Assembly: GCA_902776985.1 (NCBI GenBank) | Contig: CACYSD010000001.1 | Location: 106,758 to 170,757, forward strand | Length of the DNA: 64,000 nucleotides | DNA from: an uncultured Bacteroidales bacterium | Lineage (GTDB): Bacteria > Bacteroidota > Bacteroidia > Bacteroidales > Bacteroidaceae | Reading direction: 5' to 3' | Shown: positions 1 through 64,000 of the stretch, one piece after another | Numbering within the stretch: position 1 is the first letter of the stretch | Layout: each line of letters opens with the position of its first letter | Made by a program: the position numbers and the translations under genes | The notes under the pieces: generated by a model | What the model saw: only the letters and a program-made list of their open reading frames with translations | Database searches by the model: none | What the model was told of the DNA's origin: nothing

Positions 1-358
1 AGCAAGTAATTTGGAAGAACAAGCACGAAACTACCGTATGATTACAGATATCGTACTCAGCAACGACAACTGTCCGAATATGGTAATCTGGGGACTCAAG
101 GACAATGACAGTTGGCGTCAGGCATCACAGCCACTGCTCTACGATTCAGGCATTAACAAGAAAAAGGCATATTATTCCGTACGTTCGGCTTTACGCCATC
201 ATTTAATAACCAATGAACAAACAGAAATTGAATCAATAACCACACATGCCAAGGACAAGCCATCAAAGATATTTGACCTTTCAGGTAGAGCTGTAGGTAC
301 GGGCAAACTATCTCCAGGTTTGTATATCATGGATGGCAGGAAGATTTACATAAGATAA
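1..358 (+). CDS. C-terminal fragment (5' end outside window) of a secreted glycoside hydrolase, GH10 xylanase-like tail followed by a T9SS (Por) C-terminal sorting domain
   Basis: Frame is open from position 1; ORF track start at 11 is a TTG. Motif WGLKDNDSWR resembles the C-terminal conserved strand of GH10 xylanases. The last ~80 aa (KIFDLSGRAVGTGKLSPGLYIMDGRKIYIR) have the typical T9SS CTD pattern. Confidence 0.5.
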   Translation, partial: ASNLEEQARNYRMITDIVLSNDNCPNMVIWGLKDNDSWRQASQPLLYDSGINKKKAYYSVRSALRHHLITNEQTEIESITTHAKDKPSKIFDLSGRAVGTGKLSPGLYIMDGRKIYIR

Positions 359-376
359 TTATCTACAAACACTTAT

Positions 377-2419
377 ATGAAACGCTTTCTAACACTAACA
401 CTCTCATTAACATTGCTGCCAATGGTAACAATGGCGCAGAACCCAATTATCCGGGATCAGTTCTCGGCAGACCCTACTGCGCGTGTATTTAATAATAAGG
501 TATATCTCTATCCTTCGCACGACATCAAGGCACCAGAAGGACAACGCAAGGATTGGTTCTGCATGGAGGATTACCATGTCTTTTCCAGTGACAACCTCGT
601 AGACTGGACTGACCATGGATGTATCATCTCACAGAACAATGTGCCTTGGGGTAAAGTTGACGCTTACTCCATGTGGGCGCCCGACTGCGTGTATAAGAAC
701 GGCAAATATTATTTCTATTTCCCGAACGCACCACAAAGCGGACGAGGATTTGCCATCGGCGTAGCCACTTCTGACAATCCCGCTGGTCCATTTACCTGTG
801 AACCGGGGCCTATCAAGGGAGTATCCGGCATTGACCCTTGCGTACTAGTCGACAACGATGGCTCTGCCTACATCTACTGGAGTGGCATGGGTATTCGCGG
901 TGCCAAGCTGAAAGACAATATGGTGGAATTGGATGGAGAGTTGCAGGAAGTGAAAATGCCTCATCGTGAAGGCATGGCTGAAATGCCTCCGATAAAGGTC
1001 GGTGGTCAGGTTATGGAAGGTCTTCCTGAAGGTTTCAAGGAAGGCCCCTTCGCATTCAAACGCGGTGACTGGTACTACCTGACATTCCCTTGGGTACGCG
1101 GTGATACAAGCGATGGCAAAAACCCGACTGAAACACTTGCCTATTCCATGTCGAAGTCGCCACTTGGTCCATGGGTCTTCAAGGGCATCATCATGGCTGA
1201 ACATTCAAACCATTGCTGGACAAATCATCACAGCCTTGTAGAATACCAAGGCCAATGGTATCTCTTTTATCATCATAATGATTTCTCGCCCAGCGATGAC
1301 AAACGCCGCAGCGTGTGTGTAGATCGAGTAAAGTTCAACTCCGACGGCACCATCCAGCAGGTTTATCCAACCAAACGCGGAGTGGGCATCATCCCTGCCA
1401 CCAACCGCATCGAAGTCGAAGGCTATTCCAATTGTAGCAAAGGAGTCTCAACAGCTCTGCTCGACACAGTTTACAATTTCAAGGGAATCAGCGTAACCCT
1501 GCCAAAGGCAAAGTCATCGGTTGAAGTCTCTGACATAGATTTCTCCATGCTCAATGATGCATACGTAATAGCAAAGGTACGTGCTAACAAAAACACAAAG
1601 CTTAGCTTACGCGAAAAGAATAATCGTGGTAAAGAAATTGCCAGCATCACCATCACTGTGACTGGTGAAAACGGGCCTTTCCGTCGTAATCTGAGCGGAC
1701 AATGGCTCACGCTCACAGCACCATTATCTTATGTACCAAAAGGTATTTCAACACTTTGCGCAACCAGCGAAGGCGACAGTGTAGACATCGACTGGGTTCA
1801 GTTCAAGAATCATCCGCGCTATTTCTCGCCAGCAGGCAGCATCGCATCTGCATCAAAACCAGATTCCGCAGGTTTCATCCGCCGTTGGCTATTGCTTGAA
1901 CCAATAAGCAAACCCAACCGTTCCAATAACGTGTTCACCGACACCTATCTGCGTGAGCATTTCTATATGTCGTATTTCAAGGATCAGATGACCACTCTTC
2001 CCAAAGACGGGCAGAAAGTAAAGGCAGGCAAGCAAACATTGACTTGGCGTGCACTTGACAGCGAGAACTTCAATGTCAAACTGTTCCGCTTTGCTGAGAA
2101 ATGGGGGCAACAGACCTATGGTTCTCTGTTCTGGGGTGTAACCTACATCGACTGCCCGGAGGACATTGAGAATGTACGTCTTGCCGCTGGTTCCAACGGT
2201 GCTTCTATCTGGTGGGTTAACGGCAAGGAAGTGCTCCTTCTTTCCGGAGACCGCCGCATGGTGGAAGATGACGGAATGTCCGGTTTGCTGACATTGCATA
2301 AAGGTCGCAACGTCATACGTTGTTCTGTTATCAACGGACCTGGTCTCAGCGACTTCTGTGTCCGGTTTATTGATGAGAATGGAAAACCAGTAACAAACTA
2401 CACTATAACCACGAAATAA
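377..2419 (+). CDS. Glycoside hydrolase family 43 (beta-xylosidase/alpha-L-arabinofuranosidase-like) with signal peptide and C-terminal accessory (CBM-like) domain
   Basis: N-terminal signal peptide (MKRFLTLTLSLTLLPMVTMAQ). NPIIRDQFSADPTARVF...YLYPSHD and WAPD motifs are typical of the GH43 5-bladed beta-propeller. 680 aa. Confidence 0.7.
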   Translation: MKRFLTLTLSLTLLPMVTMAQNPIIRDQFSADPTARVFNNKVYLYPSHDIKAPEGQRKDWFCMEDYHVFSSDNLVDWTDHGCIISQNNVPWGKVDAYSMWAPDCVYKNGKYYFYFPNAPQSGRGFAIGVATSDNPAGPFTCEPGPIKGVSGIDPCVLVDNDGSAYIYWSGMGIRGAKLKDNMVELDGELQEVKMPHREGMAEMPPIKVGGQVMEGLPEGFKEGPFAFKRGDWYYLTFPWVRGDTSDGKNPTETLAYSMSKSPLGPWVFKGIIMAEHSNHCWTNHHSLVEYQGQWYLFYHHNDFSPSDDKRRSVCVDRVKFNSDGTIQQVYPTKRGVGIIPATNRIEVEGYSNCSKGVSTALLDTVYNFKGISVTLPKAKSSVEVSDIDFSMLNDAYVIAKVRANKNTKLSLREKNNRGKEIASITITVTGENGPFRRNLSGQWLTLTAPLSYVPKGISTLCATSEGDSVDIDWVQFKNHPRYFSPAGSIASASKPDSAGFIRRWLLLEPISKPNRSNNVFTDTYLREHFYMSYFKDQMTTLPKDGQKVKAGKQTLTWRALDSENFNVKLFRFAEKWGQQTYGSLFWGVTYIDCPEDIENVRLAAGSNGASIWWVNGKEVLLLSGDRRMVEDDGMSGLLTLHKGRNVIRCSVINGPGLSDFCVRFIDENGKPVTNYTITTK

Positions 2420-2422
2420 CTT

Positions 2423-3886
2423 ATGAAACGGAATCTGTTCACAATATTTTTCTTTATACTTAGCTCTTCTATTTTCATTTCTTACACCTCTGCCCAAATA
2501 GGTACTCCATACATTCACGACCCGTCAACCATAGCTGAATGTGACGGGAAATATTATACTTTCGGTACTGGTGGCGGTGGACTTATCAGCGAAGACGGAT
2601 GGACGTGGCACGACGGTGCCGTTCGCCCTGGTGGTGGAGCAGCTCCAGACGTTATGAAAATCGGAGATCGCTACCTTGTTATCTATGGAGCTACAGGAGG
2701 AGGACTGGGAGGAGGTCACAATGGTCGGATTCTGACCATGTGGAACAAAACGCTCGACCCTAAATCACCAGATTTCAAATATACTGAGCCTATAGAGGTT
2801 GCGTCATCTGACGGCATGGAAGACAACGATGCCATAGACCCGAGTTTGCTGCTCGACCCTACTACAGGAAGACTCTGGGCAAGCTACGGAACATATTTCG
2901 GAACTATTCGCCTCATCGAACTTAACCCGAAGACCGGTGAGCGCATGAAAGGAAACAAAGAACGTGACATCGCAATAGACTGCGAAGCTACTGATCTCCT
3001 TTACCGTAACGGCTGGTATTATTTGCTTGGTACTCATGGCACTTGCTGCGACGGTGTAAACTCCACATATAATATTATAGTTGGACGCTCACGCAAGGTT
3101 ACCGGTCCGTATATTGATAATGTTGGTCGTGACATGTTCCACGGCGGAGGCAGAATGGTAATTGCCGCTGGCGACCGCAGAGTGGGTCCCGGACACTTCG
3201 GACGAACAGTCATAGACGACGGCATAGAGATAATGTCATGTCATTTTGAAGCCGATTTTGATAAAGGCGGACGTTCCGTACTTGGCATAGTTCCTCTGCT
3301 TTGGGAAAACGACTGGCCTGTTGCAGGAGAACGCTTCAAGGGAGGTACATTTGAAATAGAATCACAACGTCGCGGTTACAGTCTTGAACTCGCGGTTGAC
3401 TTCGTTCGCATGCCACAGGAACGTAGGGCATGGTTTGACCGCAAACAAATGGAAGCACCTGTTAAGCCCATCCCCGACCAGACTTTGGAAGAAGTACAGT
3501 CCACATGGCCAGAAGGAGAGATACCTCTACGCTGCGGAGACTATATGTTCCGTCCATGGCAACGCTGGACCATCACTCCTGTTCCGGAAGCAGGAGGACG
3601 TCTCACAGGTCCTCTTTATGAGATAAAAATCGCTGGCACTAATCGTGCACTGACTGCAACTGCAGAATACGGAGTTATAGCAAAGGACTTTGAAGGTCTG
3701 GATGAGCAACTATGGTGGATTGAGCAAGCCACAGACGGTACTTACCGTATAATGCCATTCGAAATTCCCGGAGAAAAGGAATTCAATACTCGCTACTGCC
3801 TCTACAGTGCAGGCGACAGCACTCCTACCCTCGCCCCATGGGATTTCAGTACCGACAATTCCAAGTGGAAATTCCGCTCACATTAA
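2423..3886 (+). CDS. Glycoside hydrolase family 43, arabinanase-like, with C-terminal extra domain
   Basis: Signal peptide. IHDPSTI..DGKYYTFGTGGG and RLWASYGTYFG resemble GH43 endo-arabinanase motifs. Lies 4 bp after the preceding GH43 gene (operon). Confidence 0.65.
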   Translation: MKRNLFTIFFFILSSSIFISYTSAQIGTPYIHDPSTIAECDGKYYTFGTGGGGLISEDGWTWHDGAVRPGGGAAPDVMKIGDRYLVIYGATGGGLGGGHNGRILTMWNKTLDPKSPDFKYTEPIEVASSDGMEDNDAIDPSLLLDPTTGRLWASYGTYFGTIRLIELNPKTGERMKGNKERDIAIDCEATDLLYRNGWYYLLGTHGTCCDGVNSTYNIIVGRSRKVTGPYIDNVGRDMFHGGGRMVIAAGDRRVGPGHFGRTVIDDGIEIMSCHFEADFDKGGRSVLGIVPLLWENDWPVAGERFKGGTFEIESQRRGYSLELAVDFVRMPQERRAWFDRKQMEAPVKPIPDQTLEEVQSTWPEGEIPLRCGDYMFRPWQRWTITPVPEAGGRLTGPLYEIKIAGTNRALTATAEYGVIAKDFEGLDEQLWWIEQATDGTYRIMPFEIPGEKEFNTRYCLYSAGDSTPTLAPWDFSTDNSKWKFRSH

Positions 3887-5481
3887 GAAACTATTATCTG
3901 CTCCAGTAAAAGAGCTGTAAGAGAGAGCATTGACAATCGCAAGGAACGGGAAGTGCGATGTACGAAGAAGTTCCATACTGAAATAATAAAGACATATAGC
4001 AGCACTACGGCAACGGTGGATGGTCTATAGTCCACCGTTGCTATTTTTATTGAGGCAACTGCATCTACGATTGTGTTGTTCCATGAAACTATTGCAATGA
4101 TAGCAGATGTAAGCAATGTGGTAGTCAATCCACACAATGTAAACATCCACCAGAGCAACAGCATAATCAGCAATATAGATACTAAGGTCGAAATCACAAC
4201 GCTGCTTAACAGCCCTAACAGAGGAATGTAGCCAAAATAGTATGCTACTAGAGGAAATGTAGCAAGAGTACAGACGAGCGACATCCTTAATGGTGGCCAC
4301 AGGTATTCTTGGATTATCCTTGTAAGTATATTTCTGCGTCTTCCGGTTGAATCAATATGCAGCGTGTCCACATGAGTCAATGCTATAGCAACAATACTCG
4401 CAAACGACAGCTGGAAACCGATATTCATCAGCAGCAGCGGATTGAAGAATAGCATCAGCACTGCAGCGATGGCACAGGAATTGAGAAGACTTTGCTCTGC
4501 ATCTATTACTAAGGCCAGTTGCACTAAGGAAAGCATTATTGTTGCCCGAAGCAGTGACGGAGGCATACCTGCTATCATACAGAAGAGCCATGCAACGGGA
4601 ATTAAGGTAAAGGCAACAACTCGTCTCCATCTGCGCGTCATGAAGTTGTTCACAAGATAATTGAACATCACAAACAACATGGCGAGATGCATTCCCGACA
4701 AAGCCAGCACATGAGCCACTCCTGCATGTGCATAGGCTTGACGCAGTTTCTGATTAAGATTGGCTCTTTGTCCCGTAGTCATCGCCTCTACCACACTGCC
4801 AACGTCGTCTGTAATACCTGCATCGGCATACTTCAAATGTATCTGACTGCGTATATCGGCAAATTGCTTCGTCCAGTCACTTTTCCCATGATTTTCCCCT
4901 CTGCTATCCCAACTGCCAGGAAGCACATAGCAGGTGGCGCAAAATCCTTCGCAAAAAAGATAATTGCGATAATCATCAAGAATATGGTTATCGGTAGAGT
5001 ATGCGTCATTACGGATAAAAGTCGGATTAACCTTATATGCTTGAAGGGAAATGCTGTCACCACTATGCAATGTCTCTGGCGAATGACTTTCGTCCAAGGC
5101 AATATAAGCTAAAACACGGCTGTCATTTGTCCTGACCTCAACTGCATAGGTACGTGCCTTTTTCTTTGGTTCGGATTCCACAACCCCACATATCCACGCC
5201 CCTTTATCCGGAACGCTTTCAGTAATTGACAGACATCTCTGCAACATAAGTAGTGCTCCGAAGAGAGCGATACTGACATTACTCAGGACACCAAACAGAT
5301 GTATATATCTGAACTTCGGGCATAACGTATTGACATATAGTGCAGCACATGAGCATAAAATAAATGGTATAGCAAGCCACAACAGGTTTACTATACCATA
5401 ATCTATGCTTATATATCCCATAGCCATTCCCACTATCAGAGGAATGGCGAAGCGAACTACAGGATAATTCTGCCAGGACAT
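3883..5481 (-). CDS. comEC: ComEC/Rec2 family competence membrane protein
   Basis: Polytopic membrane protein. The LALSGMHLAMLF motif matches the ComEC competence domain (HLLAISGLHL-like). 532 aa. Confidence 0.75.
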   Translation of the reverse strand: MSWQNYPVVRFAIPLIVGMAMGYISIDYGIVNLLWLAIPFILCSCAALYVNTLCPKFRYIHLFGVLSNVSIALFGALLMLQRCLSITESVPDKGAWICGVVESEPKKKARTYAVEVRTNDSRVLAYIALDESHSPETLHSGDSISLQAYKVNPTFIRNDAYSTDNHILDDYRNYLFCEGFCATCYVLPGSWDSRGENHGKSDWTKQFADIRSQIHLKYADAGITDDVGSVVEAMTTGQRANLNQKLRQAYAHAGVAHVLALSGMHLAMLFVMFNYLVNNFMTRRWRRVVAFTLIPVAWLFCMIAGMPPSLLRATIMLSLVQLALVIDAEQSLLNSCAIAAVLMLFFNPLLLMNIGFQLSFASIVAIALTHVDTLHIDSTGRRRNILTRIIQEYLWPPLRMSLVCTLATFPLVAYYFGYIPLLGLLSSVVISTLVSILLIMLLLWWMFTLCGLTTTLLTSAIIAIVSWNNTIVDAVASIKIATVDYRPSTVAVVLLYVFIISVWNFFVHRTSRSLRLSMLSLTALLLEQIIVS

Positions 5482-6126
5482 TTACAGGCTGCGCAGTTCG
5501 TCAATGACTGCTGCTGGATTCTCTGCACCAAACACATAGCTTCCTGCCACCATCACATCCACGCCAGCCTCAGCCAACAGAGGAGCAGTCTTGGCATTGA
5601 CACCACCGTCAACCTCAATCAATGCTTTTGAACCAGTGCGTTCAATCATCCTGCACAGTTCCTTAACTTTATCCAATGAATGTTCAATGAATTTCTGTCC
5701 GCCGAATCCTGGATTCACAGTCATCAGCAGCACCATATCCACATCACGGATAATATCCTCGAGAAGACATACGGGTGTGGACGGATTGAGCGTCACTCCT
5801 GCTTTCATTCCTTTCTCGTGTATAACGTGAACTGTGCGGTGCAGATGCAGACATGCCTCATAATGCACATTCATCATCATGGCACCGAGAGCAGCAACTT
5901 CATCGACAAACTTCTCAGGTCGTTCAATCATGAGATGCACATCAAGTGGTTTTTTACACAGACGTGCCACAGCTTCAAGGACAGGGAATCCAAAACTGAT
6001 GTTAGGCACAAACACGCCATCCATTACGTCAAGATGCAACCAGTCTGCATTACTGCTGTTGATCATTCCGATTTCGCGTTCCAGATTTCCAAAATCGGCT
6101 GCAAGAAGAGAAGGAGAAACAATCAT
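5482..6126 (-). CDS. rpe: Ribulose-phosphate 3-epimerase
   Basis: MIVSPSLLAADFGNLEREI...HLDVMDGVFVPNISFG is the canonical Rpe N-terminus. 214 aa. Immediately upstream of comEC on the same strand. Confidence 0.9.
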   Translation of the reverse strand: MIVSPSLLAADFGNLEREIGMINSSNADWLHLDVMDGVFVPNISFGFPVLEAVARLCKKPLDVHLMIERPEKFVDEVAALGAMMMNVHYEACLHLHRTVHVIHEKGMKAGVTLNPSTPVCLLEDIIRDVDMVLLMTVNPGFGGQKFIEHSLDKVKELCRMIERTGSKALIEVDGGVNAKTAPLLAEAGVDVMVAGSYVFGAENPAAVIDELRSL

Positions 6127-6210
6127 TACAAAATTATAAATTATGAATTATAAAACCATCCGGATGGCAGGTAACCACTCATCCCCATTACGGGGGGCGG
6201 GGGGCTAGTT

Positions 6211-7146
6211 TTACTTCAGCACAAAGCTGGTCTGCCCTATCATTTGATTATCAGCGAAGATGAACAGCTTGTAGGTTCCAGCCTCCAAGTATTCATCAAC
6301 ATCGCTATACATAGTTACTTTCATTTCCTCGCCATCGTATTCCACATATTTCTTTTCTGAGTACTCCAGTTGAGTATTCTCATAGGTAAAGTTTCCTTGA
6401 CGGTGATACACCGAGTTGTCGGGTTTCATGATTCTGGCGTAAATCACGCGTTGACCGTTAGCAGCAGTAACATTCTTCACAATCGTGAAGCCGAAAGCGA
6501 ATCTGGTTACATCCTTAACCTTCTGGGTATCTTTTCCACGTTTGTTTTTCGGAGAAATCCAGAGCCCAGTTGCGTCAAGCTGTGCAGCACGATCCACTCT
6601 TTCCCTAAGCTGGTTGCGTTCAGAACTGATTACATTAATTTCAGTACGTACCTGCTCGTTCTGGTGACGGATCTCTGTATTCTCTGCACGAAGGGATTCG
6701 TTTGCGCGGTTCAGACTGTCAACTTGAACTATATAGCTATGCAATACCTTACGAAGGGATGTTATTTCACGTTTCAGACGAGTAATCTCGCGAGCATCGG
6801 TGGCTTTGGTGTTTTCCAGTTCGCGCAGCAACTTCTGAGTACGTTCACGCTCCTTCTCAATCTCAGCAATAAGAGAGTCGTTACGCAGCGAACTCTGCAA
6901 TTCGCCATACTGGATGTCAAACTGCCTGTACTCATTCTGCATTTCCTCCTTATCGAGTTCGGCAAGTTGTTGCAGTTCGTTGATAGTTTCATTGCGTTCA
7001 TCTATCTCACTGCTCTTTTGAACCAACATATAGACAAGGAAGATAATTACTGCTGCAAGAACTGCAGCGATAATTGCATATATCAGGCGACGTTTGTCGT
7101 TATTGCCCTTTCCTGGTATAACCGTTTGATTCTGCTCTTGATTCAT
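6211..7146 (-). CDS. Hypothetical membrane-anchored coiled-coil protein
   Basis: Single N-terminal transmembrane helix (LIYAIIAAVLAAVIIFLVYML), then ~150 aa of E/R/L-rich heptad-like sequence, then a beta-rich C-terminal domain. No recognisable family. Confidence 0.45.
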   Translation of the reverse strand: MNQEQNQTVIPGKGNNDKRRLIYAIIAAVLAAVIIFLVYMLVQKSSEIDERNETINELQQLAELDKEEMQNEYRQFDIQYGELQSSLRNDSLIAEIEKERERTQKLLRELENTKATDAREITRLKREITSLRKVLHSYIVQVDSLNRANESLRAENTEIRHQNEQVRTEINVISSERNQLRERVDRAAQLDATGLWISPKNKRGKDTQKVKDVTRFAFGFTIVKNVTAANGQRVIYARIMKPDNSVYHRQGNFTYENTQLEYSEKKYVEYDGEEMKVTMYSDVDEYLEAGTYKLFIFADNQMIGQTSFVLK

Positions 7147-7311
7147 AAAAACTAAGTTCTTAAGTATATTCTTTACGATTCAGCACAAACGCTTTACGTA
7201 TTATTATCCGCAAATTTATGATTTTTATTTCAATCAATAACGAAAAAGAATGTCAAAATTCCTATTATCAACATAAAAAATAGTAATTTTGCAAAAACAA
7301 AGCTATAGACC

Positions 7312-8358
7312 ATGATAAAATCCGCATTATCTTCATCAGAAGCTACACAGCTCAAGCAAATATTATTGCAAAGTCGCAACGTGGTTATCACCTGTCACAC
7401 TTCTCCCGACGGTGATGCCATCGGTGCCAGCCTTGCACTTTGGGAATATCTCACCAACAGAGGTAAGCAGGCTACAGTCATCGTACCGAATTATTTCCCG
7501 GATTTCCTTAAATGGATGAATGGTGCCGACCGCATCATCATCTACGACCACCACAGAGCACAGTCAAAGACTATCTTTGCGATGGCGGACCTCTGCGTGG
7601 CTCTTGACTACAACGGTCTGTCACGAATTGACGACTTAGCTACACCTTTCGGCTATTCACGTGCAACCAAACTCATGATAGACCACCACACAGAGCCAGA
7701 GAAATTCTGTGACATGCAGATTTCACGACCTGAGATGAGCAGCACCTGTGAACTGCTGTTCAGGTTGCTCAACCAAATCGGCGAGATTGACCGTTTGAAC
7801 CGTCACGCAGCAGAAGACCTGTACGCAGGAATGTGTACCGACACAGGTCGTTTCACTTACAACTCAAACAACCCTGAGATTTTCCAAATCATTGCCGAGC
7901 TTATGCGCAAAGGCATTGACAAAGACCTCATCATCCGAAATATCTACAATCAGAACACCGAGGGACGTTACCGCCTCATGGGTTATATCCTGTATGAAAA
8001 GTTGAAAGTGATGCACGACCTGCACGCTTCATACTTCTCTATCACCCGTGACGAGCTGCAACGATTCAACTATCTTAAAGGTGATGCAGAAGGTATCGTC
8101 AACATGCCGCTCGAAATACGTGGGCAGAAACTCTCCATAGCCCTGCGTGAGGACACTGAAAAGCAGCAGATATGTGTATCAATACGCAGTTTCGATGATT
8201 TCCCTGCGAACGAGATGGCAGCAAAATTCTTCAATGGCGGCGGACATTTCAATGCCGCCGGCGGTCGCCTCTTCTGCACAATGGAGGAAGCCATCAAAAT
8301 CACCGAGGATGCTATCGAATCCTACCGTCCCCTACTCTGCAACGAACAACCCACATAA
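7312..8358 (+). CDS. nrnA: DHH-family phosphoesterase (NrnA-like oligoribonuclease / pAp phosphatase)
   Basis: DHH motif region (ITCHTSPDGDAIGASLAL) and DHHA1 motif (FNGGGHFNAAGG). Size 348 aa is typical of NrnA. A candidate -7 box TAATTTTG lies ~25-30 bp upstream. Confidence 0.65.
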   Translation: MIKSALSSSEATQLKQILLQSRNVVITCHTSPDGDAIGASLALWEYLTNRGKQATVIVPNYFPDFLKWMNGADRIIIYDHHRAQSKTIFAMADLCVALDYNGLSRIDDLATPFGYSRATKLMIDHHTEPEKFCDMQISRPEMSSTCELLFRLLNQIGEIDRLNRHAAEDLYAGMCTDTGRFTYNSNNPEIFQIIAELMRKGIDKDLIIRNIYNQNTEGRYRLMGYILYEKLKVMHDLHASYFSITRDELQRFNYLKGDAEGIVNMPLEIRGQKLSIALREDTEKQQICVSIRSFDDFPANEMAAKFFNGGGHFNAAGGRLFCTMEEAIKITEDAIESYRPLLCNEQPT

Positions 8359-8423
8359 TCCTCAGTATTTAACCACTTCGGTACTATCACTTCAATAAAG
8401 AATTCTTCATTCTTCACTATCTT

Positions 8424-9542
8424 TTGTCCGGCATCTACATTCATATTCCTTTTTGTAAATCGCGGTGCATATACTGCGATTTCTATTCTACAACGCTGCT
8501 CCATCTGCGTCAGCGCTATGTCGATGCTGTATGCAAGGAAATCGGGCAACGAGCTGACGGAAGCACTATTCAGACCATTTATTTCGGAGGAGGAACGCCT
8601 TCGCAACTATATGTTCATCAAATAAAGCAAATTCTTGAGTGCATCCGTCATAATTTCTCTGTTGCCCAGGCTGCGGAAATCACTCTCGAAGCCAATCCCG
8701 ACGACATCAATGAGAATTATCTGAGAGATTTGAGCCAAATCGGGATAAACAGATTAAGCCTCGGCATACAGACGTTCAATCCGCAGCGGTTGCAGTTTCT
8801 TCATCGTCGTCACACAGCCGACCAAGCCATTCATGCAGTTCGTTCAGCACAAAACTGCGGATTTTACAATATCAGCATCGACCTTATGTTCGGTTTTCCC
8901 GATGAAACCCTCGAAGAATGTCAAAATGACATCAACACAGCACTTTCGCTTCATGTTCAGCACATCAGCGCCTATTGCCTGATGTACGAAGAAGGAACCA
9001 GGATCACACAGATGCTACAAGCCCATGAAGTGGAAGAGATTAGCGAGGAGAACTATATGAGAATGTACAATCAACTGATAGACTCACTTCAGGAAAACGG
9101 TTTTGTGCAATACGAAATTTCCAATTTCTCACTGCCAGGCTTTCATTCTCGCCATAATTCCAGTTACTGGGATGGTACACCCTACTTTGGATTCGGTGCT
9201 GCGGCACATTCCTACGACATAAAAACACGAAGCTGGAATCCGTCAGATATACATATATATATAGTAGGAATGGAGAAAGGCGAGATGAAGCCCGAAGTAG
9301 AACAACTCGACGACAGGACACGATACAACGAACTCGTAATGACCAGCCTTCGCACAGCAAAAGGGCTTAATCTTAGCGAGTTAGAAAGGATATTTGGCAG
9401 AGAGCGCTACGACTATTGTCTGCAAATGGCCAAGAATCATCTTGATAGCAACACCCTGGAAATCAAGGATAACAACATCATGAAACTAACCAGAAAGGGA
9501 ATTTTTACATCTGATTCTATCATGTCAGACATGATGATATGA
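8424..9542 (+). CDS. hemW: Radical SAM heme chaperone HemW (HemN-like, oxygen-independent coproporphyrinogen III oxidase family)
   Basis: N-terminal IYIHIPFCKSRCIYCDF radical-SAM CxxxCxxC motif; 372 aa; HemN C-terminal domain. Confidence 0.8.
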   Translation: MSGIYIHIPFCKSRCIYCDFYSTTLLHLRQRYVDAVCKEIGQRADGSTIQTIYFGGGTPSQLYVHQIKQILECIRHNFSVAQAAEITLEANPDDINENYLRDLSQIGINRLSLGIQTFNPQRLQFLHRRHTADQAIHAVRSAQNCGFYNISIDLMFGFPDETLEECQNDINTALSLHVQHISAYCLMYEEGTRITQMLQAHEVEEISEENYMRMYNQLIDSLQENGFVQYEISNFSLPGFHSRHNSSYWDGTPYFGFGAAAHSYDIKTRSWNPSDIHIYIVGMEKGEMKPEVEQLDDRTRYNELVMTSLRTAKGLNLSELERIFGRERYDYCLQMAKNHLDSNTLEIKDNNIMKLTRKGIFTSDSIMSDMMI

Positions 9543-9819
9543 ATTTCGCTGAACGTTTAACGTTGAATGTTTAACGGATATAATTTAAAAAAATGAAAAA
9601 ACGGCTGTTTGCGAAAACAGTCGGTTAAGAACTACTAAAACTTGGTAAAAAAGTACGACAAATTGTTCTAAAAACAAAAAAGTTACAGAAAAATCGATAA
9701 AAAAGTGTTAAAAGCCGAAAAAAAATGAGGTTTAAAGAACAACGTATTGAGAAAGTGCGTAACTTTGCAGCGTTTTAAGAAAGCAAGTTATTGTTTAACA
9801 ATTTAAAAAAGAAAAAAAA

Positions 9820-10056
9820 ATGAAAAAGTATTTGATGTTGGTTGCTGCTGTTGCAACTATGGCTGTTGTTTCTTGCAAGAACGAAGCTAAGACTGAAGAA
9901 GCTGCTGAAGAAGCTACTGAAGCTGTAGAAGAAGTTGCTGAAGAGGCTACTGAAGAAGTTGCTGAAGATGCTACTGAAGCTACTGAAGCTACTGAAGAAG
10001 GTGCTGAAGAAGCTACTGAAGCTACTGAAGCTACTGAAGAAGCTGCTGCTGAATAA
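9820..10056 (+). CDS. Small acidic tandem-repeat lipoprotein (EEATEA repeats)
   Basis: Lipoprotein signal MKKYLMLVAAVATMAVVSC, followed by ~55 aa of (E-A-T-E/E-E-V-A) repeats encoded by 9-bp DNA repeats (gctactgaa). The overlapping ORFs on other frames are shadows of the repeat. Confidence 0.55.
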   Translation: MKKYLMLVAAVATMAVVSCKNEAKTEEAAEEATEAVEEVAEEATEEVAEDATEATEATEEGAEEATEATEATEEAAAE

Positions 10057-10113
10057 TTCGCAACACGCTCAACAATCAATCACTTTTGGGCTTAGCCCAA
10101 AGAGAGAATTGGA

Positions 10114-10152
10114 ACCTGCAAGGATGAGAATCCAGCAGGTTTTATTTTTTTA
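10114..10152 (+). terminator. Putative rho-independent terminator after the acidic lipoprotein gene
   Basis: Hairpin acctgc...gcaggt followed by tttatttttttaaa. A second small hairpin ttgggcttagcccaa lies at 10087-10101. Confidence 0.45.
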
Positions 10153-10285
10153 AATACTTTAGGTTGCTTTTATAACCATTTTTATTTTCATCGGTCGTTA
10201 TTTATTCGTATCTTTGTTGCGGATTTGAGATTTGTGGAGTTGAATTGATTCATTTTAAGAACCAGTCGATTTATTTTTAGTTTTT

Positions 10286-11776
10286 ATGGGAGGTTTTTTT
10301 GGGACAGTATCGATGGAAAAATGTGCCGCAGATTTGTTTTATGGCACAGACTATCAATCACATCTCGGTACTCGACGTGGAGGTATGGCCACTTACAGCC
10401 GTAAGAAAGGATTCTACCGTGCCATCCACAACATGGAAAGTACTTATTTCCGCACTCGCTTTGAACCGGAACTGTCTAAGTTTGAAGGAGAATCAGGTAT
10501 TGGCATCATCAGCGACACAGATGCACAGCCAATGCTTTTCAATAGCCATTTAGGACGATTTGCCATCGTCACCGTTGCCAAGATTAACAACCTGGAAGAG
10601 GTGGCGGACAAACTGCTACAGGAAAACATGTATCTTTCTGAGTTCTCCTCCGGCAAAATCAATCCGACAGAGTTGGTTGGAGTGCTGATAGTGCAGGGAA
10701 AGGACTTTGTGAGCGGCATCGAGAACGTGTTCCGCACCATCAAAGGCTCATGCTCAATGCTCCTTCTGACTGAAGACGGCATCATCGCAGCCCGCGACGC
10801 ATGGGGTAGAACCCCGATTGTTGTGGGAAAGAAAGACGGAGCGATGGCTGTGACCAGCGAGAACACCGCATTCCCTAATCTCGGGTATGAAACCACATAT
10901 TTTGTAGGACCAGGAGAAATCATCCGCCTGCGAGCAGACGGCATGGAACAGCTTCGCCGTCCAAACAAGAAGATGCAAATCTGTTCGTTCCTCTGGATTT
11001 ACTACGGATTCCCCACATCCTCATACGAAGGAAAAACCGTGGAAGATGTCCGCTACACCACAGGAAAAATCATGGGAGAAGAGGATGATGTGGAAGCAGA
11101 CAGCGTTGGCGGCATTCCAGACTCAGGAATAGGTATGGCAGTTGGCTACAGCGCAGGCCATAAGGTTCCCTATCAGAGAGGAATAAGCAAATACACACCA
11201 ACCTGGCCTCGTTCGTTCATGCCACCCAACCAAGAGATGCGCAACCTCGTGGCAAAGATGAAGCTGATTCCCAACCACGACATGCTCGACGGCAAACGAT
11301 GCGTATTCTGCGATGACTCCATCGTCCGTGGCACACAGCTTAGGGAAAACGCAAAGGCATTGAAGGAATTAGGAGCAAAAGAGGTTCACATGCGAATCGC
11401 CTGCCCTCCCCTGATTTATGCCTGTCCGTTTGTCAACTTTTCAGCGTCAAAGTCCGAGTTGGAGCTTATTGCCCGTCGTGTCATCAAGGATTTGGAGACA
11501 CACTCTGAAAAAGCCACTCTCCTTGCCGACGCACAGACAGCACAGAATGTCGATGTACCTGAAGAGCGAATCAAAGCCTATGCCACTACCGACACTCCAG
11601 AATACAAGGCTATGGTGCAGGAGATTGCCCGTCGTCTCAATCTCGACAGTCTGAAATTCACCAAACTTGAGACCATCATCAAGGCAATAGGACTGGAGAA
11701 ATGCCAAGTATGCACCCACTGCTTCGACGGCAGTTCCTTCTACTCACTGAAAGAAGATCCAGGAGAACAGGATTAA
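10286..11776 (+). CDS. Amidophosphoribosyltransferase-like protein (class II glutamine amidotransferase + type I PRTase domain), probably with N-terminal propeptide
   Basis: C-terminal PRTase motif VFCDDSIVRGTQL. The N-terminus has Cys at position 13 (EKCAADLFYG..HLGTRRGG), consistent with a PurF-type propeptide followed by the nucleophile Cys. 496 aa. Confidence 0.65.
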   Translation: MGGFFGTVSMEKCAADLFYGTDYQSHLGTRRGGMATYSRKKGFYRAIHNMESTYFRTRFEPELSKFEGESGIGIISDTDAQPMLFNSHLGRFAIVTVAKINNLEEVADKLLQENMYLSEFSSGKINPTELVGVLIVQGKDFVSGIENVFRTIKGSCSMLLLTEDGIIAARDAWGRTPIVVGKKDGAMAVTSENTAFPNLGYETTYFVGPGEIIRLRADGMEQLRRPNKKMQICSFLWIYYGFPTSSYEGKTVEDVRYTTGKIMGEEDDVEADSVGGIPDSGIGMAVGYSAGHKVPYQRGISKYTPTWPRSFMPPNQEMRNLVAKMKLIPNHDMLDGKRCVFCDDSIVRGTQLRENAKALKELGAKEVHMRIACPPLIYACPFVNFSASKSELELIARRVIKDLETHSEKATLLADAQTAQNVDVPEERIKAYATTDTPEYKAMVQEIARRLNLDSLKFTKLETIIKAIGLEKCQVCTHCFDGSSFYSLKEDPGEQD

Positions 11777-11849
11777 GGGGTAAAGGGCTTGAGAAGTTTA
11801 ATTAAAATTGTACTTAGTACTTTGTTAAACGGTAAAAAGTTCCACAGCA

Positions 11850-11950
11850 TTGTGGGAAAAAAGTTTCAGCGAAGTGAAACAAAAGTTTCACCGCAGTGAA
11901 AATAAAGTTTCAGCGAAGAGAAAAAAAAGTTTCACTTCGCTGAAACTTTT
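11850..11950. repeat. Array A: four 22-bp-spaced hairpin units GTTTCA-N6-TGAAAC (iteron-like), flanked by an A/T run
   Basis: Units start at 11863, 11885, 11907 and 11929 (exact 22-bp period). Units 1 and 4 are reverse complements of each other. The conserved 5' flank ttgtgggaaaaaagtttca is shared with the second copy at 38913. Confidence 0.6.
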
Positions 11951-11977
11951 TTTCTTTTTGCTTATCGAGGATAAAGA

Positions 11978-12095
11978 CCTGTAGTTTAACGATTTCAGTT
12001 GACTACTTTCAGCCTTATTTGTAATATGGGTTGACTTTGGTTAATACTTTTTTTTAATCTCGATTGTCAACTATTGTTGCTTATTTATGATATTA
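11978..12095. repeat. 118-bp repeat segment X, copy A
   Basis: About 90% identical to the reverse complement of 38781-38898 (tgtagtttaacgattt..gttgactactttcagccttatttgtaatatgggttgacttt..tgtcaactattgttgcttatttatgatat). Confidence 0.6.
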
Positions 12096-12229
12096 GTTGA
12101 TAGTATTTCTGTAATCCGAGTAGAAGGGCGGTATTCCGCCATGAAGCGAACAGGGAAATAAATACATCGACGTATTTGCCATTAAGGATTATTATGTTTA
12201 CCTTTGCACATAGTTATAATATATCAACA

Positions 12230-13339
12230 ATGAAGAAGATAATATTAATGGTCGCAGTCGCCATGATGACTGCCATGACGCTGAACTCATGCAGCGACGA
12301 TGATGATACAAAAGTAGTGAACCACGATAAGCCAGTGGTGCTGAACTGTGCAAAGCCCGACTATCTGAAGGAGGGCGACAAGGTGGCGCTGATTTCGCCA
12401 TCGTACTATACGCCGATGGAGAACGTCGAGAAAACCGCCAACGTGCTGCGCTCGTGGGGATTGGAACCCGTTATCGGACCAAACGTGGGTAAGGTGGTTG
12501 ACGGAAAATATGCCGGCACCGTGGCAGAGCGTGTGAGCGATATCCGCTGGGCGCTGCGCGATTCCGACATCAAGGCTATTATCTGTAACCGTGGCGGCTA
12601 TGGCACCATCCAGCTCATTGACCAGTTGACACTGGCTGAGCTGAAAGCTTCACCTAAATGGCTGGTAGGCTTCAGCGACATCTCGACGCTACACGGTCTG
12701 CTGACCCGCGCCGGAGTGATGAGCATCCATGGCACCATGAGCTCGTTCCTGGCCAAGGGCGGCACCGACGCCACCAGCACGCTGATGCGCGACCTGCTCC
12801 TGGGCAATGTGCCTCGATATGAGCTGCCTGCACATAAGCAAAACATCACTGGTACAGCTACCGGCACGCTCGTGGGCGGTAACATCTGCACCTTTGCACC
12901 AAACCTCGGCTCGCAAGCCGATGCCACCAAAGGCAAGAACATTATTCTCTTCATTGAGGAGGTGGAGGAGTCGATGCATAACATAGACCGCCAGATGCGC
13001 ATACTCCAGATGAACGGTGTGCTTGACCGCTGCCGGGGCATCATCCTCGGTGAGTTCACCGACTGCGGCAAGGAGTTTACATACGAGAGTGTTGAGGCGA
13101 TGCTCCACGAGATGCTGAAGGCGTACAACATCCCCGTGCTCTGCGGCTTCCCCGGCGGTCACGGTGATGTGAACCTCCCCCTCGTGATGGGTGCCAACGT
13201 CACCATCGACGTGCGCAACGACGGAGCCACCCTGCAGTTTAACATCGACGGTGACCAGCAGCAGGTGAACACCGCCGACATAACCGCCCCTGTAACCCCT
13301 GCCGCCGTCCGTATGCGTCTGGCAGGAAAGTTGGAGTAA
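12230..13339 (+). CDS. LD-carboxypeptidase (peptidase S66, LdcA/MccF-like), lipoprotein
   Basis: Lipoprotein signal MKKIILMVAVAMMTAMTLNSC. S66 motifs (RGGYGT, GFSDISTLH, catalytic Ser context). The ORF-track TTG start at 12176 is probably spurious; the ATG at 12230 precedes the signal peptide. Confidence 0.75.
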   Translation: MKKIILMVAVAMMTAMTLNSCSDDDDTKVVNHDKPVVLNCAKPDYLKEGDKVALISPSYYTPMENVEKTANVLRSWGLEPVIGPNVGKVVDGKYAGTVAERVSDIRWALRDSDIKAIICNRGGYGTIQLIDQLTLAELKASPKWLVGFSDISTLHGLLTRAGVMSIHGTMSSFLAKGGTDATSTLMRDLLLGNVPRYELPAHKQNITGTATGTLVGGNICTFAPNLGSQADATKGKNIILFIEEVEESMHNIDRQMRILQMNGVLDRCRGIILGEFTDCGKEFTYESVEAMLHEMLKAYNIPVLCGFPGGHGDVNLPLVMGANVTIDVRNDGATLQFNIDGDQQQVNTADITAPVTPAAVRMRLAGKLE

Positions 13340-13363
13340 AGATAAAAGAGGAAGACAATAATC

Positions 13364-14155
13364 ATGAAACAGGTCAAACTTTGGATGATAGCCGCCATCC
13401 TAATCTGCGGCACAACGATTGTATCCTGCTCTTCGGACAAGAATAAGGAAGCGAATGTCAACGAGACTGAGGATACCAGCCAGTTTGTAACCATTACCGA
13501 CGTAGTGCCCGACGTGATTCTGGAAATCCGCTACTTCGGCACGTACAACTTTGTGGGAACGCGCATCGATGGCTATGAGGAACCGACGGCGCTCTTAACC
13601 AAACAGGCCGCTGACAGCCTGAAGGCTGTAAGCGATGACGTGAAAGCTCAAGGCTATCGCCTGAAGATCTATGATGCCTACCGTCCGCAGAAAGGTGTTG
13701 ACCACTTTGTGCGCTGGGCTGAGGACATCAACGACACACTGATGAAGGCATACTTCTATCCAGACCTCGACAAGAGTGTGCTCTTTCCTCAGGACTATAT
13801 CTGCCTGAAGAGCGGTCATACCCGTGGTTCTACCATTGACCTGACGCTTTTCGATATGAATACCGAAAAGGAAATCGACATGGGCGGCACCTTCGACTGG
13901 TTCGGTCCCGAGAGTCATCCCGACTTCTGCGGCAATCCCGAGACAGGTGAATACACAGGCGACAACTCGGAATCACCCACTGAGCCGAAACGTAGTATTA
14001 CCCCTGAGCAGTTCCAGAACCGCATGATTCTGCGTCAGGCTATGCAGCGTCACGGCTTCAAGCCTTTCGACACCGAGTGGTGGCACTTTACCCTGAAGGA
14101 CGAACCCTTCCCCGATACGTATTTTACTTTCCCTGTCAAGCAACTGAGTAAATGA
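13364..14155 (+). CDS. D-alanyl-D-alanine dipeptidase (VanX/DdpX-like, peptidase M15D)
   Basis: Signal peptide. YRLKIYDAYRP...SGHTRGSTIDLTL...WWHF motifs are typical of VanX-family zinc dipeptidases. Confidence 0.75.
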   Translation: MKQVKLWMIAAILICGTTIVSCSSDKNKEANVNETEDTSQFVTITDVVPDVILEIRYFGTYNFVGTRIDGYEEPTALLTKQAADSLKAVSDDVKAQGYRLKIYDAYRPQKGVDHFVRWAEDINDTLMKAYFYPDLDKSVLFPQDYICLKSGHTRGSTIDLTLFDMNTEKEIDMGGTFDWFGPESHPDFCGNPETGEYTGDNSESPTEPKRSITPEQFQNRMILRQAMQRHGFKPFDTEWWHFTLKDEPFPDTYFTFPVKQLSK

Positions 14156-14222
14156 GACAACGAACACTATGGCTATTTGCCATTATCTTGACATTCCTGG
14201 GCAGCCAAAAGGTAGTTAGGAA

Positions 14223-15080
14223 ATGAAAATGGCCAGACTATGGGTACTCGCCGCCATCCTGATACTATGCGGCACAGTATCGTTTGCATCATGCACGTCG
14301 AACGATGACAATCCCTCTGCGGTGCAGCCCACCATACAACGTATCCAGGAACGTGGCAAGTTGCTCGTTGGCACCACGGGCGACTATCGTCCGCTGTCAT
14401 ATAAAGAGGCCGACGGAAACTATTGGGGCTTCGGCATTGAGATGGTAGAAAAGATAGCCGAAAGGCTACGGGTAGGCGAGCGTAGCTCGGGAATTCGTAT
14501 CAGTGTAGGAATTGAATTCGTACAAACTTCGTGGCCTACGCTGACTACTGATGTGCTGGCCGACCCGCAGACTTTTGACCTCGCAATCGGTGGCATAACC
14601 ATTACCGACACACGAAAGGAGACGATGCTGATGAGTGACGGCTATCTATGTAATGGCAAGACCATCCTCTGTCGTGCTACTGAGACCGACCGTTTCCAGT
14701 CGTTGGCTGACATCGACAAACCGGAGGTGCGCGTGATGGTGAACCCCGGCGGATTGAACGAGAAGTTTGCCAACGAGAACCTAACCCACGCCACCATCAT
14801 CGTCCACCAAAAGAATGAGGAAATCCCGACTCTTATAGCTGAAGGTGAAGCCGACGTGATGATTACCGAAATCACTGAGGCTCCCTGGTACGTGCAGAAT
14901 GACCCGCGCCTTGCTGCACCCCTCATAAACTCACCTTTCACCCACGGAGAAATCGGCGTGCTGATGCGCAAAGGTCAGGACGATCTTCTCGCCCTTGTCA
15001 ACGCTGTCATTGCCCAGATGAAAGCTGACGGTAGCCTCCGCCATCTTCACGAGAAATATGGCTTAGTGTATGGATATTAG
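14223..15080 (+). CDS. Periplasmic solute-binding protein, family 3 (amino-acid ABC transporter substrate-binding-like)
   Basis: Signal/lipoprotein peptide. LLVGTTGDYRPLSY...GFGIEMV pattern of SBP_bac_3. Confidence 0.65.
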   Translation: MKMARLWVLAAILILCGTVSFASCTSNDDNPSAVQPTIQRIQERGKLLVGTTGDYRPLSYKEADGNYWGFGIEMVEKIAERLRVGERSSGIRISVGIEFVQTSWPTLTTDVLADPQTFDLAIGGITITDTRKETMLMSDGYLCNGKTILCRATETDRFQSLADIDKPEVRVMVNPGGLNEKFANENLTHATIIVHQKNEEIPTLIAEGEADVMITEITEAPWYVQNDPRLAAPLINSPFTHGEIGVLMRKGQDDLLALVNAVIAQMKADGSLRHLHEKYGLVYGY

Positions 15081-15130
15081 AAACCAGACAATACCAACCT
15101 ATTTTTAGCCATTCTGAATAACTAATTAAG

Positions 15131-16078
15131 ATGAAAACCATTTGTCATTACATATCGGAATATATGGGTGTGCTGGTGCTTGCAGCCGCATTGCTGGCAC
15201 TGGCATTTCCAAGTGTGCTGCAACAGGTGCCGGCAACGGTTATAAACTATCTGCTGGGAGTGGTGATGTTTGGTATGGGACTGACACTGAACCTTAAGGA
15301 CTTCAAGATAGTGTTCAGCCGTCCGAAGGATGTCATCATCGGTTGTCTGGCACAGTTCACCATCATGCCTCTGCTGGCATGGGGACTGGCAAGAGCCTTT
15401 CAGCTCGACGAAGCGCTGGCGCTGGGTGTGGTGCTGGTAGGTTGTTGTCCTGGCGGTACAGCATCGAATGTGATTACCTATCTGGCGAAAGGCGACCTGG
15501 CTTTGTCCGTAGGAATGACTGGTGTCTCTACCCTACTCGCTCCGCTGCTTACGCCATTACTGACATGGGCTTTGGCAGGGAAGAGCGTCAATGTTGATGT
15601 GGCGGGTATGCTGCTGAGCATTCTCTGGATAGTTATACTGCCCATCGTCGTAGGATTGATTGTCAAGGGACTTTGGCCGAAGTTCACGGAGCGCACAACA
15701 GACTATCTTCCTGCTTTCTCGTCTGTTGCGATTGCCCTCATTGTTGCTATAATCATTGCCGCAAATGCTTCCAAGTTGTTGGCAGGCGGTCTGATTATAG
15801 TCATTGTGGTCGTGCTTCACAACCTCTGTGGACTGAGTCTTGGATATCTTATCGGGCGGCTGTTAGGGCTTGCAGAACCGAAGAAGCGAGCTATCTCCAT
15901 CGAGGTAGGCATGCAGAACTCCGGTCTGGCTTCGTCATTAGCCACTCTCCATTTTGCCGCCTACCCTCTGGCAACTATCCCGGGTGCCATCTTCAGCGTA
16001 TGGCACAACATCAGCGGTGCATTGGTTGCCCGACTTTACACAAGGAAACAATATCAAGTACAAAGTACAAATGACTAA
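15131..16078 (+). CDS. Bile acid:sodium symporter (BASS) family transporter
   Basis: Polytopic. CCPGGTASNVITYLAKGD and GMQNSGLA motifs are typical of the SBF/BASS family. Confidence 0.8.
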   Translation: MKTICHYISEYMGVLVLAAALLALAFPSVLQQVPATVINYLLGVVMFGMGLTLNLKDFKIVFSRPKDVIIGCLAQFTIMPLLAWGLARAFQLDEALALGVVLVGCCPGGTASNVITYLAKGDLALSVGMTGVSTLLAPLLTPLLTWALAGKSVNVDVAGMLLSILWIVILPIVVGLIVKGLWPKFTERTTDYLPAFSSVAIALIVAIIIAANASKLLAGGLIIVIVVVLHNLCGLSLGYLIGRLLGLAEPKKRAISIEVGMQNSGLASSLATLHFAAYPLATIPGAIFSVWHNISGALVARLYTRKQYQVQSTND

Positions 16079-16084
16079 GTAGAA

Positions 16085-16122
16085 AATACGCATAACCAGC
16101 ATTTGGCTATGCGTATTTTTTT
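16085..16122 (+). terminator. Rho-independent terminator after the BASS transporter gene
   Basis: Perfect 10-bp stem aatacgcata / tatgcgtatt with a 13-nt loop, followed by a T7 run. Confidence 0.65.
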
Positions 16123-16236
16123 AAAGGAAAAACTGAAGAATAAGAAAAATGTCGTATATTTGCAAAAAGACATAGCACTATACAATCTAAAGACATAGCT
16201 CCATACTAACTAATTAAGATAAAATAATATAGTTAT

Positions 16237-18591
16237 ATGAAGAAGATTATTACGTTAATTACACTTGTCACAATGGTAGCCCTGAGTGCTCAGGCACAAG
16301 AAGAAAAGCAGGAGAGCAAAGCCAGCGTAGGTTTGGGTTTTGTAAACATTGCCGACTCTATCAAGGGAGTGCAGCTGTCGCCTATATCGAATATTGCCGA
16401 ACATGCCAGCGGTCTGCAGCTATCGGGCTTCAGCAACGTGGCATACGACGGAATGAAAGGTGTGCAGATCTCAGGTCTCAACAACATTGTCATCGGCGAA
16501 GCCAACGGTCTGCAGCTGTCTGGTTTCACTAACCAGAATGTGGGAATACTGAAGGGTGTGCAGATTGCCTTCCGCAATGAGACGGACACTTTACGCGGCG
16601 TACAGATCGGTCTGCTCAACTACGTCACCCATGACTACCAGAAAGGTGTGCAGATAGGCCTTATAAACTATTCACGCGACACAATCGCTAAACGGTACGG
16701 ACTCATCAACGTGAACCCGAAGACGCGCATCGACTTGATGGTCTATGGAGGCAACCACTCGAAAACCAACTTGGCATTTCGTTTCCGCAACCGCTCCACA
16801 TATAACATCATCGGTGTGGGCACTCACTACATGGGACTTAGCGAAAAGTTCTCGGGAGCGCTCTTCTACCGCATCGGTCAGTATTTCGAACTGACACCGA
16901 GGTTATCTGTCAGCGGAGACTTGGGATTCTCCCACATTGAGACATTCCAGGAGAACTCCCCCCAAGCTCCTGAGCGCCTATACTCATTAGAAGGCCGTCT
17001 GAACCTCGACTATCAGTTAAGCAAAAGCTGGGGCGTTTTCGGTACTGTGGGCTACGGCGACACACGCTACTACGACCACAACAAGAGTTACCGCCACCGC
17101 ATGATTGGTGAATTGGGTCTGACCTACCATTATAACGGTTTTAACAGTAACAGGAGCCGGTCAATCCGCCTGCACTCCGAAGAGGATATGCTTGGTGGCG
17201 ACGAAGACCGCTTTGCCCTGTCGCCAAAGAAGAATATGTGGCGTACAGCCGGAATGATCACAGCGCTGAACGTGTTTGTAAACCGCTGGGACACTTGGGT
17301 GCTGGGTGAGGAGTTCTCTCGCATCAGTTTCCACAGCATCGGCCACAACTTCGAGCACGCCTTCGTGTGGGACAACGACAACTTCAACACCAACCTGTTT
17401 GCACACCCATATCACGGAAACCTTTACTTCAACTCAGCCCGTGCCAACGGCTATAACTTCTGGGAGTCATATCCATGTGCCTTGGGCGGCTCTCTGATGT
17501 GGGAGTTCTTCGGTGAAATCACACCGCCAGCTATCAACGACCTGATGGCTACTTCCATTGGTGGTACCTGCATCGGTGAAATCGCCTTCCGTGTGAGCGA
17601 CCTCTTCTACGATGACCGTGAGGTTGGTTTCAGCCGTTTCCTCCGTGAGCTTGGCGGTGCCCTCATCTCTCCTATGAAAGGACTGAAGCGTGTACTCACC
17701 GGTGAGGCATGGAAACGGAGGAGCAGTCATTATCTATACCACGACTACAGCCGCATACCTGTGAGCTACAGTGTATCGTTCGGTGACCGCTACTTAGCTG
17801 ACGATCGCGCCCTGTTCCGAGGCGAGCATAACCCATACCTGGAACTGGGTTTGGAGTACGGCGACCCATACAATAACGACGAGAACAAGCCATTCGACTT
17901 CTTCCACGCCAATGCTACATTCGGATTCTCCAGCAACCAGCCTGCCGTCAACCGATTGAATTTGCTGGGACGTCTTTGGGGCACTTCGATTGCAGACACA
18001 AAGAAATTCGAAGCTGACTTCGGTCTCTTCCAGCACTTCAACTTCTACAACTCCGAGGCAGTGAAGGATGGCACAGACCTCATCCCATACCGCATCAGCG
18101 AAGCAGCCTCTGTGGGTCCAGGTCTCATCTACAGATTCCCACAGTTAGAGGAGCGTATGAACCTGGAACAGCGCATCTACCTGAGCGGAATCCTGCTTGG
18201 CGGCTCTCTCAGCGACTACCTCTATATCCAAGAGCGCGACTACAACATGGGTAGCGGATTCTCGGCTAAGATACAAACGAACATGGACATCAAGAAGGTG
18301 GGCTATATGAACATCGATGCCAACTACTTCCACATCTTCACATGGAAAGGCTACGACCGTTCGGAATGGGTTGGCAAGGAAGGCTTCGAACTTGACTACA
18401 CCAACGCTCAAGGAGACCCGGGCAACACTCGTATGCTTGCCTTCAACGCCGACTTCGGCCTTTACCTCACTAAGAACCTCTCAGTAAATCTGCGAGGCAG
18501 CTATTTCTGGCGCCATGCACATTACCGTGACTTCAAGGACGTCGATGCAAGGACATTCGAACTCCGTGCTGGACTGACCTATAAACTCTGA
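16237..18591 (+). CDS. Outer-membrane-type hypothetical protein with N-terminal ~22-aa tandem repeats (G-V/L-Q-L/I-S-G..N) and a DUF3943-like core
   Basis: Signal peptide. At least six repeats (GVQLSPISN, GLQLSGFSN, GVQISGLNN, GLQLSGFTN, GVQIAFRN, GVQIGLLN, GVQIGLINY). Aromatic-rich C-terminal region ends in a beta-barrel-like terminal F/L. A candidate -7 box TATATTTG lies at 16155-16162. Confidence 0.45.
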   Translation: MKKIITLITLVTMVALSAQAQEEKQESKASVGLGFVNIADSIKGVQLSPISNIAEHASGLQLSGFSNVAYDGMKGVQISGLNNIVIGEANGLQLSGFTNQNVGILKGVQIAFRNETDTLRGVQIGLLNYVTHDYQKGVQIGLINYSRDTIAKRYGLINVNPKTRIDLMVYGGNHSKTNLAFRFRNRSTYNIIGVGTHYMGLSEKFSGALFYRIGQYFELTPRLSVSGDLGFSHIETFQENSPQAPERLYSLEGRLNLDYQLSKSWGVFGTVGYGDTRYYDHNKSYRHRMIGELGLTYHYNGFNSNRSRSIRLHSEEDMLGGDEDRFALSPKKNMWRTAGMITALNVFVNRWDTWVLGEEFSRISFHSIGHNFEHAFVWDNDNFNTNLFAHPYHGNLYFNSARANGYNFWESYPCALGGSLMWEFFGEITPPAINDLMATSIGGTCIGEIAFRVSDLFYDDREVGFSRFLRELGGALISPMKGLKRVLTGEAWKRRSSHYLYHDYSRIPVSYSVSFGDRYLADDRALFRGEHNPYLELGLEYGDPYNNDENKPFDFFHANATFGFSSNQPAVNRLNLLGRLWGTSIADTKKFEADFGLFQHFNFYNSEAVKDGTDLIPYRISEAASVGPGLIYRFPQLEERMNLEQRIYLSGILLGGSLSDYLYIQERDYNMGSGFSAKIQTNMDIKKVGYMNIDANYFHIFTWKGYDRSEWVGKEGFELDYTNAQGDPGNTRMLAFNADFGLYLTKNLSVNLRGSYFWRHAHYRDFKDVDARTFELRAGLTYKL

Positions 18592-18620
18592 TAATGTCAA
18601 AGCTACAGACTTAAGAGAAT

Positions 18621-36181: not shown

Positions 36182-38221
36182 TTATTTTACAAGTACTTTC
36201 TTGCCGTTGATAATGTATAGTCCCTTAGTAGGAGCGGTTACTACGCGTCCTGAGATGTCGAAAATCTTGCCGCTTGTAAGAGTTTCAATAGCATTCATAC
36301 TCTCAATTCCTGTTGTATCATCTGCTCCGTTGAAGAAGAGTTCTACACGACCTTTAGCAGAAGAAGGAGTAATCAGAGCCTTATTAACATAAGCCTTGTT
36401 CGCACCAACTGTAATAGCATTTGCTCCAGTAGCGCCTTCTGTATCGTAAAGAGTATTATTACTTAAGATGTAATAGTTTGCACCTGCAGGTGCTGTAATT
36501 GATGAGAATGTACCGATAAGGCCATTGTTAGTTCCCGCAGAAGCTGCATCATATGTATCAAAATCTGCACGGAAGAAATGGACGTTCAGGACGGTTTTTT
36601 CATTATCTTGGCCATTTACATCGGAAGAAATATAAAAATATGGTTTTCCTGCTTCAAGAAGCCCAGAAACCTTGGTCAGGCTAATACTAGCGCCATCTGT
36701 TCCTGCAATGCTATATACCTCACAACCAGCATAAGCAGCTTTATATGGTAGACAGATTGTCCCAAACTTGCCAGTTTCAGTATATTCTCGTTCTAAATCT
36801 CCGCGAACATATAAATCCCATCTTCCACGACTTGTTATCTTTGTATTTGCGTAGTCAGTTAAATACGCTACAGATGGCTGAATGTCACCTGTAATTTCCA
36901 AAGATTTTATATTAAAAATATCTAGACCATTTGATATACGCAACTGATTCAAATCTATAGCTATAATATTCTGACTATTCCATCTGTCAAGCCACATGCC
37001 AGCGCCAGTACCTGCTGCTTGACCATTATAACTATCTCCACGTACTGAATACTCACTGTTATCTTTAATAATTATCTCATGACTGGCATTTGCTGCTGTA
37101 TTTTCAGTAGCAATTACAAGATAATTCCAATTATATAAATCCACAGGTGTATCAAATGTCCATTTACCATTTTCGAAATTATTAACATCAAAAATGGCAT
37201 CGTTTGCGGCAACAGTTAACTTTTCAGGAACACGTGTTACATTAAGAACATAAAATACCCATTCACTTTTACCAAAGAAATTCTCCGTTTTTACAGATCC
37301 ATCTTTTAGATAGGATGTGATTTTGTAAGTATTTTCTTTTCCGTCAACGGCTGTTACGCCAAAGAAACACCCCTGTTCACCACTATCATCTTTTGCAACA
37401 ATATTACGAGTCCAACCAATATCATTTAAGTAACAATTACCGCCATACCAAGGACCTGTATATACAGACGTCCCGTTTCCTTTAAAAGCTTGAATACGAT
37501 ATAGTGTTGAAACTCCATCGGGCATAACAAGCCCCTCATCGTCAGCTTCTGTAATACGAAAACGGTATGTTCCATTATCATTCACTTTACCCATAACAGT
37601 GTTAATAGATGCTGCACGTATTTGATTGTCAGTATTATCGCCGTAAAGTATTGTCTCATCAGCACTCGCAATGCAGACTAAACGGTTTTCGCTAACAATA
37701 GATGAAAAAGATAATTTTGTTCCAGGAACGTATTCATACTCAAAAGGACCGTAAATATAAACATTGGTTATTGAAACAGAAGCGGGATTGTCGTTATCAA
37801 TAGAATGACCATCTGTAGCACTTGTTGATCCCCATATTGTAATATCCGCAAGATTCGAAAAATCAACAGAAGGGTTAGCTGCTTTTAATGCTACAAGGTC
37901 AATATTATTCTCTCCTGCAACAAGATTTACATCTGCGTAATGATCTGTACCATCATTACTTTTAATTCTCAGGCGAACAAAATCGGCATTTTCACTAAAA
38001 TTGGACAATGTGGCGTGCAATGTCGTATAATTGGAAATGTCTGTCGGAAAGTCTGTACCAATTATCGTGTAACCGGAAGTTGCCTTCCATGTCATTGTAC
38101 TAGTGTTTTTATCCCAATCAGCTCCGTAAACCGACCTAAGTGTTCCGTTTGTTGTTAAAGCTTTGAGTTCAGAAATGCCAAAGGCAAACAACAATGCACT
38201 TAATAGTAAAATTTTTTTCAT
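36182..38221 (-). CDS. Secreted T9SS cargo protein of unknown function (beta-rich, possibly carbohydrate-binding)
   Basis: Signal peptide MKKILLLSALLFAFGISELKA. C-terminal ~80 aa (KIFDISGRVVTAPTKGLYIINGKKVLVK) matches the T9SS type-A CTD pattern. 679 aa. Confidence 0.6.
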   Translation of the reverse strand: MKKILLLSALLFAFGISELKALTTNGTLRSVYGADWDKNTSTMTWKATSGYTIIGTDFPTDISNYTTLHATLSNFSENADFVRLRIKSNDGTDHYADVNLVAGENNIDLVALKAANPSVDFSNLADITIWGSTSATDGHSIDNDNPASVSITNVYIYGPFEYEYVPGTKLSFSSIVSENRLVCIASADETILYGDNTDNQIRAASINTVMGKVNDNGTYRFRITEADDEGLVMPDGVSTLYRIQAFKGNGTSVYTGPWYGGNCYLNDIGWTRNIVAKDDSGEQGCFFGVTAVDGKENTYKITSYLKDGSVKTENFFGKSEWVFYVLNVTRVPEKLTVAANDAIFDVNNFENGKWTFDTPVDLYNWNYLVIATENTAANASHEIIIKDNSEYSVRGDSYNGQAAGTGAGMWLDRWNSQNIIAIDLNQLRISNGLDIFNIKSLEITGDIQPSVAYLTDYANTKITSRGRWDLYVRGDLEREYTETGKFGTICLPYKAAYAGCEVYSIAGTDGASISLTKVSGLLEAGKPYFYISSDVNGQDNEKTVLNVHFFRADFDTYDAASAGTNNGLIGTFSSITAPAGANYYILSNNTLYDTEGATGANAITVGANKAYVNKALITPSSAKGRVELFFNGADDTTGIESMNAIETLTSGKIFDISGRVVTAPTKGLYIINGKKVLVK

Positions 38222-38780
38222 TGTAATTTGAAGTTTATTTAATTAGTTAATAAATAATTGAATACAAACGAGAAAAGGGTTTTGATGGCAGATGCCAACA
38301 AAACCCTTAAACGGTATTATATAAAAAAAACTTAAAACTTGCTGAAACGCAGGAATTATACAACTCGTTGAAACACAGAGAATTACCCCCCCTATTAGGT
38401 TACAGGGAATCTTGCTGAAAAGTGGGAAAGTATTCATCTGTACGGTCTTGATTAATAAAGTTGGTAAAAACTATGATATAATTTTGTTTCGGATGCAAAT
38501 ATATGGAGATTATCGTAGCTAAAATTATAGTATTTAACCAATCACTATCAAATTTGATAACGACAAAAATTTCTTTTTCTCGCCAATCATGTTTCAATTT
38601 TAAAACTTTTTCACATTTTTATGTTGTACAGCATAAAAATCAGTGTAAAATACTGTCTAAATGCCCTAAAATGCTTTTAAAAATATAACATACACCACAA
38701 ATCAATGATTTTAAAAGAATTATCGAAAAAACATGTAATTGCCATTTATGACCCATTAAGAATTAGACGAAGAACCACTT

Positions 38781-38898
38781 ATATCATAAATAAGCAACAA
38801 TAGTTGACAACCTATATTAAAAATAAGTATAAAACAAAGTCAACCCATATTACAAATAAGGCTGAAAGTAGTCAACCAAAATCGTTAAACTACAATTA
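38781..38898. repeat. 118-bp repeat segment X, copy B (inverted relative to copy A)
   Basis: Its reverse complement aligns with 11978-12095 at about 90% identity. Confidence 0.6.
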
Positions 38899-38912
38899 AA
38901 AAGTCCCAAAGC

Positions 38913-39035
38913 GTTGTGGGAAAAAAGTTTCACTGTGCTGAAACTTTATTTTCACTGTGCTGAAACAAAAGTTTCTCTGCGGTGAAACTTTTGTTTCACT
39001 CCCACTGAAACTTTTGTTCCAGTGCGAAGAAACCA
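38913..39035. repeat. Array B: five 22-bp-spaced hairpin units GTTTCA-N6-TGAAAC (iteron-like)
   Basis: Units start at about 38927, 38949, 38971, 38994 and 39016. Same 5' flank ttgtgggaaaaaagtttca as array A. Lies ~160 bp upstream of rhaB. Confidence 0.6.
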
Positions 39036-39191
39036 AAAAACGTCTGTTGTATAACGATTAACAAGGAAATAATTGAAGATTATCCAAGATAATTATTCAG
39101 CTTTGAGCACAAAAAAAACGGGAATAGCATAGCTATTGTTAAAAAATAATGTAAATTTGCAGGATACAAACAATAGAAATCAAACTAACTA

Positions 39192-40616
39192 ATGACATCC
39201 AAGTATTTTTTCTGTGTTGACCTCGGTGCTACAAGCGGACGAACGATTCTCGGCAGCATCGTGAACGACAAGTTACAACAACGCGAACTGACTCGTTTCC
39301 CAAATAATATCATACAGACCGGAGGACATTTCTTCTGGGATATCTATGCTCTCTATAACGAGATTATAAAGGGACTGAAGTTGGTTGCCAGCGAAGGCAT
39401 CGAGATTACCTCAATCGGTATCGATACCTGGGGCTGCGACTTTGTGATGATTGGTAAGGACGGCGGCATCCTCCGCAATCCCTACTGCTACCGCGATCCT
39501 CACACCGACGGTGCAATGGAGGAATACTTCAAACTGATTCCAAAGGAGAAAGTGTATGAGAAGACCGGCATTCAGTTCATGCAGTTCAACTCGCTTTTCC
39601 AACTCGCCACGCTGCGCCGTAACCACGACTCGGCTCTGGAGGCAGCAGAGAAGATTCTCTTTATTCCCGATGCTCTGACATACATGCTTACTGGCGAGGC
39701 TGTTTGCGAATACACCGTGCTCAGCACCAGTCAGATGCTGGATCCCCGCACCAAGAGGATTGACAAGGAACTTATCAATGCCATAGGTCTGAAGGAAGAG
39801 CAGTTTGGCAGATATGTGCAACCAGGCGAGGTGGTAGGTGTACTTAGCGAAGAGGTGCAGAAACAGACAGGTCTCGGTGCGGTGCCCGTAGTGGCTGTTG
39901 CCGGACACGACACAGGTAGTGCTGTGGCTGCTGTTCCTGCAGAGGACGAGAGATTTGCCTACCTCAGTTGCGGCACTTGGTCGCTGTTGGGAATCGAAAG
40001 CAAGGATGCTATCATCAACAAGAAGAGTTTTGAGTATAACTTCACTAACGAAGGTGGAATAGAGGGAACAACCCGTTTCCTGAAGAATATCTGCGGAATG
40101 TGGCTGTTGGAAAGGGCAAGGAAGGAGACCCTCCTCCAAGCTTGGCCATCGGACATTAATCAGATTAATCAAGATGCGATGGAGGCGAAACCGTTCCAGT
40201 CGATTATCAATCCAGATGACCCGCGGTTTGCTAATCCACCGTCAATGATTGAGGCTATCCAGAGTTATTGCCGCGAGACAGGTCAGCATGTGCCGGAGAA
40301 CTACAAGGAGATTGCACGCTGTATCTTCGAGAGTCTCGCACAGAGATACAAGGAAGTGCTGGACTACCTGAAAGAACTGGCACCCTTCCCCATCGAGAAA
40401 CTGCATGTCATCGGTGGAGGTACCTACAACCAGTATCTGATGCAGATGACTGCGAACAGCATCGGGCTGCCAGTAGTTACTGGTCCTGTAGAAGGCACCG
40501 CCATCGGTAATATGATGATTCAGGCAAAAGCCGCCGGTCTTGTCAGCGACATCTTCGCCATGCGCCACATCATCGCCAACAGCATCGAACTGAAGACTTA
40601 CCTGCCGGAAAGCTGA
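39192..40616 (+). CDS. rhaB: Rhamnulokinase (FGGY carbohydrate kinase family)
   Basis: N-terminal CVDLGATSGRTILG; FGGY N- and C-domains; 474 aa. Context with rhamnulose-1-P aldolase and a sugar isomerase. Confidence 0.8.
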   Translation: MTSKYFFCVDLGATSGRTILGSIVNDKLQQRELTRFPNNIIQTGGHFFWDIYALYNEIIKGLKLVASEGIEITSIGIDTWGCDFVMIGKDGGILRNPYCYRDPHTDGAMEEYFKLIPKEKVYEKTGIQFMQFNSLFQLATLRRNHDSALEAAEKILFIPDALTYMLTGEAVCEYTVLSTSQMLDPRTKRIDKELINAIGLKEEQFGRYVQPGEVVGVLSEEVQKQTGLGAVPVVAVAGHDTGSAVAAVPAEDERFAYLSCGTWSLLGIESKDAIINKKSFEYNFTNEGGIEGTTRFLKNICGMWLLERARKETLLQAWPSDINQINQDAMEAKPFQSIINPDDPRFANPPSMIEAIQSYCRETGQHVPENYKEIARCIFESLAQRYKEVLDYLKELAPFPIEKLHVIGGGTYNQYLMQMTANSIGLPVVTGPVEGTAIGNMMIQAKAAGLVSDIFAMRHIIANSIELKTYLPES

Positions 40617-40819
40617 GAAGGACTAAGAAATCCTAGGAAATCCTAAGAAATCCTAAGAAATCCTAGGAAATCCTAGGCGGTTCTAGGCTATACTAGGCAA
40701 TCCTAGGAAAGCCTAGGAAAGCCTAGGAAAGCCTAGGAGAACCTAGGAGAACCTAGGAGAACCTAGGCACTTCTAGGCAGACCTAGGCACTCCTATAAGA
40801 GCCTAGAAAAACCTAAAAC
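40617..40819 (+). repeat. Phased 10-bp tandem repeat array 1 (NNCCTAGGNN, about 20 units) immediately after the rhaB stop codon
   Basis: tcctaggaaa tcctaagaaa ... acctaggaga ... all in register with a 10-nt period. The CCTAGG core is palindromic; A/purine tracts are phased at 10 bp. Confidence 0.7.
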
Positions 40820-40866
40820 AATAATAATAATCAACTCATTATTAACTAATAAAAAAAACCAATAAT

Positions 40867-41532
40867 ATGGAATACGAAACCAAAGGGAAAGTCTTGAAAA
40901 AGGCTGTAGTTTGGAAGGATCTCTATATTTATAAAAAGAGCGATACCATCTATCAGCTGACGGTAGAATTCTGTCATCGATATCTCCCTCAATATGGCGA
41001 TCGTACAGTTGATCAGATGGTGCAGGCTGCCCGCAGCTGCAAACAAAACATCGTTGAAGGCAGCGAGGACGGTCAGACAAGCTCTGAAATGGAGATAAAG
41101 CTACTTAACGTAGCACGAGGAAGTTTGCAGGAATTGTGCTCAGACTATAATGACTACATTAACACTCGCCACATATCCCTTTGGTCTCGTGACAACGAGC
41201 GACAGATACAACTTAGGAATTATTGCAAAGCACACAATGACTATAGCGATTACGCTCCGTTGGTTGAGAAAATGAATGACGAAGAATATGCGAATTTGTT
41301 AATCACTCTCTGTCACCAAACTGACAAGATGATGTGCACTTATATTGAGCAATTAGAAAAGAAATTTGTAACTGAGGGAGGCATTAAAGAGCGTATGCGC
41401 GCTGCTCGAACAGGATACCGGAAAGCTCAAGACTCCCACATGGCAGATTTAGAAACAGAAAACAGACAACTCAAAGCCGAAATTCAAGCTTTAAGAGAGA
41501 GAATAAAAGAAATAGAGGCTAAGCTGCCCTAA
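40867..41532 (+). CDS. Four-helix-bundle protein (23S rRNA intervening-sequence protein / Avd-like family) with C-terminal coiled-coil extension
   Basis: VWKDLYIYKKSDTIYQLTVEFCHRY...QMVQAARSCKQNIVEGSED...LNVARGSLQELCSDY matches the four-helix-bundle (TIGR02436-like) pattern. The C-terminus QLKAEIQALRERIKEIEAKL is a coiled coil. Flanked on both sides by CCTAGG arrays. Confidence 0.6.
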   Translation: MEYETKGKVLKKAVVWKDLYIYKKSDTIYQLTVEFCHRYLPQYGDRTVDQMVQAARSCKQNIVEGSEDGQTSSEMEIKLLNVARGSLQELCSDYNDYINTRHISLWSRDNERQIQLRNYCKAHNDYSDYAPLVEKMNDEEYANLLITLCHQTDKMMCTYIEQLEKKFVTEGGIKERMRAARTGYRKAQDSHMADLETENRQLKAEIQALRERIKEIEAKLP

Positions 41533-41540
41533 GGAGAAAT

Positions 41541-41752
41541 AGGAAAAGCTAGGAAATCCTAGGCTATCCTAGGCAGGCCTAGGCAGACCTAGGCAGACCT
41601 AGGAAATCCTAGGCGGTCCTAGGCAATCCTAGAAAAGCCTAGGAAAGCCTAGGAAAGCCTAGGAGAACCTAGAAGAACCTAGAAAAACCTAAGAAAAGCC
41701 TAGAAAAGCCTAGAAAAGCCTAGAAAAATCCAGAAAACCCCAAGAACTAAAA
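41541..41752 (+). repeat. Phased 10-bp tandem repeat array 2 (NNCCTAGGNN, about 20 units; one 11-bp unit, with decay to CCTAGA/CCAGA at the 3' end)
   Basis: ggaaatccta ggctatccta ggcaggccta ggcagaccta ... aaaagcctag aaaagcctag. Ends 12 bp before the isomerase start. Confidence 0.7.
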
Positions 41753-41764
41753 AAAAATACAACA

Positions 41765-43195
41765 ATGAGTAAACCATTAGTAGAAACCAAAGCGAGAGTG
41801 GGTGTGTTCAGCATTGCTTTGCAAGCTTACCTACCACAGTTTCCTCAACTCGTTCCCGAGTTCGAGGCTCAGTATGCGACATTTAAGAAGACGCTGCCAG
41901 AAACAATAGAAATAATTGACGGAGGAATGGTCACGACCAAGGAACAGTCTATGGCTGCCGGCGATAAGTTCCGCTCAGCCGACGTAGACCTTGTTATCCT
42001 TCAGATGCTGACTTACTGCACATCATATAATATGTTGCCAGCAGTTCGCGACTTGGATGTACCTGTAGTCATCGTGAACGTTCAGAAGAAACTGGCTCCA
42101 GAATACGACAAGACAGATATCCCTACCTGGCTCGGTGAACTCTATGCCTGCGGAGCTATAGGTGAGATGGTTGCCGACCTGAACCGTGCAGGCAAACGTT
42201 CAGCAGTAATTACAGGCGTAGTTGAAGGTGGTGATCCTGAAGTTCAAGCAGAAATTGAGGATTGGTGCCGTGCTGCACAGGTTCGCCGCCGTTTCCGCGA
42301 CACCAACATAGCTCAGATTGGACGTCCTTACCCAGGCATGATGGACCTCTATATCGATGAGACAAACCTCTATCACCGTATGTTTGTATATACCAAGCAA
42401 TTTGACTGGGAACAGATGTGGGCTATCGCAGATAATATCACCGATGAAGCTGCTATCAAGGCTAAGGCAGAAGATATCCTCGCCACATTTGACATTGAAG
42501 GCGGAGGAACCATTGAGAAAGTTTGGGATATGGCAAAGTACGTTGTAGCTTTCGAGCAATGGGTAAAGGATGAGAAGTTGGGAATGATTGCCTCACACTA
42601 TGCAGGTTTTGCCCAAGGCGTTGCCGGCAAGCTCGATTCAATGCTTATTCCCGCGTTCTCCATGCTGATCAAGCAACACACCGCTTGCGCAGTGGAAGGC
42701 GACATGAAGGTAGCTATGGCAATGTCGATTCTGAAAACCATTTCCGGCACAGGCACATTGGCTGAGATGTACAGCATAGACTTTCCGAAGGATATCTGCA
42801 TCATCGGTCATAGCGGTTCTGGCGACTTCGACATCTCTCAGGCAAAGAAACCAACGATGAAGATTGTGCCTGTATTCCACGGAAAGACCGGTGGTGGTTA
42901 CCTAACCCAGTTCTATCCTCCAACAGGTCCTGTGACTTATCTCGCTATCACTCAGGACAAGAACGGAGTGTTCAAGTTTGTTGCAGCAGAGGGAGTCAAC
43001 GAAGAAGGCCCTATCTTCACCTTCGGTGATACCAACATGCGCACCAAGTTCTCGCTTCCTTGTCGCGAATTTGTGAACAAATGGAGCGAAGCCGGTCCTA
43101 CACACCACATGGCTGCTGCCGTAGGTCACCACATCGACACCATACTGAAAGTAGCAAAGATCCTGAATATTGAGTGTGACGTCGTTTGTAGATAA
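41765..43195 (+). CDS. L-arabinose isomerase / L-fucose isomerase-family sugar isomerase (probable L-rhamnose-type isomerase of this operon)
   Basis: 476 aa. VDLVILQMLTYCTSYNMLPAVRDLDVPVVIVNVQ...ACGAIGEM resembles the AraA/FucI N-terminal and central domains. Operon context with rhaB and rhaD. Confidence 0.6.
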   Translation: MSKPLVETKARVGVFSIALQAYLPQFPQLVPEFEAQYATFKKTLPETIEIIDGGMVTTKEQSMAAGDKFRSADVDLVILQMLTYCTSYNMLPAVRDLDVPVVIVNVQKKLAPEYDKTDIPTWLGELYACGAIGEMVADLNRAGKRSAVITGVVEGGDPEVQAEIEDWCRAAQVRRRFRDTNIAQIGRPYPGMMDLYIDETNLYHRMFVYTKQFDWEQMWAIADNITDEAAIKAKAEDILATFDIEGGGTIEKVWDMAKYVVAFEQWVKDEKLGMIASHYAGFAQGVAGKLDSMLIPAFSMLIKQHTACAVEGDMKVAMAMSILKTISGTGTLAEMYSIDFPKDICIIGHSGSGDFDISQAKKPTMKIVPVFHGKTGGGYLTQFYPPTGPVTYLAITQDKNGVFKFVAAEGVNEEGPIFTFGDTNMRTKFSLPCREFVNKWSEAGPTHHMAAAVGHHIDTILKVAKILNIECDVVCR

Positions 43196-43275
43196 AAGAC
43201 CCACCTGAAGACCCACCCCGACCCTCAAAGGGAAGACCCACCCCCTTACCCCTCCCTTGTAAGGAGGGGAGTAGT
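43196..43275 (-). repeat. GC-rich G4-motif hairpin element, copy 4 (extended, with three gaagaccca sub-repeats; G-rich on minus strand)
   Basis: Reverse complement contains CTACTCCCCTCCTTACAAGGGAGGGGTAAGGGGGTGGGTCTTC. Confidence 0.55.
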
Positions 43276-43301
43276 TACCTTTTCAAAACAAAAAGAAAAC
43301 A

Positions 43302-43688
43302 TTGCTAATGAACAGAGTTGCTACATATAAAACTGCATCACCCGACAGGTATGACATTCTGCGTGCCTATGCTCGTAAAAACAGAAAAAATGCAACATTA
43401 GCTGAACAGGTTTTGTGGAAACATCTTAGGGGTGGAGAACTAGGCGTAGAATTCCTACGTCAACACATCGTCGGCGATTACATTGTGGATTTTGCATCAC
43501 GGCATGACGGTCTTATTATCGAGATCGATGGTGGCTACCATGCGGAACGCCAACAAGAAGAAGATGATGCTATTCGACAAAAAAATTTGGAACAAATGGG
43601 TTTTCACTTTCTTCGTTTTTCAAATGAAGAAGTTATGTATAATACCGAAGAGGTTTTAAAACAAATAGAAGATTATTTATATGAATAA
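43302..43688 (+). CDS. DUF559 endonuclease-domain protein (Vsr/restriction-endonuclease-like fold)
   Basis: ATLAEQVLWKHLRG...VEFLRQHIVGDYIVDFASRHDGLIIEIDGGYHAERQQEEDDAIRQKNLEQMGFHFLRF matches the DUF559 pattern (D..E.DG..H motif). 128 aa. Inserted between operon genes. Confidence 0.7.
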   Translation: MLMNRVATYKTASPDRYDILRAYARKNRKNATLAEQVLWKHLRGGELGVEFLRQHIVGDYIVDFASRHDGLIIEIDGGYHAERQQEEDDAIRQKNLEQMGFHFLRFSNEEVMYNTEEVLKQIEDYLYE

Positions 43689-45063
43689 GCAAACAAATTC
43701 TAATAATCAATCTACTCCCCGCCCTCACAGGGAGGGGCAAGGGGGAGGGTCTTCTTCTTTGAAGAGTACCCTTGCGGTCTCTCTGAATAATTACCTTGAT
43801 GCGGGAGCAATCGTAGCAGGTTCAAGCGGAATTACCTTGTGGCAGAATTATCTGGGGCTGTCGGAGATGCATCTGGGTTGGCTCAATGCACTAAGTGCTA
43901 ATGCGCTGGGTGCAGCTATCGGAGCAATCATCGGTGGCTTCCTCGCAGATAAGTTCGGACGTAAGTTCATCTTCACATACAATCTGTTGGTGTATATGCT
44001 TGGTGTGCTCATCATCATGCTGTCCATTAGCTATCCCATGCTCCTTTGCGGATTCCTCGTCACAGGTATTTCAGTAGGAGTGGGAGTTCCTGCATCGTGG
44101 ACATATATCTCTGAAAGCAGTGAGGTTCACAACCGCGGCCGCAACATCTGCATCTCACAGATGTCGTGGGGCATCGGACCTATGCTCATCCTCTTCTTCG
44201 GTATGCTCTTTGCACCAGGCGGCTACTGCTACGGTCCTGTAGAATCGCTGGCTCATGCCATCATCGGTGCCGATGCTTCCCAGGCTGCGGTTGAGGTATT
44301 CTCATCGAGAGTAGTGTTCTTCACCCTCTTCGTTGTTGCCTTCATTGCCTGGAACCTCCAACGTCAGTTGCAGGAAAGCGCTGAGTTCGAAGCCAACAAA
44401 CAGAAAGGCAATAGCGGTATGGTTGAAAACATCAAGATGCTGTTCACCAACCGCATTGCAGTCAAGGCTGTGGTATTCCTTGCAACAATCTATTTGACTT
44501 GGAACCTCGTTGCCTCAGTTATGGGATTCTTCATGCCTCATGTATATGAGACTGCAGGCGGGCTCAGCAACGAAACCGCAAATATGCTTAGTTGCATAAG
44601 CTGGGTATTCGTTGTAGTTACCACCCTCATCATCTCGTTCTTAGTTGACAAGGTTGCACACCGTGTGTTCTACGTCTTCGGTCTGGCAGCTGCACTGACA
44701 GCATGGATTCTCGTCATTGGCGGAAGTATTACCAGCATTGCCGGCATTTGGGTGTTCACCATCCTGTGGGGTATCAACAACGGCAGCAGCGTACAGATAT
44801 TCTATGCACTTTGGGGCAGTGAGCTTTTCCCTGCGAAATTCCGTGCCGGTGCACAGGGACTGATGTTTTTCATCGTCCGTGGTCTCTCAGCGCTGTGGGG
44901 ACTGATCTTCACGCTTATCTACGGAGAGAACGGCGAAGGCTTCACCATCGCAGCCTACTGCATGATTGGTCTCCTCGTTATCTCTCTCGTCGTCGGTTTC
45001 ATCGGTGCCCCCAACACCCGCGGCAAATCGCTGGAACAGATTACAAAGGAAAGATATGGGTAG
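43681..45063 (+). CDS. MFS-family sugar transporter (probable rhamnose/deoxy-sugar permease)
   Basis: 12 predicted transmembrane helices and the MFS motif GGFLADKFGRK. The annotated first ~25 codons (..STPRPHREGQGGGSSS) are the translation of the hairpin repeat; the true start may be downstream. Confidence 0.7.
   Translation: MNKQTNSNNQSTPRPHREGQGGGSSSLKSTLAVSLNNYLDAGAIVAGSSGITLWQNYLGLSEMHLGWLNALSANALGAAIGAIIGGFLADKFGRKFIFTYNLLVYMLGVLIIMLSISYPMLLCGFLVTGISVGVGVPASWTYISESSEVHNRGRNICISQMSWGIGPMLILFFGMLFAPGGYCYGPVESLAHAIIGADASQAAVEVFSSRVVFFTLFVVAFIAWNLQRQLQESAEFEANKQKGNSGMVENIKMLFTNRIAVKAVVFLATIYLTWNLVASVMGFFMPHVYETAGGLSNETANMLSCISWVFVVVTTLIISFLVDKVAHRVFYVFGLAAALTAWILVIGGSITSIAGIWVFTILWGINNGSSVQIFYALWGSELFPAKFRAGAQGLMFFIVRGLSALWGLIFTLIYGENGEGFTIAAYCMIGLLVISLVVGFIGAPNTRGKSLEQITKERYG
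43712..43754 (+). repeat. GC-rich G4-motif hairpin element, copy 5
   Basis: CTACTCCCCGCCCTCACAGGGAGGGGCAAGGGGGAGGGTCTTC. Confidence 0.55.
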
Positions 45064-45091
45064 AAGACCCTCCCGTCAGGGAGGGAGTAAG
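45063..45091. repeat. GC-rich hairpin element, truncated copy 6
   Basis: gaagaccctcccgtcagggagggagtaag has the same ends (GAAGACCC...GGGAGTAG) but lacks the central G-tracts. Confidence 0.45.
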
Positions 45092-45094
45092 TGA

Positions 45095-45232
45095 AGTGAT
45101 AGGAAAACCTAGAAAAGCCTAGGAGAGCCTAGGAAAGCCTAGAAAAGCCTAGGAAAACCTAGGAGAACCTAGGAGAGCCTAGGAAAACCTAGGAGAACCT
45201 AGGCAGACCTAGGCACTCCTAGAAGAACTTAA
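45095..45232 (+). repeat. Phased 10-bp tandem repeat array 3 (NNCCTAGGNN, about 13 units), upstream of rhaD
   Basis: aaaacctaga aaagcctagg agagcctagg aaagcctaga ... agacctaggc actcctagaa. Confidence 0.7.
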
Positions 45233-45260
45233 AAACTCAAAAACTAAAAAACTAAATAAA

Positions 45261-46082
45261 ATGAAAAGTATTCTTGAAAACAGACCTGGATTGCAGGCAG
45301 AAATTGATAAAGTGGCGGAAGTAGCCGGTTATCTCTGGCAGAAGGGATGGGCTGAGCGCAACGGTGGTAATATCACCGTGAATATCACTGAGTATGCGGA
45401 CGACGAAATCCGCAATATGCCTGCTATTAGTGAAGTCTTCCAGATTGGCACAACACTGCCCTATCTCAAAGGCTGTTATTTCTACTGCAAAGGCACAGGC
45501 AAACGTATGCGCGACCTCGCACGCTGGCCTATGCAGAACGGTAGTATCATCCGCATTCTCGACGACTGCAAAAGCTACGTCATCATTGCAGATGAGCCTG
45601 TGATGCCAACATCGGAACTGCCTTCACACCTGTCCATGCATGACTACCTCATAGGTTCGGGAAGCTGCTATAAGGCTTCGCTCCACACCCACCCTATCGA
45701 ACTGATTGCAATGAGCCATAACAGAGGAATGTTGAGAAAGGATGTTATGACTCATCTTCTCTGGTCTATGATTCCAGAAACTTTGGCGTTTGCACCATTA
45801 GGATTGGGAATCGTGCAGTACGAACTGCCAGGCAGCGTGAAATTGGCAAAAGCTACACTGGAAAAAATCAAGGACTACGATGTAGTGCTATGGGAGAAGC
45901 ACGGAGTATGTGCTGTAGGAACAGACATCATGGATGCCTTCGACCAGGTTGATGTGCTCAACAAGTCTGCTAATATCTATATGTGTGCAAAGAACATGGG
46001 CTTCACTCCTGACGGCATGACCGACGAAGCTATGCGCGAAGTACAGCAAGTCTTCAAACTTCCGAAGAAGAGACCATGCTAA
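45261..46082 (+). CDS. rhaD: Rhamnulose-1-phosphate aldolase (class II aldolase/adducin family)
   Basis: WAERNGGNITVNI and HTHP metal-binding motif region. 273 aa. Confidence 0.8.
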   Translation: MKSILENRPGLQAEIDKVAEVAGYLWQKGWAERNGGNITVNITEYADDEIRNMPAISEVFQIGTTLPYLKGCYFYCKGTGKRMRDLARWPMQNGSIIRILDDCKSYVIIADEPVMPTSELPSHLSMHDYLIGSGSCYKASLHTHPIELIAMSHNRGMLRKDVMTHLLWSMIPETLAFAPLGLGIVQYELPGSVKLAKATLEKIKDYDVVLWEKHGVCAVGTDIMDAFDQVDVLNKSANIYMCAKNMGFTPDGMTDEAMREVQQVFKLPKKRPC

Positions 46083-48547
46083 AGTGAAATTTCCTGACCC
46101 TGAAGAAGTGGTGAGGAGAAATAGATTCGAATAGTTCCCGTGCGGACATCAGTGTCCCAAGCGGGAACTGTTCCGTTATTACGGGCATTACGCATCATAG
46201 CGCCTTTAGCTATGTAGGCTACAAGACGACCGTTCTTCACACGGCAGCGAGGCTGGTTCTTGTCACGAGTATCACGGATATCGCCGTTCTCCATGCCAAG
46301 CAGACGGGCATTGCCCTGTACACGGCAGGAAATCTCGTTGTCGGCAAGAGTCACGACTTTACCATCTTCATCAACAACCTCGACAAGAATCTGCACCACA
46401 TCACCATTGCCAGCAAGCTGTTTCTTGTCGGCAGTGACACGAAGTGCGTAAGGGCGTCCGGTTGTGGCTATCTCTGCCGAAGCACCGTCAACCTCGCAAC
46501 GAAGTGTTCCCGGAGCGTATTCCACATCCCAATAAAGTATGTTGGTAGCCTCATCACGCTGTGGGTCCCCTCCGATTGGAGAACCGTTAAGAAGTAGGTG
46601 TGCCGACTGTGCATTGGTGTAGCACACCACACGTACACGCTGACCTATCTCGTAGTTCCAAACCGCAGGAGCATACTGACTCACGTAGCCGCCAGCGTTA
46701 TTGCGACGTCCGCGCTGCTGCATCTGTGGATAGGTTCCGATATAGCACATCGGAGTCTCACTCCAGAGCGACGCACGGTAATAACCGTTCGGTTTAATCT
46801 GACCGGCGAGGTCAAGCAGACCGGCTTCACTACCTCGTGCCGGCCACGGTCCGCTTTCTCCAAGATAGTCAATACCTGTCCACAGGAACTGACCGAAGAT
46901 ATGTTCATTGTCAGTTACGGCACGCCATGCAGCCAAATCGTGACGGTTCTCGCTTCCGTAAATCACACGTTTGGGATATTTAGCATGGTCTTCTCCGTAA
47001 CGGCTTTCGGTGTAGTTATATCCAACCACATCGACTGCTTCAGGATAAGCGGTCTCGTTCGACATCACCACACCAGCCAAGGCTCCGGTAACAGCACGGG
47101 AGGAGTCGATGCCACGTACGATTTTGGACAAACGCTTGGCAATCTCTCCGATTCGTTCTGCACGAGGAGCATCTGACTTGAATCCGCCATAGATGGGCTG
47201 CGTCATACTCTTGTCGCCATTGAGCACAGGATGGCTGTATGGGTCGTTTGGATAATCCACCTCATTGCCTATGCTCCACATGAAGATTGAAGGATGGCAG
47301 CGATCACGACGAACCATATCAGCTACGTCACGGTCAATCCATTCCTCGAAATAGTCGAACGTTCCTTCAAAACCAGGCGTTCCCTGATTCCATCCCTTCA
47401 ACCACTTGCGTTTGGGAAATTCCCATTCGTCGCTGGCCTCATCCATAACAAGGAGTCCGAGAGAGTCACACAACTCATAAACCATAGGTGCATGTGGATT
47501 ATGACTCATGCGAATGGCATTTACGCCTAAAGATTTCAGGGTCTGCAGACGGGTACGCCACACAGCAGCAGGAACAGCTGTACCCAGCACGCCTGCATCA
47601 TCGTGCAAGCAAACACCCTTAACCTTCATCCATTTGCCGTTGAGCGCAAAACCACGGTCGGGTGAGAAGGTCAGAGTACGGATGCCAAGAGAAACAACCG
47701 AACGGTCGATGTCGTTACCGTCTTTCTGCAAACGGGTAACAATTTTATAAAGGTAGGGATTGGCGAGTGTCCACAACTGTGTATTCTTAATCTGTACAGT
47801 TGCAGTCTGTCGCTGCTCAGAAGGAATCTTCACCTTAGCCGTTCCGACAACTTTTCCTGACGCATCGTAAATCTCAACGATTGCTGCATAGTCAGCACCT
47901 CCAGCTGTGGCCTGCACATCCACCTCAACAGTGGCATTGCTGCCAGAAAGTTTCTTGACTCTCCATGCACTACCCCACTGAGCCAGATGGACTTCGGGTG
48001 CACTGATAATCCACACATTGCGATTGATGCCGCTGCCTGTGTACCATCGGGAATCGTTCTGACGAGAGTGATCCACACGGACTGCCAGCACATTGTCGCC
48101 TGAGCGGTTGAGATGAGGAGTCAGTTCATAGAGGAACGAGGCAAATCCGCTGGGACGATAACCCAGCTTCACTCCGTTCAGATAAACTGTAGAACGGTTA
48201 TAGACACCTTCAAAATAGATATAGATTCTTTTTCCTGTTGCCAAAGCAAGACTGTCGGGAGAGAAATGGCAACGATACAACCCTATTCCACCAGGAAGAT
48301 AACCCTGACACGAACCGCGGTCAGGCGACATAGGTAGCGAAACACTCCAGTCATGAGGAATGTGAACACGTTGCCAGCGGCTGTCGTTGTAATCGGTATT
48401 CACTGCGGCAGAGTCATCTGCAAGTTGGAACAGCCAACCTTCATTAAGCCGACTACTTTCGCCAAAAGAAACAGGACTCTGCTGAGCCAACATAGTAAAA
48501 GAAGGCATCACGAATGCCATCAACAGGGAAAGGAAAAGCTTTTTCAT
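46079..48547 (-). CDS. Glycoside hydrolase family 2 (beta-galactosidase/beta-glucuronidase-like)
   Basis: Signal peptide; N-terminal sugar-binding domain (RWQRVHIPHDWSV), Ig-like domain and TIM-barrel with WSIGNE catalytic region. 822 aa. Confidence 0.8.
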   Translation of the reverse strand: MKKLFLSLLMAFVMPSFTMLAQQSPVSFGESSRLNEGWLFQLADDSAAVNTDYNDSRWQRVHIPHDWSVSLPMSPDRGSCQGYLPGGIGLYRCHFSPDSLALATGKRIYIYFEGVYNRSTVYLNGVKLGYRPSGFASFLYELTPHLNRSGDNVLAVRVDHSRQNDSRWYTGSGINRNVWIISAPEVHLAQWGSAWRVKKLSGSNATVEVDVQATAGGADYAAIVEIYDASGKVVGTAKVKIPSEQRQTATVQIKNTQLWTLANPYLYKIVTRLQKDGNDIDRSVVSLGIRTLTFSPDRGFALNGKWMKVKGVCLHDDAGVLGTAVPAAVWRTRLQTLKSLGVNAIRMSHNPHAPMVYELCDSLGLLVMDEASDEWEFPKRKWLKGWNQGTPGFEGTFDYFEEWIDRDVADMVRRDRCHPSIFMWSIGNEVDYPNDPYSHPVLNGDKSMTQPIYGGFKSDAPRAERIGEIAKRLSKIVRGIDSSRAVTGALAGVVMSNETAYPEAVDVVGYNYTESRYGEDHAKYPKRVIYGSENRHDLAAWRAVTDNEHIFGQFLWTGIDYLGESGPWPARGSEAGLLDLAGQIKPNGYYRASLWSETPMCYIGTYPQMQQRGRRNNAGGYVSQYAPAVWNYEIGQRVRVVCYTNAQSAHLLLNGSPIGGDPQRDEATNILYWDVEYAPGTLRCEVDGASAEIATTGRPYALRVTADKKQLAGNGDVVQILVEVVDEDGKVVTLADNEISCRVQGNARLLGMENGDIRDTRDKNQPRCRVKNGRLVAYIAKGAMMRNARNNGTVPAWDTDVRTGTIRIYFSSPLLQGQEISL

Positions 48548-48565
48548 AAGCGAATTAATTCTGGA

Positions 48566-48622
48566 TGTCGTTATGACGATATGACGTAATAACTATATAA
48601 CGTTATATCGATATGACGCTAA
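48566..48622. promoter_or_regulatory. Conserved ~50-bp intergenic module with palindrome TATAACGTTATA, copy 2 (upstream of the GH2 gene)
   Basis: cgttatgacgatatgacgtaataactatataacgttatatcgatatgacgct. Confidence 0.35.
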
Positions 48623-48636
48623 AACGTCCTTAAGGT

Positions 48637-49830
48637 TTAAATCTGGCTGATTGCCTTAGCCACAGTATAAGCAGTAGTCCAGGCAGCCTGGAAGTTAAAG
48701 CCGCCAGTTACGCCGTCAATGTCAAGTACCTCTCCGGCAAAGAATAGTCGTGGAGAAGTAAGTCCTTGAGACTGCGGAAACACGCGGCTTTCCAAAGTGT
48801 TTGGATTGACAGACTTCAGTAAAACTCCACCACAGGTAACAAACTCATCCTTGTTGACTCCACGCCCACTAATATCATAAACATCATTTGTCAACACATT
48901 AATAAGTCTGTTCTGCAGTTTGCCTGTAACATCCAGCCAACGCAGGGAGTCAAGATTCACCTTGCGAAGCAGGTATTCCCACAAGCGGGAAGAAAGGGAG
49001 AAAAGTGGAATAGTCGCAACTTGTTTGTTGAAATTACTATTTGCGAAAACCTGAAGTTCGCTGCGCACCTGTTCCTCGTTCTTCATAGTCCAATTAACCG
49101 TCAGCTGCGCTTTGTACTGACTATCGGCAAGATGACGCGCAGCATAGGATGACAGACGCAAGACTGCAGGTCCGCTCAGTCCCCAATGAGTGACGAGCAG
49201 AGGTCCTGATGCTTCAAATTTCGTTCCCGAAAGTCGCACATTGACATTTTGCACTGTTCCCATAAGACTACGGAGTAGCGCATCGACGATGTTGAAAGTA
49301 AACAAAGACGGACAGGGATTCTCTATCTCGTGACCGAGGTCTGCAAGCCACTGCAAACCCTCACGGCGAGAACTTCCGCCAGTTGTAACAACGACGAAGT
49401 CAAAATCCTGCAGTTCCGCAAGCGATGACACAGCACTGTTGGTCTTGACTTCAATGCCAAGACGCTGTGCTTCGTTTAAGAAAAGACTGATGATGGTCTG
49501 GCTGTCCTGACTTGCAGGGAATACACATTCGTCCTCTTGGGTGACGAGTTTCACCCCCCTGCTTTCAAACCACTGATAAGCATCCACATGGCTGAACTCA
49601 TGCATCAAGCGTTTCATGAGTCTATGCCCACGCGGATAGACCTGTTTCAAATCAGTAACGGAGGCAAAGGAGTTTGTGCAGTTGCAGCGTCCGCCACCAC
49701 TCACTTTCACTTTCTGCAGTACGCGCTGGCTTCGCTCGAAGATACATACCTGCAACTGCGGACACATCTCCTTCAGATTGATGGCACAGAAGAAACCTGC
49801 AGCACCTCCACCTATAATCGCAGTCTTCAT
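48637..49830 (-). CDS. HI0933/BaiN-family NAD(P)/FAD-dependent flavoprotein
   Basis: MKTAIIGGGAAGFFCAI Rossmann motif and C-terminal ...GGFNFQAAWTTAYTVAKAI are typical of the HI0933 family. 397 aa. Confidence 0.8.
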   Translation of the reverse strand: MKTAIIGGGAAGFFCAINLKEMCPQLQVCIFERSQRVLQKVKVSGGGRCNCTNSFASVTDLKQVYPRGHRLMKRLMHEFSHVDAYQWFESRGVKLVTQEDECVFPASQDSQTIISLFLNEAQRLGIEVKTNSAVSSLAELQDFDFVVVTTGGSSRREGLQWLADLGHEIENPCPSLFTFNIVDALLRSLMGTVQNVNVRLSGTKFEASGPLLVTHWGLSGPAVLRLSSYAARHLADSQYKAQLTVNWTMKNEEQVRSELQVFANSNFNKQVATIPLFSLSSRLWEYLLRKVNLDSLRWLDVTGKLQNRLINVLTNDVYDISGRGVNKDEFVTCGGVLLKSVNPNTLESRVFPQSQGLTSPRLFFAGEVLDIDGVTGGFNFQAAWTTAYTVAKAISQI

Positions 49831-49839
49831 CGGCTGTGG

Positions 49840-52800
49840 TTATTCAGATTTGCCTATAGTGACATTAGTCTGGCCTGTGACATTTGCCTTATTTCCTCCA
49901 CCATACACATTACCAAGGATATTAACACCCTTGACCGTAATCTTGGTTTCCGTGTCGGCACCTGTAACATATTGTATCTTTTCCTCTGTTCCGATATTCA
50001 CATAGGTGTCACCTACAACCTCTGCCTCATTTCCACCACCAAATACGTTATTGATGGAACCGATCGCACCTTGCGTATGTGGCGGATACTTAAGTTCACG
50101 GGTTGTAACAACACCTGGAGTCAGTTCCTCGGAAATGGTGATGGTACCTTCTGTAGCGATATTTGCCTGAGAGTGGTTGGTCTTTCCACCAACAACCTCA
50201 TTGATGTTCACAACAGGACTACCAATCATTACCGCAGTTTCACCATAACCACCGCCATAGATGTCTCCGATGCTGGTGAACGACTTGACATTAACATGTG
50301 GAGAATCATAAGGTGAGCTCAACGCTCCAGCGTCGGTTGACTTCAGAGGCAGCCACTGTATCTTACCATCAACGTCAAGAATCAAATCACCATTACCGTC
50401 TTTCTTCTCGGTATAGCCGTATATTGAGTACGCAGCTCGGTTACCGCCACCAAACAACTCACCGATGATAATAGGACGGCATCCGGTTTCCTCGATATTC
50501 ACGACGATGGAACCGCCAATACGTCCGCCTCTATTGTTTCCGCCAAACACCTGACCATATCGACCATTAGTGATATTCAGAGTAGCACCACCTACGACGT
50601 CGGCATTCTCAGCACCTCCATAGACAATATCCAAACCAGGAATACAATCCATCGTCATTACAGTCTCTGCATCCATGTCCGCACTCTTTCCTCCACCGTA
50701 AGCTTCACCAACGTTGAAACAGCAGTAATCATCATCAGCTTCATCCTTTTCACTAAGTATAACCATAGCGGTCTGTCGTAAATTACCCTTTGTGTTAGAA
50801 CCGCCATAAACCGCATGTATCAGACCTCCATGCACAACTACCTTTACCTGACCTGAGCCATAAATATAGGATTTGAAAGGATCTTCGGCACGTTTATCCT
50901 TAGTGTCATAGCTGTCTTCAACAGCGGAATAGTCCTTATATCCGATATTGGCACCAGGATTTTCCTTCAGGACTCCACTAACGACAATAGAATCCTTACC
51001 ATTTCCTCCACCAAAGACCTCGCCGATCTCAAAAGTACCGTTAATTTCAACAAATGTGCCTGGAGTCGATGCGGCATTACCTCCGCCATAAACCTGTGCA
51101 ATACTTGTTCGGTCGCAACCGTCAATAATCACATGAGTATAGGCAGCGTCAACCAAAGCCTTGTTTGTAGCATAGTCAAGGAATGCGTTTGTTGGTTCAT
51201 AGGCAGCCAAGTTACCACCGCCATAGACTGCAGCAACATCGTATTCGCCTAAGACCTTTGCTGTAGCAGGACCGTTAACAGGATTGGTGATGCGTGTAGC
51301 ACCAGCCTTCTGAGTCTTAAATACATGAACGGTTACTGTTCCCTTTGGAGTTCCGCTGACGTTATTACATCCGAAGATACGACTTACTACACAGCCACAA
51401 GCGTCATCGGCAACATTCTCGTTAAGAGATACGTTAGTATTACCCTCAACATCAGCAGCAAGTCCACCGCCATAGGCATCATGAATGACCGTACCACCTG
51501 TCAGATTAACGTATGTGTCCTTCCAAACAATACCGGCCTCGCCGCCACCATAGACAGAACCATACATCGTACCATTAATAATATACAGAGTTGTGTTACC
51601 TAACACTCGACCAGCAACAGCATTTCCTTCAATACCAAGTCCACCACCATAGACATTACCACCAGTGTCAGCAGTACCTATCTGGCAGCTGCTGCCTTGA
51701 ATTGTCACTTGAGTATTATCCTGTACGAAACCACTCTCACTACCGCCATAGACAGAGCCTTTGACAAAGGCACTTCCATCGATGTCAACAAAGGTCTTTG
51801 TCACTAACGCCATGGTCTCGACAAACTTCATATAGTCTTCTTCGCTTGCGAATGTTTCCCAGACACTTTCGTTGTTATTATTAAAGGTCATACGTTTGTT
51901 CGTACCGTCATAATGAGGGACAATTCCCTTGCCGGCGCCAAAGACATGTCCGATGTTATCAGGACCTATTTTTGCAACGTCCTTAACAGTGACTCTACAT
52001 ATACCTAAGCCATCGTTTGTCAAAGCATACGGCATACCAATCTTTATACCGGCAGCAACCAATTCAGGATATTTGGCAAGAGTATCGGCATTGGCAACTT
52101 TGTATTTCCCGACAGAAGCAATCTCACCACCGCCATACACGTTTTGTCCAATCTTAGTCCTACCCTGAATCAAGACAGCTGTGTTACCACGAACCAAAGC
52201 AGAATAACCATGAGTCTCCACACCTGCACCTGCTCCGAACACGCTACATCTGATATCAGGTGCCACTCCTTCACCGGTTGCTCCAGCAACTCCAATGGTA
52301 ACCTCTGTATTTCCTTCCACACGGGCAATCTCTCCACCACCATACACAGAACCGTAAACAGTTCCGTTGCTGATGTTGACATTCGTGCTGTCCACCATGG
52401 CTTTCTCGCACTGGTATGAGTTAGCAAGACCCTTACTTGCTCCAAACACATTACCCTTACCAGTAACACCTTCAGAACCGATCGTACCACCTGTGATATT
52501 TACGTCGCAAATTCCGGTTTTAGCATCATGCAGAGTATGCCATGTAAAATCCCTGCCGTCTGCAGAAACGGTATATGTACCCACATAGCCATAAGCACCA
52601 CCGCCATACACAGAACCATACATGGTGCCACCACCAATATTAAGTGATGTATTACCGCTTACACGTCCGGCAGCTGCATTGTCCTGAAGTCCAAGTCCAC
52701 CACCGAATACGTTACCGCCTGCATCGGTTGTACCAATCTGGCAACTGCCTTGGATATTCACATAAGAATTAAACTGCACAAAACCACTTTCACTACCGCC

Positions 52801-55800
52801 ATAGACAGAGCCTTTGACTTTGGCATTTCCGTTGACGGTAAGATGGGTATCAGTGGCAAGAGCCAGGGTCTGAACATAAATAAGTAATGCATTTTCATAA
52901 CCCTCACCATAACTGCCAGGTTCACCATTGTTATTGTAATACTCCATTGAGTTGTCAGGCTTCATACGTCCAGGATTGGTTATTGCTCCTGGGTCAACGC
53001 CCTTACCTGCTCCAAAGACACTGCCTAAAATCTCGGCATTGTCCTTGACGGTGACTGTACATATACCCAAATTTGTATTAGCCAGAGTGAACGGCATTCC
53101 AACCTCCAGGTTTGGATGTTCTTCCTTGTTAGCCAAAGTGACAAGACTGTGTTTGCCCACAGATGCAATATCACCACCACCATACACGCTGCCTCCTACC
53201 TTGGTTAAGCCCTGAACAGAAACAACAGGATTGCCACGCACCAGTGCCGAGTATCCATGTGTACTTAAACCAGCGCCTGCACCATATACATCACCTTTGA
53301 TATCAGGTGCATATCCTCCTCCGGATGCCCCTTCAACACCTAAAGTAACTGCTGTATTTCCTTCCACACGTGCAATCTCCCCACCTCCAAACACAGAGCC
53401 GTAAACTGTTCCGTCACTGATGTTGACAATAGTTGTGTTAACCATGGCTTTTCTACACTCGAAGGTGTTAGACGCACCCTTGCCGGCACCGAACACATTT
53501 CCAAATCCGTTGCCTTCAGCACCAATAGTACCACCTGTAATAGTAACATTGCATACGCCGCTACCTCCAATATATGTATTAGAGCCATCTACATTCGTAG
53601 TATATGTGCCCACGTCACCTGCTTCACCGCCGCCATACACATTTCCCTTGACAACTGCAGCGTCACTTATGGTTACATTCGTCGTTTTCGCCAAAGCGGC
53701 ATCGGTTTGCGTAGAAATGGAATCACCTCGGGCTGCGCCGAACACACTTCCGTTGCGGATACCATCAACACCAATAGTTCCACCACTAATAGAAATAGAA
53801 GTAACACCACCATTAGTTATAGTAATTGCACCGGTATTGTCCTTTGTCATTGTTCCCACCGAACCCATAGCACCGGCACCATAGAGGTTATGTGCCACAA
53901 GACCTCCTGTGACGTTTACGGATGCATTACCTAATACAATACCAGCCAATGGATTGTAGCTGTCAAATATGCCGTCATTGTCTGAATCATATTTATCAGT
54001 ACCGCAACCACCGCCATACACATTTCCACGATAAGGATAATTTGCACCAGTGTATTCTACACCACCTGATGAAATTGGAGAACCACTCGTTATACCTATA
54101 GTTCCACTATGGATATCTACCAATGTATTTTCGTAAGTGTGGCCATTCTCTCCACTACCATAGACAGAGCCTTTTATCAGTGGAGATGTCAACGTAGTTC
54201 CCTGTCCCTCTGTACCAATCACCACATGAGCATCATGAACCCATGCCAATCGGTCGTGAATTTCTCCAGGAGCACCTACGTCACCACGAGACGAGCCGAA
54301 GACCATTCCATTTTCAGCTCCATTGGTGCCAATGATACCACCAGTAATAGTAACTAAAGCTGAACCACCAGACGTATATGATGTTATATTACCGGCATTG
54401 TCATACACATAAGTTCCGACAGAACCGTATGCACCACCACCATATACATTATGCAAAATCTTCGGTGAGATAGTATTTCCGCCAACAATAGTATCTTGGA
54501 TAGTCACATTTGTATTACCCTTTACCAATCCAGATTTCACGTCGGTGACTTTTCCCTTTCCTCCTCCATAGACATTGCCATACAATGCTCCACCAAGACC
54601 AGTTGTACCGATGGTACCACCTCCTTTAACAATCACCTCGGTATTTCCATCTACATTAGACTCTTCACCACCGCCATACACACTGCCACCAACAGTTGTT
54701 GAACCTTTAATATTCAGAACTGTTTTTCCTACATAACCGAGGGAAGTAAGGTCTTCATCTGTATATACAAAGTTCCCTAATCCCGAACTTTCCATTCCAG
54801 ACTCTCCGTTTTTCAGCACACTTTTATCAACTTGTTTCCACGTATAGGTCTCAAGGGTATTAATCTCACCCATATCAAACATGCCTATGTTGTTATTGAT
54901 GCCAGGATCCTGAGTGAACGCCGGTGTGTTTCGCACATAGACCGGGGGAAGCGATGCTGAATAACCTCCTCCATATACACTACCTTCCACCTTACAACTA
55001 TAAAGTGTGGAAGTGGCTGTTCCATTTACCTTGCCAAGATAGCCACCACCGTAGAAGTTGCCCGTTATATTACATCCGTTTAGGTTTGAAGTCACGCCGT
55101 TCGTAGTGGCAAGTGAGAATGAAGCAAACTTAACATAGAAACGTCCACCCGTTTTACCGGATGACCAATAGAAGAAGTCATAGTCGAAGTCAGTAGCCAC
55201 GCCCTTGCCCTTTTTACCATACTGGCCATTGTTTCCTGGAGACTTCGTTGTTGCACCGTCGAAATATTTTCCGCGATCATTGGCATAATCACCCTGTTTG
55301 TCTTTTGGGTTCCAATTCGCTATATCATAGTACTTCACCCTATTCAAAGAGGTACCACCATAGCCAGCTCCGCAGTATGTGCCAAACGTACAGTTGTTAG
55401 CATTGGTGATAACAGTTTTTCCCGCACTCATATCACCAAACTTCGGTCCTCCGCAGAACAATGTAACATGACTGTTCGTGATGTCCGTTTGTATGCTTCC
55501 CGTTATAGGCTTATTGGCATTTATTCCGCCACCAAAGAAGTTGGTTATGTCAGCCCAGTCTATCTGCCAACGTACGTTTCCGTCTATCTGCTCCAGCGAT
55601 GCACCTGCCATCTCGCCAAAACGTCCTCCGCTCACGTAGCACTCGGCTGGGTCATTTTGGTTCGCAACCACAGTAGGCTGATATGTTCCAGAAAGGTAGA
55701 ATTCGTCATAGTCACCTCCAGTAACGGAAATCGGAATATGTTTTGTTGATTGGGTACCATCACTATGAGTGCCATTGCCAAACTTAGCATACCAAGCATT

Positions 55801-57834
55801 ACCTCCCACATGTATATACTTTGTCGCTGTTGGCTTGCTGACTTTCGTAGAAACAAACTGCTTATACGACCCACCAAGAAGTATCAATGGAGCTGCCGAT
55901 TTGTCACCATTATCATACTCAAACTGTTCAAAATGGACCAAACATGTATTGGTTATCTCAAACCATCCTTTTATTTTGAATATTGACACATTACGAAAAG
56001 TCGATGCATTTTTAGGTATTTGTGCCTCCGCTATACCCACGATATTCAAGAAATCATAACGGATAGGAGAAATTTTTTGGCGATCATTATGACCGAATAT
56101 ATAGCTATAGTCGGGTTCGTTGTCATGGTTCAAGTCTATAGACATCAAAGTATATGGAATATCAGAAAACGTTGGATTATCCGCCTGATGAACGTTGCCA
56201 ACAAGCACCACAGCCTGGTCATACACGGTTTTGCTCGAGTTATCAAAACCAGTAAGAGCATTACTTATGGTGGTATAGACTTTTTGATTATTATTCCCGT
56301 CATTGTATATATCTATATTCGTATTGTTGTTATATTGTGTTCCAAACAGAGAAAAACTCTGTTTCCCATAACTATTGTTATACACAACGTCATACGTATC
56401 ATCAGACACATAGTTGGCTATTGCCCAATAAGGCTCAATAGTGATAGCCGTTACACCCTCTGGGACATCCCAATATGCGCCCTGCGAGAACACACGATAA
56501 CTACCATTAGTACCATATAAGTCCTTATTGGTACATTTACGGTCGGCAAAGTTATAACCGCCCCATTCGTCAGCCTCATTATAAGTACCTGATGTGCCAC
56601 CTGTGATACTAGTTATCTTCCATCCCGTAACTACACGACTTCCTGTATAGTTGCCAGTTCCCACGTCATTATAATAAGGTAGCTGCACCTTATCGTAGTT
56701 AAAATTGAAGTGGTCAAAGTCCTTGTCGGTACGCTGAAGTGTCAAGGAGGTGGTTGTGATGTCGGCACCATCCGGCCAACTCTGACCTCCATCGGTTTTA
56801 CTTGTGCTGATAGTTACAGTAAGCGTCTTATTAAGTTTTCCACCCTTGTTTCTTCCAACGGTAGCACTGTCAGGAGCATTTTTTATATCGGGGTTGATAA
56901 TAGATGGATAGTAGCCTTGAGCTTTTAAAATAGGATATGGATTAGGTTCATTGATGGTTCTGTCAGCCGTTTCAAGTACCCATTTTGCCATATCATTTGG
57001 ATTGACAGTAGTAGTTGCAGTAGAAGCATATTTGGCGGCCAGTTTGTTATTACTGTTGAGCAACAGACGATAGCGTTCAAATCGATTGATGAACTTCTCT
57101 TCCATTGCCAACGCCCTATTGTATTTCGTAATTAGTTTATTTTTACTATAAGGTGACTCATAACGATAGTAGTTATAATTGTTCATGCCACCTGCAACAT
57201 TATTGATCTCCACACCACCATAAATTGGTGATATTGTTCCGCCTGAAGAAATATCACCATAGAACATACAGTTCATCACCATAGTGGTCAAAGAAGATTG
57301 TGTTGAAGTCACTCTGTTATATCCTACAATACCTGCTTTTTCACTGCCAGCTGTAATATTAGCATAGCTGTAGCAGTTAATGACACGAGCTGTACCATCG
57401 AGGAGTCCGATGAGTCCACCTGTATAACCTGTACCACCTACAGAACCGCTAAGGATTCCGACATTATAGACTCTTGCTGAGCCATTGGCTGTACCAGCTA
57501 TCGCACCCACATTATCACCACTGGATATATTCACATCCTCCAGCACAAGATTCTTTACCGTACCGGTTAGTGTGGTAAAGAGAGGAGCACCAAGACCTGT
57601 AATCTTATATGGCATATGAGTATCAGGATCGAAATTTGCCTCAAGTGTACCATTGAAAGTAGTAACACCTGGAGTGCCACCACTTATATCCTGAGTAATG
57701 ATATAATGACCGTCAGCATCAGTAATCTGGCTCAACGAAGTGATGTTGGTTTGGCCCCACACTTGAGTGAGTCCAAATGTCAGCATCAGGGACAGAATAA
57801 ACAGAGTCTTGGAAGTATAGTGAAGTTGTTTCAT
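49840..57834 (-). CDS. Giant (2,664 aa) secreted repetitive protein: N-terminal GLUG-motif domains followed by hundreds of beta-helix-like V/Y-GGG repeats; no T9SS CTD at its C-terminus
   Basis: Signal peptide MKQLHYTSKTLFILSLMLTFGLTQVWG. GLUG-type motifs (GTGYTGGLIGLLDG, GDNVGAIAGTANG). More than 60 copies of GSVYGGG / NVYGGG / GNVFGAG separated by 15-25 residues. Internal ~330-aa tandem duplication. Confidence 0.6.
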   Translation of the reverse strand: MKQLHYTSKTLFILSLMLTFGLTQVWGQTNITSLSQITDADGHYIITQDISGGTPGVTTFNGTLEANFDPDTHMPYKITGLGAPLFTTLTGTVKNLVLEDVNISSGDNVGAIAGTANGSARVYNVGILSGSVGGTGYTGGLIGLLDGTARVINCYSYANITAGSEKAGIVGYNRVTSTQSSLTTMVMNCMFYGDISSGGTISPIYGGVEINNVAGGMNNYNYYRYESPYSKNKLITKYNRALAMEEKFINRFERYRLLLNSNNKLAAKYASTATTTVNPNDMAKWVLETADRTINEPNPYPILKAQGYYPSIINPDIKNAPDSATVGRNKGGKLNKTLTVTISTSKTDGGQSWPDGADITTTSLTLQRTDKDFDHFNFNYDKVQLPYYNDVGTGNYTGSRVVTGWKITSITGGTSGTYNEADEWGGYNFADRKCTNKDLYGTNGSYRVFSQGAYWDVPEGVTAITIEPYWAIANYVSDDTYDVVYNNSYGKQSFSLFGTQYNNNTNIDIYNDGNNNQKVYTTISNALTGFDNSSKTVYDQAVVLVGNVHQADNPTFSDIPYTLMSIDLNHDNEPDYSYIFGHNDRQKISPIRYDFLNIVGIAEAQIPKNASTFRNVSIFKIKGWFEITNTCLVHFEQFEYDNGDKSAAPLILLGGSYKQFVSTKVSKPTATKYIHVGGNAWYAKFGNGTHSDGTQSTKHIPISVTGGDYDEFYLSGTYQPTVVANQNDPAECYVSGGRFGEMAGASLEQIDGNVRWQIDWADITNFFGGGINANKPITGSIQTDITNSHVTLFCGGPKFGDMSAGKTVITNANNCTFGTYCGAGYGGTSLNRVKYYDIANWNPKDKQGDYANDRGKYFDGATTKSPGNNGQYGKKGKGVATDFDYDFFYWSSGKTGGRFYVKFASFSLATTNGVTSNLNGCNITGNFYGGGYLGKVNGTATSTLYSCKVEGSVYGGGYSASLPPVYVRNTPAFTQDPGINNNIGMFDMGEINTLETYTWKQVDKSVLKNGESGMESSGLGNFVYTDEDLTSLGYVGKTVLNIKGSTTVGGSVYGGGEESNVDGNTEVIVKGGGTIGTTGLGGALYGNVYGGGKGKVTDVKSGLVKGNTNVTIQDTIVGGNTISPKILHNVYGGGAYGSVGTYVYDNAGNITSYTSGGSALVTITGGIIGTNGAENGMVFGSSRGDVGAPGEIHDRLAWVHDAHVVIGTEGQGTTLTSPLIKGSVYGSGENGHTYENTLVDIHSGTIGITSGSPISSGGVEYTGANYPYRGNVYGGGCGTDKYDSDNDGIFDSYNPLAGIVLGNASVNVTGGLVAHNLYGAGAMGSVGTMTKDNTGAITITNGGVTSISISGGTIGVDGIRNGSVFGAARGDSISTQTDAALAKTTNVTISDAAVVKGNVYGGGEAGDVGTYTTNVDGSNTYIGGSGVCNVTITGGTIGAEGNGFGNVFGAGKGASNTFECRKAMVNTTIVNISDGTVYGSVFGGGEIARVEGNTAVTLGVEGASGGGYAPDIKGDVYGAGAGLSTHGYSALVRGNPVVSVQGLTKVGGSVYGGGDIASVGKHSLVTLANKEEHPNLEVGMPFTLANTNLGICTVTVKDNAEILGSVFGAGKGVDPGAITNPGRMKPDNSMEYYNNNGEPGSYGEGYENALLIYVQTLALATDTHLTVNGNAKVKGSVYGGSESGFVQFNSYVNIQGSCQIGTTDAGGNVFGGGLGLQDNAAAGRVSGNTSLNIGGGTMYGSVYGGGAYGYVGTYTVSADGRDFTWHTLHDAKTGICDVNITGGTIGSEGVTGKGNVFGASKGLANSYQCEKAMVDSTNVNISNGTVYGSVYGGGEIARVEGNTEVTIGVAGATGEGVAPDIRCSVFGAGAGVETHGYSALVRGNTAVLIQGRTKIGQNVYGGGEIASVGKYKVANADTLAKYPELVAAGIKIGMPYALTNDGLGICRVTVKDVAKIGPDNIGHVFGAGKGIVPHYDGTNKRMTFNNNNESVWETFASEEDYMKFVETMALVTKTFVDIDGSAFVKGSVYGGSESGFVQDNTQVTIQGSSCQIGTADTGGNVYGGGLGIEGNAVAGRVLGNTTLYIINGTMYGSVYGGGEAGIVWKDTYVNLTGGTVIHDAYGGGLAADVEGNTNVSLNENVADDACGCVVSRIFGCNNVSGTPKGTVTVHVFKTQKAGATRITNPVNGPATAKVLGEYDVAAVYGGGNLAAYEPTNAFLDYATNKALVDAAYTHVIIDGCDRTSIAQVYGGGNAASTPGTFVEINGTFEIGEVFGGGNGKDSIVVSGVLKENPGANIGYKDYSAVEDSYDTKDKRAEDPFKSYIYGSGQVKVVVHGGLIHAVYGGSNTKGNLRQTAMVILSEKDEADDDYCCFNVGEAYGGGKSADMDAETVMTMDCIPGLDIVYGGAENADVVGGATLNITNGRYGQVFGGNNRGGRIGGSIVVNIEETGCRPIIIGELFGGGNRAAYSIYGYTEKKDGNGDLILDVDGKIQWLPLKSTDAGALSSPYDSPHVNVKSFTSIGDIYGGGYGETAVMIGSPVVNINEVVGGKTNHSQANIATEGTITISEELTPGVVTTRELKYPPHTQGAIGSINNVFGGGNEAEVVGDTYVNIGTEEKIQYVTGADTETKITVKGVNILGNVYGGGNKANVTGQTNVTIGKSE

Positions 57835-57842
57835 TTTTATAT

Positions 57843-60800
57843 TTAATGAATAATCAATTTCTTGTTGTTAACGAGATAAACTCCCTTTGCAGATACAGGA
57901 ACTTCGAATGTTTCGTCGGTATGTATCTTGAATGTGGCAACGCGTGCTCCGTCGGCAGTGTAAATGCGTATAGGCATTGTCCTGCGAAGCGTAGACTTAA
58001 CCACTATCTTGTCATTCTCAGAGTAAACAATGAGTGAACCGTCATCGATGTCCTCGCCTGTAGGTTCGAGATCTATCTCACCGCTTGACTTATTAAGGAT
58101 AATCTTACGTGCCTTAGTTGAAGACGGAGCCTTAATGTATGGTCTGAAAGCAGTTAACGAAGCTGCACCGGCAGTTGTATTCTCGAAACTGCCACCATCG
58201 TTGTCGAGGGCAAAGACACTCACACTCGCTGCCTCCGGATTGTTCAGATATGTAGGAACGAATGTATATCCGCCAGAAGAAACGCCTTCCATCTCGTTGT
58301 CGCTGACACCGATAGAAGTTCCTTCCACTGAAGCGAAGGTAATATACTGCTTACCTGGGCTGGCAATGGTGATTGGGAAGTTGACAAGATTGTCAGGAGT
58401 CCACGTTCCGCTCAGGTCAAACTCGAAGAAGGTCTTTCCTGGGAAGCCCACGATATACGGTTTGCCTGCATCGTAGTAAGGATAGTTGTCTACCGGATAA
58501 CGGGCAGCAAGATAATCCGTACTATAATAGATCTTCTTGAATTCGTCTGTATTTCTGTCAAGGAATTCATACTGGCTATAATAGTAATCGTAGAGGAATG
58601 TATTAGTGTAATTCTTCGTATGGTTACTTGGAGCCAGAGGGTCGAAGTCGGCAGTAAAGACTCCATCAACAGGTTGGTTGTTTTCCATCTTCTGCTGAAC
58701 ATTACCCTTGAATTCACGGAGCCAGTACTCGTGTCCCTTCGTGCTGTTCTTATAGAAGTGAGTCAGTTCACCCTTCTTATCCGTAGTTACCAATTCAACT
58801 TCGAACGGCAGGCTGACACTTTCCCAACCAGAGTTCATATTGACGAAGTGATCAGGATAACGCTGATACCACATGCGGTTGCCACTGCCGAAATTATATG
58901 CGATAGGAGCATTGAAGTCCTGAAGGTCTACGAGGAAGTGGTCTCTAACTGCTGTATATACACCACCCGACTGCTGTACCCAGTGACCACGGATGTGGGA
59001 TGGGTCCATAAAGTCAACTGTTCGATAAGTGGTATTCGTCTCAGTATATGTGCCATCGGCGAGATATGCGCTAACCACATTGGCAGTCTTCTGCGAAGCG
59101 TTTGGAGTCTGTCCTGTTCCTGTGCCGCCTGGAACACCAGTATAGACAAGCAGGTTCTTCGTCAGATCAACATTAACGAAGGCTGAGAGTCCGCCGTCAT
59201 CAAGCAATGGTGGATAGAAGCGTGCCGGCAATTTGCCTGATGCAGCCACATTACCCATCTTATAGCCTGCTGCCAAGTCTCCATTTCCTCCTGTGAAGTC
59301 AATGGCAGTCATATCCTTGTATGCAATCATTGATTCGTCGCCGTACATCGTCTGGGCAAATACAGCATAAGGATTGAAGTATGCCACACCTGCATTTCCG
59401 GAACGGTAGTAAGCCGGAGCACGGAATACACGGTTTCCTGCGTCGGTTGTCACGAGATAGTTTCCACTACGGTTGATTACAGTAGGATTATCCTGATGAG
59501 TACGTCCGTTGACATGATTGTAATTCAATGCCTGACCGAAGAAGAAATAGTCGTCTGGCCAGATAGGATGATAAGCTTCATGCTCTTCATCATATCTCTC
59601 ATCGAGATCACTAGGTACTTCACCCCCTGCATACTGGTAGTCACCATCTGCAAAGCGGCTCTCTACATAGCTGCCCAAATAGTTGTCGGCATTGTCGTAG
59701 AAGAGATATGGGCCTGTAGCATTCGCATAGTAACCAGTATGGAGCGTAAGCGTCTTGTTCGCACCAACGGTATAGTATTGATACGGATTGGTGTTAACAG
59801 AAGAGTTGTTGTCGCAATAACGCTTAAACAGATAGAATCCGTTCAGGTCATAAGTAACTTCTCCGTTTCGGAATGCGTGGAGAGGTTTCTCTATTGATCC
59901 GCTGCCCGACAGATACTGATTCTCCTGAGGATAATAGCAGTTCACCAGATGAACTGTACGGTTTGCCGTATTGATAGGATTCTCAAAGAGAGCTTTCTTA
60001 TTCTTCTCAGTGTTGTCCGAAGTGTTAATCCAGCAGTTCTCGAGATAACCGCTTCCTTCATCAGCTATTCCGGCAGAAGTGTATGAACCGGTAACACCAA
60101 GGTTATATACCTCACCGCAAAGGTGTCCGAAGAGTGAGTGGTCAAGACCGGTAATGGTATGTCCGTCACCATGCAGCGTTCCTTCGAAGCACTTGCCGGT
60201 ATCTTCCAAAGAGTTGTCATAGCCGATAGGTGTCCAACCAGTAACTGAGCCGCCATCCACGCTGTATGCTTTCGGACTGACATCACTGCGGAGGATGAAT
60301 TCGAGATTACGTGCGGAATGAACATGAGTATCAAGATTAGCATGACCTTCAAGTGCAGTTCCTGCTTCCGGAGTGGTAGAGAGTACACTCAGGTCGAAGA
60401 AATCCTTAAGCAAGTCAAGTTCACTCTTAGTAGGATCGGACTCACAAGTACGGTTGTCAATATAAATCTTGCTCTCGCGCTTCACACCTGGATTATCCAC
60501 ATACATGTGGTGTGCCTTATCCTTCATCACGGCATCAAGGTCATGATAGTTGGCAACTCTCAATGGCACGTGGTTAGAATAAGTTTCACCGAGGTATGTC
60601 TTTGCGTAGTAAGCCACATAGTAGCCGTCGTTGTACCAATAAAGCTTATCAACTCTTGGTATATAGTCAATACCGTTGGTATGGTTCTCTGCATCGCTGA
60701 TCTTCTCGAATATCTTCCATCCACCACCGGTTACTTCGTATGCACCAGGGATAACGTTTGGTTCACGGAGACCGACATAGTCACCAGGAATAACCATTCG

Positions 60801-63800
60801 TGGAGACTTGATATTCTCAACTGTAGGCACACCGCTCTTGAACTGCAGGTGGAAGTTCACCACGTGGCGTTCGCTGATAGGAGTAATGTGCATTGCGGTT
60901 GCGTCACTCTCCTCATAATTGTATTCATAAATTACAGTTATGATCTTCTCCTTTGAGAGGTCGAATATATCGGAATTGCGAGCCACATACAGTGTACCTG
61001 TTCCATTCGGTGAAATACCGTGGATAAGGAAGTTCATTTGTTTGTTGGTAAGGTTGGAGTAATTGGATGCTTCAATCACGAATCCAAGTGGTACAGTCTG
61101 TCCGTTGGTATATGATGCAGAACCTGTGCTACCTTCAACAGCTGCCTTCGTCACAGCCACACCTTCACCATGCTCACCCACAACATAGCTTTCGCGACAA
61201 TAATAATATGTCTTGCCAACCTGTTCTGAAGTAAAGGTGAGGACGCTGATATTACTCTGTTCTGATGTACCCAGACTATTATAAGCATTCGCTGTAATAG
61301 TAGTTCCGGCTGCATAAGGAGAGTTACCAATTTCGAATGCTGTATGGACTACATACACATTTCCTGCAGCTTGCACGCTGATAGGTGAATAGAAACGCTT
61401 CTCGTTAGGAATTGACTCGAATACAGTGCGGCTAACCTCTGTGCCGTTGGTAATAGTCTTACCACCATAGTTCAGAGTCTCTGTTCCCTGATATGTAGCT
61501 GAATAGTCAACATACTGAGAAAGTGAATAACCTACTCCGTTTGCCTCGACTTGTGCTGCAGTAGTGAAGTCGGCGCCGTCATACTGATACTTACGTCCTT
61601 CAGCATAAACAACGTTTCCTGCTTCATCCCTACTATATAGCGGATCTATCAACAGGTCGAATGCGTCGTAGTTGAAATCAAATCTCTCTCTGTCGGTCTT
61701 AGACATAGATGACCATACCTCCAGACCACGATAGTTCTTACCTACCTCATAGTAGTTTCCTCCATACAAACCTGCTGTTGTACAGATATAAGCCGGAACT
61801 ATACTGTTGTCAATCTCGTCTGCCAGCAATGGGCTTTCGGTTTGATACATACTAATGTATTCAGCCTTTTGCTCGGCAGTCATCTTTGTATTGACGTAGA
61901 TATACTCTGTAGCTTCGAGCTGGATGGTTCCGAGACAGATATATGCCGGTGAAGCACTACCTGCAGGAAGTGTAGGAACCAATGAAGCAGGAATTGCAGT
62001 ACCTACATTGAGGTGGTGAACGTCACCGCCATCATTGTATTCCACCTGTTCGGTTACAATATATGCAGGCTCGAACTCTGCCTGACCGTCAGGAACGTCA
62101 GAGCTATGACTTGTAATCATAGACTGATAAGTGTCGTAGGTTTCCTTGGAAATGACATTGTCGATATTATATCCACGCTGTCCAAGGATACCGCCTTCGG
62201 TTCCCTTCAGATGATATGTAGGTCCGCTTTCGTAGCCTGTTTCATTATTATAATCTTCTGGACTCAATCGTTCATGATTAGCGCTTTCCACCTTGGTGTA
62301 CCATGTATCCCATGGTCTCGGGTTACTCATGCTGTATGTAAGCATATAACCTGTGTCGTGACCTACATTGTTGGATGAGCGGAAAATATAATCGAATGCA
62401 ACATCCTTCTGCAGCTCAGTATGGTAGGCAGAAGGTTCGAGAGGCGACTCTGTACCGTTCAGACGTTTCTTAGGTGCAGATGCCTTAAGAGTCTCATAAT
62501 CTTCTGGCAACAACACTGAACCCTCTGGATAATCAGTATCGCCCACCTTGCAGGCAGCAATCGTAACATAGGTATCTTCTACGAACAATGCACGCTCAGC
62601 CTTGCTTAAGAGATACCAATCCCAATAGCTGATAGGATCGTTCTTGTAGTATGACACGTCATTAATCACAATCTTCTTTCCATCTTCGATAGGCACATCA
62701 GGTTGTGAGAAATAAGCATAACGGTTTGGCATCACGTTGAGCAACTTCATGTGTGCATTTGAAGATGCTGTGATTGTCAACGGAATGTTAATACGTTCGC
62801 TATAAGCGTTTGGTGAACCTGTATATGCTGAGATATAACGGTCATAGACATATACCGAACCCTTGATGAACCAATAGTGTGCAGGAACAGCACCATCACC
62901 TGAATATCGTCCACTGATATTGTAGCAGTCGTCGATAATGGTCTGTGTTCCATGAACGAAGTTACCAGAGGTCTGCCACTCATAAAGATCGGTTGTTGAA
63001 TAGGTATAGTTCTTACGTGTGATGGCATCTGCATTCAATTCAGTCAGAGTATCGTGGTTTTTCGGTGTATAAGTTTGCCGTCCATGCTCATTTTTCGCAT
63101 ATACGAATCCACCACCAATACCTGTCTGCACATTGATAAGGTCCAGCTCAATGACGCCGGTCACATAACCCCAGTCCTTCTCGTTAAGCTCTGTTCCAGT
63201 ACTCTTCTCTGAAGTCAGTTCCAGATACACACCGGAAGCAAGAGCCACCTTGTTGAAACTTGTACCGTTATTGCGCTTACGTTCCTTAACGTGCTTCTTC
63301 TTCCAGTTGTAGTATGTCAGGTCATCACCCACGAGATTACCGTGTTCGTCTTTTTCTGGGCCATAGGTTTCAGTATCACTGTTATCGGTAATACGAGTGT
63401 CCTCGTTTGGTCTGAAGTGAACATCACTGGTCAGCGCACCAAGATAGTTGACGACATTATAGATACCGAAATAGTTACCATGGATTGCCTTGCTAACATC
63501 CAGATAGTCCTCTGGTTCCTCTGAATTGGGATCTGCTCCTGGTTTGTGTTCAATATCCGCAGGAATAACAGAACGTTTCTGGTTGAGCGAAACCTCGCGT
63601 ACACGGTTAATGGTATAGTTCGTATAGTCCACAACCTCAGGCACACGGTCCTGGGCACCCTTCATCACCATTCGGCTACCGAAGACCCCACAGAAGTCTG
63701 AACGCTGAATAGTGTTCATCAGACGTCCTGCATAGATTGAGCAGACACCGTTCTCTTCCCAATAGATAGGATTAGGTACTTTCTCTCCCTTATCATTGGT

Positions 63801-64000
63801 TATAATAATAGGCACTCCGTTGTCTGTAACACCTTCAAACAAAGCAATAAGGTCGTCGGCTGTCAATGTAGATGCCTTGGCACCATTTGCGTCAGTGTGA
63901 TATTGTGTACCATCGGTATCCACACACTCCTTGACACACTTGTATTTAAGCTCGTAGTAAGCTCTCTCACGTTGAGGAAGAGTACGATATATATCAATCG
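57843..64000 (-). CDS. Giant (>2,050 aa, N-terminus outside window) surface protein ending in a T9SS C-terminal sorting domain
   Basis: Reading frame is open to the window edge; ORF-track start 63923 is a GTG inside the frame. The C-terminal ~80 aa (IRIYTADGARVATFKIHTDETFEVPVSAKGVYLVNNKKLIIH) have the T9SS CTD pattern. Stop is 8 bp before the next giant gene. Confidence 0.55.
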   Translation of the reverse strand, partial: IDIYRTLPQRERAYYELKYKCVKECVDTDGTQYHTDANGAKASTLTADDLIALFEGVTDNGVPIIITNDKGEKVPNPIYWEENGVCSIYAGRLMNTIQRSDFCGVFGSRMVMKGAQDRVPEVVDYTNYTINRVREVSLNQKRSVIPADIEHKPGADPNSEEPEDYLDVSKAIHGNYFGIYNVVNYLGALTSDVHFRPNEDTRITDNSDTETYGPEKDEHGNLVGDDLTYYNWKKKHVKERKRNNGTSFNKVALASGVYLELTSEKSTGTELNEKDWGYVTGVIELDLINVQTGIGGGFVYAKNEHGRQTYTPKNHDTLTELNADAITRKNYTYSTTDLYEWQTSGNFVHGTQTIIDDCYNISGRYSGDGAVPAHYWFIKGSVYVYDRYISAYTGSPNAYSERINIPLTITASSNAHMKLLNVMPNRYAYFSQPDVPIEDGKKIVINDVSYYKNDPISYWDWYLLSKAERALFVEDTYVTIAACKVGDTDYPEGSVLLPEDYETLKASAPKKRLNGTESPLEPSAYHTELQKDVAFDYIFRSSNNVGHDTGYMLTYSMSNPRPWDTWYTKVESANHERLSPEDYNNETGYESGPTYHLKGTEGGILGQRGYNIDNVISKETYDTYQSMITSHSSDVPDGQAEFEPAYIVTEQVEYNDGGDVHHLNVGTAIPASLVPTLPAGSASPAYICLGTIQLEATEYIYVNTKMTAEQKAEYISMYQTESPLLADEIDNSIVPAYICTTAGLYGGNYYEVGKNYRGLEVWSSMSKTDRERFDFNYDAFDLLIDPLYSRDEAGNVVYAEGRKYQYDGADFTTAAQVEANGVGYSLSQYVDYSATYQGTETLNYGGKTITNGTEVSRTVFESIPNEKRFYSPISVQAAGNVYVVHTAFEIGNSPYAAGTTITANAYNSLGTSEQSNISVLTFTSEQVGKTYYYCRESYVVGEHGEGVAVTKAAVEGSTGSASYTNGQTVPLGFVIEASNYSNLTNKQMNFLIHGISPNGTGTLYVARNSDIFDLSKEKIITVIYEYNYEESDATAMHITPISERHVVNFHLQFKSGVPTVENIKSPRMVIPGDYVGLREPNVIPGAYEVTGGGWKIFEKISDAENHTNGIDYIPRVDKLYWYNDGYYVAYYAKTYLGETYSNHVPLRVANYHDLDAVMKDKAHHMYVDNPGVKRESKIYIDNRTCESDPTKSELDLLKDFFDLSVLSTTPEAGTALEGHANLDTHVHSARNLEFILRSDVSPKAYSVDGGSVTGWTPIGYDNSLEDTGKCFEGTLHGDGHTITGLDHSLFGHLCGEVYNLGVTGSYTSAGIADEGSGYLENCWINTSDNTEKNKKALFENPINTANRTVHLVNCYYPQENQYLSGSGSIEKPLHAFRNGEVTYDLNGFYLFKRYCDNNSSVNTNPYQYYTVGANKTLTLHTGYYANATGPYLFYDNADNYLGSYVESRFADGDYQYAGGEVPSDLDERYDEEHEAYHPIWPDDYFFFGQALNYNHVNGRTHQDNPTVINRSGNYLVTTDAGNRVFRAPAYYRSGNAGVAYFNPYAVFAQTMYGDESMIAYKDMTAIDFTGGNGDLAAGYKMGNVAASGKLPARFYPPLLDDGGLSAFVNVDLTKNLLVYTGVPGGTGTGQTPNASQKTANVVSAYLADGTYTETNTTYRTVDFMDPSHIRGHWVQQSGGVYTAVRDHFLVDLQDFNAPIAYNFGSGNRMWYQRYPDHFVNMNSGWESVSLPFEVELVTTDKKGELTHFYKNSTKGHEYWLREFKGNVQQKMENNQPVDGVFTADFDPLAPSNHTKNYTNTFLYDYYYSQYEFLDRNTDEFKKIYYSTDYLAARYPVDNYPYYDAGKPYIVGFPGKTFFEFDLSGTWTPDNLVNFPITIASPGKQYITFASVEGTSIGVSDNEMEGVSSGGYTFVPTYLNNPEAASVSVFALDNDGGSFENTTAGAASLTAFRPYIKAPSSTKARKIILNKSSGEIDLEPTGEDIDDGSLIVYSENDKIVVKSTLRRTMPIRIYTADGARVATFKIHTDETFEVPVSAKGVYLVNNKKLIIH

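What the first reader, a model, noticed from the sequence alone, without database searches (positions are those of the whole stretch)
11850..11950. Iteron-like array: four hairpin units GTTTCA-N6-TGAAAC at exact 22-bp spacing (copy A)
Units start at 11863, 11885, 11907 and 11929, a 22-bp period (two helical turns). Each unit is an 18-bp inverted repeat (for example gtttcagcgaagtgaaac). Units 1 and 4 are exact reverse complements, so the whole ~85-bp block can also fold as one long hairpin or cruciform. It is preceded by a conserved flank (ttgtgggaaaaaag) and followed by a T-run. The geometry matches plasmid or phage iterons, or a multi-site operator for a dimeric regulator (half-sites GTTTCA/TGAAAC). 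It is not what a simple terminator looks like. A second array with five units exists at 38913 with the same flank.
Basis: seen in the sequence. Interest (0 to 1): 0.75.

Follow-up and report, generated by a model that had tools for sequence, protein, structure and literature searches.

The report
Phased palindrome array, likely protein-binding sites
The four evenly spaced mini-palindromes are real and belong to a widespread, apparently undescribed class of 22-bp-phased site arrays in gut and rumen Bacteroidales that always accompany a small uncharacterised protein (DUF6078), so they are most likely a docking platform for that protein and not a plasmid origin or a plain terminator.

Summary
Array A (11863-11946) has four GTTTCA-N6-TGAAAC units at an exact 22-bp period. 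Array B (38927-39033) has five. Both sit on a ~250-bp repeat that also carries a 118-nt 'X-box'. The two copies are inverted and 26.7 kb of housekeeping genes lie between them, so this is not a plasmid, phage or transposon.

The same architecture (GTTTC-N7/8-GAAAC, 3-10 units, 22-bp period) occurs in at least 128 distinct arrays from viral and metagenome contigs. Arm sequences are constant and centres are variable. Arm deviations are almost never compensated, and G-U shows only a modest excess over C-A. This argues for sequence-specific recognition of half-sites and against RNA hairpins.

Sixteen DUF6078 (PF19555) genes were sampled without regard to arrays. All sixteen have a 22-bp-period palindromic array 12-190 nt after the stop codon. 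Four divergent proteins carry arrays with the same geometry but different half-sites (GTGCCA, TTGCCA, AGTACT). In three of these an otherwise invariant Arg/Lys is replaced.

Best reading: an orphan multi-site array bound by dimers of a DUF6078-type protein. Binding itself and its biological output are inferred, not shown. No DUF6078 gene lies in the window. Array A could also act as a terminator.

The parts
11863..11946 (.). Array A: four units GTTTCA-N6-TGAAAC plus a 4-nt A/T spacer, exact 22-bp period. Units 1 and 4 are perfect and mutually reverse-complementary. Units 2 and 3 have degenerate 3' arms.
11842..11855 (.). Small flanking hairpin CCACA-gcat-TGTGG, part of the 'conserved flank', on the X-box-distal side of array A.
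11947..11959 (+). T-rich run after array A (tttttttcttttt). It pairs with the A-run at 11856-11862 in the long-hairpin fold and could serve as a terminator U-tract.
11980..12097 (+). X-box, copy A: a 118-nt conserved box with three GTTGAC/GTCAAC motifs. Function unknown. No Rfam match and no Bacteroidetes -7 box.
38777..38894 (-). X-box, copy B, 92% identical to copy A, in inverted orientation.
38905..38920 (.). Small flanking hairpin CCCAA-agcg-TTGTGGG, here lying between the X-box and array B.
38927..39033 (.). Array B: five units of the same kind (steps of 22, 22, 22 and 23 bp). It is homologous to array A when read on the minus strand (83% over 80 nt; the unit GTTTCACCGCAG.GAAA is shared).
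10286..11776 (+). Context: glutamine amidotransferase (purF-like, GATase_7) gene. Its stop codon is 87 nt upstream of array A.
12230..13339 (+). Context: LD-carboxypeptidase (Peptidase_S66) lipoprotein gene downstream of X-box A. It has its own -7 box, TACCTTTG, at 12199-12206.
36182..38221 (-). Context: 679-aa secreted protein gene towards which X-box B points. The protein has an N-terminal signal-like sequence and no Pfam match. About 550 nt of AT-rich non-coding DNA lies in between.
39192..40616 (+). Context: FGGY sugar kinase (rhamnulokinase-like) gene. Array B ends 159 nt upstream of its ATG and about 120 nt upstream of a -7 box at 39152-39159.

Best explanation
Arrays A and B are 'orphan' members of a Bacteroidales-wide class of DNA elements. 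Each element is 3-10 short palindromic sites (5-6-bp inverted arms around a free 6-8-bp centre) placed every 22 bp, about two helical turns, so that all sites face the same side of the duplex.

The sites are most likely bound side by side by dimers of a small sequence-specific DNA-binding protein of the DUF6078 (PF19555) family. This protein has an N-terminal Cys4 cluster and a C-terminal helical domain that weakly resembles a Cro/CI helix-turn-helix. Binding would build a cooperative nucleoprotein block.

What is shown:
- the array architecture and its non-random nature;
- its wide recurrence;
- sequence constraint on the arms without compensation;
- the obligatory gene-array linkage of DUF6078;
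- co-variation between half-site sequence and protein clade.

What is inferred:
- that DUF6078 actually binds the arrays;
- that it binds duplex DNA as a dimer;
- that the species of this window encodes a matching protein elsewhere in its genome;
- what the complex does.

My best guess for the output is a barrier or insulator at gene boundaries, i.e. a transcription roadblock or silencing platform. In mobile elements it may also be a replication or maintenance site. In this window the arrays travel with a 118-nt X-box as a ~250-bp dispersed repeat present in two inverted copies.
For: **Recurrence.**
- The arrays are real and far above chance.
In total there are 128 distinct arrays and 674 units, with 3-10 units each.

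**Period.** The period stays at 22 bp (range 21-23) whether the unit is built as 5+7+5+5, 5+8+5+4, 6+6+6+4 or 6+8+6+2.

**Arms versus centres.**
- Arms are constant and centres variable.
- Among deviating arm pairs, 21 are compensated and 355 are not.
- G-U (128) shows only a modest excess over C-A (94). Oriented to the DUF6078 sense strand the counts are 23 versus 19.
- The tolerance profile is the same in both arms, with position 4 T>C the commonest deviation.

**Linkage to DUF6078.**
- DUF6078 is the largest neighbour family of the arrays. The array starts 12-125 nt after its stop.
- Sixteen DUF6078 genes were sampled without regard to arrays. All 16 have a downstream array whose top autocorrelation period is 22. 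One is in a Treponema.

**Co-variation.**
- Four divergent proteins have other half-sites in the same geometry: GTGCCA-N6-TGGCAC, TTGCCA-N6-TGGCAA, AGTACT-N8-AGTACT and a mixed array.
- The two TGCCA-type proteins are sisters.
- The otherwise invariant Arg/Lys (R89 of P0042) is Ile, Ile or Met in exactly three of the four proteins with variant half-sites.

Against: - No binding experiment exists.
- No DUF6078 gene lies in the 64-kb window, and the rest of the genome could not be examined.
- Gene-array linkage and co-variation could also arise if the array were an RNA or single-strand DNA hairpin substrate of the protein, or simply from co-inheritance of a two-part module.
- The Arg-to-Ile/Met correlation rests on three proteins.
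- The fourth variant-array protein (L263) retains Arg.
- Compensated arm changes are about twice the shuffled expectation (21 versus 10.8), so some pressure to keep the palindrome exists.
- Array A also has properties of a strong terminator.
- Most arrays (about 85% of those sampled) have no DUF6078 gene within the fetched locus.
Confidence: 0.5

Rival explanations
1. Complex intrinsic terminator or 3'-UTR RNA structure. The array is transcribed from the upstream gene. It folds into tandem small hairpins or one long hairpin flanked by A- and U-tracts, and this stops or stabilises the transcript in both directions.
For: - Array A lies 87 nt after the purF-like stop and folds into a 27-bp-stem hairpin (-52 kcal/mol, z = -8.6) followed by a T-run.
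- Array B also folds well (z = -6.5).
- In the family, 38 of 107 adjacent gene 3' ends lie within 60 nt of an array, against 8 of 80 gene 5' ends. Divergent contexts are depleted, at 8 of 65.
Against: - Array B sits between divergently transcribed genes, upstream of a promoter, where no terminator is needed.
- Arms keep one sequence instead of merely pairing.
- Deviations are uncompensated (355 versus 21), and G-U is only modestly preferred over C-A on either strand.
- Five-bp stems with 7-8-nt loops are weak.
- Long-range complementarity between units, as in array A, occurs in only 12 of 101 arrays, whereas direct unit duplicates occur in 26.
- A fixed 22-nt phase has no obvious meaning for RNA hairpins.
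- There is no Rfam match.
Confidence: 0.2
2. Selfish dispersed repeat of the REP/BIME or MITE kind. Palindromic units are multiplied and moved by a dedicated enzyme, possibly DUF6078 acting like a REP-associated transposase, with no function for the host.
For: - Arrays are intergenic, prefer gene 3' ends and often lie at contig ends.
- The window has two copies of a 250-bp repeat that carries the array.
- Closely related DUF6078 genes (86-88% identical) occur with and without an adjacent array, with the breakpoint right after a shared sequence.
- DUF6078 has an invariant Tyr-Tyr pair.
Against: - Units within an array have different centres, which is not what copy-and-paste of a repeat gives.
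- Copy density is low, about one array in 1.4 Mb of related rumen genomes.
- DUF6078 has no HUH motif and no fold match to HUH or IS200-type transposases.
- No target-site duplications were seen.
- The array is invariant in 10 contigs of the species.
Confidence: 0.12
3. Array of recombinase core sites (an attachment or inversion platform). Each unit is a pair of inverted binding arms around a 6-8-bp crossover region, as in lox, dif or att cores. Different centres would give different 'addresses'.
For: - The form of the unit fits.
- Seven arrays lie 250-610 bp from tyrosine integrase genes. One (L094) is flanked by two divergent integrase genes.
- Arrays attached to the same integrase-side flank have different lengths and different far flanks.
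- Units 1 and 4 of array A are the same site in opposite orientation.
- Arrays A and B share one unit in inverted orientation.
Against: - Arms of 5-6 bp are short for known tyrosine-recombinase cores.
- No integrase is in the window.
- No inversion or rearrangement at the arrays is seen among the contigs of the species.
- This reading does not explain the obligatory link to DUF6078, which is too small and lacks the recombinase catalytic signature.
Confidence: 0.1
4. Replication-origin iterons of a plasmid, phage or integrated element.
For: - A 22-bp period is typical of iteron origins.
- In four mobile elements the same kind of array lies 30-170 nt upstream of a BT4734-family archaeo-eukaryotic-type primase-helicase gene (L105, L131, L182, L259). 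The family is listed in PMC5862659.
Against: - In the window both arrays are embedded among housekeeping genes (fmt, prfC, rmlD, tsaC-like, glucokinase and others). There is no rep, primase, integrase or partition gene.
- The units are palindromes, not direct repeats.
- Most arrays elsewhere have no replication gene nearby.
- There are no matches in the plasmid or phage collections.
Confidence: 0.05

Closest known systems
F-plasmid sopC / SopB centromere (and the parS/ParB and parC/ParR type of arrangement)
   Same: A tandem array of units that each contain a short inverted repeat bound by a dimeric DNA-binding protein. The array lies immediately downstream of the gene for that protein. Extra copies of the sites can lie elsewhere on the replicon. 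(From my own knowledge of sopC.)
   Different: - The unit is 22 bp, against 43 bp in sopC.
- No ParA-type ATPase gene is next to DUF6078.
- DUF6078 is unrelated to ParB.
- The arrays occur in chromosomes next to housekeeping genes.
- The centres of the palindromes are hypervariable.
Plasmid iterons (e.g. RK2, pSC101, R6K: 17-22-bp repeats at about 22-bp spacing)
   Same: The 22-bp phase, the number of units (4-9), and in four mobile elements a position next to a replication gene.
   Different: Iterons are direct repeats bound by Rep monomers. Here every unit is a palindrome with a free centre, and no Rep gene is present in the window.
Cro/CI and restriction-modification controller (C-protein) operators
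   Different: - Known operators come in sets of 2-3 placed upstream of the regulated gene, not as 3-10 units at a strict phase downstream of the regulator gene.
- DUF6078 has an extra Cys4 module.
REP / BIME elements and their RAYT transposases
   Same: Short extragenic palindromes clustered at regular spacing, mainly at gene 3' ends, and linked to one small protein family encoded next to some of them.
   Different: - REP copies are near-identical, including their loops, and alternate in orientation.
- RAYTs are HUH enzymes flanked on both sides by REPs.
- Here the centres differ, copy number is low, and the protein has no HUH signature.
UG27 reverse-transcriptase ncRNA arrays of Bacteroidota prophages (bioRxiv 10.64898/2026.09.22.753630)
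   Same: Arrays of hairpin-containing units with variable sequence in Bacteroidota mobile elements.
   Different: The units are about 135-167 nt with a pseudoknot and AUC...UANAG motifs, next to an RT gene. None of this is present here.

Membership tests
GTTTC-type 22-bp-phased palindrome arrays (class defined here) | Units of two inverted 5-6-bp arms (GTTTC(A)/(T)GAAAC) around a 6-8-nt centre | tested here: met
   Array A has 4 units and array B has 5. The family consensus is GTTTCA...TGAAAC.
GTTTC-type 22-bp-phased palindrome arrays (class defined here) | Start-to-start period of 22 bp (21-23), at least 3 units, beginning with GTTTC and ending with GAAAC | tested here: met
   Steps are 22, 22, 22 in A and 22, 22, 22, 23 in B.
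GTTTC-type 22-bp-phased palindrome arrays (class defined here) | Intergenic location, centres differing between units, A/T-rich spacers | tested here: met
.
GTTTC-type 22-bp-phased palindrome arrays (class defined here) | A DUF6078 gene ending 12-190 nt upstream of the array (the 'cognate' form of the module) | tested here: not met
   tblastn with 8 DUF6078 proteins finds nothing in the window. The window arrays are therefore orphans, like about 85% of the sampled arrays.
Plasmid/phage replication-origin iterons | Direct repeats bound by a Rep initiator encoded nearby, with an adjacent AT-rich unwinding region and DnaA boxes | tested here: not met
   The units are palindromes. There is no rep or primase gene within 64 kb. 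There is no similarity to plasmid or phage records.
Intrinsic (rho-independent) terminator | G+C-rich stem-loop directly followed by a U-tract at the 3' end of a transcription unit | tested here: inconclusive
   - Array A: a long stem plus a T-run downstream of a gene, but the simple scan did not call it.
- Array B: divergent promoter region, no upstream gene end.
- Transcript ends are not testable here.
Structured RNA family (Rfam) | Match to a curated covariance model, with covariation that supports the pairs | tested here: not met
   No hit at gathering score. The only hits are miRNA-like hairpin noise. Arm deviations are uncompensated.
REP/BIME with RAYT | Many near-identical palindromes per genome, alternating orientation, and a HUH-Tyr transposase flanked by REPs | tested here: not met
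   The centres differ, density is low, and DUF6078 has no HUH motif or fold match. The genome-wide copy number in this species is not testable.
Composite transposon / invertible segment bounded by the two inverted 250-bp repeats | Transposase or invertase gene, mobile cargo, and alternative arrangements in the population | tested here: not met
   The interior is housekeeping genes. All contigs of the species show the same junction.
UG27 RT ncRNA array | ~150-nt units with conserved internal-loop motifs next to an RT and two accessory genes | tested here: not met
   The units are 22 nt and there is no RT gene.

The most novel reading that the evidence does not exclude
DUF6078 proteins and their 22-bp-phased palindrome arrays form a previously undescribed protein-DNA system of Bacteroidales and their mobile elements. 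In this system:
- a small Cys4 + HTH-like protein has evolvable half-site specificity (GTTTC, TGCCA, AGTACT and others);
- the protein polymerises on arrays placed after its own gene and at dozens of orphan sites such as the two in this window;
- the complexes act as chromosomal boundary or roadblock elements, or as maintenance or replication sites of mobile elements.

The window would then show two chromosomal docking platforms spread by a 250-bp repeat.
Probability: 0.35. Interest if true: 0.8.

Novelty: new variant of a known kind. Interest (0 to 1): 0.62.

Why it matters
Gut and rumen Bacteroidales are among the best-studied commensals, yet their non-coding DNA is poorly charted.

A class of strictly phased binding-site arrays has turned up hundreds of times in gut metagenomes. 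It is tied without exception, in 16 of 16 unbiased cases, to one protein family of unknown function. This gives DUF6078 (PF19555) a concrete, testable function.

The apparent re-targeting of half-site specificity between protein clades offers a natural series of cognate protein-site pairs. Such pairs are useful both for understanding recognition and as orthogonal parts for Bacteroides genetics.

If the complexes block transcription or mark the replication or maintenance regions of mobile elements, they would add a new layer to gene-boundary control and to mobile-element biology in this phylum.

For the window itself, the result explains an odd-looking sequence without invoking a plasmid or phage.

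Tried and rejected
- **Rfam.** I searched the locus at a permissive E-value and the whole window at gathering score. The only hits were spurious miRNA-like hairpins.
- **tRNA/tmRNA.** None found.
- **X-box 23-mer in 185,579 species genomes.** No hit.
- **Orthologue approach.** I fetched 80 genome loci encoding the purF-like protein. The best identity was 91%, there was no synteny, and no array or X-box homologue was present. The species is therefore not represented and the 'orthologous intergenic region' test could not be done. Only one weak array was found in that 1.4 Mb.
- **X-box in all 2.6 Mb fetched.** Nothing.
- **Transposon or invertible-segment idea for the 26.7 kb between the inverted repeats.** Rejected, because the cargo is housekeeping genes and the junctions are identical in all contigs.
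- **UG27 RT ncRNA arrays.** Considered after a literature hit and rejected because the units are about 150 nt.
- **L092.** This first viral hit turned out to be direct-repeat iterons inside a DnaD-like replication gene, which is unrelated.
- **BLAST of the 260-bp element against plasmids and phages.** Nothing useful.
- **DUF6078 against PHROGs, NCBIfam, PDB sequences and Foldseek/PDB.** Nothing. The afdb50 library was unavailable.
- **More members of the variant-half-site clades in viral contigs.** None found. A scan for TGCCA-type arrays found three more arrays but no DUF6078 gene within the fetched pieces.
- **Extending the window with the look-up of encoding contigs.** This added no new array or DUF6078 gene.
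- **Literature searches** for DUF6078/PF19555 and for Bacteroidales palindromic repeats found no description of these arrays.

Full report
**1. The observation**

The sequence at 11850-11950 is as described. Four 18-bp units start at 11863, 11885, 11907 and 11929.

- Units 1 and 4 are perfect GTTTCA-N6-TGAAAC palindromes and exact reverse complements of each other.
- Unit 2 has one arm mismatch and unit 3 has two.
- Tandem Repeats Finder reports period 22, 3.5 copies.
- The pattern with at most one mismatch occurs six times in the window, only in the two arrays, against 0.18 expected from shuffles.
- A phased three-unit pattern hits only the two arrays, against zero in shuffles.

The second array (38927-39033) has five units, one with a 7-nt centre.

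**2. What surrounds it in the window**

The two arrays are not isolated. Each belongs to a ~250-bp repeat that also contains a 118-nt 'X-box' (11980-12097 and 38777-38894, 92% identical). The two copies are inverted.

The arrays themselves are homologous in that same inverted sense (83% over 80 nt, with one unit shared including its centre). It lies on opposite sides of the array relative to the X-box in the two copies.

The 26.7 kb between the copies encodes ordinary chromosomal functions:
- LD-carboxypeptidase and D-Ala-D-Ala dipeptidase;
- methionyl-tRNA formyltransferase and RF3;
- RmlD and a Sua5/TsaC-like protein;
- glucokinase and asparaginase;
- an ECF sigma factor and a ClC channel.

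There is no transposase, integrase, Rep or partition gene.

Array A lies 87 nt after the stop of a purF-like amidotransferase gene. It is about 250 nt upstream of the -7 box of the next gene. Array B lies in a divergent intergenic region, about 120 nt upstream of the -7 box of a rhamnulokinase-like gene.

Rfam and tRNA scans are negative.

**3. Origin and close relatives**

The window comes from an uncultured rumen Bacteroidales bacterium. Identical purF-like proteins occur on ENA rumen and gut metagenome contigs of up to 192 kb. The whole intergenic region, array included, is essentially invariant in ten of them.

The species is not among the 185,579 representative genomes:
- the X-box 23-mer gives no hit;
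- the best purF-like protein is 91% identical, without synteny;
- neither array nor X-box has a homologue in those 1.4 Mb.

The strict 'conserved in orthologous position' test therefore could not be made.

**4. The array type is widespread**

I built a phased pattern that fits both window arrays. Most are from human gut.

After de-replication there are 128 arrays with 674 units, 3-10 units per array, and steps of 21-23 bp that are overwhelmingly 22.

Two partitions exist: 5+7+5 arms and centre with a 5-nt spacer, and 5+8+5 with a 4-nt spacer. The window is of the second kind. The period is the same in both.

Other shared features:
- Arrays start with GTTTC and end with GAAAC.
- Spacers are A/T-rich. 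Centres are G/C-rich in the middle and differ from unit to unit.
- The stem does not extend into the centre.
- Arrays are almost always intergenic.
- Gene 3' ends are much closer to them than 5' ends (38 of 107 versus 8 of 80 within 60 nt).
- Divergent contexts are under-represented, at 8 of 65.

**5. DNA sites or RNA hairpins?**

If pairing were what mattered, arm changes should be compensated or at least be G-U on the transcribed strand. They are not. The evidence is as follows.

- There are 21 compensated changes against 355 uncompensated.
- G-U occurs 128 times and C-A 94 times. Oriented to the sense strand of the upstream DUF6078 gene the counts are 23 and 19.
- The two arms tolerate the same substitutions at the same positions, as expected for a symmetric reader.
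- Long-range complementarity between units makes array A fold into one 27-bp stem. It is rare in the family (12 of 101 arrays), whereas direct duplicates of units are commoner (26 of 101).

A constant 22-bp phase across different partitions is easiest to understand as helical phasing on duplex DNA. I therefore favour protein-binding half-sites. The modest excess of compensated changes over shuffles (21 versus 10.8) shows that palindromy itself is also kept.

**6. The partner**

Among the genes next to arrays, the largest homologous group is DUF6078 (PF19555). It is always upstream, with the array 12-125 nt after the stop.

To remove selection bias I sampled DUF6078 genes independently of arrays:
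- seven distinct proteins from a homology search, looked up on their contigs;
- four annotated genes in PLSDB records, including Treponema saccharophilum;
- five in phage-collection records.

All sixteen have a downstream repeat whose strongest autocorrelation period is 22.

Twelve have GTTTC/GAAAC arms. Four divergent proteins have the same geometry with other arms:
- GTG[C/A]CA-N6-TG[G/T]CAC (B. finegoldii);
- TTGCCA-N6-TGGCAA;
- AGTACT-N8-AGTACT (P. distasonis);
- a mixed array.

The two TGCCA-type proteins are sister branches. A basic residue that is invariant in the other family members (R89 in P0042) is Ile, Ile or Met in exactly three of the four variant-array proteins; the mixed-array protein L263 keeps Arg.

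**7. Other contexts**

Arrays also lie:
- 30-170 nt upstream of BT4734-family primase-helicase genes in four mobile elements, which also encode DUF6078. The family is listed in PMC5862659;
- near tyrosine integrase genes in seven loci, one of them flanked by two;
- upstream of ECF sigma genes (seven);
- next to many housekeeping genes.

No single downstream function emerges. This is why the output of the presumed complex stays open.

**8. Verdict for the window**

Arrays A and B meet every structural criterion of the class but have no DUF6078 gene within 64 kb. They are orphan arrays carried by a species-specific 250-bp repeat.

The most likely mechanism is cooperative binding of a DUF6078-type dimer to each unit on one face of the helix. 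The most plausible effect is a barrier or regulatory platform at a gene boundary. Array A may in addition terminate transcription of the purF-like gene.

The plasmid/phage-origin reading does not fit this locus. The X-box remains unexplained.

I found no description of these arrays or of DUF6078 function in the searchable literature.

Noticed in passing
window 40623-40806, 41540-41746, 45100-45256: Three intergenic regions inside the rhamnose-utilisation gene cluster each hold 11-19 tandem copies of a 10-bp unit built around the palindrome CCTAGG (e.g. CCTAGGAAAG). The period is exactly 10 bp, one helical turn, which also suggests a phased protein-binding or structural array.
   Followed up: partly
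window 11980-12097 and 38777-38894: The 118-nt X-box that accompanies both arrays contains three or four GTTGAC/GTCAAC motifs about 30-35 nt apart. It has no Rfam match, no ORF and no Bacteroidetes -7 box, and no homologue in 2.6 Mb of fetched DNA or in the species-representative genomes.
   Followed up: partly
window 11983-11996 / 38880-38893; L261 1791-1805: The first 14 nt of the X-box (AGTTTAACGATTT) recur 10 nt after the end of the TTGCCA-type array downstream of a DUF6078 gene in a phage-collection record, in the same orientation relative to the array. This is a single case and may be chance.
   Followed up: partly
window 25548-25594, 43233-43277 (inverted), 43707-43753: There are three copies of a ~47-nt G+C-rich repeat with an internal hairpin (CTCCCCGCCC...GGGAGGGG...GGGGGAGGG) at gene ends. 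This is a second, unrelated family of dispersed palindromic repeats in the same window.
   Followed up: no
L011-L039, just after the purF-like stop codon: In related rumen Bacteroidales, the region right after the orthologous gene carries many other short tandem repeats. Examples are GGTTTGA/GAGTTTA heptamers, ACGAAT hexamers and GTTGACA repeats. They are often arranged as two complementary blocks that would form long hairpins. Repeat-built 3' structures therefore seem to be a habit of this lineage.
   Followed up: no
L266 127-260, L267 12131-12200, L268 7213-7300; also L095/L109/L210: Arrays with GTGCCA-N6-TGGCAC units at the same 22-bp period occur in viral contigs. In conjugative-transposon-like loci (between topoisomerase III and a methylase-helicase gene), GTGCC units are interleaved with GTTTC units in one array.
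   Followed up: partly
L105/L236, L131, L182 versus L108: DUF6078 genes that are 75-88% identical share the first ~45 nt after the stop. After that, one continues with the array (L108) and the others with unrelated DNA (L105, L131, L182). In the latter, the array of the element lies upstream of the convergent primase-helicase gene instead. Arrays therefore relocate within elements.
   Followed up: partly
L237-L240: In Bacteroides sp., a DUF6078 gene plus array sits directly upstream of a tRNA gene. In some strains that tRNA gene is the insertion site of an integrase/ArdA/RadC-carrying element, and in one strain it is empty.
   Followed up: no
window 40867-41532 and 43302-43688: A 23S-rRNA-intervening-sequence-protein gene (PF05635) and a DUF559/endonuclease-like gene are inserted between the sugar-catabolism genes. 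Each is bordered by the CCTAGG decamer arrays or the G+C-rich repeat.
   Followed up: no
L002 1-1102 versus L001/L003: One strain of the species has a different gene set (GH2-family fragment and SPOUT methyltransferase) in place of the DHH phosphoesterase gene upstream of the radical-SAM gene. This rearrangement is about 3 kb from array A, while the array region itself is unchanged.
   Followed up: no
window 49840-57834 and 57843-63923 (minus strand): There are two adjacent giant genes (2664 aa with a Peptidase_M26_N match, and more than 2026 aa, 3869 aa on the longer contig) with internal ~1050-nt repeats and strong negative GC skew.
   Followed up: no

What the first reader, a model, noticed from the sequence alone, without database searches (positions are those of the whole stretch)
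39192..46082. A rhamnose-type catabolic operon in which every intergenic spacer is occupied by repeats or small selfish-looking genes
The operon order is rhaB (kinase), CCTAGG array, a four-helix-bundle (Avd/IVS-like) gene, CCTAGG array, an AraA/FucI-family isomerase, a G4 hairpin, a DUF559 endonuclease-like gene, a G4 hairpin (in frame with the MFS start), an MFS permease, a G4 hairpin plus CCTAGG array, and rhaD (aldolase). Both 4HB/IVS-protein and DUF559 families are known to occur as stand-alone genes scattered through intergenic regions. Here each is flanked by a specific repeat type. This suggests two distinct insertion modules (array-4HB-array and hairpin-DUF559-hairpin) that have colonised a single operon without disrupting its ORFs. 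The isomerase is also unusual for a rhamnose cluster, being AraA/FucI-type rather than TIM-barrel RhaA-type.
Basis: partly seen in the sequence, partly recalled or inferred. Interest (0 to 1): 0.75.

Follow-up and report, generated by a model that had tools for sequence, protein, structure and literature searches.

The report
Repeat-bracketed lodger genes in an operon
A rumen Prevotella sugar operon carries two small extra genes, each wrapped in its own kind of DNA repeat. The same gene-plus-repeat units recur across Bacteroidales, which points to two apparently undescribed families of gene cassettes that slot between host genes without breaking them.

Summary
All 30 CCTAGG sites in the 64-kb window lie in three 10-nt tandem arrays inside the rhaB / isomerase / MFS / rhaD operon. 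The 'G4 hairpin' is a ~43-nt C/G-rich arm that flanks the DUF559 gene as an inverted repeat.

Orthologous operons at 85-91% isomerase identity have 11-90-nt spacers and neither small gene.

Both associations hold well beyond this locus:
- 73 of 80 loci with a four-helix-bundle 'suffix' gene have an adjacent 9-10-nt array with a CTA/TAG core. That is 105 of 117 arrays in 470 kb, against 9 in 317 kb of control sequence.
- 54 of 67 DUF559 loci have flanking inverted hairpin arms, against 1 of 215 shifted controls.

Both genes point the same way as their neighbours (43:3 and 41:0).

The DUF559 unit fits its site exactly. The left arm abuts or supplies the upstream stop codon. The right arm appears to be read in frame, from a start codon inside the cassette, as a leader peptide on the downstream host protein (MFS and RF3 here; ArgC, Fmt, LeuC elsewhere).

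The best reading is two selfish or semi-domesticated cassette families. Mobility and biochemistry are inferred, not shown. I found no description in the searchable literature.

The parts
38926..39000 (+). 22-nt tandem repeat (3.4 copies) upstream of the operon; possibly a regulator binding site
   Evidence: TRF. An orthologous operon (L110) has an AraC-type regulator gene upstream. Function not tested.
39152..39159 (+). TAAATTTG: the only Bacteroidetes-type -7 promoter box (TAnnTTTG) in any spacer of the operon, 33 nt before the rhaB ATG
   Evidence: The only other + strand match in 39000-46100 is inside the isomerase ORF (42379). A motif match only.
39192..40616 (+). rhamnulokinase-type FGGY kinase (host gene)
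   Evidence: TIGR02627 529.8 bits, cutoff 527.95.
40623..40806 (+). Array 1: about 18 units of 10 nt, core CCTAGG/CCTAAG with a variable 4-nt spacer. It starts 7 nt after the rhaB stop codon.
   Evidence: A ~100-nt stretch has the same order of unit variants as array 2. Unit number differs between strains: spacer 250 versus 208 nt.
40867..41532 (+). Four-helix-bundle 'suffix-domain' gene (221 aa): 4HB core, conserved FVTEGGIKERM.AARTGYR motif, C-terminal coiled coil
   Evidence: AF2 model pLDDT 81; best PDB matches are 2gsc and 2rld, both PF05635 proteins.
41540..41746 (+). Array 2: about 19 units of 10 nt. It begins directly at the 4HB stop codon. This 3' array is the part that travels with the gene.
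41765..43195 (+). FucI/AraA-superfamily sugar isomerase (host gene); neither RhaA nor RhaI type
   Evidence: PMC3870299.
43198..43231 (+). Two partial tandem copies of the 5' part of the arm (AAGACCCACC.., GAAGACCCACCCCGACCC..), starting 2 nt after the isomerase stop codon
   Evidence: (D4).
43232..43276 (+). Arm A (left inverted repeat): GAAGACCCACCCCC-TTA-[CCCCTCC loop GGAGGGG]-AGTAGTT
   Evidence: I1. In sister strains the sequence diverges exactly after ..GAGTAGTT.
43308..43688 (+). DUF559 / Vsr-like PD-(D/E)xK nuclease gene (126 aa)
   Evidence: PF04480 1.5e-32. The family profile hits PDB 3hrl (3.5e-21) and 3r3p, the I-Bth0305I homing endonuclease (1.3e-7). E72, D74, H78 and D87 are invariant in 28 homologues.
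43681..43711 (+). Cassette-borne ATG plus a polar leader (MNKQTNSNNQS) overlapping the DUF559 stop; opens the reading frame that runs through arm B into the MFS gene
43712..43754 (+). Arm B (right inverted repeat; G-rich strand is the sense strand; four G-tracts), in frame inside the MFS ORF (..TPRPHREGQGGGSS..)
   Evidence: The RNA fold pairs arm A with arm B, z = -5.6.
43755..45063 (+). MFS sugar transporter body (host gene). Orthologues start MAKSGSLKST.., which aligns with residue ~26 of this ORF.
45063..45090 (+). Short solo arm-A-like hairpin (GAAGACCCTCCCGTCAGGGAGGGAGTAA); its first base is the last base of the MFS stop codon
   Evidence: (D4, D14).
45100..45228 (+). Array 3: solo CCTAGG array (about 13 units) with no 4HB gene. 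Its 3' end (..CAGA-CCTAGG-CACT..) matches the 3' end of array 1.
45261..46082 (+). rhamnulose-1-phosphate aldolase-type class II aldolase (host gene)
   Evidence: NF002963 297.7 bits, cutoff 170.
25444..25597 (-). DUF559-less doublet of the same element between rmlD and prfC. Arm A (25597-25555) carries the rmlD stop codon (the TAG of GAGTAG). A 45-nt spacer follows, then an ATG at 25512, then arm B (25473-25444) in frame inside the RF3 N-terminus.
   Evidence: There is no other in-frame start codon before the conserved [16 protein letters not shown].
32730..32770 (+). Solo arm (B orientation) in the 5' leader of a tsaC-type gene, 4 nt before its ATG

Best explanation
A compact kinase-isomerase-MFS-aldolase operon has been colonised by two unrelated families of small 'lodger' cassettes that are widespread in Bacteroidales chromosomes. 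Each consists of one conserved gene plus its own cis repeat.

Cassette 1
- It is a 4HB 'suffix-domain' gene: PF05635 fold plus a C-terminal coiled coil.
- Its reading frame runs straight into a tandem array of 9-10-nt units with a CTA/TAG core, and the array usually supplies the stop codon.
- In this window a homologous array also lies upstream, giving ~100-nt direct repeats.
- The third array, before rhaD, looks like a solo copy: a footprint or a landing pad.
- Inferred: arrays give portable homology. Gain would be by recombination into an array, and loss by array-array recombination that leaves a solo array.
- Inferred: arrays form strong, degenerate hairpins in the transcript.
- Whether the protein binds the arrays is a guess.

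Cassette 2
- It is a DUF559 (Vsr / EDxHD-type PD-(D/E)xK) nuclease gene between two ~40-nt inverted arms, each a C-tract followed by a G/C hairpin.
- It replaces the intergenic spacer exactly. Arm A begins at, or provides, the stop codon of the upstream gene.
- An ATG at the end of the DUF559 gene opens a frame that reads through arm B into codon ~2-7 of the downstream gene.
- Shown by sequence: in several loci the host gene then has no start codon of its own.
- Inferred consequence: the host gene now depends on the cassette, so the arms persist after the nuclease gene is lost (rmlD/prfC doublet; lipoprotein variant).
- Inferred: the nuclease recognises or cuts the arm sequences and spreads by homing-like repair or by arm-directed insertion. 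Solo arms and doublets are its non-autonomous derivatives, analogous to MITEs or REPINs.

Both cassettes appear to rely on host operon transcription.
For: Insertion
- Insert-free orthologous operons.
- Strain polymorphism at the same slot and array-length variation among contigs that carry an identical isomerase.

Association
- 73 of 80 4HB loci have an adjacent array, and 105 of 117 arrays lie within 400 nt of the gene. Controls have 9 arrays in 317 kb.
- CTA/TAG occurs in 113 of 127 unit consensuses.
- The 4HB stop codon is inside the array in 38 of 66 loci, and the stop is TAG in 40 of 66.
- DUF559: inverted-repeat score >= 30 in 54 of 67 loci, against 1 of 215 controls.
- A perfect hairpin stem of >= 6 bp in 50 of 56 arms with 21 different stem sequences, against 5% of shuffles.

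Orientation
- Same direction as both neighbours versus opposite: 43 to 3 (4HB) and 41 to 0 (DUF559).
- No promoter box in the spacers.

Precise fit
- The downstream ORF is open through arm B in 32 of 35 loci, with an in-frame ATG upstream of the arm in 25 of 35.
- Host N-termini (ArgC, Fmt, LeuC, GDP-fucose synthase, MnmA, RF3, MFS) start right after arm B.
- The upstream stop codon sits at the start of arm A or at its 3' end in 21 of 27 loci.

Nuclease
- The profile hits the I-Bth0305I homing endonuclease domain. Catalytic-type residues are invariant.
- PMC3424549 places DUF559 with Vsr and I-Bth0305I.

Movement
- 4HB genes 85-92% identical in DNA sit in unrelated contexts (L048/L065, L080/L085, L087/L098, L009/L021). 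Homology starts at the ATG and runs into the 3' array.
- DUF559 genes are more conserved than their flanks: L129/L131 96% versus 80% and 70%; L135/L141 93% versus 81% and 85%.
- Neighbours of the 4HB gene come from 126 different families.
Against: - No transposition, cleavage or binding has been observed.
- No target-site duplication was seen for either cassette.
- The 4HB protein has no recognisable catalytic or DNA-binding domain. The bZIP-like hits are sub-threshold coiled-coil noise.
- Near-identical DUF559 copies were found almost only at orthologous sites. The same host junction (upstream of argC) carries diverged copies in many species, which fits long vertical residence as well as homing.
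- The hairpin slot in this very operon holds a lipoprotein gene in sister strains, so the arms are not exclusive to DUF559.
- Short tandem repeats of other types (8-nt ATAACG-like) are common in spacers of these genomes even without 4HB.
- The 80 + 80 loci are the best-scoring hits and include orthologous sets, for example about 15 type I R-M operons and 7 argC loci. They are therefore not independent events.
- The arms contain no stop codon in any frame, so 'open through arm B' alone is weak evidence. The argument rests on the missing downstream start codons and the excess of ATGs.
Confidence: 0.6

Rival explanations
1. Domesticated regulatory modules. The repeats are host cis-elements acting in the transcript, and the small proteins are their trans-acting partners. 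The A:B stem and the array hairpins would serve as RNase III processing sites, mRNA stabilisers, translational-coupling or insulator devices. They would be kept for host benefit and inherited vertically rather than spreading selfishly.
For: - Arm A pairs with arm B in predicted RNA folds, z = -5.6 and -5.3.
- Array RNA folds at -90 kcal/mol, z = -9.2.
- Strict co-orientation with operons.
- Both proteins are under strong purifying selection.
- DUF559 sits at the same argC junction in many species.
- Arrays resemble terminators only on the antisense strand.
- P. nigrescens has a free-standing 4HB gene with its own -7 box and a 3' hairpin array.
Against: - Orthologous operons function without any of it.
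- The host contexts have no common theme: 126 neighbour families.
- Strain-level presence/absence and cargo swapping.
- A nuclease fold shared with a homing endonuclease is an odd choice for an RNA regulator.
- RNase III cleavage of the A:B stem would cut the cassette ATG off the downstream ORF.
Confidence: 0.22
2. Passive cargo at repeat hot spots. The arrays and hairpin arms are independent dispersed repeats of the REP or microsatellite type that make intergenic DNA recombinogenic. Any small gene can land or be swapped there, and 4HB and DUF559 are simply the commonest passengers.
For: - Lipoprotein genes occupy the same arm-flanked slot in sister strains.
- Solo arms and a solo array exist.
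- Upstream arrays of closely related 4HB copies are unrelated, CCCGACAAG versus GGTTTGAG.
- Other short tandem repeats fill spacers in relatives.
Against: - Seen from the gene side the association is near-total (73 of 80; 54 of 67). It persists across genera while the repeat sequence co-varies with the protein clade.
- Homology between 4HB copies in different contexts runs from the ATG into the 3' array.
- The 4HB ORF ends inside the array.
- Arrays are about 50 times denser next to 4HB genes than in control Bacteroidales DNA.
Confidence: 0.12
3. Defence accessories. The 4HB gene is an accessory of type I restriction-modification systems and DUF559 is a restriction or repair nuclease. Their presence in the sugar operon is incidental.
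For: - About 15-18 of 80 4HB loci lie between hsdS and hsdR.
- PF05635 genes have been noted inside cas loci (PMC3936711).
- DUF559 gives weak PADLOC hits to nuclease domains of defence proteins.
Against: - No PADLOC hit for the 4HB protein, and only domain-level hits at E >= 5e-5 for DUF559.
- About 80% of 4HB loci and essentially all DUF559 loci are in housekeeping or metabolic operons.
- No partner methyltransferase lies next to DUF559 here.
Confidence: 0.05

Closest known systems
REP / REPIN - RAYT systems (Proteobacteria)
   Same: A single-copy-type nuclease or transposase gene is flanked by two inverted copies of a short GC-rich palindromic element. The same element is scattered as solo copies and inverted doublets in extragenic spacers, and its sequence co-varies with the protein clade. 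The arm even ends in ..GTAG.
   Different: The protein is a PD-(D/E)xK Vsr-like nuclease, not an HUH/Y1 (IS200/IS605-type) transposase. The GTAG lies 3' of the stem rather than 5'. The arms overlap host stop and start codons and are translated. Only 3 solo or doublet sites occur per 64 kb here, whereas REPs number in the hundreds per genome.
Free-standing homing endonuclease genes (T4 seg/mob) and the EDxHD family (I-Bth0305I, PDB 3r3p)
   Same: Homologous catalytic domain (profile E = 1.3e-7). A small nuclease gene is lodged between conserved host genes. Presence/absence and cargo replacement occur between close strains. The gene is more conserved than its flanks in some pairs.
   Different: It is not in an intron, intein or phage genome. 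It is bracketed by a structured inverted repeat that also occurs without the gene. It has no extra DNA-binding domain (126 aa in total). Cleavage is untested.
MITEs that are co-transcribed and fuse to genes (Neisseria Correia elements; enterobacterial RU-1/2/3, PMC2759123)
   Same: Short terminal-inverted-repeat elements in spacers of operons. They are transcribed with host genes, able to form long RNA stems, and sometimes inserted in frame at gene ends.
   Different: Here a candidate cognate nuclease gene sits inside the full-length copy. The element systematically donates the start codon and a leader peptide to the downstream gene.
23S rRNA intervening sequences that encode PF05635 ('S23p', IVS) proteins; PF05635 genes inside cas operons
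   Same: The same protein fold family. A small ORF of unknown function is inserted into a highly conserved transcription unit and flanked by sequences able to form RNA stems. Distribution is sporadic (PMC11270868, PMC3936711).
   Different: It is inserted in mRNA operons, not rRNA (no rRNA in the window). It carries the Bacteroidales-specific suffix domain and coiled coil. It is flanked by tandem 9-10-nt arrays rather than a simple inverted repeat.
Avd of diversity-generating retroelements
   Same: A distant member of the same four-helix-bundle superfamily.
   Different: No adjacent reverse transcriptase; the neighbours are sugar-catabolic genes. No template/variable repeat pair was seen in the flanking sequence read.
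Integron gene cassettes
   Same: Promoterless single-gene units, co-oriented, each with a structured repeat at its 3' end. They can be gained, lost and swapped.
   Different: No integrase gene is adjacent in the operon. The cassettes are dispersed in housekeeping operons rather than arrayed at an attI site. The 3' element is a tandem array or a terminal inverted repeat, not an attC site.

Membership tests
PF05635 / TIGR02436 / TIGR04258 four-helix-bundle (suffix) proteins | HMM match above the curated cutoff | tested here: met
   PF05635 34.2 bits (cutoff 33.8), TIGR02436 34.7 (24), TIGR04258 76.6 (40). Homologues are named 'four helix bundle suffix domain-containing protein'.
PF05635 / TIGR02436 / TIGR04258 four-helix-bundle (suffix) proteins | Four-helix-bundle fold like Xcc0516 or BT_0352 | tested here: met
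   AF2 model pLDDT 81. Top Foldseek PDB hits are 2gsc and 2rld (prob ~1.0, TM-target 0.66-0.77), but the E-values are only 0.03-0.1.
23S rRNA intervening sequence (IVS) | Located inside a 23S rRNA gene | tested here: not met
   No Rfam family, rRNA included, reaches the gathering score anywhere in the window. The neighbours are rhaB and an isomerase.
DGR accessory protein Avd | Adjacent reverse transcriptase and TR/VR repeat pair | tested here: not met
   Adjacent genes are a kinase and an isomerase. The flanking repeats are 10-nt arrays, not TR/VR. The rest of the window was not scanned for a reverse transcriptase.
DUF559 / Vsr-like PD-(D/E)xK nucleases | HMM match and conserved acidic/His core | tested here: met
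   PF04480 112 bits (cutoff 20.6). Profile versus PDB 3hrl, 3.5e-21. E72, D74, H78 and D87 invariant in 28 sequences.
EDxHD homing endonucleases (I-Bth0305I) | Homologous catalytic domain | tested here: met
   Profile hit to 3r3p 'mobile intron protein', E = 1.3e-7. Same clade in PMC3424549.
EDxHD homing endonucleases (I-Bth0305I) | Encoded within a self-splicing intron or intein; cleaves the intron-less allele | tested here: not met
   The gene is free-standing between two host ORFs. No group I or II intron is called by Rfam. Cleavage cannot be tested here.
REP-RAYT / REPIN | Gene flanked by inverted palindromic repeats that also occur dispersed | tested here: met
REP-RAYT / REPIN | The associated protein is an HUH Y1 (IS200/IS605-like) transposase | tested here: not met
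   The protein is DUF559 / PD-(D/E)xK.
Terminal-inverted-repeat transposon / MITE | Terminal inverted repeats | tested here: met
   43-nt arms, 84% complementary here. The same holds generally.
Terminal-inverted-repeat transposon / MITE | Target-site duplication and a transposase of a known family | tested here: inconclusive
   No direct repeat is evident outside the arms in the window copies; the inverted repeat simply extends a few nt further (reading). No Pfam transposase domain. No systematic search for target-site duplications was done.
Integron cassette | attC site plus a nearby tyrosine integrase and attI | tested here: not met
   None of the six operon genes or its two neighbours is an integrase. 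The cassettes are dispersed in unrelated operons.
L-rhamnose catabolic operon (RhaB/RhaA/RhaD type) | rhamnulokinase and rhamnulose-1-P aldolase equivalogs | tested here: met
   TIGR02627 and NF002963 above cutoff. The orthologous operon L114 lies next to GH106 (alpha-L-rhamnosidase family) and GH28 genes.
L-rhamnose catabolic operon (RhaB/RhaA/RhaD type) | RhaA or RhaI type isomerase | tested here: not met
   Only weak FucI/AraA/SftI hits (30-43 bits against cutoffs of 622-700), and no PDB sequence hit. The substrate is untested.

The most novel reading that the evidence does not exclude
Both units are new classes of selfish genetic element.

(i) A DUF559 nuclease cassette whose inverted hairpin arms replace an intergenic spacer base for base. 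It donates the stop codon to the upstream gene and the start codon plus a leader peptide to the downstream gene, which is often essential (RF3, ArgC, Fmt, LeuC). The host then cannot lose the element cleanly. This would be an 'addiction by start-codon capture' strategy, with the nuclease homing on, or mobilising, the arms.

(ii) A four-helix-bundle (IVS-protein family) cassette that carries a helically phased TAG-core tandem array as its cis site. This would give the first experimental handle on what PF05635 proteins do. Their function has been unknown since their discovery in 23S rRNA intervening sequences.
Probability: 0.4. Interest if true: 0.9.

Novelty: new variant of a known kind. Interest (0 to 1): 0.8.

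Why it matters
- PF05635 'IVS proteins' and DUF559 are very large families of unknown function. There are more than 7900 clusters (at 90% identity) of the suffix subfamily alone. Tying each to a specific, easily recognised cis repeat turns 'hypothetical protein' into testable hypotheses about protein-repeat binding, cleavage and recombination.
- The DUF559 unit shows how an element can sit between genes of an operon at apparently no cost and then become irremovable, by taking over the neighbour's start codon. This bears on how selfish DNA persists in streamlined bacterial genomes. It also bears on annotation: N-termini of RF3, ArgC, Fmt and MFS genes in Prevotella are extended by repeat-encoded peptides.
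- Both repeats may fragment metagenome assemblies. Most homologues sit on 0.5-2-kb contigs, and several contigs end at the arms. They are therefore likely under-represented in MAG-based gene catalogues of rumen and gut Bacteroidales.
- The operon itself points to a third, non-orthologous candidate L-rhamnose (or related deoxy-sugar) isomerase, shared between Prevotella and Firmicutes.

Tried and rejected
- Rfam, whole window at gathering thresholds: nothing. Neither repeat is a curated RNA family.
- PADLOC and PHROGs: no hit for the 4HB protein, and only weak domain-level hits for DUF559. A defence or phage origin is not supported.
- IMG/VR scans: no 4HB-suffix relative in 2.9 million viral contigs, and only 30-40% identical DUF559 relatives. 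PLSDB: a single 4HB hit on a 568-kb Prevotella nigrescens replicon. Phages and plasmids are therefore not evident vehicles.
- bZIP-like DNA binding by the 4HB C-terminus: all hits are below Pfam cutoffs and cover the zipper rather than the basic region. I treat this as a generic coiled coil.
- RNAalifold on 56 arms: the alignment could not keep stems of different lengths in register (5 pairs, covariation term -0.15). I replaced it with a per-sequence stem test against shuffles.
- The local hairpin alone is not exceptional against shuffles (z = -0.8 and -1.3). The long A:B pairing is what stands out.
- 'One array split by the insertion': rejected for this window. Arrays 1 and 2 share the same order of unit variants, so they are direct duplicates rather than complementary halves. 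In other loci no unique register was detectable.
- 'Arrays supply stop codons in all frames': true for a 10-nt period, but not for the equally common 9-nt arrays, so it is not a general rationale.
- The sigma-70 promoter scan is uninformative for Bacteroidetes. I used the TAnnTTTG box instead.
- Eight literature searches found no description of either gene-repeat unit. Subscription-only papers were not searched.

Full report
WHAT IS THERE

The + strand of 39192-46082 carries six ORFs:
- an FGGY kinase that passes the rhamnulokinase equivalog cutoff;
- a 221-aa four-helix-bundle (4HB) protein;
- a 476-aa isomerase with only weak FucI/AraA/SftI similarity;
- a 126-aa DUF559 protein;
- an MFS sugar transporter;
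- a class II aldolase that passes a rhamnulose-1-phosphate aldolase cutoff.

TRF finds three arrays of 10-nt units, at 40623-40806, 41540-41746 and 45100-45228. Every one of the 30 CCTAGG sites in the 64-kb window lies in these arrays; shuffles give 8.6 +/- 2.9 and never more than 17. CTAG is otherwise almost absent, with 11 sites outside the arrays.

The 'G4 hairpins' are copies of one ~43-nt element. The copies at 43232-43274 and 43712-43754 are inverted and 84% complementary, and they bracket the DUF559 gene. Partial or solo copies lie at 43198-43231, 45063-45090, 25444-25473, 25555-25597 and 32730-32770.

ARE THESE INSERTS?

Eleven contigs in public assemblies encode an identical isomerase. 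Eight places were retrieved, and all seven that extend upstream of the isomerase carry the 4HB gene.
- The arrays differ by whole units between strains. The rhaB-4HB spacer is 250 or 208 nt, and the 4HB-isomerase spacer is 232, 230, 222 or 200 nt.
- The slot after the isomerase holds DUF559, a 216-aa lipoprotein or a related 224-aa lipoprotein.
- The sequence diverges exactly after ...GGAGGGGAGTAGTT of the left arm. The right arm and the MFS gene are the same in all.

More distant orthologues, at 85-91% isomerase identity, have compact operons with neither small gene, no CCTAGG array and no C/G arm:
- L114: GH28, GH106, kinase, 31 nt, isomerase, 20 nt, MFS, 30 nt, aldolase.
- L110: an AraC-type regulator, then spacers of 17 and 11 nt.
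- L196: spacers of 43 and 38 nt.
- L106: spacers of 90 and 73 nt.

The simplest reading is gain in the lineage of the window.

THE 4HB UNIT ACROSS GENOMES

The protein belongs to the NCBIfam 'four helix bundle suffix' subfamily (TIGR04258). It has more than 7900 clusters (at 90% identity) of ~220-aa relatives that are about 75% identical, mostly on 1-2-kb contigs. Long stretches are invariant, and there is a C-terminal coiled coil. An AlphaFold model (pLDDT 81) is most similar to the PF05635 structures 2gsc and 2rld.

A scan of one genome per GTDB species returned 587 relatives. The 80 best come from Prevotella, Bacteroidaceae, Paludibacteraceae, Alloprevotella, Hoylesella, Hallella and Porphyromonas.
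- 73 of the 80 have a tandem array of period 8-11 within 400 nt of the gene, and 33 have one on both sides. The periods are 9 nt (59 arrays) and 10 nt (53 arrays).
- 105 of the 117 such arrays in 470 kb lie next to the gene.
- 317 kb of unrelated Bacteroidales DNA holds 9 arrays, all short.

The repeated core differs between loci: CCTAGG, CTATAG, CATAGG/CCTATG, ATAGAC/GTCTAT, GCTAGC and others. CTA/TAG is nevertheless present in 113 of 127 unit consensuses. Non-palindromic cores occur downstream of the gene as a forward set followed by an inverted set, so the ability to form hairpins is kept.

The ORF usually runs into the array. The stop codon lies inside it in 38 of 66 loci, and the stop is TAG in 40 of 66.

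Copies that are 85-92% identical in DNA sit in unrelated contexts. In the pair L048/L065, homology starts at the ATG and continues into the 3' array, while the upstream repeats are of unrelated types. The travelling unit is therefore the gene plus its 3' array.

In the window the upstream array shares a ~100-nt stretch with the downstream one, with the same order of unit variants (98% over the best 50 nt). This is the pattern expected from recombination into a resident array or from duplication. Array 3, before rhaD, shares its 3' end with array 1 and looks like a solo copy.

Neighbouring genes belong to 126 families. The hsdS/hsdR junction of type I restriction-modification operons accounts for about a fifth of the loci.

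THE DUF559 UNIT ACROSS GENOMES

664 relatives were found, many on 0.5-1-kb contigs. A metagenome scan gave 498 relatives, and the best 80 were analysed.
- The upstream and downstream 220 nt contain an inverted repeat scoring >= 30 in 54 of 67 loci, against 1 of 215 shifted controls.
- The arms differ in sequence between protein clades but keep one plan: (A)AG(A/C)CCC, a C-tract, then a C-arm / loop / G-arm hairpin, usually ending AGT(A/G).
- 50 of 56 arms contain a perfect stem of >= 6 bp, with 21 different stem sequences, against 5% of shuffles.
- The family profile matches the solved DUF559 protein 3hrl (3.5e-21) and the catalytic domain of the homing endonuclease I-Bth0305I (3r3p, 1.3e-7). 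This agrees with the classification in PMC3424549. E72, D74, H78 and D87 are invariant.

A PRECISE FIT BETWEEN HOST GENES

Both small genes point the same way as both neighbours far more often than the opposite way: 43 versus 3 for 4HB, and 41 versus 0 for DUF559. The only Bacteroidetes -7 box in a spacer of the operon is the one before rhaB.

For DUF559 the fit is exact to the base.
- The upstream gene's stop codon abuts or overlaps the first bases of arm A (TAA|AGCCC.., TAG|ACCC..), or it is the TAG/TAA at the arm's 3' end. This holds in 21 of 27 loci.
- In the window, the isomerase and MFS stops abut arm copies, and rmlD ends at the TAG of an arm.
- On the other side, an ATG at or near the DUF559 stop opens a frame that reads through arm B into the downstream gene. 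The frame is open in 32 of 35 loci, with an in-frame ATG upstream of the arm in 25 of 35. In 14 loci there is no ATG in the 120 nt after the arm.
- The translated leaders are alike: M, a polar N/Q/T-rich stretch, then ..(S/T)P(L/S)P.REG.GG.S. They are joined to the recognisable second to seventh residues of ArgC, Fmt, LeuC, GDP-fucose synthase, MnmA and others.

In the window, the MFS ORF begins MNKQTNSNNQSTPRPHREGQGGGSS-SLKST, whereas orthologues begin MAKSGSLKST. All three cargo variants keep an in-frame ATG upstream of arm B.

Between rmlD and prfC there is a DUF559-less doublet. It runs arm A, 45 nt, ATG, then arm B in the same frame, and there is no other start codon before the conserved [16 protein letters not shown] of RF3.

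One caveat applies. The arms contain no stop codon in any frame, so openness alone is weak evidence. The missing alternative starts and the excess of ATGs carry the argument.

RNA LEVEL (PREDICTED ONLY)

- If co-transcribed, arm A pairs with arm B in both the minimum-energy and the centroid structures. This closes a loop that holds DUF559, or in the doublet the prfC start (z = -5.6 and -5.3).
- Array RNA folds at -90 kcal/mol (z = -9.2) into many alternative hairpins made of 6-bp CCUAGG stems.
- On the antisense strand the arrays resemble a row of weak intrinsic terminators. On the sense strand they do not.

INTERPRETATION

I commit to the reading that these are two families of lodger cassettes, each a gene with its own cis repeat, that entered a compact operon.

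Shown:
- the associations;
- the insert-free orthologues;
- strain polymorphism;
- co-orientation;
- junction precision;
- purifying selection on both proteins;
- nuclease homology;
- similar 4HB copies in unrelated contexts.

Inferred:
- DUF559 acts on the arms, by homing-type repair or arm-directed insertion.
- Solo arms and doublets are non-autonomous derivatives.
- Start-codon capture makes the arms irremovable.
- Arrays mediate gain and loss of the 4HB gene by recombination.
- The 4HB protein recognises the arrays.

Some DUF559 genes are clearly more conserved than their flanks: 96% versus 80% and 70%, and 93% versus 81% and 85%. This is the pattern expected of homing, but the sample is small.

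Against a purely selfish view:
- near-identical DUF559 copies were otherwise found at orthologous sites;
- the argC junction carries diverged copies in many species;
- the arm-flanked slot can hold another gene.

A domesticated, regulatory role remains a serious rival, at about 0.2.

COMPARISON WITH KNOWN SYSTEMS

The DUF559 unit works like a REP/RAYT or MITE system and like a free-standing homing endonuclease gene. It fails a defining feature of each: it has no HUH transposase, it is not in an intron or intein, and no target-site duplication was seen.

The 4HB unit recalls PF05635 ORFs in 23S rRNA intervening sequences and inside cas operons (PMC11270868, PMC3936711). It differs in that it is not in rRNA, has no reverse transcriptase next to it, and is defined by a tandem array.

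Neither repeat matches an Rfam family. Neither gene is found on viral contigs in close form. Eight full-text searches found no description of either unit.

I rate it as a new variant of known kinds of element, with a real chance (about 0.4) that it deserves to be called new.

SIDE POINT: THE ISOMERASE

It is neither RhaA nor RhaI, the only two L-rhamnose isomerase types in the comparative study PMC3870299. It has no sequence relative in the PDB. It is about 85% identical between Prevotella and Lachnospiraceae, Clostridia and Solobacterium MAGs. Its genomic company (GH106, GH28, an AraC-type regulator, RhaB-like and RhaD-like genes) fits rhamnose or a related deoxy sugar. The substrate is untested.

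LIMITS

- The 80 + 80 loci are the top-scoring hits and include orthologous sets, so the counts are not independent events.
- Gene neighbours were called from ORFs, not from annotation.
- All statements about RNA and translation are predictions.

Noticed in passing
window 27023-27063, 48565-48626; L106 5910-5977 and 7482-7538; L196 6366-6403: A second kind of spacer repeat: 8-nt tandem units built on ATAACG (ACGTTATA, TATAACGA, CATAACGA). They fill intergenic spacers in this genome and in the insert-free orthologous operons. They are unrelated to 4HB genes.
   Followed up: partly
window 1-64000: CTAG is almost absent outside the three arrays: 11 sites in about 63 kb at 46% GC. CCTAGG is absent altogether outside them. 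The arrays therefore concentrate a tetranucleotide that the genome otherwise avoids.
   Followed up: partly
window 40623-40806, 41540-41746, 45100-45228 (minus strand): Read on the antisense strand, the arrays look like rows of weak intrinsic terminators (CCTAGG-NNNN-CCTAGG followed by T-rich spacers). On the sense strand the spacers are A/G-rich and they do not. This may act as a one-way block to antisense transcription.
   Followed up: no
window 41765-43195 and homologues P0175, P0196, P0208, P0215, P0228: The isomerase is about 85% identical between Prevotella and Lachnospiraceae, Pseudobutyrivibrio, Solobacterium and Clostridia MAGs. This suggests recent transfer of the gene or operon across phyla in the rumen or gut.
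   Followed up: no
window 36182-38221 (minus strand): A 679-aa ORF upstream of the operon has no Pfam or NCBIfam hit. In sister strains it is replaced or altered (593-aa and 596-aa ORFs, and a 138-aa ORF in L002/L003), so the operon's upstream flank is also variable.
   Followed up: no
window 38926-39000: A 22-nt unit (AGTTTCACTGTGCTGAAACTTT, itself partly palindromic) is repeated 3.4 times about 150 nt upstream of the rhaB promoter box. It is a candidate operator for an AraC-type regulator, which is present in the orthologue L110 but was not seen next to the operon here.
   Followed up: no
window 49840-57834 and 57843-63923 (minus strand): Two very large adjacent ORFs of 2664 and 2026 aa. The first carries a Peptidase_M26_N hit in the precomputed annotation of L099/L100.
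   Followed up: no
L114 4442-4496: A 7-nt tandem repeat (CACCCAT, about 7 copies) fills the spacer between the GH106 gene and the kinase in an orthologous operon. It is another example of spacers built from short tandem repeats in this clade.
   Followed up: no
L196 3555-4957: The kinase gene of the 91%-identity orthologous operon is called as two ORFs (FGGY_N and FGGY_C). This is either a frameshift or an assembly error.
   Followed up: no
L144, L131, L178 (metagenome loci): Some DUF559 loci carry many tandem copies of the arm-like motif. L144 has 22 motif hits outside the immediate flanks, and L131 has copies about every 62 nt downstream. The arms can therefore themselves amplify into arrays.
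   Followed up: no
L001 1-90, L005 1-388: A HepT / nucleotidyltransferase toxin-antitoxin pair lies a few kb upstream of the operon in sister strains.
   Followed up: no
window 9892-10048: A 9/12/33/42-nt periodic repeat (GCTACTGAAGAAGCT...) with a period divisible by 3. It is probably a coding repeat for an acidic Ala/Thr/Glu-rich protein segment. It is unrelated to the arrays discussed here.
   Followed up: no

Follow-up and report, generated by a model that had tools for sequence, protein, structure and literature searches.

A four-helix-bundle suffix gene and two flanking CCTAGG repeat arrays form one inserted unit in a sugar-utilisation operon of a rumen Prevotella-like bacterium

In a 64,000-nt stretch of DNA from a rumen Prevotella-like bacterium (the window), a gene for a four-helix-bundle protein with a suffix domain and the two arrays of CCTAGG repeats on either side of it form one inserted unit. 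This cassette lies inside a sugar-utilisation operon, surrounded by genes for an FGGY kinase, a fucose/arabinose-type isomerase, an MFS transporter and a class II aldolase. PF05635 proteins, to which the product is related, are common in bacteria, where they occur in rRNA intervening sequences (IVS) and as Avd of diversity-generating retroelements, and the ORFs of IVS were first described in the early 1990s. No description of a pairing between such a gene and repeat arrays was found in the searchable literature. A first-pass annotation of the window had put forward the repeat association as a concrete lead, and both the HMM search and the inspection of homologues for arrays came out in favour of it. 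The association turns the label 'function unknown', which stand-alone PF05635 proteins have carried, into a direct question, namely whether each protein binds its own array.

Insertion of the gene and its arrays into the operon

The operon was compared with 80 related operons, which were obtained from a metagenome scan with the isomerase as the query. The gene and the CCTAGG arrays were absent from 79 of the 80, in which the corresponding spacer measured ~70-100 bp or held other content, and a third CCTAGG array of the window was likewise absent from the same 79. Thus, both the segment at 40617-41764 (1148 bp) and the third array are insertions. The sole related operon with gene and arrays, L081, comes from essentially the same strain as the window, and none of the related operons presented an isogenic empty site for the window's insertion. 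No transposase, integrase or attC-type site was found, the cassette consisting of one ORF without such a domain.

TRF reported period-10 arrays on both sides of the gene (Table 1), in agreement with the first-pass annotation, which had placed the gene between two repeat arrays. A unit of the upstream array consists of a CCTAGG core and a variable 4-nt spacer, and this array starts 7 nt past the FGGY kinase stop codon; the downstream array opens, at about 41505, with degenerate units that run across the final codons of the gene and its stop codon. The third array, which has no gene, sits 3.5 kb downstream of the gene in the spacer between the MFS transporter and the aldolase. Every array of the window is followed by a short A-rich leader and then by the next start codon. 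The pattern CCTAGGN4CCTAGG, with at most one mismatch, matched 36 times against 0.07 expected, and all of the matches were inside the three arrays.

The unit order AAAT-CGGT-CAAT-AAAGx3-AGAAx2-3 is common to the upstream and downstream arrays of the window, and the third array has the same middle block as these two, together with the 3' terminal units of the upstream array. When unit order was scored, the window's flanking arrays reached 15, compared with at most 4 for cross-locus pairs. That flanking arrays are always duplicates of one another was rejected as a general rule, because it applied to the window only: own-pair scores at other loci were 0-4, and the flanking arrays there have a common orientation and differing unit order. 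The 666-nt gene differed by 3 substitutions from that of the near-identical L081, and the arrays of the two differed by indels of -11, -30, +10 and -11 bp, corresponding to about one to three units. We propose slippage or recombination as the process by which whole units are added to the arrays or dropped from them.

Table 1. Features of the cassette and of the third array, given as window positions or as residues of the window protein.
Feature	Position	Strand	Evidence
Upstream array, ~17 units of 10 bp	40617..40806	+	TRF 40623-40806, pattern search, unit list
A-rich leader, last upstream unit to ATG	40807..40866	+	Sequence
Four-helix-bundle suffix gene	40867..41532	+	ATG start, 221 aa, ORF confirmed
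Helical bundle	residues about 15-135		
TIGR04258 suffix domain	residues 138-186		
Basic stretch IKERMRAARTGYRKAQDS	residues 173-190		
Leucine zipper, Asn199 at heptad 'a' position	residues 192-220		
Downstream array, ~20 units	41505..41746	+	TRF 41540-41746, pattern search, unit list
Short A-rich leader before isomerase start codon, right insertion edge	41747..41764	+	
Third CCTAGG array, gene-less, ~13 units	45090..45228	+	TRF 45100-45228

The encoded protein

The first-pass annotation had assigned the N-terminal part of the protein to the four-helix-bundle / 23S-IVS family, and this placement was confirmed by HMM search and by fold. The match to PF05635 (23S_rRNA_IVP, residues 17-92, E 3.1e-8) was marginal, at 34.2 bits against the Pfam gathering score of 33.8, and TIGR02436 (four helix bundle protein, residues 22-90) was matched with 34.7 bits against the NCBIfam cut-off of 24. 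The clearest match was to TIGR04258 (4helix_suffix, NCBIfam), with 76.6 bits against a cut-off of 40. All 48 homologues scanned matched PF05635 at E <= 0.05, several of them under the gathering score, and close homologues are annotated in their source databases as 'four helix bundle suffix domain-containing protein'. Since the family already has a name, TIGR04258, the protein is not an unclassified relative of Avd.

An AlphaFold2 monomer model built on 48 homologues (mean pLDDT 83.6) presented a helical bundle followed by a single unbroken helix at 173-219. In a Foldseek search against the PDB, the ten best matches were all to 2GSC (Xcc0516) or 2RLD (BT_0352, S23 ribosomal protein family), both of which are solved members of the S23p/IVS family; probabilities were 0.91-1.00 and target-normalised TM scores were up to 0.75, with E-values of only 0.035-0.44. 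The C-terminal coiled coil noted earlier was thus recovered as the zipper helix 173-219, with the qualification that the C-terminal part is not a coiled coil alone, as the TIGR04258 suffix domain precedes it. The helix has a basic start and continues as a heptad leucine zipper with the spacing R185-x9-L195-x6-L202-x6-L209-x6-I216, in which Asn199 is conserved. The basic stretch has a pI of 10.9, compared with 6.3 for the whole protein, and is its sole basic patch, the remainder being neutral. Among the homologues, including those of clades with other array cores and periods, GGIKERMxAARTGYR is invariant, and 95 columns are invariant among 48 homologues of ~75% identity, which indicates that the gene is under constraint.

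The likeness of the C-terminal helix to bZIP domains was partial. Sub-threshold matches to bZIP_1 were obtained for 37 of 48 homologues (best 26.6 bits against a cut-off of 27.6), and these spanned profile positions 18-53 only, which is mostly zipper together with the last part of the basic region. No homologue scored above the Pfam gathering score for bZIP_1 or bZIP_2, the window protein had no bZIP match at all, and other coiled-coil families matched the homologues about as often as bZIP did. The segment aligned in register with the bZIP of ATF-4, weakly (E 0.15), and the position of the signature Asn of the bZIP basic region (N-x7-R) is held by Met177 in the window protein. As the basic helix is identical in clades that differ in core and period, it cannot alone set specificity. 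These bZIP-like features fit, short of proof, a dimer that would read a palindromic core in duplex DNA.

Homologues and their arrays

The family was extensive when clustered at 90% identity, with more than 7,900 matches, most of which lie on very short contigs, and narrow at 50% identity, where 247 clusters had the suffix domain. A scan with one genome per species gave 346 relatives, and the 80 that were kept came from rumen and gut Prevotella, Bacteroidaceae and Alloprevotella. Of the 67 evaluable loci in the close clade, 63 had an array of 3 or more in-phase units next to the gene, on both sides in 32, downstream only in 24 and upstream only in 7; the upstream array was missing in about 40% of close-clade loci. 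The idea that homologues would also be flanked by CCTAGG arrays therefore held for the close clade, and did not extend to divergent clades, which carry another core and period. The median array had 7 units. Upstream arrays started at a median of -1 nt relative to the stop codon of the preceding gene, downstream arrays began, at the median, 14 nt short of the ORF end (72% inside the ORF), and the leader had a median length of 36 nt. Some copies, L014, L031 and L041 among them, had almost no array. In 0.82 Mb of control operon loci, no array of the kind that adjoins the gene was found; short tandem arrays of many other kinds, without a gene, occurred in spacers of these genomes.

The upstream neighbour was co-oriented with the gene in 60 of 75 loci (p 1.6e-7) and the downstream neighbour in 44 of 76. 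A dependence of array presence on neighbour orientation was also considered and was not significant. In the leader of the window gene, read by eye, no TAnnTTTG-type promoter motif was seen, which together with the co-orientation of the upstream gene suggests expression by read-through. Insertion sites were varied, with GH43, sulfatase, RimM, RecA, SOD and NrdD contexts among others, and type I restriction genes recurred as neighbours, HsdS upstream in 12 of 65 homologues and HsdR downstream in 11 of 74. No relative was found on viral contigs in IMG/VR. Cultured carriers are Prevotella nigrescens, with the homologue WP_004367454.1 in FDAARGOS_1486, and Prevotella sp. ne3005. One relative lies on the 568-kb replicon of P. 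nigrescens, where it has a promoter-like motif of the sequence TAccTTTG and is followed by a short CCTAG array.

Conservation of the array units

The arrays beside divergent homologues have CTATAG or TCTAGA as their core and repeat every 9 bp. Automatic core scoring assigned CCTAGG with period 10 to 44 loci, CTATAG with period 9 to 8 and TCTAGA with period 9 to 3, so that all three motif classes are palindromic hexamers. The nearest protein relative had the same core in 54 of 55 cases, a value that 0 of 10,000 label shuffles reached, shared descent being uncorrected in this comparison. A motif that changes with the protein clade is what a specific partner relation predicts, and it suggests that the protein recognises its own repeats, although plain co-descent of a gene and its flanks could also produce such co-variation. 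The 9-bp period found in two clades weakens a strict argument from helical phasing.

Within CTAG-anchored units, position -1 was C in 79-85% and position +1 was G in 83-85%, and conservation was weaker at the next positions out (T in 42-49%, A in 64-72%). The spacers carried 0.1-0.8 bit and comprised 84-112 different 4-mers. This conservation of cores with free spacers held across proteins diverged to 62% identity, which argues against neutral satellites. Outside the arrays, CTAG itself is by far the rarest tetranucleotide (0.045 of expectation), and 44 of the 55 copies in the window are inside arrays; the 11 copies outside the arrays compare with 99 expected from a Markov model or 244 from base composition, and the depletion is lineage-wide, about 20-fold. 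Not a single CCTAGG occurred outside the arrays in the window. Thus, a protein that reads CCTAGG would have hardly any sites apart from the arrays. Arrays of CTATAG contain no CTAG, and CTATAG is not avoided.

Recognition of the arrays as DNA or RNA

Upstream spacers of each locus were compared with the reverse complement of the downstream spacers by token alignment, with cross-locus pairs as controls, and the complementarity was 1.04 for own pairs and 0.92 for controls (p 0.64). Of 24 loci scored for array orientation, both arrays were A-rich in 13, both were T-rich in 6 and the two were opposite in 1, that is, arrays were co-oriented in 19 of 20 loci with a clear bias. Among units with a single mismatch, G->A changes at G5/G6 on the sense strand numbered 85, compared with 39 C->T changes at C1/C2 (p 4e-5). 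Pairing in RNA would favour the G.U-compatible C->U change, and the excess of G->A is the opposite and speaks against an RNA stem. A perfect RNA stem across the gene was therefore rejected, as the spacers were no better than cross-locus controls and the G.U-wobble test was contrary. The minimum-free-energy fold of the window cassette consisted of local hairpins and some pairing between arrays, in which 49 of 184 upstream-array bases pair with the downstream array, and no Rfam family was matched above threshold, with only chance matches to hairpin-type miRNA models. The non-complementarity of spacers and the mismatch bias favour a dimer recognising the palindromic core in duplex DNA.

Sister cassettes in the same spacers

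In other relatives, classic four-helix-bundle genes of 120 aa occupy the kinase-isomerase spacer, preceded by (GAGAGGT)n and followed by (ACCTCTC)n. Flanks were inverted in this way in 5 of 5 cases, a count that includes cases in the MFS-aldolase spacer, and they pair with each other in the minimum-free-energy structure of L129, the one case folded. The same spacer may instead hold GxxExxY-like genes with (AAAATCT)n and (AGATTTT)n, inverted in 3 of 3, or gene-less arrays. The DUF559 gene of the window is a further insertion, situated between inverted 45-nt elements. At least four kinds of small gene cassette, each with flanking repeats of its own, have thus settled in operon spacers of rumen and gut Prevotellaceae.

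Discussion

The explanation that we tentatively prefer, with a confidence approaching but not reaching even, is a selfish cassette whose zipper-dimerised protein would bind the palindromic cores as DNA. The cassette has entered a spacer that is transcribed as part of a sugar-utilisation operon, with a co-oriented gene upstream of it, and is probably expressed by read-through. The arrays would serve as its cis element and the encoded protein as their partner: two chains may dimerise through the C-terminal leucine zipper, so that the invariant basic helix before the zipper would contact the core t-CCTAGG-a in double-stranded DNA, with one dimer per 10-bp unit. The protein would then cover the DNA next to its gene, on one flank or on both. 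In solved relatives the four-helix-bundle domain is pentameric, and here it could join dimers into a higher-order complex. The arrays would gain or lose whole units, as between the window and L081, and could turn up in neighbouring spacers. The complex might serve in self-regulation or insulation, or might help the cassette to persist or spread. Observations that count against this explanation include that the protein as a whole is not basic, with its pI of 6.3, and that the sister cassettes have inverted, non-palindromic arrays, which pair as RNA in the minimum-free-energy fold.

The second of these leads to the strongest competing explanation, an IVS-like RNA element in which the arrays act in the read-through transcript as hairpin stacks or by pairing across the gene, the protein being uninvolved in recognition; RNase III could then excise the cassette mRNA from the operon transcript, or 3' hairpins could stabilise the mRNA. 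We consider this unlikely, though it deserves attention. In its support, ORFs of the same family in 23S IVS lie between complementary ends at which RNase III cuts (PMC4990558), inverted flanks were found for the classic four-helix-bundle, GxxExxY-like and DUF559 cassettes, a part of the upstream array pairs with the downstream array in the computed fold, the upstream gene tends to be co-oriented, and the downstream array is the more constant one, whichever way the next gene points. With co-oriented arrays and non-complementary spacers, however, only 6 of 10 nt could pair across the gene, pairing-breaking G->A changes exceed the G.U-compatible ones, stems of CUAUAG or UCUAGA with 3-nt loops would be weak by a nearest-neighbour estimate, the spacers are not stable tetraloops, and Rfam offered no family above threshold. 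A smaller probability still, such that we regard it as improbable, goes to arrays that are functionless, slippage-prone satellites at the ends of an inserted gene, their clade-specific motifs reflecting common descent only. Whole-unit indels between near-identical strains, blocks of identical units (AAAGx3, AGAAx3), decayed array edges, the many unrelated 7-11-bp arrays in spacers of these genomes and the nearly array-less copies would all be expected of satellites. A neutral array should nevertheless lose its cores as fast as its spacers, yet the palindromic core has been retained and is still in phase. The cores are also built around CTAG, which is avoided ~20-fold elsewhere, and every motif class is a palindromic hexamer.

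[quoted passage not shown] The HsdS and HsdR neighbours and a Vsr-like DUF559 gene in the same operon point in that direction. Most copies, on the other hand, are in housekeeping or glycan-use contexts, CTATAG arrays do without CTAG and their motif is not avoided, and the DUF559 gene was inserted independently and carries inverted repeats of its own; we find this reading highly improbable. PADLOC returned 0 defence families at E <= 0.1, and a known anti-phage defence system was rejected for want of a match. A diversity-generating retroelement, of which the gene would be a remnant or a remote part and the protein the Avd-type accessory factor, is essentially refuted. Avd is a basic protein, whereas the window protein is not. 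The report of the first-pass annotation that reverse transcriptase, template repeat and variable repeat are lacking was borne out in the range covered: no reverse-transcriptase domain was present in the ORFs scanned within about 10 kb, and no TR/VR-like repeat pair was present in the 64 kb. The domains of those ORFs were CLC channel, HepT-like, FGGY kinase, isomerase, DUF559, MFS, aldolase, GH2 and HI0933-like, with one 679-aa ORF that had no Pfam match, and the repeats of at least 45 nt in the window were the arrays, two coding repeat sets, one regulatory-region repeat and the DUF559 flanks. Reverse transcriptases were also missing from the commonest neighbour families of 65 upstream and 74 downstream homologue neighbours, and no viral contigs carry the family. 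What remains in favour of such a remnant is that PF05635 is a family related to Avd (PMC10053308).

A wider claim, that four-helix-bundle 'IVS proteins' bind their own flanking arrays and represent an unrecognised class of mobile cassettes without transposase, the suffix subfamily reading its array with a bZIP-like helix, appears to us doubtful at present, though it is worth stating for its consequences. If true, this class would colonise transcribed spacers (operons, type I restriction-modification loci and rRNA helices) in Bacteroidales and beyond, and it would provide a function for a long-unexplained protein family as well as a new mechanism of propagation by repeats plus protein. The cassettes also break metagenome assemblies, with most homologues found on 1-2 kb contigs, and they could affect operon expression and type I restriction loci.

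Comparison with known systems

A close known parallel is the 23S rRNA IVS of Leptospira, Coxiella, Xanthomonas and Brucella. The IVS shares with the cassette the PF05635 family and a small ORF embedded in a host transcript, and IVS are regarded as selfish, with short tandem repeats of variable copy number by the ORF and flanks that can pair (PMC4990558). In Coxiella, the IVS has variable heptamer repeats before an S23p ORF, and RNase III cuts at its complementary ends (PMC4990558). Given this parallel and the sister cassettes, the cassette is one version of the IVS-type selfish ORF elements, set in an mRNA and distinguished by the design of its arrays. An IVS sits in helix 25 or 45 of 23S rRNA, whereas the cassette is in the spacer of an mRNA operon, and no rRNA match was found in 38200-46200. 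In addition, the window protein has a suffix domain and a leucine zipper, long co-oriented arrays of palindromic hexamers with free spacers take the place of the terminal inverted repeat pair of an IVS, and our tests argue against a simple RNA stem in the window family. Avd resembles the protein through the remote homology reported for the four-helix-bundle domain (PMC10053308) and through solved relatives that are homopentamers. It differs in that the window gene has no reverse transcriptase, template or variable repeat, or target gene beside it, and in the suffix-plus-zipper architecture of a protein that is not basic.

Eukaryotic bZIP proteins are similar in their continuous helix, basic stretch, R-x9-L-x6-L-x6-L-x6-I spacing, Asn at an 'a' position and, as a candidate only in our case, palindromic target; the window protein departs from them by having Met for the signature Asn and by fusion of the domain to a four-helix bundle. 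In the parC/ParR system of plasmid R1 and in the heptad arrays of the omega protein, a dimeric protein binds adjoining repeats cooperatively, with one dimer per unit. These systems likewise have arrays of ~7-11-bp repeats beside a gene, and their mode of binding is the one in our proposed explanation, but they rely on a ribbon-helix-helix fold and a partition ATPase, while the cassette encodes another fold and no partition ATPase, is chromosomal and within operons, has many insertion sites and is made of palindromic units. REP sequences with their RAYT transposase, and other repeat families that have a cognate gene, resemble the cassette in that short palindromic repeats, specific to the clade, flank the gene to which they belong and sit between the genes of operons; unlike them, the cassette has no transposase fold, and its repeats form tandem arrays at the gene rather than hundreds of dispersed copies.

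Gene insertions in the operon spacers

The DUF559 gene is a separate insertion, present in only 4 of the 80 related operons, which were collected from a metagenome scan with the isomerase; in L091, L097 and L121 (L-numbers denote the compared loci), the insertion was arranged as in the window. An element of ~45 nt rich in G/C runs stands in inverted copies on both sides of the gene, and each copy contains a hairpin, CCCCTCCC..GGGAGGGG. Translation of the downstream copy adds ~23 aa to the N-terminus of the MFS transporter.

Other cassettes occupy spacers of the same operon in relatives. Classic four-helix-bundle genes, encoding 120 aa, were preceded by (GAGAGGT)n and followed by its reverse complement (ACCTCTC)n in all cases (5/5), and L122 also carries an inverted pair of these two arrays with no gene in between. 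In the kinase-isomerase spacer of L104, L115 and L119 we found ORFs of ~145 aa, GxxExxY-like as judged by eye, preceded by AAAATCT-type units and followed by AGATTTT-type units, and remnants of this cassette in the same spacer of L086 and L102. The isomerase of the window (operon at 39192-46082) was 88-97% identical to those of relatives (L082-L160), while identity in the same operons was far lower for the kinase (about 55-80%), the transporter (about 68-87%) and the aldolase (about 71-84%).

Locations of features in the window and in compared loci
Feature	Location	Remarks
DUF559 insertion	window 43233-43753	ORF 43302-43688; Vsr-like endonuclease fold
Solo copy of the ~45-nt DUF559-flanking element	window 25548-25594	
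8-bp arrays (ACGTTATA / TATAACGA)	window 27023-27063 and 48565-48626	spacers between minus-strand genes
HepT-like ribonuclease ORF	window 35507-35854	toxin-type, 115 aa
Classic four-helix-bundle genes with GAGAGGT/ACCTCTC flanks	L120, L129, L148	kinase-isomerase spacer
	L122, L141	MFS-aldolase spacer
Family members in type I restriction-modification operons	L004, L013, L044, L077, L078, L167, L170 and others	

Repeat arrays and tetranucleotide depletion

In the whole window outside the CCTAGG arrays, CTAG was depleted ~20-fold (11 observed, compared to 244 from base composition) and GATC ~3-fold; CTAG depletion was common to all related loci (L001-L173). In L073 (581-1324), an array similar to the 8-bp arrays, (AATCGAAT/AAACGAAT)n, stands before an ORF that is distantly four-helix-bundle-suffix-like and carries a zinc-ribbon-like motif at its C-terminus, and operon spacers of several relatives are filled with related 8-mers (CGAAATAA, AATATCGA). 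A 22-bp repeat, AAAGTTTCAGCGAAGTGAAAC-like, forms arrays at window positions 11811-12097 and 38777-39000, and a 118-nt inverted repeat (92% complementary) also joins these two places; together they link sequence lying upstream of the kinase gene to a region 27 kb away. These repeats may represent shared regulatory sites.

Family members in restriction-modification operons

Two copies of the four-helix-bundle suffix family gene appear to be pseudogenes: in L036 (10001-10669; from the isolate Prevotellaceae bacterium MN60) and L048 (10001-10651) each is broken into two ORFs, with the flanking arrays still in place. About one sixth of family members lie in type I restriction-modification operons, between hsdS and hsdR (or hsdM), and one such operon, in L078, holds two paralogues whose array cores differ, CTATAG versus CTCTAG.

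Follow-up and report, generated by a model that had tools for sequence, protein, structure and literature searches.

A dispersed CCTAGG minisatellite family flanks a four-helix-bundle gene inserted in a rhamnose operon of rumen Prevotella

Organization of the rhamnose operon

The window analyzed here, a stretch of 64,000 nucleotides from an uncultured Bacteroidales bacterium (GCA_902776985.1, CACYSD010000001.1:106758-170757), carries a rhamnose operon of rumen Prevotella. The operon reads, in order, rhamnulokinase (rhaB), array 1, a four-helix-bundle gene (hereafter the cargo gene), array 2, a sugar isomerase, a DUF559 gene, an MFS transporter, array 3 and rhamnulose-1-phosphate aldolase (Table 1). 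The sequence from the end of array 1 to position 40866 forms an A-rich leader before the cargo gene. Array 3, which does not adjoin the four-helix-bundle gene, is missing from the initial annotation of this DNA, which had been made from the sequence alone and had described array 2 as the downstream member of a pair.

Table 1. Features of the rhamnose operon around array 2 (positions counted from the first nucleotide of the window)
Feature	Coordinates	Strand	Evidence or remark
-7 promoter motif TAnnTTTG, Bacteroidetes-type	39152..39159	+	33 nt before the rhaB ATG
Rhamnulokinase rhaB, native upstream gene	39192..40616	+	TIGR02627, 529.8 bits; FGGY_N/C domains
Array 1, ~20 units of CCTAGG + 4 nt	40622..40817	+	begins 6 nt past the rhaB stop
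Cargo gene (four-helix bundle + suffix domain + coiled coil), 221 aa	40867..41532	+	profile matches
Array 2, ~21 units, one of 11 bp	41528..41739	+	tandem repeat search and motif positions
A-rich isomerase leader, predicted unpaired	41740..41764	+	minimum-energy fold; kept among strains
Sugar isomerase (fucose/arabinose-isomerase-like), native downstream gene	41765..43195	+	profile match; 88-100% identical in 80 operons
DUF559 gene (Vsr-like endonuclease fold)	43302..43688	+	PF04480, 1.5e-32
Array 3, solo, between the MFS transporter and rhamnulose-1-phosphate aldolase	45099..45233	+	same repeat family

The search for the TAnnTTTG motif over positions 38500-46300 returned the site ahead of rhaB as its sole match, with none in the array spacers. 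A sigma-70 scan for internal promoters gave nothing above shuffled sequences, and the sense strand of the arrays showed no terminator-like site. Given that the spacers lack a promoter and the sense strand lacks a terminator, we infer that the operon mRNA, started at the promoter ahead of rhaB, includes the arrays. On the antisense strand, each array has several weak terminator-like sites consisting of a hairpin and a T-run (e.g., 45173-45158, 41653-41638, and 40677-40662).

The operon and its surroundings contain further repeats and variable genes. The DUF559 gene, the second small gene lodged in this operon, is found only in some orthologous operons, and sister strains carry instead a gene for a predicted lipoprotein of 213-216 aa, for which no significant Pfam match was obtained (the best, DUF6175, was below the cut-off). 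Between the isomerase stop and the DUF559 start (43196-43301), tandem GACCCACC(TGAA) units are followed by a hairpin, CCCCTCCC-TTGTAA-GGAGGGG. The same units occur in four other contigs (L218, L221, L222, and L223), where their number varies despite an identical isomerase, and the gene that comes after them varies as well (DUF559 in some strains, the predicted lipoprotein in others). Array 3 is directly preceded by a similar hairpin, CCCTCCC-GTCA-GGGAGGG (45071-45088). Upstream of the rhaB promoter, a 22-bp tandem repeat, AGTTTCACTGTGCTGAAACTTT, is present in 3.4 copies (38926-39000), and a related 22-bp tandem repeat is located at 11857-11934; the region around these repeats in contig L138 matches window positions 12097-11855 at 83%, on the opposite strand. 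These 22-bp repeats may be binding repeats for a regulator. Two intergenic 8-bp tandem repeats, ACGTTATA in five copies and TATAACGA in seven (27023-27063 and 48572-48626, respectively), have units related by reverse complementation. Upstream of the operon, at 35230-35854, adjacent nucleotidyltransferase (MNT) and HepT-like genes form a probable toxin-antitoxin pair.

Sequence and turnover of array 2

The unit of array 2 is CCTAGG plus 4 nt, repeated in tandem every 10 bp. Unbroken 10-base blocks of the form taggNNNNcc span 41541-41689, and a single 11-bp unit, CCTAAGAAAAG (41688-41698), shifts the register. Tandem Repeats Finder delimited the array to 41540-41727, with a period of 10, 18.7 copies and 84% matches. 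The first unit, a degenerate CCTAAG (41528-41533), includes the TAA at which the four-helix-bundle gene stops, and this places the true start of the array at ~41528. On the isomerase side, the final cores are CCTAGA, CCTAGA, CCTAGA, and CCAGAA (G-to-A degenerate), and the A-rich tail reaches position 41764, with the isomerase ATG at 41765.

Direct reading of the sequence thus bears out what had been described initially, namely a 10-bp period with one register-shifting 11-bp unit and a degenerate 3' end of the CCTAGA/CCAGA type. The accompanying proposal that this end results from slippage erosion found no support. The degenerate end is identical in strains that differ in unit number elsewhere in the array and, over 73 co-directional arrays of the family, core decay toward the downstream start codon had no significant polarity (p=0.17; thirds test, p ~0.1). 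The claim that array 2 is of the same family and orientation as array 1 was confirmed, since ~140 nt of the two can be aligned and the last ~80 nt are nearly identical.

Even near-identical strains differ through the gain or loss of whole array units. Among six strains with an identical isomerase protein, array 2 exists in 4-5 alleles, which vary in their number of whole units and show G/A substitutions in the cores, with the degenerate 3' end constant. Array 1 is shorter by 3+1 units in a strain that is 96% identical. For array 3, the strains differ by an 8-bp CTTAAAAA unit in the 3' tail, a 10-nt upstream insertion and substitutions in the cores.

CCTAGG sites are confined to the arrays

All 30 CCTAGG sites of the window fall within the three arrays (40632-40787, 41558-41663, and 45118-45213). 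In 100 dinucleotide shuffles the number of sites averaged 8.6 with a maximum of 17, and none reached 30; the arrays are real and non-random. The same arrays recur in independent ENA, JGI, and Logan assemblies, and an assembly artefact was thereby rejected. Their unit order is also informative: the order common to arrays 1 and 2 exceeds that of 200/200 unit-order shuffles, and arrays 1 and 3 share a block of 99 nt whose score was reached by none of 200 shuffles. Since array 1 has its unit order in common with each of the other two, all three are mutual copies.

No 4-bp palindrome of the window is more depleted outside the arrays than CTAG, with 11 sites observed versus 99 expected under a Markov model (9-fold), and the arrays hold 80% of the window's CTAG. 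GATC (72 observed versus 224 expected) and GGCC (56 versus 163) are likewise depleted, and together these three depletions suggest restriction avoidance or a repair bias in the genome. An avoidance specific to CCTAGG, as expected from restriction avoidance, does not need to be invoked, because the general depletion of CTAG already predicts only 0.2 CCTAGG sites. With a CTAG core at every 10 bp, a TAG occurs in all frames of both strands within 30 nt. The arrays do not correspond to CRISPR arrays, which have 23-50 bp repeats with unique spacers of similar length, given their 10-bp period and 4-nt spacers, nor do they have the characters of integron attC sites.

The array-gene-array block is an insertion

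To compare orthologous junctions, the isomerase was scanned against metagenome contigs, which yielded 80 rhamnose operons with 88-100% identical isomerases. Among these, the array-gene-array block is present only in the window's own lineage (L138, 96% nucleotide identity), where all contigs encoding the identical isomerase have it. The other 79 of the 80 operons contain no CCTAGG array at any junction, that of array 3 included; the native spacers are mostly ~70-100 nt between rhaB and the isomerase, and 45-60 nt between the transporter and the aldolase. Since 79/80 orthologous operons lack both the arrays and the gene, the block formed by array 1, the gene and array 2 is an insertion and not native operon sequence. 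A native regulatory site of the rhamnose operon was rejected for the same absence.

The initial annotation had viewed the two arrays as bracketing an inserted cassette, whose presence or absence as a unit could be read from the orthologous rhaB-isomerase spacers. That comparison agrees with the insertion of the entire block, present in the window lineage and absent elsewhere. The arrays are not specific to the gene: of the two patterns named in advance as speaking against a cassette (the gene without the arrays, or the arrays without the gene, in no consistent association), the second was found, array 3 and most arrays in other genomes standing alone. Target-site duplications, suggested as a further check, were not seen: no short duplication was found at the outer array ends. 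The arrays themselves are the direct repeats, and their palindromic cores make them direct and inverted repeats at once.

The cargo protein and its homologues

The cargo protein is a member of the PF05635/TIGR02436/TIGR04258 four-helix-bundle (23S IVS protein) family, scoring 34.2 bits for PF05635 (cut-off 33.8), 34.7 for TIGR02436 (cut-off 24), and 76.6 for TIGR04258 (cut-off 40). Its AlphaFold2 model (pLDDT 81.3) has a long C-terminal coiled coil after the bundle. The best Foldseek matches were the PF05635 pentamer structures 2GSC and 2RLD, with target TM-scores of 0.73-0.81 and a probability of 1.0, at E-values of only 0.01-0.03. No match was obtained for the cargo protein among defence-system models, and no homologue in phage records; plasmid records gave a single homologue, on a 568-kb replicon of P. 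nigrescens. In the literature, PF05635 proteins have no characterised function and are noted at dispersed rRNA insertion sites and among the genes of cas operons.

Thousands of homologues at ~75% identity are encoded in Prevotella and Bacteroidaceae MAGs. Those examined here were sampled by protein, independently of any repeat, and are located in type I restriction operons (in the hsdS-hsdR gap), beside McrBC (McrBC-topoisomerase), and elsewhere. Homologues embedded in operons and devoid of a promoter of their own have CCTAGG/CCTAAG/CTTAGG 10-bp arrays on both sides, as seen in the window, P0110, P0058, and P0055 lineages as well as in L023, L028, L089, L100, and L116. In the cassettes of L023, L100, and L028 the upstream and downstream arrays share unit order, which was not significant in 7/12 cassettes, mostly with short arrays. 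By contrast with the embedded copies, the homologues of L232, Prevotella sp. ne3005, and P. nigrescens have their own TAnnTTTG promoter and a 3' array only; in P. nigrescens (55% protein identity) this 3' structure is only a short CTAGG hairpin. The L006 lineage has a cargo homologue without an array.

As the free-standing, promoter-bearing copies have a 3' array only or none, the downstream array is the constant partner of the gene. A 3' structure of the CCTAGG type accompanies it in 8/9 sampled lineages, including P. nigrescens, and this distribution suggests that the association is old and specific to the 3' end of the gene. One cargo protein recurs unchanged in three contexts (P0110), which was considered as a sign of recent mobility and discarded: homology between the contexts continues for ~230-380 nt ahead of the upstream array and for ~70-110 nt beyond the downstream one, and the case reflects a rearranged restriction locus and not array-bounded transposition.

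The CCTAGG family in other genomes

A scan of species-representative genomes for four phased CCTAGG cores retrieved at least 119 loci, with 114 from Bacteroidales among the matches listed; as arrays were retrieved by CCTAGG, the conservation of the core partly reflects the retrieval. The Bacteroidales arrays are almost all from ruminant-gut MAGs, some of which have 6-8 loci among the matches listed. The CCTAGG arrays are a dispersed 10-bp minisatellite family, with a palindromic core and a variable, usually A-rich 4-nt spacer. Literature searches returned no description of CCTAGG arrays or of the cassette, and the repeat family is apparently undescribed.

Most arrays are solo. The cargo gene is found at ~13/119 loci among the matches listed, and the neighbours of solo arrays are housekeeping genes, e.g., those for urocanase, nitroreductase, and Sua5. 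The placement figures that follow also hold among the matches listed. Every array falls between genes (co-directional in 87 cases, convergent in 24, and divergent in 4), and none of 91 lies in a close divergent spacer, with both genes no more than 150 nt away (binomial p=9e-7). The median distance is 5 nt from the stop codon to the array and 35 nt from the array to the start codon; in 33 of 113 cases the upstream gene terminates within the array, and the upstream gene stops with TAG in 57% of cases, versus 24% in the background. The A-rich spacer can face either way with respect to transcription (45 sense, 28 antisense), and a dependence of spacing on orientation, looked for as a test of the terminator idea, was not found (p=0.31). 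Arrays of the same MAG resemble each other more than those of other MAGs (p=2e-11), which points to copying or homogenisation within the genome.

Short GC-rich (CCTAGGNNNN)4-12 arrays are present in unrelated phyla (L052, L060, L101 from Actinobacteria, L108, and L120) and on the viral contigs L004 and L005. The actinobacterial CCTAGGNNNN arrays start exactly at the TAG stop codon of a gene, and two Mycobacteriaceae share a CCTAGGNNNN array at an orthologous convergent spacer.

Other cargo at the same junctions

Further small genes with repeat flanks were observed at the junctions of orthologous rhamnose operons. A 120-aa PF05635-like gene occurs at the rhaB-isomerase junction (L177, L186, and L205) and at the transporter-aldolase junction (L179 and L198), flanked by (GAGGTGA/GAGGTAA)n upstream and by the reverse complement downstream, (TCACCTC)n, i.e., TCTCACC/TCTTACC. 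These flanks form a perfect RNA stem of ~32 bp around the ORF (z=-6.4). The GAGGTGA unit upstream is Shine-Dalgarno-like, and its downstream counterpart is similar to the 3' tail of the 16S rRNA. A version of GAGGTGA/TCACCTC without an ORF is located at the rhaB-isomerase junction in L179.

At this same rhaB-isomerase junction, L161, L172, L176, L143, and L159 have GxxExxY-type proteins of ~145 aa, some of them degraded, whose genes lie between short units of the ACAAAAATCT / AGATTTTTGT type in inverted arrangement. Solo arrays with a TCTAG core and a 9-10 bp period, a related but distinct CTAG-core family, are found in the rhaB-isomerase spacers of L142 (~5290-5360) and L202 (~1490-1530), which are the lineages with the closest rhaB (78-80% identity).

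A tentative generalization, which we consider possible and less than probable, is that rumen Bacteroidales harbour undescribed mobile "operon hitchhiker" cassettes. Their cargo would come from rRNA-IVS gene families (PF05635, GxxExxY, and DUF559) and their termini would be family-specific tandem arrays (CCTAGG 10-mers, inverted GAGGTGA/TCACCTC 7-mers, and those of the ACAAAAATCT type). Such cassettes might repeatedly invade the same stop-codon-proximal junctions, move by array-array recombination or by excision at the RNA level, and leave solo arrays behind as a genome-wide family.

Predicted RNA structure

The RNA of array 2 has a predicted fold of -94.7 kcal/mol (z=-10.7) with stacked CCUAGG helices; rounded values for arrays 1, 2, and 3 are -90, -95, and -77 kcal/mol. 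In the minimum-energy fold of array 2, the last ~40 nt before the start codon are unpaired, and their sequence is kept among strains. When arrays 1 and 2 are cofolded, -195.8 kcal/mol is obtained versus -185.2 kcal/mol for the two folded separately, with 56 pairs between the arrays, and a fold of 1161 nt also pairs part of array 1 with array 2. From these cofold energies, an RNA bracket around the cargo ORF is possible and not clearly favoured. At gathering thresholds, Rfam gave no match in the whole window, the only sub-threshold matches being spurious miRNA hairpins.

Interpretation of array 2

In our assessment, array 2 is probably, though far from certainly, the repeat that terminates a promoterless hitchhiker cassette on its 3' side, as well as a member of a dispersed, hypervariable minisatellite family. 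The cassette, which sits between rhaB and the isomerase, would consist of array 1, the A-rich leader, the PF05635 four-helix-bundle-plus-suffix gene, and array 2. As far as function can be read from sequence, the element is most likely a selfish or neutral hitchhiker, flanked by repeats and transcribed together with the operon. Its arrays would grow and shrink via slipped-strand mispairing or unequal recombination, a turnover that pairing of palindromic cores between units would favour. A gene could enter an array by homologous recombination between arrays, which would leave duplicated arrays on both sides, and could exit by array-array recombination, leaving a solo array such as array 3; solo arrays may in this way be scars or landing pads. 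A polymorphism between occupied and solo states was not seen at any one site, neither an excision circle nor an empty-array allele was found, and no transposase or recombinase was linked to the arrays.

Several properties of the element may make it tolerable to the operon: it has no promoter or sense-strand terminator of its own, it places a TAG stop in all three frames of both strands within 30 nt, and its start-proximal end is A-rich and unstructured, as translation initiation in Bacteroidetes requires. The array mRNA would fold as stacked CCUAGG helices, and an effect on mRNA stability or processing would be a by-product or a secondary use.

If that effect were instead the reason for the arrays, they would be host-beneficial RNA: REP-like intercistronic modules that shield the upstream mRNA from 3' exonucleases or tune the operon genes' expression relative to one another, and that block antisense transcription. 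The very stable folds predicted for arrays 1-3, a location almost exclusively downstream of genes, and terminator-like sites several per array on the antisense strand and none on the sense strand are all consistent with such a role. We nevertheless hold it to be unlikely, since 79 orthologous operons work without arrays, the unit number is unstable from strain to strain, the orientation is mixed among the matches listed with spacing unaffected, and many arrays have decayed to CCTAAG runs incapable of mutual pairing. Less probable again is an IVS-like excision, in which a CCUAGG duplex between arrays 1 and 2 brackets the cargo ORF and RNase III frees the cargo mRNA, separating the rhaB and isomerase messages. 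The family of the cargo points in this direction, as 23S rRNA intervening sequences carry genes of the same family, and so do the perfect stem of the sister 120-aa PF05635 elements, the existence of an ORF-less version of these, and the inter-array pairing predicted in the 1161-nt fold and the cofold. However, the CCTAGG flanks are direct repeats and only their 6-bp cores are complementary; the helices would thus be broken by 4x4 loops and stay below the ~20 bp of continuous duplex that RNase III prefers. The gain of -10.6 kcal/mol moreover ignores the cost of closing a loop of 660 nt, and free-standing copies and solo arrays, with a single array, have no bracket at all.

Two further accounts give the arrays an existence apart from the cassette. 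An autonomous minisatellite or REP-like family could nucleate at TAG stop codons, with the gene landing or being retained there, so that the arrays would come first and be independent of the gene. Solo arrays do outnumber gene-linked ones ~8 to 1 among the matches listed, upstream genes are enriched in TAG stops and many end inside the array, and (CCTAGGNNNN)4 arrays run from a TAG stop in Actinobacteria, which lack the gene. Against this stands the 3' CCTAGG-type structure that goes with the gene across 8/9 sampled lineages, as far as P. nigrescens at 55% identity, and we find this order of events improbable. At the DNA level, the exact 6-bp palindrome at a 10-bp period could offer one site per helical turn, on a single face of the DNA, to a dimeric CCTAGG-recognising protein (from a methyltransferase or restriction system, a regulator, a nucleoid protein, conceivably the cargo), the arrays serving as sinks or nucleation sites. 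The 9-fold depletion of CTAG elsewhere in the window, with 80% of it held by the arrays, would suit such a binding array, as would the phased A-tracts of the 3' part, which would curve the DNA. Yet the general depletion of CTAG accounts for that of CCTAGG, the related solo array of L142 repeats every 9 bp, which speaks against helical phasing as the constraint, and no CCTAGG-binding protein was identified, the cargo having no defence-system match and its fold relatives no known function; this is the account to which we give the least credence.

A hitchhiker cassette of this kind would bear on how the "23S rRNA IVS proteins" of PF05635, which are abundant and have solved structures, enter rRNA genes, cas operons and restriction operons. 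Here, one operon junction is empty in most lineages and in others holds at least three different families of IVS-type genes, with tandem-repeat flanks characteristic of each; repeat remnants without a gene are present as well. Both the mobility of IVS genes and their behaviour at the RNA level are thereby open to direct testing. The gene family is available in culture, with a 3' array or a short hairpin related to it, in Prevotella sp. ne3005 and P. nigrescens. The CCTAGG arrays also mark strains by their hypervariability and are a probable cause of breaks in metagenome assemblies: array 3 terminates the L138 contig, and contigs of ~1 kb carry many of the cargo homologues.

Comparison with known systems

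The locus combines known kinds of elements, REP/MIRU-like intergenic repeats and IVS-type hitchhiker genes. The resemblance to 23S rRNA intervening sequences lies in the PF05635/TIGR02436 membership of the cargo and its fold matches to 2GSC and 2RLD, in a small gene placed inside a host transcription unit between flanking repeats able to pair in RNA, and in sister elements at the same operon junctions with perfectly complementary flanking arrays. The host differs, being a sugar-catabolic operon (rhamnulokinase-isomerase) in a window without rRNA or an Rfam match; the flanks are head-to-tail 10-bp arrays, self-complementary in a 6-bp core only; and the cargo carries TIGR04258, an additional suffix domain, together with a coiled coil. 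The duplex typical of an IVS is clear in the sister 120-aa elements; the inter-array pairing predicted for the window takes the form of 6-bp helices broken by 4x4 loops.

With REP/BIME sequences, the arrays have in common palindromic units, stable RNA stem-loops (z=-10.7 for array 2), many dispersed copies per genome, and a location in transcribed extragenic space that avoids promoter regions. The REP/BIME of Enterobacteria and Pseudomonas are imperfect palindromes of 20-40 nt, often in alternating orientation and mobilised by RAYT transposases, whereas the CCTAGG unit is 10 bp long with a perfect 6-bp palindrome, is strictly head-to-tail, and is associated with a specific cargo gene. MIRUs likewise are tandem repeats in intercistronic spacers that abut stop and start codons, with strain-variable copy number (VNTR); their units are reportedly 46-101 bp long with small ORFs that couple translation, in contrast to the CCTAGG units of 10 bp with stop codons in all six frames. 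Finally, promoterless genes in the same orientation inside a host transcription unit, gene-less derivatives that outnumber the full elements, and a single junction with different cargo by lineage (4HB, GxxExxY, DUF559, or lipoprotein) recall integron cassettes and MITEs. The element differs from integron cassettes by having no attC-type site and no integrase, and from MITEs in that its ends are tandem arrays, at which no short target-site duplication was seen.

Follow-up and report, generated by a model that had tools for sequence, protein, structure and literature searches.

A solo array of phased CCTAGG repeats ahead of rhaD belongs to a dispersed repeat family associated with a four-helix-bundle suffix gene

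Just ahead of rhaD, in a sugar-catabolism operon of an uncultured Bacteroidales bacterium, lies a tandem array of 10-bp units built on the palindrome CCTAGG. What kind of element this is, how it came to occupy the spacer and whether it acts on rhaD are the questions that this locus raises. We addressed them in the 64-kb stretch of DNA that surrounds the array (the window), in related genomes and in metagenome loci. The array, which we call array 3 (Table 1), is solo in the sense that the four-helix-bundle gene is absent from its flanks; that gene lies 3.5 kb upstream in the same operon, flanked by the sister arrays 1 and 2.

The CCTAG cores of array 3 recur every 10 bp, with starts from 45108 through 45218, making 12 units, and a leading degenerate unit, GATAGGAAAA, brings the total to ~13, the number given in the initial annotation. 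Tandem Repeats Finder supported the same count, reporting 45100-45228 at period 10 with 11.4-12.9 copies and scores of 137-157, and returned the sister arrays at 40623-40806 (array 1) and 41540-41746 (array 2). From 45061 to 45263 the order is MFS TAG, AAGAC, hairpin, AGTAAGTGAAGT, GATAGGAAAA, the 12 units, an A-rich tail and the rhaD ATG at 45261, which lies 34 bp 3' of the array in an MFS-rhaD spacer of 198 bp. A pattern of three phased cores matched 68 times in the 64-kb window and never in 100 shuffles, and all 30 CCTAGG sites of the window (8.6 expected overall) fall within arrays 1-3. Array 3 has the identical sequence in 6 independent metagenome assemblies and is therefore not an assembly artefact; this identity could reflect constraint, or merely a clonal population.

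Two further elements share the spacer. Directly before the array is a stem-loop, CCCTCCC-GTCA-GGGAGGG, at 45068-45085. It had been described as a truncated GC-rich hairpin: the hairpin is indeed present, with its 7-bp stem complete, and it is without only the AGACCCACC-type units, one of which strain L215 has at the hairpin site before array 3. This GC-hairpin family is dispersed across loci and is separate from the CCTAGG arrays. Behind the array, the A-rich leader that had been noted ahead of the ATG occupies 45226-45260 as described and has one additional 8-bp unit in strain L215.

Table 1 Features of the kinase-to-rhaD operon, in window coordinates
Feature	Coordinates	Strand	Description
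Candidate promoter box TAAATTTG	39152..39159	+	Bacteroidetes-type -7 box; consensus match only
FGGY sugar kinase	39192..40616	+	First operon gene
Array 1	40623..40810	+	~18 units; between kinase stop codon and four-helix-bundle gene
Four-helix-bundle suffix gene	40867..41532	+	221 aa; TIGR02436 + TIGR04258; PF05635 23S_rRNA_IVP
Array 2	41530..41746	+	~20 units; between four-helix-bundle gene and isomerase
Sugar isomerase	41765..43195	+	Fucose_iso_C type
Fuller GC-hairpin copy	43196..43275	+	Three AGACCCACC-type units, then CCCCTCC-CTTGTAA-GGAGGGG
DUF559 small ORF	43302..43688	+	Vsr-like endonuclease fold; slot differing among strains
MFS sugar transporter	43681..45063	+	Stop codon upstream of hairpin and array 3
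GC-hairpin element	45064..45091	+	Directly 3' of MFS stop TAG (45061-45063)
Array 3	45097..45227	+	13 x 10 bp: 9 CCTAGG, 3 CCTAGA, 1 degenerate; purine-rich 4-nt spacers
A-rich leader	45226..45260	+	~4 units of 8 bp (CTNAAAAA); predicted unpaired; ends at rhaD ATG
rhaD, rhamnulose-1-phosphate aldolase	45261..46082	+	NF002963, 297.7 bits vs cutoff 170

We searched the operon for promoter and terminator signals. The sole TAnnTTTG -7 box ahead of the operon, at 39152-39159, is 33 bp 5' of the kinase ATG and is a candidate promoter of the entire kinase-to-rhaD transcript. No such box occurs in 45064-45260 or in any spacer of arrays 1-3 in the window, and the plus-strand boxes nearest to rhaD are the one ahead of the operon (39152) and one inside a coding region (42379). 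The initial annotation had placed the array where the rhaD promoter would be; the 198-bp spacer contains no -7 box to support this, and its motif content indicates that array 3 is not a promoter. No terminator-like site was found on the sense strand of arrays 1-3; several occur at the arrays on the antisense strand only, because CCUAGG hairpins there precede U-rich spacers. With neither a -7 box nor a sense terminator, array 3 reads as a co-transcribed spacer and is most likely an intercistronic part of one transcript. A search of the whole window against Rfam at gathering thresholds returned no family and no rRNA.

The sense RNA of the array 3 region is predicted to fold at -77.4 kcal/mol (z = -10.05) into the small GC hairpin, then a rod in which CCUAGG helices of 6-7 bp alternate with 4x4 loops, and finally an unpaired leader, the final ~38 nt ahead of the rhaD AUG being predicted unpaired. 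The antisense strand of the region folds equally well, and the cassette as a whole has a minimum-free-energy fold in which array 1 pairs partly with array 2, enclosing the ORF. The RNA rod of array 3 is a predicted structure, and any effect of the array on the mRNA is likewise inferred.

Array 3 is one member of a widely dispersed family. We scanned one genome for each species for runs of four CCTAGG spaced 10 bp apart. This gave at least 119 such stretches, nearly all in Prevotellaceae/Bacteroidales MAGs from rumen and gut, and among the matches listed several arrays often occurred in one genome. The unit, consensus CCTAGGNNNN with a period of 10 bp, contains a 6-bp perfect palindrome and is repeated head to tail in 5-20 copies. 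Its core is conserved (C1 at 85-90%, G6 at 88-95%) even in a sample that was not selected by DNA pattern, and the four spacer positions hold only 0.1-0.8 bits. Cores are exactly 10 bp apart in 445 of 492 cases (~90%), the remaining distances being mostly 20 or 30. Unit positions 7-9 are 54-75% A, with many A runs of just 3 A; bent DNA of the phased A-tract type is defined by runs of at least 4 A in register with the helical repeat. The A-rich strand is the sense strand at a ratio of 27:15 in solo arrays, both orientations being found; the ratio is 52:23 with cassette arrays included, a count in which some loci are redundant between samples.

The composition of the arrays is at odds with that of the surrounding DNA. 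Outside the arrays CTAG occurs 11 times in the window against 244 expected, a depletion of ~20-fold, and in relatives' DNA about once per 13 kb, indicating that these genomes avoid no tetranucleotide more than the one of which the arrays are made. As 10 mod 3 = 1, an array also sets a stop codon, almost always TAG, in all six frames every ten codons, and it is therefore non-coding. A context census of 113 arrays of at least five units each placed 59 between co-directional genes, 14 between convergent genes and 3 between divergent genes (3 of the 76 classified; convergent vs divergent, p = 0.013); another 16 adjoined the 221-aa gene family, 1 lay inside a called ORF and 20 stayed unclassified, having one flank unknown or lying >400 bp from a called ORF. 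Across the same 113 arrays the median distance from stop codon to first CTAG is ~13 bp, and in 11 cases the first CTAG includes the upstream stop codon.

Arrays and gene are essentially absent among 2.9 million viral contigs, in which we found 2 array matches only and no homologue of the four-helix-bundle gene, and a phage origin of the arrays was rejected. The plasmid search for arrays gave a single match, the second replicon of P. nigrescens. CRISPR arrays have repeats of 23-50 bp with unique spacers of like length and usually cas genes; the CCTAGG arrays, in contrast, have a 6-bp core, a 4-bp spacer and no cas gene among their neighbours. Our literature searches turned up no account of CCTAGG arrays, nor of a link between them and four-helix-bundle suffix genes; the arrays are a previously undescribed dispersed repeat family with an associated gene.

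That gene, ORF 40867-41532 in the window, matches the profiles TIGR04258 (76.6 bits), TIGR02436 (34.7, cutoff 24) and PF05635 (34.2, cutoff 33.8), and its TAA stop codon lies within the degenerate first unit of array 2. An AlphaFold model of the 221-aa protein (pLDDT 83) comprises a bundle and a long C-terminal helix, 173-219, and in the sequence heptad leucines come after the invariant segment GGIKERMxAARTGYR. Sequence and fold searches of the PDB yielded only 2GSC and 2RLD, pentameric bundles that are uncharacterised and give the best fold matches. Profile and fold searches recognised no recombinase, nuclease or transposase domain, and the PADLOC anti-phage defence families and PHROGs gave no meaningful match. 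Membership of the protein tail in the bZIP family was rejected, the Pfam matches being not significant (E = 0.04-0.4).

The association of gene and array is seen from either direction. Among the 119 loci listed by the scan for the DNA pattern, 13 have a homologue of ORF 40867-41532, 51-75% identical, abutting an array. The converse sample comprised 80 metagenome loci chosen by protein alone, 63 of them with at least 200 bp on both sides; arrays lie within 300 bp of the gene at 47 of these 63 loci, on both sides at 18, downstream only at 23 and upstream only at 6, leaving 16 with none. Elsewhere in the protein-selected loci (~250 kb) there are ~8 arrays, an enrichment beside the gene of ~50-fold. 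With 23 of 63 loci having an array downstream only and 16 having none, the arrangement of a gene inside an array is not universal. TAG ends the gene in 61 of 79 cases, the stop codon usually falling within the first array unit, so that the high TAG usage of the gene family has a trivial cause: the ORFs run into the arrays. We also considered a readthrough sensor for phages that recode TAG and rejected it at this locus, as TAA terminates the four-helix-bundle gene and a further in-frame stop, TAA, comes nine codons after the MFS TAG.

Genes neighbouring the four-helix-bundle homologues form 65 clusters. Type I R-M operons account for about one quarter of the loci; in these the gene follows hsdS or GmrSD and precedes hsdR. 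A homologue in the cultured isolate Prevotella nigrescens, 55% identical, possesses a -7 box of its own and is closely followed by a short CTAG array, which at this level of identity implies that the gene-array link is old. Near-identical gene copies are almost always in the same neighbourhood and hence give no hint of recent bursts of transposition; the cassette may have been resident for a long time instead of being actively mobile. Many gene-carrying contigs are only 1-2 kb long. Embedding of 23S_rRNA_IVP genes in cas operons has been noted before (PMC3936711), which fits a passenger lifestyle.

Filled and empty states of one locus suggest how a solo array could form. In L169 and L100, whose flanking proteins are 98% identical, the former carries a 3-unit array, the gene and a 9-unit array, and the latter a single array of 4-5 units whose left end is that of the upstream array of L169 and whose right end is that of the downstream array. 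These junctions indicate that the gene sits inside an array and that the two states interconvert by recombination between units; this is the sole filled/empty pair found, and its sequences are equally compatible with insertion and with deletion. A difference between L196 and L181 was considered as a second array rearrangement and rejected: what is deleted is an AlkZ-like gene nearby, with no relation to the array. Arrays 1 and 2 of the window have in common a block of ~90 bp with the identical unit order AAAT-CGGT-(CTAT)-CAAT-AAAGx3-AGAAx2, which on its sequence is a ready substrate for such recombination. Strains with identical isomerase differ in arrays 1 and 2 by whole units, array 1 being short by 4 units in strains other than that of the window, and array 3 has the same number of units throughout the seven strains compared, L215 showing point differences.

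The spacer repertoires tie array 3 to its neighbours. Arrays of one locus resemble each other (mean cosine 0.38) more than arrays of different loci do (mean 0.12; p = 1e-11), and array 3 reaches 0.72 with array 1 and 0.68 with array 2, its values with arrays elsewhere averaging 0.21 (95th percentile 0.605). Two spacers that are rare elsewhere, CAGA (0.1% of units) and CACT (0.5%), occur in all three arrays of the window. Comparison of orthologous operons bears on the order of events. In L227, with an isomerase 87% identical, the same four genes lie 20-31 bp apart; the corresponding three spacers of the window lineage hold the cassette with two arrays, DUF559 with a hairpin element, and the hairpin with array 3, which upholds the proposal of the initial annotation that these spacers are landing or expansion sites. 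L223 and L224 have short spacers that hold a different 8-bp repeat, 8-bp and 9-bp tandem repeats also occupy operon spacers in related genomes, and the spacers of L209 contain other passenger ORFs, PDDEXK_3 and DUF559. In L207 and L209 (RhaD 86-89% identical) the GC hairpin follows the MFS stop codon without an array, which makes the hairpin the older element and array 3 the later addition. By this comparison array 3 is a derived state that arose in the lineage that also gained the cassette.

We favour, with somewhat more than even confidence, a reading that takes array 3 for a solo array left over, or derived, from those of the cassette, tolerated by the host and amounting at most to a REP-like stem and a hot spot of recombination or slippage. 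In this reading the family inhabits transcribed spacers right behind stop codons in Prevotellaceae and related Bacteroidales, with a unit that combines a nearly invariant palindromic core, CCTAGG, with a free 4-nt spacer. Its arrays are the characteristic flanks of the four-helix-bundle 'suffix' gene, which lies inside an array, and recombination between flanking units would remove or insert the gene, leaving a single hybrid array where it is lost. Array 3 would accordingly be either a scar left by the loss of a copy or an array seeded from the neighbouring cassette with its arrays 1 and 2. Once co-transcribed it would form a long rod in which CCUAGG helices of 6 bp alternate with 4x4 purine loops. 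The rod would have the MFS stop codon on its 5' side and, on its 3' side, an A-rich leader whose lack of structure would keep the rhaD start codon accessible. For the host it would probably behave like an intercistronic stem of the REP kind, hindering 3' exonucleases or marking a point of processing; it would be nearly neutral for rhaD expression and a hot spot for changes in unit number and for recombination. Its tolerance would be explained by an orientation that does not block transcription and by a rhaD start that is not occluded.

Other readings of the array differ in how much of this evidence they can absorb. A part in the rhaD promoter was the view of the initial annotation, and a role as a curved upstream element that controls the start of rhaD transcription goes with it; the array does lie 34 bp 5' of the ATG, and its 10-bp-phased runs of 3-4 A would be expected to bend DNA, but the stretch 45064-45260 has no TAnnTTTG box, few arrays (3 of 76 classified) lie in divergent spacers, which contain promoters, the same arrays occur at convergent 3' ends, and orthologous operons are compact, without space for internal promoters, all of which makes this highly improbable. 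Least probable of all is an ordinary slippage minisatellite of independent origin, unrelated to the other arrays or to the gene. Identical runs of adjacent units, gains and losses of whole units between strains, and the 8-bp and 9-bp tandem repeats that fill spacers in related genomes would suit such an origin. Against it stand the same core and period at >100 loci in many genera, a core that is made of the most avoided tetranucleotide and conserved while spacers drift, the ~50-fold enrichment beside one gene family and the rare spacers common to arrays 1, 2 and 3.

Two readings would give the array a partner or a purpose. In one, the arrays are DNA sites for a dimeric factor that reads one CCTAGG per helical turn and coats or bends the array, the obvious candidate being the adjacent suffix protein, whose sequence offers a conserved basic segment and, behind it, a leucine-zipper-like helix; solo arrays would be targets in trans that modulate operon transcription, recombination or local DNA structure. 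The strict 10-bp period (445 of 492) with its conserved palindrome and free spacers, the presence of both orientations relative to transcription, the ~20-fold depletion of CTAG elsewhere, which would make arrays unique addresses, and the linkage of gene and array down to 55% protein identity all agree with this, as do the invariant GGIKERMxAARTGYR, the heptad leucines and the modelled helix 173-219; MetJ and TrpR are precedents of tandem short palindromic operators with CTAG. Although compatible with the reading that we favour, protein binding is rather doubtful: the bZIP Pfam matches are not significant (E = 0.04-0.4), the PDB search recovered no nucleic-acid-bound structure of the fold, arrays avoid divergent, promoter-bearing spacers, and the orientation bias of 52:23 suggests a strand-specific constraint at the level of the transcript. 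It is tentatively conceivable, and we would not go beyond that, that the arrays are the cognate nucleic-acid partner of the suffix protein, the two forming a module of a new kind in which a non-enzymatic bundle protein with a zipper-like tail would recognise the phased palindromes as DNA, one per helical turn, or as an RNA rod; recognition would drive or control array recombination, by which cassettes move and solo arrays are seeded, and/or the processing of host operons at solo arrays such as array 3. The other reading, by analogy with 23S rRNA intervening sequences that encode the same protein family and whose flanking stems are cleaved by RNase III, is that of a host-selected RNA element, a site for RNase III or RNase E or a stabiliser that would uncouple rhaD expression or decay from the upstream cistrons. 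This accords with the very stable sense-strand fold (z = -10), the position of arrays after stop codons in co-directional and convergent spacers, the preference for the A-rich strand as sense (52:23), the unpaired leader before the AUG, the partial pairing of arrays 1 and 2 around the ORF in the minimum-free-energy fold, and a palindromic core that renders direct repeats self-complementary. We nevertheless consider it unlikely, as one third of arrays are oppositely oriented, unit number is free to vary among strains, close relatives have no array at the rhaD site, Rfam gave no match, and every unit can pair with every other, which precludes support from covariation.

Among known systems, REP/BIME elements and REPtrons of Enterobacteria and Pseudomonas are the closest analogue in lifestyle. 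Like REPs, the arrays are extragenic, follow stop codons, and sit in co-transcribed or convergent and seldom in divergent spacers (59/14/3; 1 in an ORF); solo copies far outnumber those that flank a gene, and the predicted RNA stems are stable. REP stems as RNA can protect upstream mRNA. A REP, however, is a single imperfect palindrome, ~35 bp in length (~20-40 bp), and not a head-to-tail series of 10-bp units, and REPtrons encode RAYT, a Y1 transposase of the IS200/IS605 type, where the present family has a four-helix-bundle protein without recognised catalytic domain. By this analogy array 3 resembles solo LTRs, or solo REPs that lie beside a REPtron. It is the cassette flanked by arrays 1 and 2, and not array 3, that recalls 23S rRNA intervening sequences in its protein superfamily (S23p/four-helix-bundle) and in placing a gene within a host transcript, bracketed by self-complementary sequence. 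The cassette departs from them in that its host is an mRNA operon with sugar-catabolism neighbours, in a window without rRNA, in that its brackets are tandem arrays instead of one inverted repeat, and in the extra C-terminal 'suffix' (TIGR04258); excision by RNase III is a feature of the rRNA elements, whereas what we observe here is folding potential.

Tandem and cassette systems offer partial parallels. MIRU-type VNTRs of mycobacteria are likewise tandem repeats in operon spacers with strain-variable copy number (as in arrays 1 and 2), but their units are ~40-100 bp, against 10 bp here, and have no palindromic core, and we know of no gene family associated with them. Met-box (MetJ) and trp (TrpR) operators consist of head-to-tail CTAG palindromes that bind one dimer per unit cooperatively. 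The resemblance of the arrays to them is confined to tandem short palindromic CTAG units, since these operators have an 8-bp period and 2-5 units and lie at promoters, whereas the arrays of the window have a 10-bp period, run to ~20 units and avoid promoters. Arrays of the TAACTGA heptamer, direct repeats in intergenic DNA of Beggiatoaceae, Cyanobacteria and some Bacteroidetes, share with the present ones short direct repeats that contain stop codons and lie just 5' of start codons at many loci; their function is unknown, and a post-transcriptional role is suspected (PMC4679880). Their 7-bp unit is non-palindromic, so that no hairpin rod forms, and no linked gene has been identified for them, unlike the 10-bp CCTAGGNNNN arrays. 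Integron cassettes (ORF + attC) also pair a usually promoter-less small ORF with a structured imperfect palindrome downstream of host promoters; here, by contrast, there is no integrase nearby, a tandem array takes the place of a single attC, and one gain/loss event was seen.

Bacteroidota, Cyanobacteria and other phyla abound in 23S-rRNA-IVS/four-helix-bundle proteins, whose genes occur in rRNA, R-M, CRISPR and catabolic operons, and Avd of diversity-generating retroelements is a relative; to our knowledge, the stand-alone members have no known function or ligand. The arrays described here physically couple a conserved DNA/RNA motif to one subfamily of these proteins, with solo copies in operons of dominant rumen and gut Prevotella. 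If the arrays are the nucleic-acid partner of the suffix protein, they would provide a first ligand and a testable function for the 23S-rRNA-IVS/TIGR02436 family and would help to account for the retention of CTAG in arrays despite a 20-fold purge. In practical terms, arrays break metagenome assemblies, and they may be of use as strain markers because unit number varies between strains. They also mark operon sites at which passenger genes are gained and lost in important fibre-degrading bacteria.

Each of the three CCTAGG arrays in the operon spacers ends on its 3′ side in degenerate cores (CCTAGA, CCTAAG and CTTAAAAA) followed by an A-rich leader; at array 3 this leader is itself built of 8-bp repeat units that vary in number among strains. 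Outside the arrays (window minus 40617-40830, 41530-41764 and 45090-45260), CTAG is depleted about 20-fold, with 11 occurrences observed versus 244 expected by base composition and 99 under a Markov model; over the same sequence, GATC and GGCC stand at about 0.3 of expectation. CTAG density in the relatives L223-L227 is about 1 per 13 kb.

The GC hairpin, CCCTCCC-N4-7-GGGAGGG, constitutes a dispersed family separate from the CCTAGG arrays, often with AGACCCACC-type units on its 5′ side. Its positions after the MFS transporter and isomerase stop codons are kept across species, and in two metagenome loci (L207 and L209) the DUF559 gene lies between inverted copies of the hairpin, whose loops read GTGA and TCAC. 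Short tandem repeats other than the CCTAGG arrays also fill spacers in the window and in relatives' genomes, with 8-bp units of the types CATAACGA and ACGTTATA and, in the kinase–RhaA spacer of L207, a 9-bp array of unit TTAGAGAAG. One candidate operator for the rhamnose regulator is a 22-bp palindromic repeat, AGTTTCACTGTGCTGAAACTTT, situated roughly 150 bp 5′ of the −7 box that precedes the operon.

The operon isomerase is of the Fucose_iso_C/arabinose-isomerase-like type rather than RhaA, and relatives with a similar RhaD carry a classical RhaA in its place. Because it shares about 85% identity with proteins from Lachnospiraceae and Clostridia metagenome-assembled genomes, its sequence suggests horizontal transfer.

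Elsewhere, the four-helix-bundle suffix gene recurs in type I restriction-modification operons, with hsdR on one side and either hsdS or a GmrSD_N protein on the other, a placement found in about one quarter of the 80 protein-selected loci. Among the matches listed, most contigs carrying the gene are just 1-2 kb long, which fits assembly breaks at flanking arrays. The slot between isomerase and MFS transporter holds a small ORF that differs among strains with identical isomerase: DUF559 in some, and in others any of three unrelated ORFs that lack a Pfam match; in L209, a PDDEXK_3 ORF sits between kinase and RhaA. The operon spacers serve small passenger genes as docks.

Features in the window and in compared metagenome loci (L-numbers)
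Feature	Source	Coordinates	Detail
3′ ends, arrays 1-3	Window	40806-40866; 41724-41764; 45226-45256	
Palindromic repeat	Window	38926-39000	3.4 copies
Related 22-bp repeat	Window	11857-11934	3.5 copies
Isomerase	Window	41765-43195	
Isomerase–MFS slot ORF (DUF559)	Window	43302-43688	
Slot ORF	L120/L218		213 aa
Slot ORF	L217		166 aa
Slot ORF	L219/L221		216 aa
GC hairpins	Window	43196-43275; 45064-45091; 25455-25473	
GC hairpins	L207	5062; 5515	
GC hairpins	L209	2537; 2989; 3680; 4454	
GC hairpins	L065, L085, L187, L191		clusters
Short tandem repeats	Window	27023-27063; 48565-48626	
Short tandem repeats	L224	5904-6004; 7458-7541	
Short tandem repeats	L223	7360-7407	
Short tandem repeat	L207	3710-3788	
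Suffix gene in type I operon	L135, L136, L161, L162, L164, L167, L177, L182 and others

Follow-up and report, generated by a model that had tools for sequence, protein, structure and literature searches.

The window analysed here is the whole stretch of 64,000 nucleotides; from position 49,840 to its end it is occupied, on the minus strand, by two giant genes, A upstream and B downstream. The open reading frames lie where the initial annotation had placed them and together encode 4,715 aa within the window (2,051 in A and 2,664 in B), in line with its total of more than 4,700 aa; its distance of 8 bp between the genes is likewise what the sequence gives. The features to which the discussion refers are as follows.

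57843..64000, minus strand: gene A, 3' part; ORF open to the window edge; giant T9SS cargo protein
60093..60197, minus strand: weak GLUG-domain-like start inside A (FEGTLHGDGHTITGLDHSLFG…), from the B-head profile, 35 aa only
57846..58079, minus strand: A sorting domain, C-terminal ~78 aa, long type-A T9SS (…GSLIVYSENDKIVVKSTLRRTMPIRIYTADGARVATFKIHTDETFEVPVSAKGVYLVNNKKLIIH), from TIGR04183 and orthologues
57835..57842, minus strand: A-B spacer, 8 bp, 'atataaaa', read from the sequence
49840-57834, minus strand: gene B, 2,664 aa, ATG start; beta-helix protein with a Sec signal peptide and without a T9SS CTD
57754..57834, minus strand: B signal peptide, aa 1-27, with predicted cleavage between VWG and Q leaving an N-terminal Gln, by inspection
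57136..57729, minus strand: B GLUG beta-helix domain, aa ~36-233, from PF05342, PDB profile and Foldseek
54835..57753, minus strand: B conserved family 'head' module, aa 28-1000, from homologue alignment and AF2
49843..55539, minus strand: B glycine-rich rung region, aa 766-2664, with 40 φ-[YF]-G-G-G motifs
52723..53562, minus strand: B internal segmental duplication, copy 1, aa ~1425-1704, 57% identical to copy 2
51667..52518, minus strand: B internal segmental duplication, copy 2, aa ~1773-2056, 57% identical to copy 1
49843..51642, minus strand: B conserved C-terminal beta-solenoid module, aa 2065-2664, colinear to the C terminus in 117 of the 120 homologues listed
49855..49926, minus strand: B terminal rung, aa 2637-2660 (…GNVYGGGNKANVTGQTNVTIGK, then SE and the stop), the family-wide C-terminal end

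Scans for sigma-70 promoters and terminators, which are ill-suited to Bacteroidota promoters, gave no more sites than shuffled sequence, and the window has no PorP/SprF-like gene separating A from B or flanking them. The relatives found come from rumen Prevotella/Prevotellaceae MAGs and two isolates, consistent with the assignment to Prevotella.

Gene A and its sorting domain

The 2,051 residues of A in the window, which run to a stop codon at 57843-57845, comprise a non-repeat region and the sorting domain (CTD). The full protein is ~3,870 aa long, not ~2,050 aa: on a public contig of the same locus (L005) A extends upstream, a 10-N scaffold gap splitting it into ORFs of 770 and 3,096 aa, from which the real length is derived. 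Outside the window A opens with ~1,800 aa of beta-helix rungs. In full-length orthologues a signal peptide (…AQA, cleaved before Q) is followed by that Q and then by a rung; the N terminus of A in this genome lies beyond both the window and L005, and its anatomy is taken from these orthologues. The evidence strongly supports an A protein in which a signal peptide is followed by ~1,800 aa of rungs, a non-repeat stretch of ~1,900 aa that carries no annotation and, last, a T9SS sorting domain of the long type-A class. Orthologues are 36-53% identical to the window part of A over its full span, which has no Pfam match and no relative among PDB sequences.

The A sorting domain, initially described as clear, is slightly weaker than that in the window copy, which scores 20.9-21.3 bits against TIGR04183, below the cutoff of 23; it is supported at the level of the orthologues, with TIGR04183 matched by 32 of 41 of their C termini (E<=0.01; best 2e-8) and PF18962 by 8 of 41. 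The G, GxY and basic motifs of Prevotella CTDs (PMC11969387) are discernible by eye at the C terminus of A, and the domain is very likely genuine but diverged in the window copy. Genes with short CTDs neighbour A and B in related loci, implying that a T9SS is present in those organisms. The B-head profile matches 35 aa within A, but so weakly (i-E 4e-4, one sequence searched) that no conclusion is drawn from it. A protease role for A was rejected, its single HEAYH not being conserved in 36 orthologues.

Architecture and ending of gene B

The signal peptide assigned to B in the initial annotation is, on a reading by eye rather than by a predictor, of the Sec/SPase I type, MKQLHYTSKTLFILSLMLTFGLTQVWG being followed after the cleavage site by QTNIT; a 'Q-rule' applies in Bacteroidetes to the residue after signal-peptide cleavage. 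The N-terminal GLUG domain described at the same time corresponds to a PF05342 match (Peptidase_M26_N, GLUG region) at residues 58-126 (38.4 bits; cutoff 27.7). When the B-head profile was compared with PDB sequences, an IgA1 protease was matched with E 3.9e-13, positions 9-206 of the query aligning with 120-395 of the chain, and Foldseek with the B head gave local matches to 7uvl, 6xja and 6xjb. B has neither a Peptidase_M26_C match nor an HExxH motif, i.e. it has the N-terminal domain in common with M26 IgA1 metalloproteases and lacks their catalytic domain, and its assignment as such an enzyme was rejected. The head (residues 28-1000) is conserved at 38-81% identity in 117 homologues that are more distant; its AF2 model (pLDDT 68, pTM 0.63) is mostly beta.

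From residue 766 to 2643 the B protein contains 40 rung motifs ([VILFMA][YFW][GA][GAS][GAS]), with a spacing of 18-161 aa, mostly 25-72, in agreement with the ~1,800 aa of repeats first reported; tandem repeats were not found in this region at the DNA level. The internal duplication has a unit of ~290 aa, and an allele of B with 2,312 aa, 90% identical, exists. Structure prediction of the repeat region returned a beta-helix/beta-solenoid model, as had been expected when a parallel beta-helix was proposed, with the C terminus modelled confidently as a beta-solenoid of stacked parallel strands.

B stops in mid-repeat, 9 bp before the start of an unrelated FAD enzyme gene; the transcription unit may thus extend past B. 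Such an ending could arise by truncation or frameshift with loss of a CTD, or by mis-assembly, but this explanation is effectively refuted: 117 of the 120 B homologues listed close on the same rung motif, the same ending is present in 116 of 146 distant representatives of the family, from independent assemblies, and the exact B protein also occurs on an independent public rumen-metagenome contig. Since the ending recurs family-wide, truncation or pseudogene origin was rejected. The architecture that is strongly supported for B is a signal peptide, a head of ~1,000 aa, variable rungs and a 600-aa solenoid module that ends on a bare rung.

Export of B, its family and the matching rod ends

The T9SS CTD that the initial annotation had found to be missing from B is absent, whether long, short or type B, from B and from the 266 relatives examined. 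The long type-A CTD has no match in B (Pfam, NCBIfam) and none at E<=1 in 34 B-family C termini, the A orthologues serving as positive control, and the type-B CTD (TIGR04131) gave no NCBIfam match at E<=1 in 34 B-family C termini, in a search that had no positive control. TIGR04183 failed its positive control as a detector of short CTDs, recovering only one of eight, so a custom short-CTD HMM was built; this recovered all six short CTDs that had been held out (E<=5e-19) and matched none of 266 B-family ends at E<=1e-3, so that B has no short Prevotella-type CTD either. That the 266 relatives likewise have no sorting domain is further evidence that B is not truncated. With respect to type V secretion, no beta-barrel translocator or TPS domain was found in A or B (Pfam, NCBIfam), B ending on a rung, and no Omp85 partner was present among the four minus-strand genes scanned. 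As to the features of type I RTX adhesins, B has no HemolysinCabind match and has a Sec-type signal peptide instead; there is no Cys in its first 40 residues, and hence no lipobox of a surface lipoprotein.

A signal peptide combined with no recognised outer-membrane export signal would be consistent with a B protein that is not surface-exposed, but is periplasmic or packed in the lumen of outer-membrane vesicles, a location that would explain the absent CTD. This is distinctly improbable: it is not obvious what a rod of 2,664 to ~8,000 aa that bears an adhesin-type head would do in the periplasm, some relatives have lectin, Fn3_assoc or CHB_HEX domains, and the partner to which B shows tight linkage is anchored at the surface.

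The B family comprises more than 2,204 homologues, forms 2,085 clusters (50% identity), its longest members reaching ~8,000 aa, and exceeds the A family (314 matches) ~7-fold in size, so not every B-type protein can depend on an adjacent A. The same gene pair, which the initial annotation had proposed to seek in other Prevotella, was found in rumen Prevotellaceae, where 45 of 78 loci have an A orthologue upstream of B in the same orientation; of the 39 informative loci in which B has at least 1,600 aa, 36 contain A, and the A-B gap is -4 to 74 bp in 23 loci. The cassette also occurs in the cultured Prevotella lacticifex JCM 34664 and Prevotella sp. tc2-28, and mid-size genes that lie between A and B in relatives have a 'short'-class CTD ending (WYTLDGRRL…KGIYI…K..IK). 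Short B-type genes (~1,100 aa), often in tandem, have no A within 10 kb in ~26 loci. The A-type N-terminal region, when sought in loci without A, gave no matches, and the rung-first giants downstream in such loci belong to a different lineage.

About 20 of the 120 B homologues listed also have Fn3_assoc, CHB_HEX_C_1 or RicinB lectin domains. In 69 of the 146 top representatives a rung stands right behind the signal peptide and a terminal rung at the end, with no head and no CTD, in proteins of up to ~7,000 aa, and such rung-to-rung pieces adjoin B-type genes in three loci (L066, L076 and L082). No 'Rosetta-stone' fusion of B and A is present among the 146. The statement that neither protein resembles a characterised adhesin stands after searches with Pfam, NCBIfam, Foldseek and PDB sequences, and literature on GLUG in Prevotella, GLUG with T9SS, T9SS piggyback and giant Prevotella beta-helix adhesins yielded no description of the B family. 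The best explanation is that A and B form a conserved cassette in rumen Prevotella and encode two giant surface proteins, both Sec-exported, rod-like and of beta-helix type, from an uncharacterised family.

The last rung of B and the first rung of A are reciprocal best matches among dozens of rungs when compared by rung HMMs. With an HMM of the B last rung, the A first rung is top-scoring in 9 of 9 full-length A orthologues; with an HMM of the A first rung, the last of ~34 rungs ranks first in 80 of the 120 B homologues listed and second in 31 more, and in B itself the terminal rung is the best of 31 rung matches (28.9 bits). The sequences ranked are kin, so these counts are not independent. 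Controls with internal-rung HMMs did not reproduce the effect (6/120 and 0/17), and BLASTP gave no overall similarity between A and B. The polarity of the free ends, N-terminal in A and C-terminal in B, fits with stacking; the likeness of the terminal rungs could, however, stem from shared helix-end constraints or common ancestry rather than from contact.

The reading that is tentatively preferred, at somewhat less than an even chance, is a two-piece fibre in which the sorting domain anchors A, the free N-terminal end of A carries B in an end-to-end stack and the B head forms the tip. A would leave via the T9SS and be fixed to the cell surface through its C terminus, so that the N-terminal end of its rod would point outward. 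The uncapped C-terminal rung of B may stack head-to-tail on the uncapped N-terminal rung of A, so lengthening the rod, and the head of B would sit at the distal tip as a putative adhesin or glycan binder. B might reach the surface through the T9SS while bound to A, or dock on A after exit elsewhere; we know of no precedent for a CTD-less protein hitchhiking through the T9SS. The role would likely be attachment to plant fibre or other rumen glycans, as suggested by the Fn3_assoc, CHB_HEX_C_1 and RicinB lectin domains in some B homologues. Counted in favour of the two-piece fibre are the pieces beside B-type genes in related loci that run from signal peptide and first rung to last rung; counted against it are the A-less short B genes, the larger B family, and the lack both of a B and A fusion among the 146 top representatives and of overall BLASTP similarity between A and B. 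The two-component surface structure first suggested thus has indirect support from the reciprocal end-rung match, while the short B-type genes that commonly occur without A speak against it.

A serious rival to the two-piece fibre remains, possible if on the unlikely side: B would carry its own unrecognised export/anchor signal, located for instance in the C-terminal module of 600 aa or in its terminal rung and read by the T9SS or another outer-membrane route, with the adjacency of B to A reflecting co-regulation of two related adhesin genes. The ~26 loci with short, often tandem, B-type genes and no A, and the ~7-fold larger and highly divided B family (2,085 clusters), are in accord with independent export, as is the placement of the C-terminal module and end, which is more constant across the family than that of any other feature. 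Twelve of 266 members have, in addition, a conserved short tail behind a P/Q-rich linker that looks like a sorting tag. By contrast, the B end is unlike any known T9SS CTD and includes no autotransporter barrel, no lipobox is present, and independent export explains neither the specific likeness of the A first and B last rungs nor why long B is almost always behind A (36/39 loci). The different route for B that was initially offered as an alternative is kept alive by the common occurrence of short B-type relatives without A.

It is conceivable, although unlikely, that Prevotellaceae assemble beta-solenoid fibres in modular fashion from several proteins, giant pieces that are each encoded separately and are joined end-to-end at uncapped helix ends. 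The base piece would be of the A type, running from first rung to T9SS CTD, and would be the sole carrier of the secretion and anchor signal; optional extension pieces would have a signal peptide and run from first rung to last rung, and a tip piece of the B type from head to last rung. Extension and tip pieces may hitchhike via the T9SS as a pre-assembled thin rod, or nucleate on the base extracellularly. Alternatively, B-type and rung-to-rung proteins might stack head-to-tail with themselves and with one another into curli-like or bactofilin-like filaments, in which A would serve as no more than a nucleator or as one base among several alternatives. The abundance of rung-to-rung proteins (69/146, to ~7,000 aa) and their position next to B-type genes in three loci are consistent with such self-polymerisation, which is nevertheless improbable, since the globular N-terminal head of B restricts it to the end of a stack, rung-to-rung pieces have no known export route and the resemblance is at the level of fold only.

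Comparison with known systems

Compared with the type V adhesins (TibA, Ag43, Hap, pertactin, HMW1, EtpA and HxuA), no barrel translocator, TPS domain or Omp85 partner gene was seen for A and B, and sequence identity to type V beta-helical passengers and TpsA adhesins is only 6-14%. Residues ~36-233 of B are homologous to the N-terminal domain of the Streptococcus pneumoniae IgA1 protease ZmpA (6xja, 6xjb, 7uvl; ~20% identity over ~230 aligned columns); unlike ZmpA, B has no M26 catalytic domain, HExxH or LPXTG and belongs to a Gram-negative host, and the common domain carries no information on protease activity. The top Foldseek match to the B C-terminal module is CBM89 (PDB 7jvi), a beta-helix xylan-binding module that forms a 14-turn domain within a GH10 enzyme of capybara-gut Bacteroidaceae (PMC8810776). 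CBM89 is a non-catalytic plant-polysaccharide-binding beta-helix from gut Bacteroidales; its match to B is non-significant (E 0.4, probability 0.06), i.e. a fold analogy only. Curli CsgA and CsgB and bactofilin are end-stacking beta-solenoids; the curli subunits are of ~130 aa and exported unfolded via CsgG. A and B have no sequence homology to them, no csg-like genes are present here, and A-B stacking is putative.

SprB and RemA of Flavobacterium johnsoniae are giant repeat-rich, rod-like T9SS adhesins with a C-terminal sorting domain, encoded in small operons with accessory genes; SprB, which has a role in gliding, has a type-B CTD and requires a PorP-like SprF partner. Gene A fits this giant T9SS adhesin kind, with the difference from SprB that its CTD is of the long type-A and that no SprB homology was seen; B differs from both in that it is without any CTD. 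T9SS cargo of Prevotella intermedia falls into long and short CTD classes (PMC11969387), to which the A C terminus ('long') and the genes between A and B in relatives ('short') can be assigned, whereas the B end is neither. The B family is very large (~2,000 clusters at 50% identity) and unannotated, and consists of giant Sec-exported rods with no sorting domain; its long forms immediately follow a giant T9SS cargo that has a free end matching their own. To our knowledge, every established T9SS cargo has a C-terminal sorting domain. If A and B do join as a two-piece fibre, either CTD-less secretion through the T9SS on a partner or extracellular fibre assembly by solenoid stacking would follow, both of which are putative ideas for Bacteroidota, and the tip adhesin of abundant rumen Prevotella would have been identified, with a bearing on plant-fibre attachment. 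The modular fibre, if true, would be a new mode of surface-fibre assembly, and hitchhiking would make its extension and tip pieces the first CTD-independent T9SS passengers.

A conserved cassette of two giant genes

The analysis shows a conserved cassette, in which a gene for a giant, very probable T9SS cargo (A) is followed by one for a giant beta-solenoid protein (B) that has an IgA1-protease-type head, i.e. a conserved N-terminal module, and is devoid of a T9SS C-terminal sorting domain (CTD). In the window A and B are two long minus-strand ORFs arranged head-to-tail, with a spacer of 8 bp (atataaaa), and are followed by two further genes:

Stop codon 57843-57845, open up to the window edge, minus strand: 3' part of gene A, 2,051 aa inside the window
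49840-57834, minus strand: gene B, an ORF of 2,664 aa
48637-49830, minus strand: aminoacetone-oxidase-family FAD enzyme gene, starting 9 bp past the B stop
46079-48547, minus strand: GH2 beta-galactosidase gene, next after the FAD enzyme gene

The FAD enzyme and GH2 genes share the strand of B, perhaps within one transcript; since related loci do not preserve this neighbourhood, both genes are left out of the feature. On the opposite strand, a fucose/rhamnose-type sugar utilisation cluster adjoins the cassette (about 39192-46082, plus strand; gene calls made on contig L005), with genes for an FGGY kinase, a fucose isomerase-like protein, an MFS transporter, a class II aldolase and a 23S rRNA IVP family member.

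An identical B occurs on the public rumen-metagenome contig L005 (ERZ28613015 scaffold_1451), which reaches further upstream. There a 10-N scaffold gap (L005:670-679, just beyond window position 64000) interrupts A, leaving two called ORFs, of 770 and 3,096 aa, and the full protein is thus about 3,870 aa, in agreement with orthologues of 3,400-3,900 aa. Because the gap lies in the public assembly, database entries of A are fragments; the exact protein is absent from the top matches of the homologue search. In full-length orthologues a signal peptide leads directly into a glycine-rich beta-helix repeat, or rung (…AQA/QITIGGNVYGGGNAGD.GG.T.V.V), the first of ~1,800 aa of N-terminal rungs, nearly all of which lie beyond the window. 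The part of A within it is a non-repeat region of ~1,900 aa, with no Pfam match and no relative among PDB sequences; HEAYH, the sole HExxH of A, is not conserved across 36 orthologues.

The C terminus of A scores 20.9-21.3 bits against TIGR04183, slightly below the cutoff of 23 bits. The same model matches the C termini of 32 of 41 A orthologues at E<=0.01 (best 2e-8), and Pfam PF18962 matches eight of the 41. On these profile matches the A terminus is accepted as a putative type-A T9SS sorting domain of the long class, following the scheme of long and short CTDs described in Prevotella intermedia (PMC11969387). A very probably adds one more protein to an established kind, the giant T9SS adhesin-like cargo.

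B-family ends and pairing with A

Nearly all B homologues end in …G.DIRGNVYGGGN.AEVTGNTNV.IGK plus 0-25 residues. No T9SS model was matched at E<=1 by any of 34 diverse B-family C termini. Since TIGR04183 picked up only one of eight short Prevotella CTDs in a positive control, a custom short-CTD HMM was built, trained on CTDs taken from these same loci; it recovers six of six held-out CTDs (E<=5e-19) and matches none of 266 B-family ends. The initial annotation's claim that B has no T9SS CTD is thus borne out, and the missing sorting domain is a trait of the whole family, not damage. A search with a C-terminal-module profile gave 2,085 clusters at 50% identity, with a longest protein of 7,954 aa; the rung motif forms the end of 116 of the 146 best representatives, and none of these 146 has the non-repeat region or CTD of A.

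In 12 of the 266 family members (P0256, P0261, P0274, P0281, P0291, P0296, P0312, P0321, P0324, P0325, P0337, P0339) a ~50-60 aa extension rich in P, Q and T continues beyond the terminal rung. Its tail is conserved (N[AV][AS]TE[SA]…R[ST][VI]…R, often after (S/G)(P/A)AP(R/I)R), and the extension resembles a small C-terminal tag of an undescribed sort; it is absent from the B of the window.

Scanning of species-representative genomes yielded 290 stretches, of which 78 loci were kept. Their sources are all rumen or gut members of Prevotella, Prevotellaceae or Bacteroidales, and two isolates, Prevotella lacticifex JCM 34664 and Prevotella sp. tc2-28, are among them. The same gene pair, which the initial annotation had proposed seeking in other Prevotella, is indeed found there, with an A orthologue upstream of B on the same strand at 45 of the 78 loci. 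In 23 of the 45, A and B lie -4 to 74 bp apart; in the remainder, one to six genes are inserted, encoding either mid-size proteins with a short T9SS CTD or mobile-element-like products. Where B is at least 1,600 aa long, A lies upstream in 36 of 39 informative loci.

The mid-size proteins, present between A and B in many relatives (L001:7514-9997, L006, L009, L020, L028, L035, L036, L048, L052, L065, L071) are of 450-1,500 aa, some with Fn3_assoc or CHB_HEX_C_1, and end in the short Prevotella CTD (WYTLDGRRL..KP..KGIYI.NG.K..IK; TIGR04183 detects one of eight). Mobile-element-like ORFs recur at the A-B junction, which seems to be a hot spot for insertions. They are of about 380-430 aa in L033, L035, L036, L044 and L045, and of about 300-350 aa in L008, L014, L039, L062 and L076; by eye, one group, starting M..K.PT.H.M.RR.A.HDY..PG.YH.T, is transposase-like, and another, ending …HDRFLI.DD..Y.FGASFKDLGK.LFA, is RhuM-like.

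Short B-type genes (~1,100 aa, with head and ending as in B) have no A within 10 kb at ~26 loci, and are often in tandem. The number of such stand-alone genes, together with a B family much larger than that of A, favours the main rival to a partnership with A, namely that B is exported independently by a signal of its own that has escaped recognition. Tandem arrays comprise two or three paralogues (L011, L018, L023, L024, L027, L050, L057, L066, L082); at L023, L024, L027, L050 and L057 a giant ORF lies downstream of the array; it opens with a signal peptide and a rung and extends past the locus end, its C-terminal part lying outside.

Matching terminal rungs and a proposed stacking model

The proposed partnership of A and B draws on the likeness of their terminal rungs. 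An HMM built solely from B-family last rungs gives its top score to the first rung in nine of nine A orthologues, among ~20-29 rung matches each. Conversely, for an HMM of the A first rung, the last of ~34 rungs is the top match in 80 of 120 B homologues and the runner-up in another 31; for the B of the window the last rung is best among 31 matches (28.9 bits). Control HMMs speak against a plain 'most canonical rung' effect: one of internal B rungs put the B last rung first in only 6 of 120, and one of internal A rungs put the A first rung first in 0 of 17. The sequences ranked are related, so that these counts overstate independence.

A third kind of protein at related loci lacks both head and CTD; it starts with a signal peptide and first rung and closes on a last rung. 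This architecture is present in 69 of the 146 top representatives (P0241-P0386), its members being of 877-1,406 aa at the loci and reaching ~7,000 aa overall; some of the genes (L066:13337-15970, L082:15775-18441, L076:13608-17828) directly adjoin B-type genes. At several of the loci that lack A, a giant beginning with a rung lies downstream.

T9SS type-A cargo is generally anchored via its C terminus (PMC8545088, PMC11969387). If A is likewise anchored, the N-terminal end of its helix would point outward; the C-terminal helix end of B could then stack onto it head-to-tail, placing the B head at the tip. Such stacking is consistent with the polarity, the matching terminal rungs, the apparently uncapped end of B and a likeness to end-stacking solenoids. 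B might cross the outer membrane by hitchhiking with A through the T9SS, or by another route. Context alone, in the form of a rumen habitat and of lectin, Fn3_assoc or CHB_HEX domains in ~20 of 120 B relatives, suggests adhesion to a glycan or fibre as the role.

Curated families cover neither A nor B, apart from a PF05342 fragment in B, the source annotation of both is 'hypothetical protein', and the literature searched held no account of either. A CTD-less B with a helix end matching A is a new variant, and such a partner may point to a new assembly principle.

Relation of B to known proteins

B starts with a plausible SPase I signal peptide (…VWG/QTNIT), and with no cysteine in this region it is not a lipoprotein. 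PF05342 matches aa 58-126 with a score above its cutoff. A profile made from the conserved head finds the N-terminal domain of IgA1 protease from the pneumococcus (E 3.9e-13), and local Foldseek matches fall on structures of this same protease. Identity over the head (aa 28-1000) is 38-81% in 117 more distant homologues; its AF2 model is of moderate confidence only (pLDDT 68). The domain is common to B and the pneumococcal enzyme, whereas the catalytic part of the latter is missing from B, which has neither an M26 domain nor an HExxH motif; B therefore shares a domain of IgA1 protease, not its function.

The 40 φ-[YF]-G-G-G rungs of B span aa 766 to 2643. They include a segmental duplication of about 290 aa at 57% identity (51667-53562, minus strand), and other samples contain an allele of 2,312-2,314 aa with 90% identity (P0002, P0003), which suggests that rod length varies between strains. 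The initial annotation expected a parallel beta-helix in the repeats, correctly at the level of fold, where the comparators listed for B are RsaA, pectin-lyase-like enzymes, Ag43, Hap, pertactin and HxuA.
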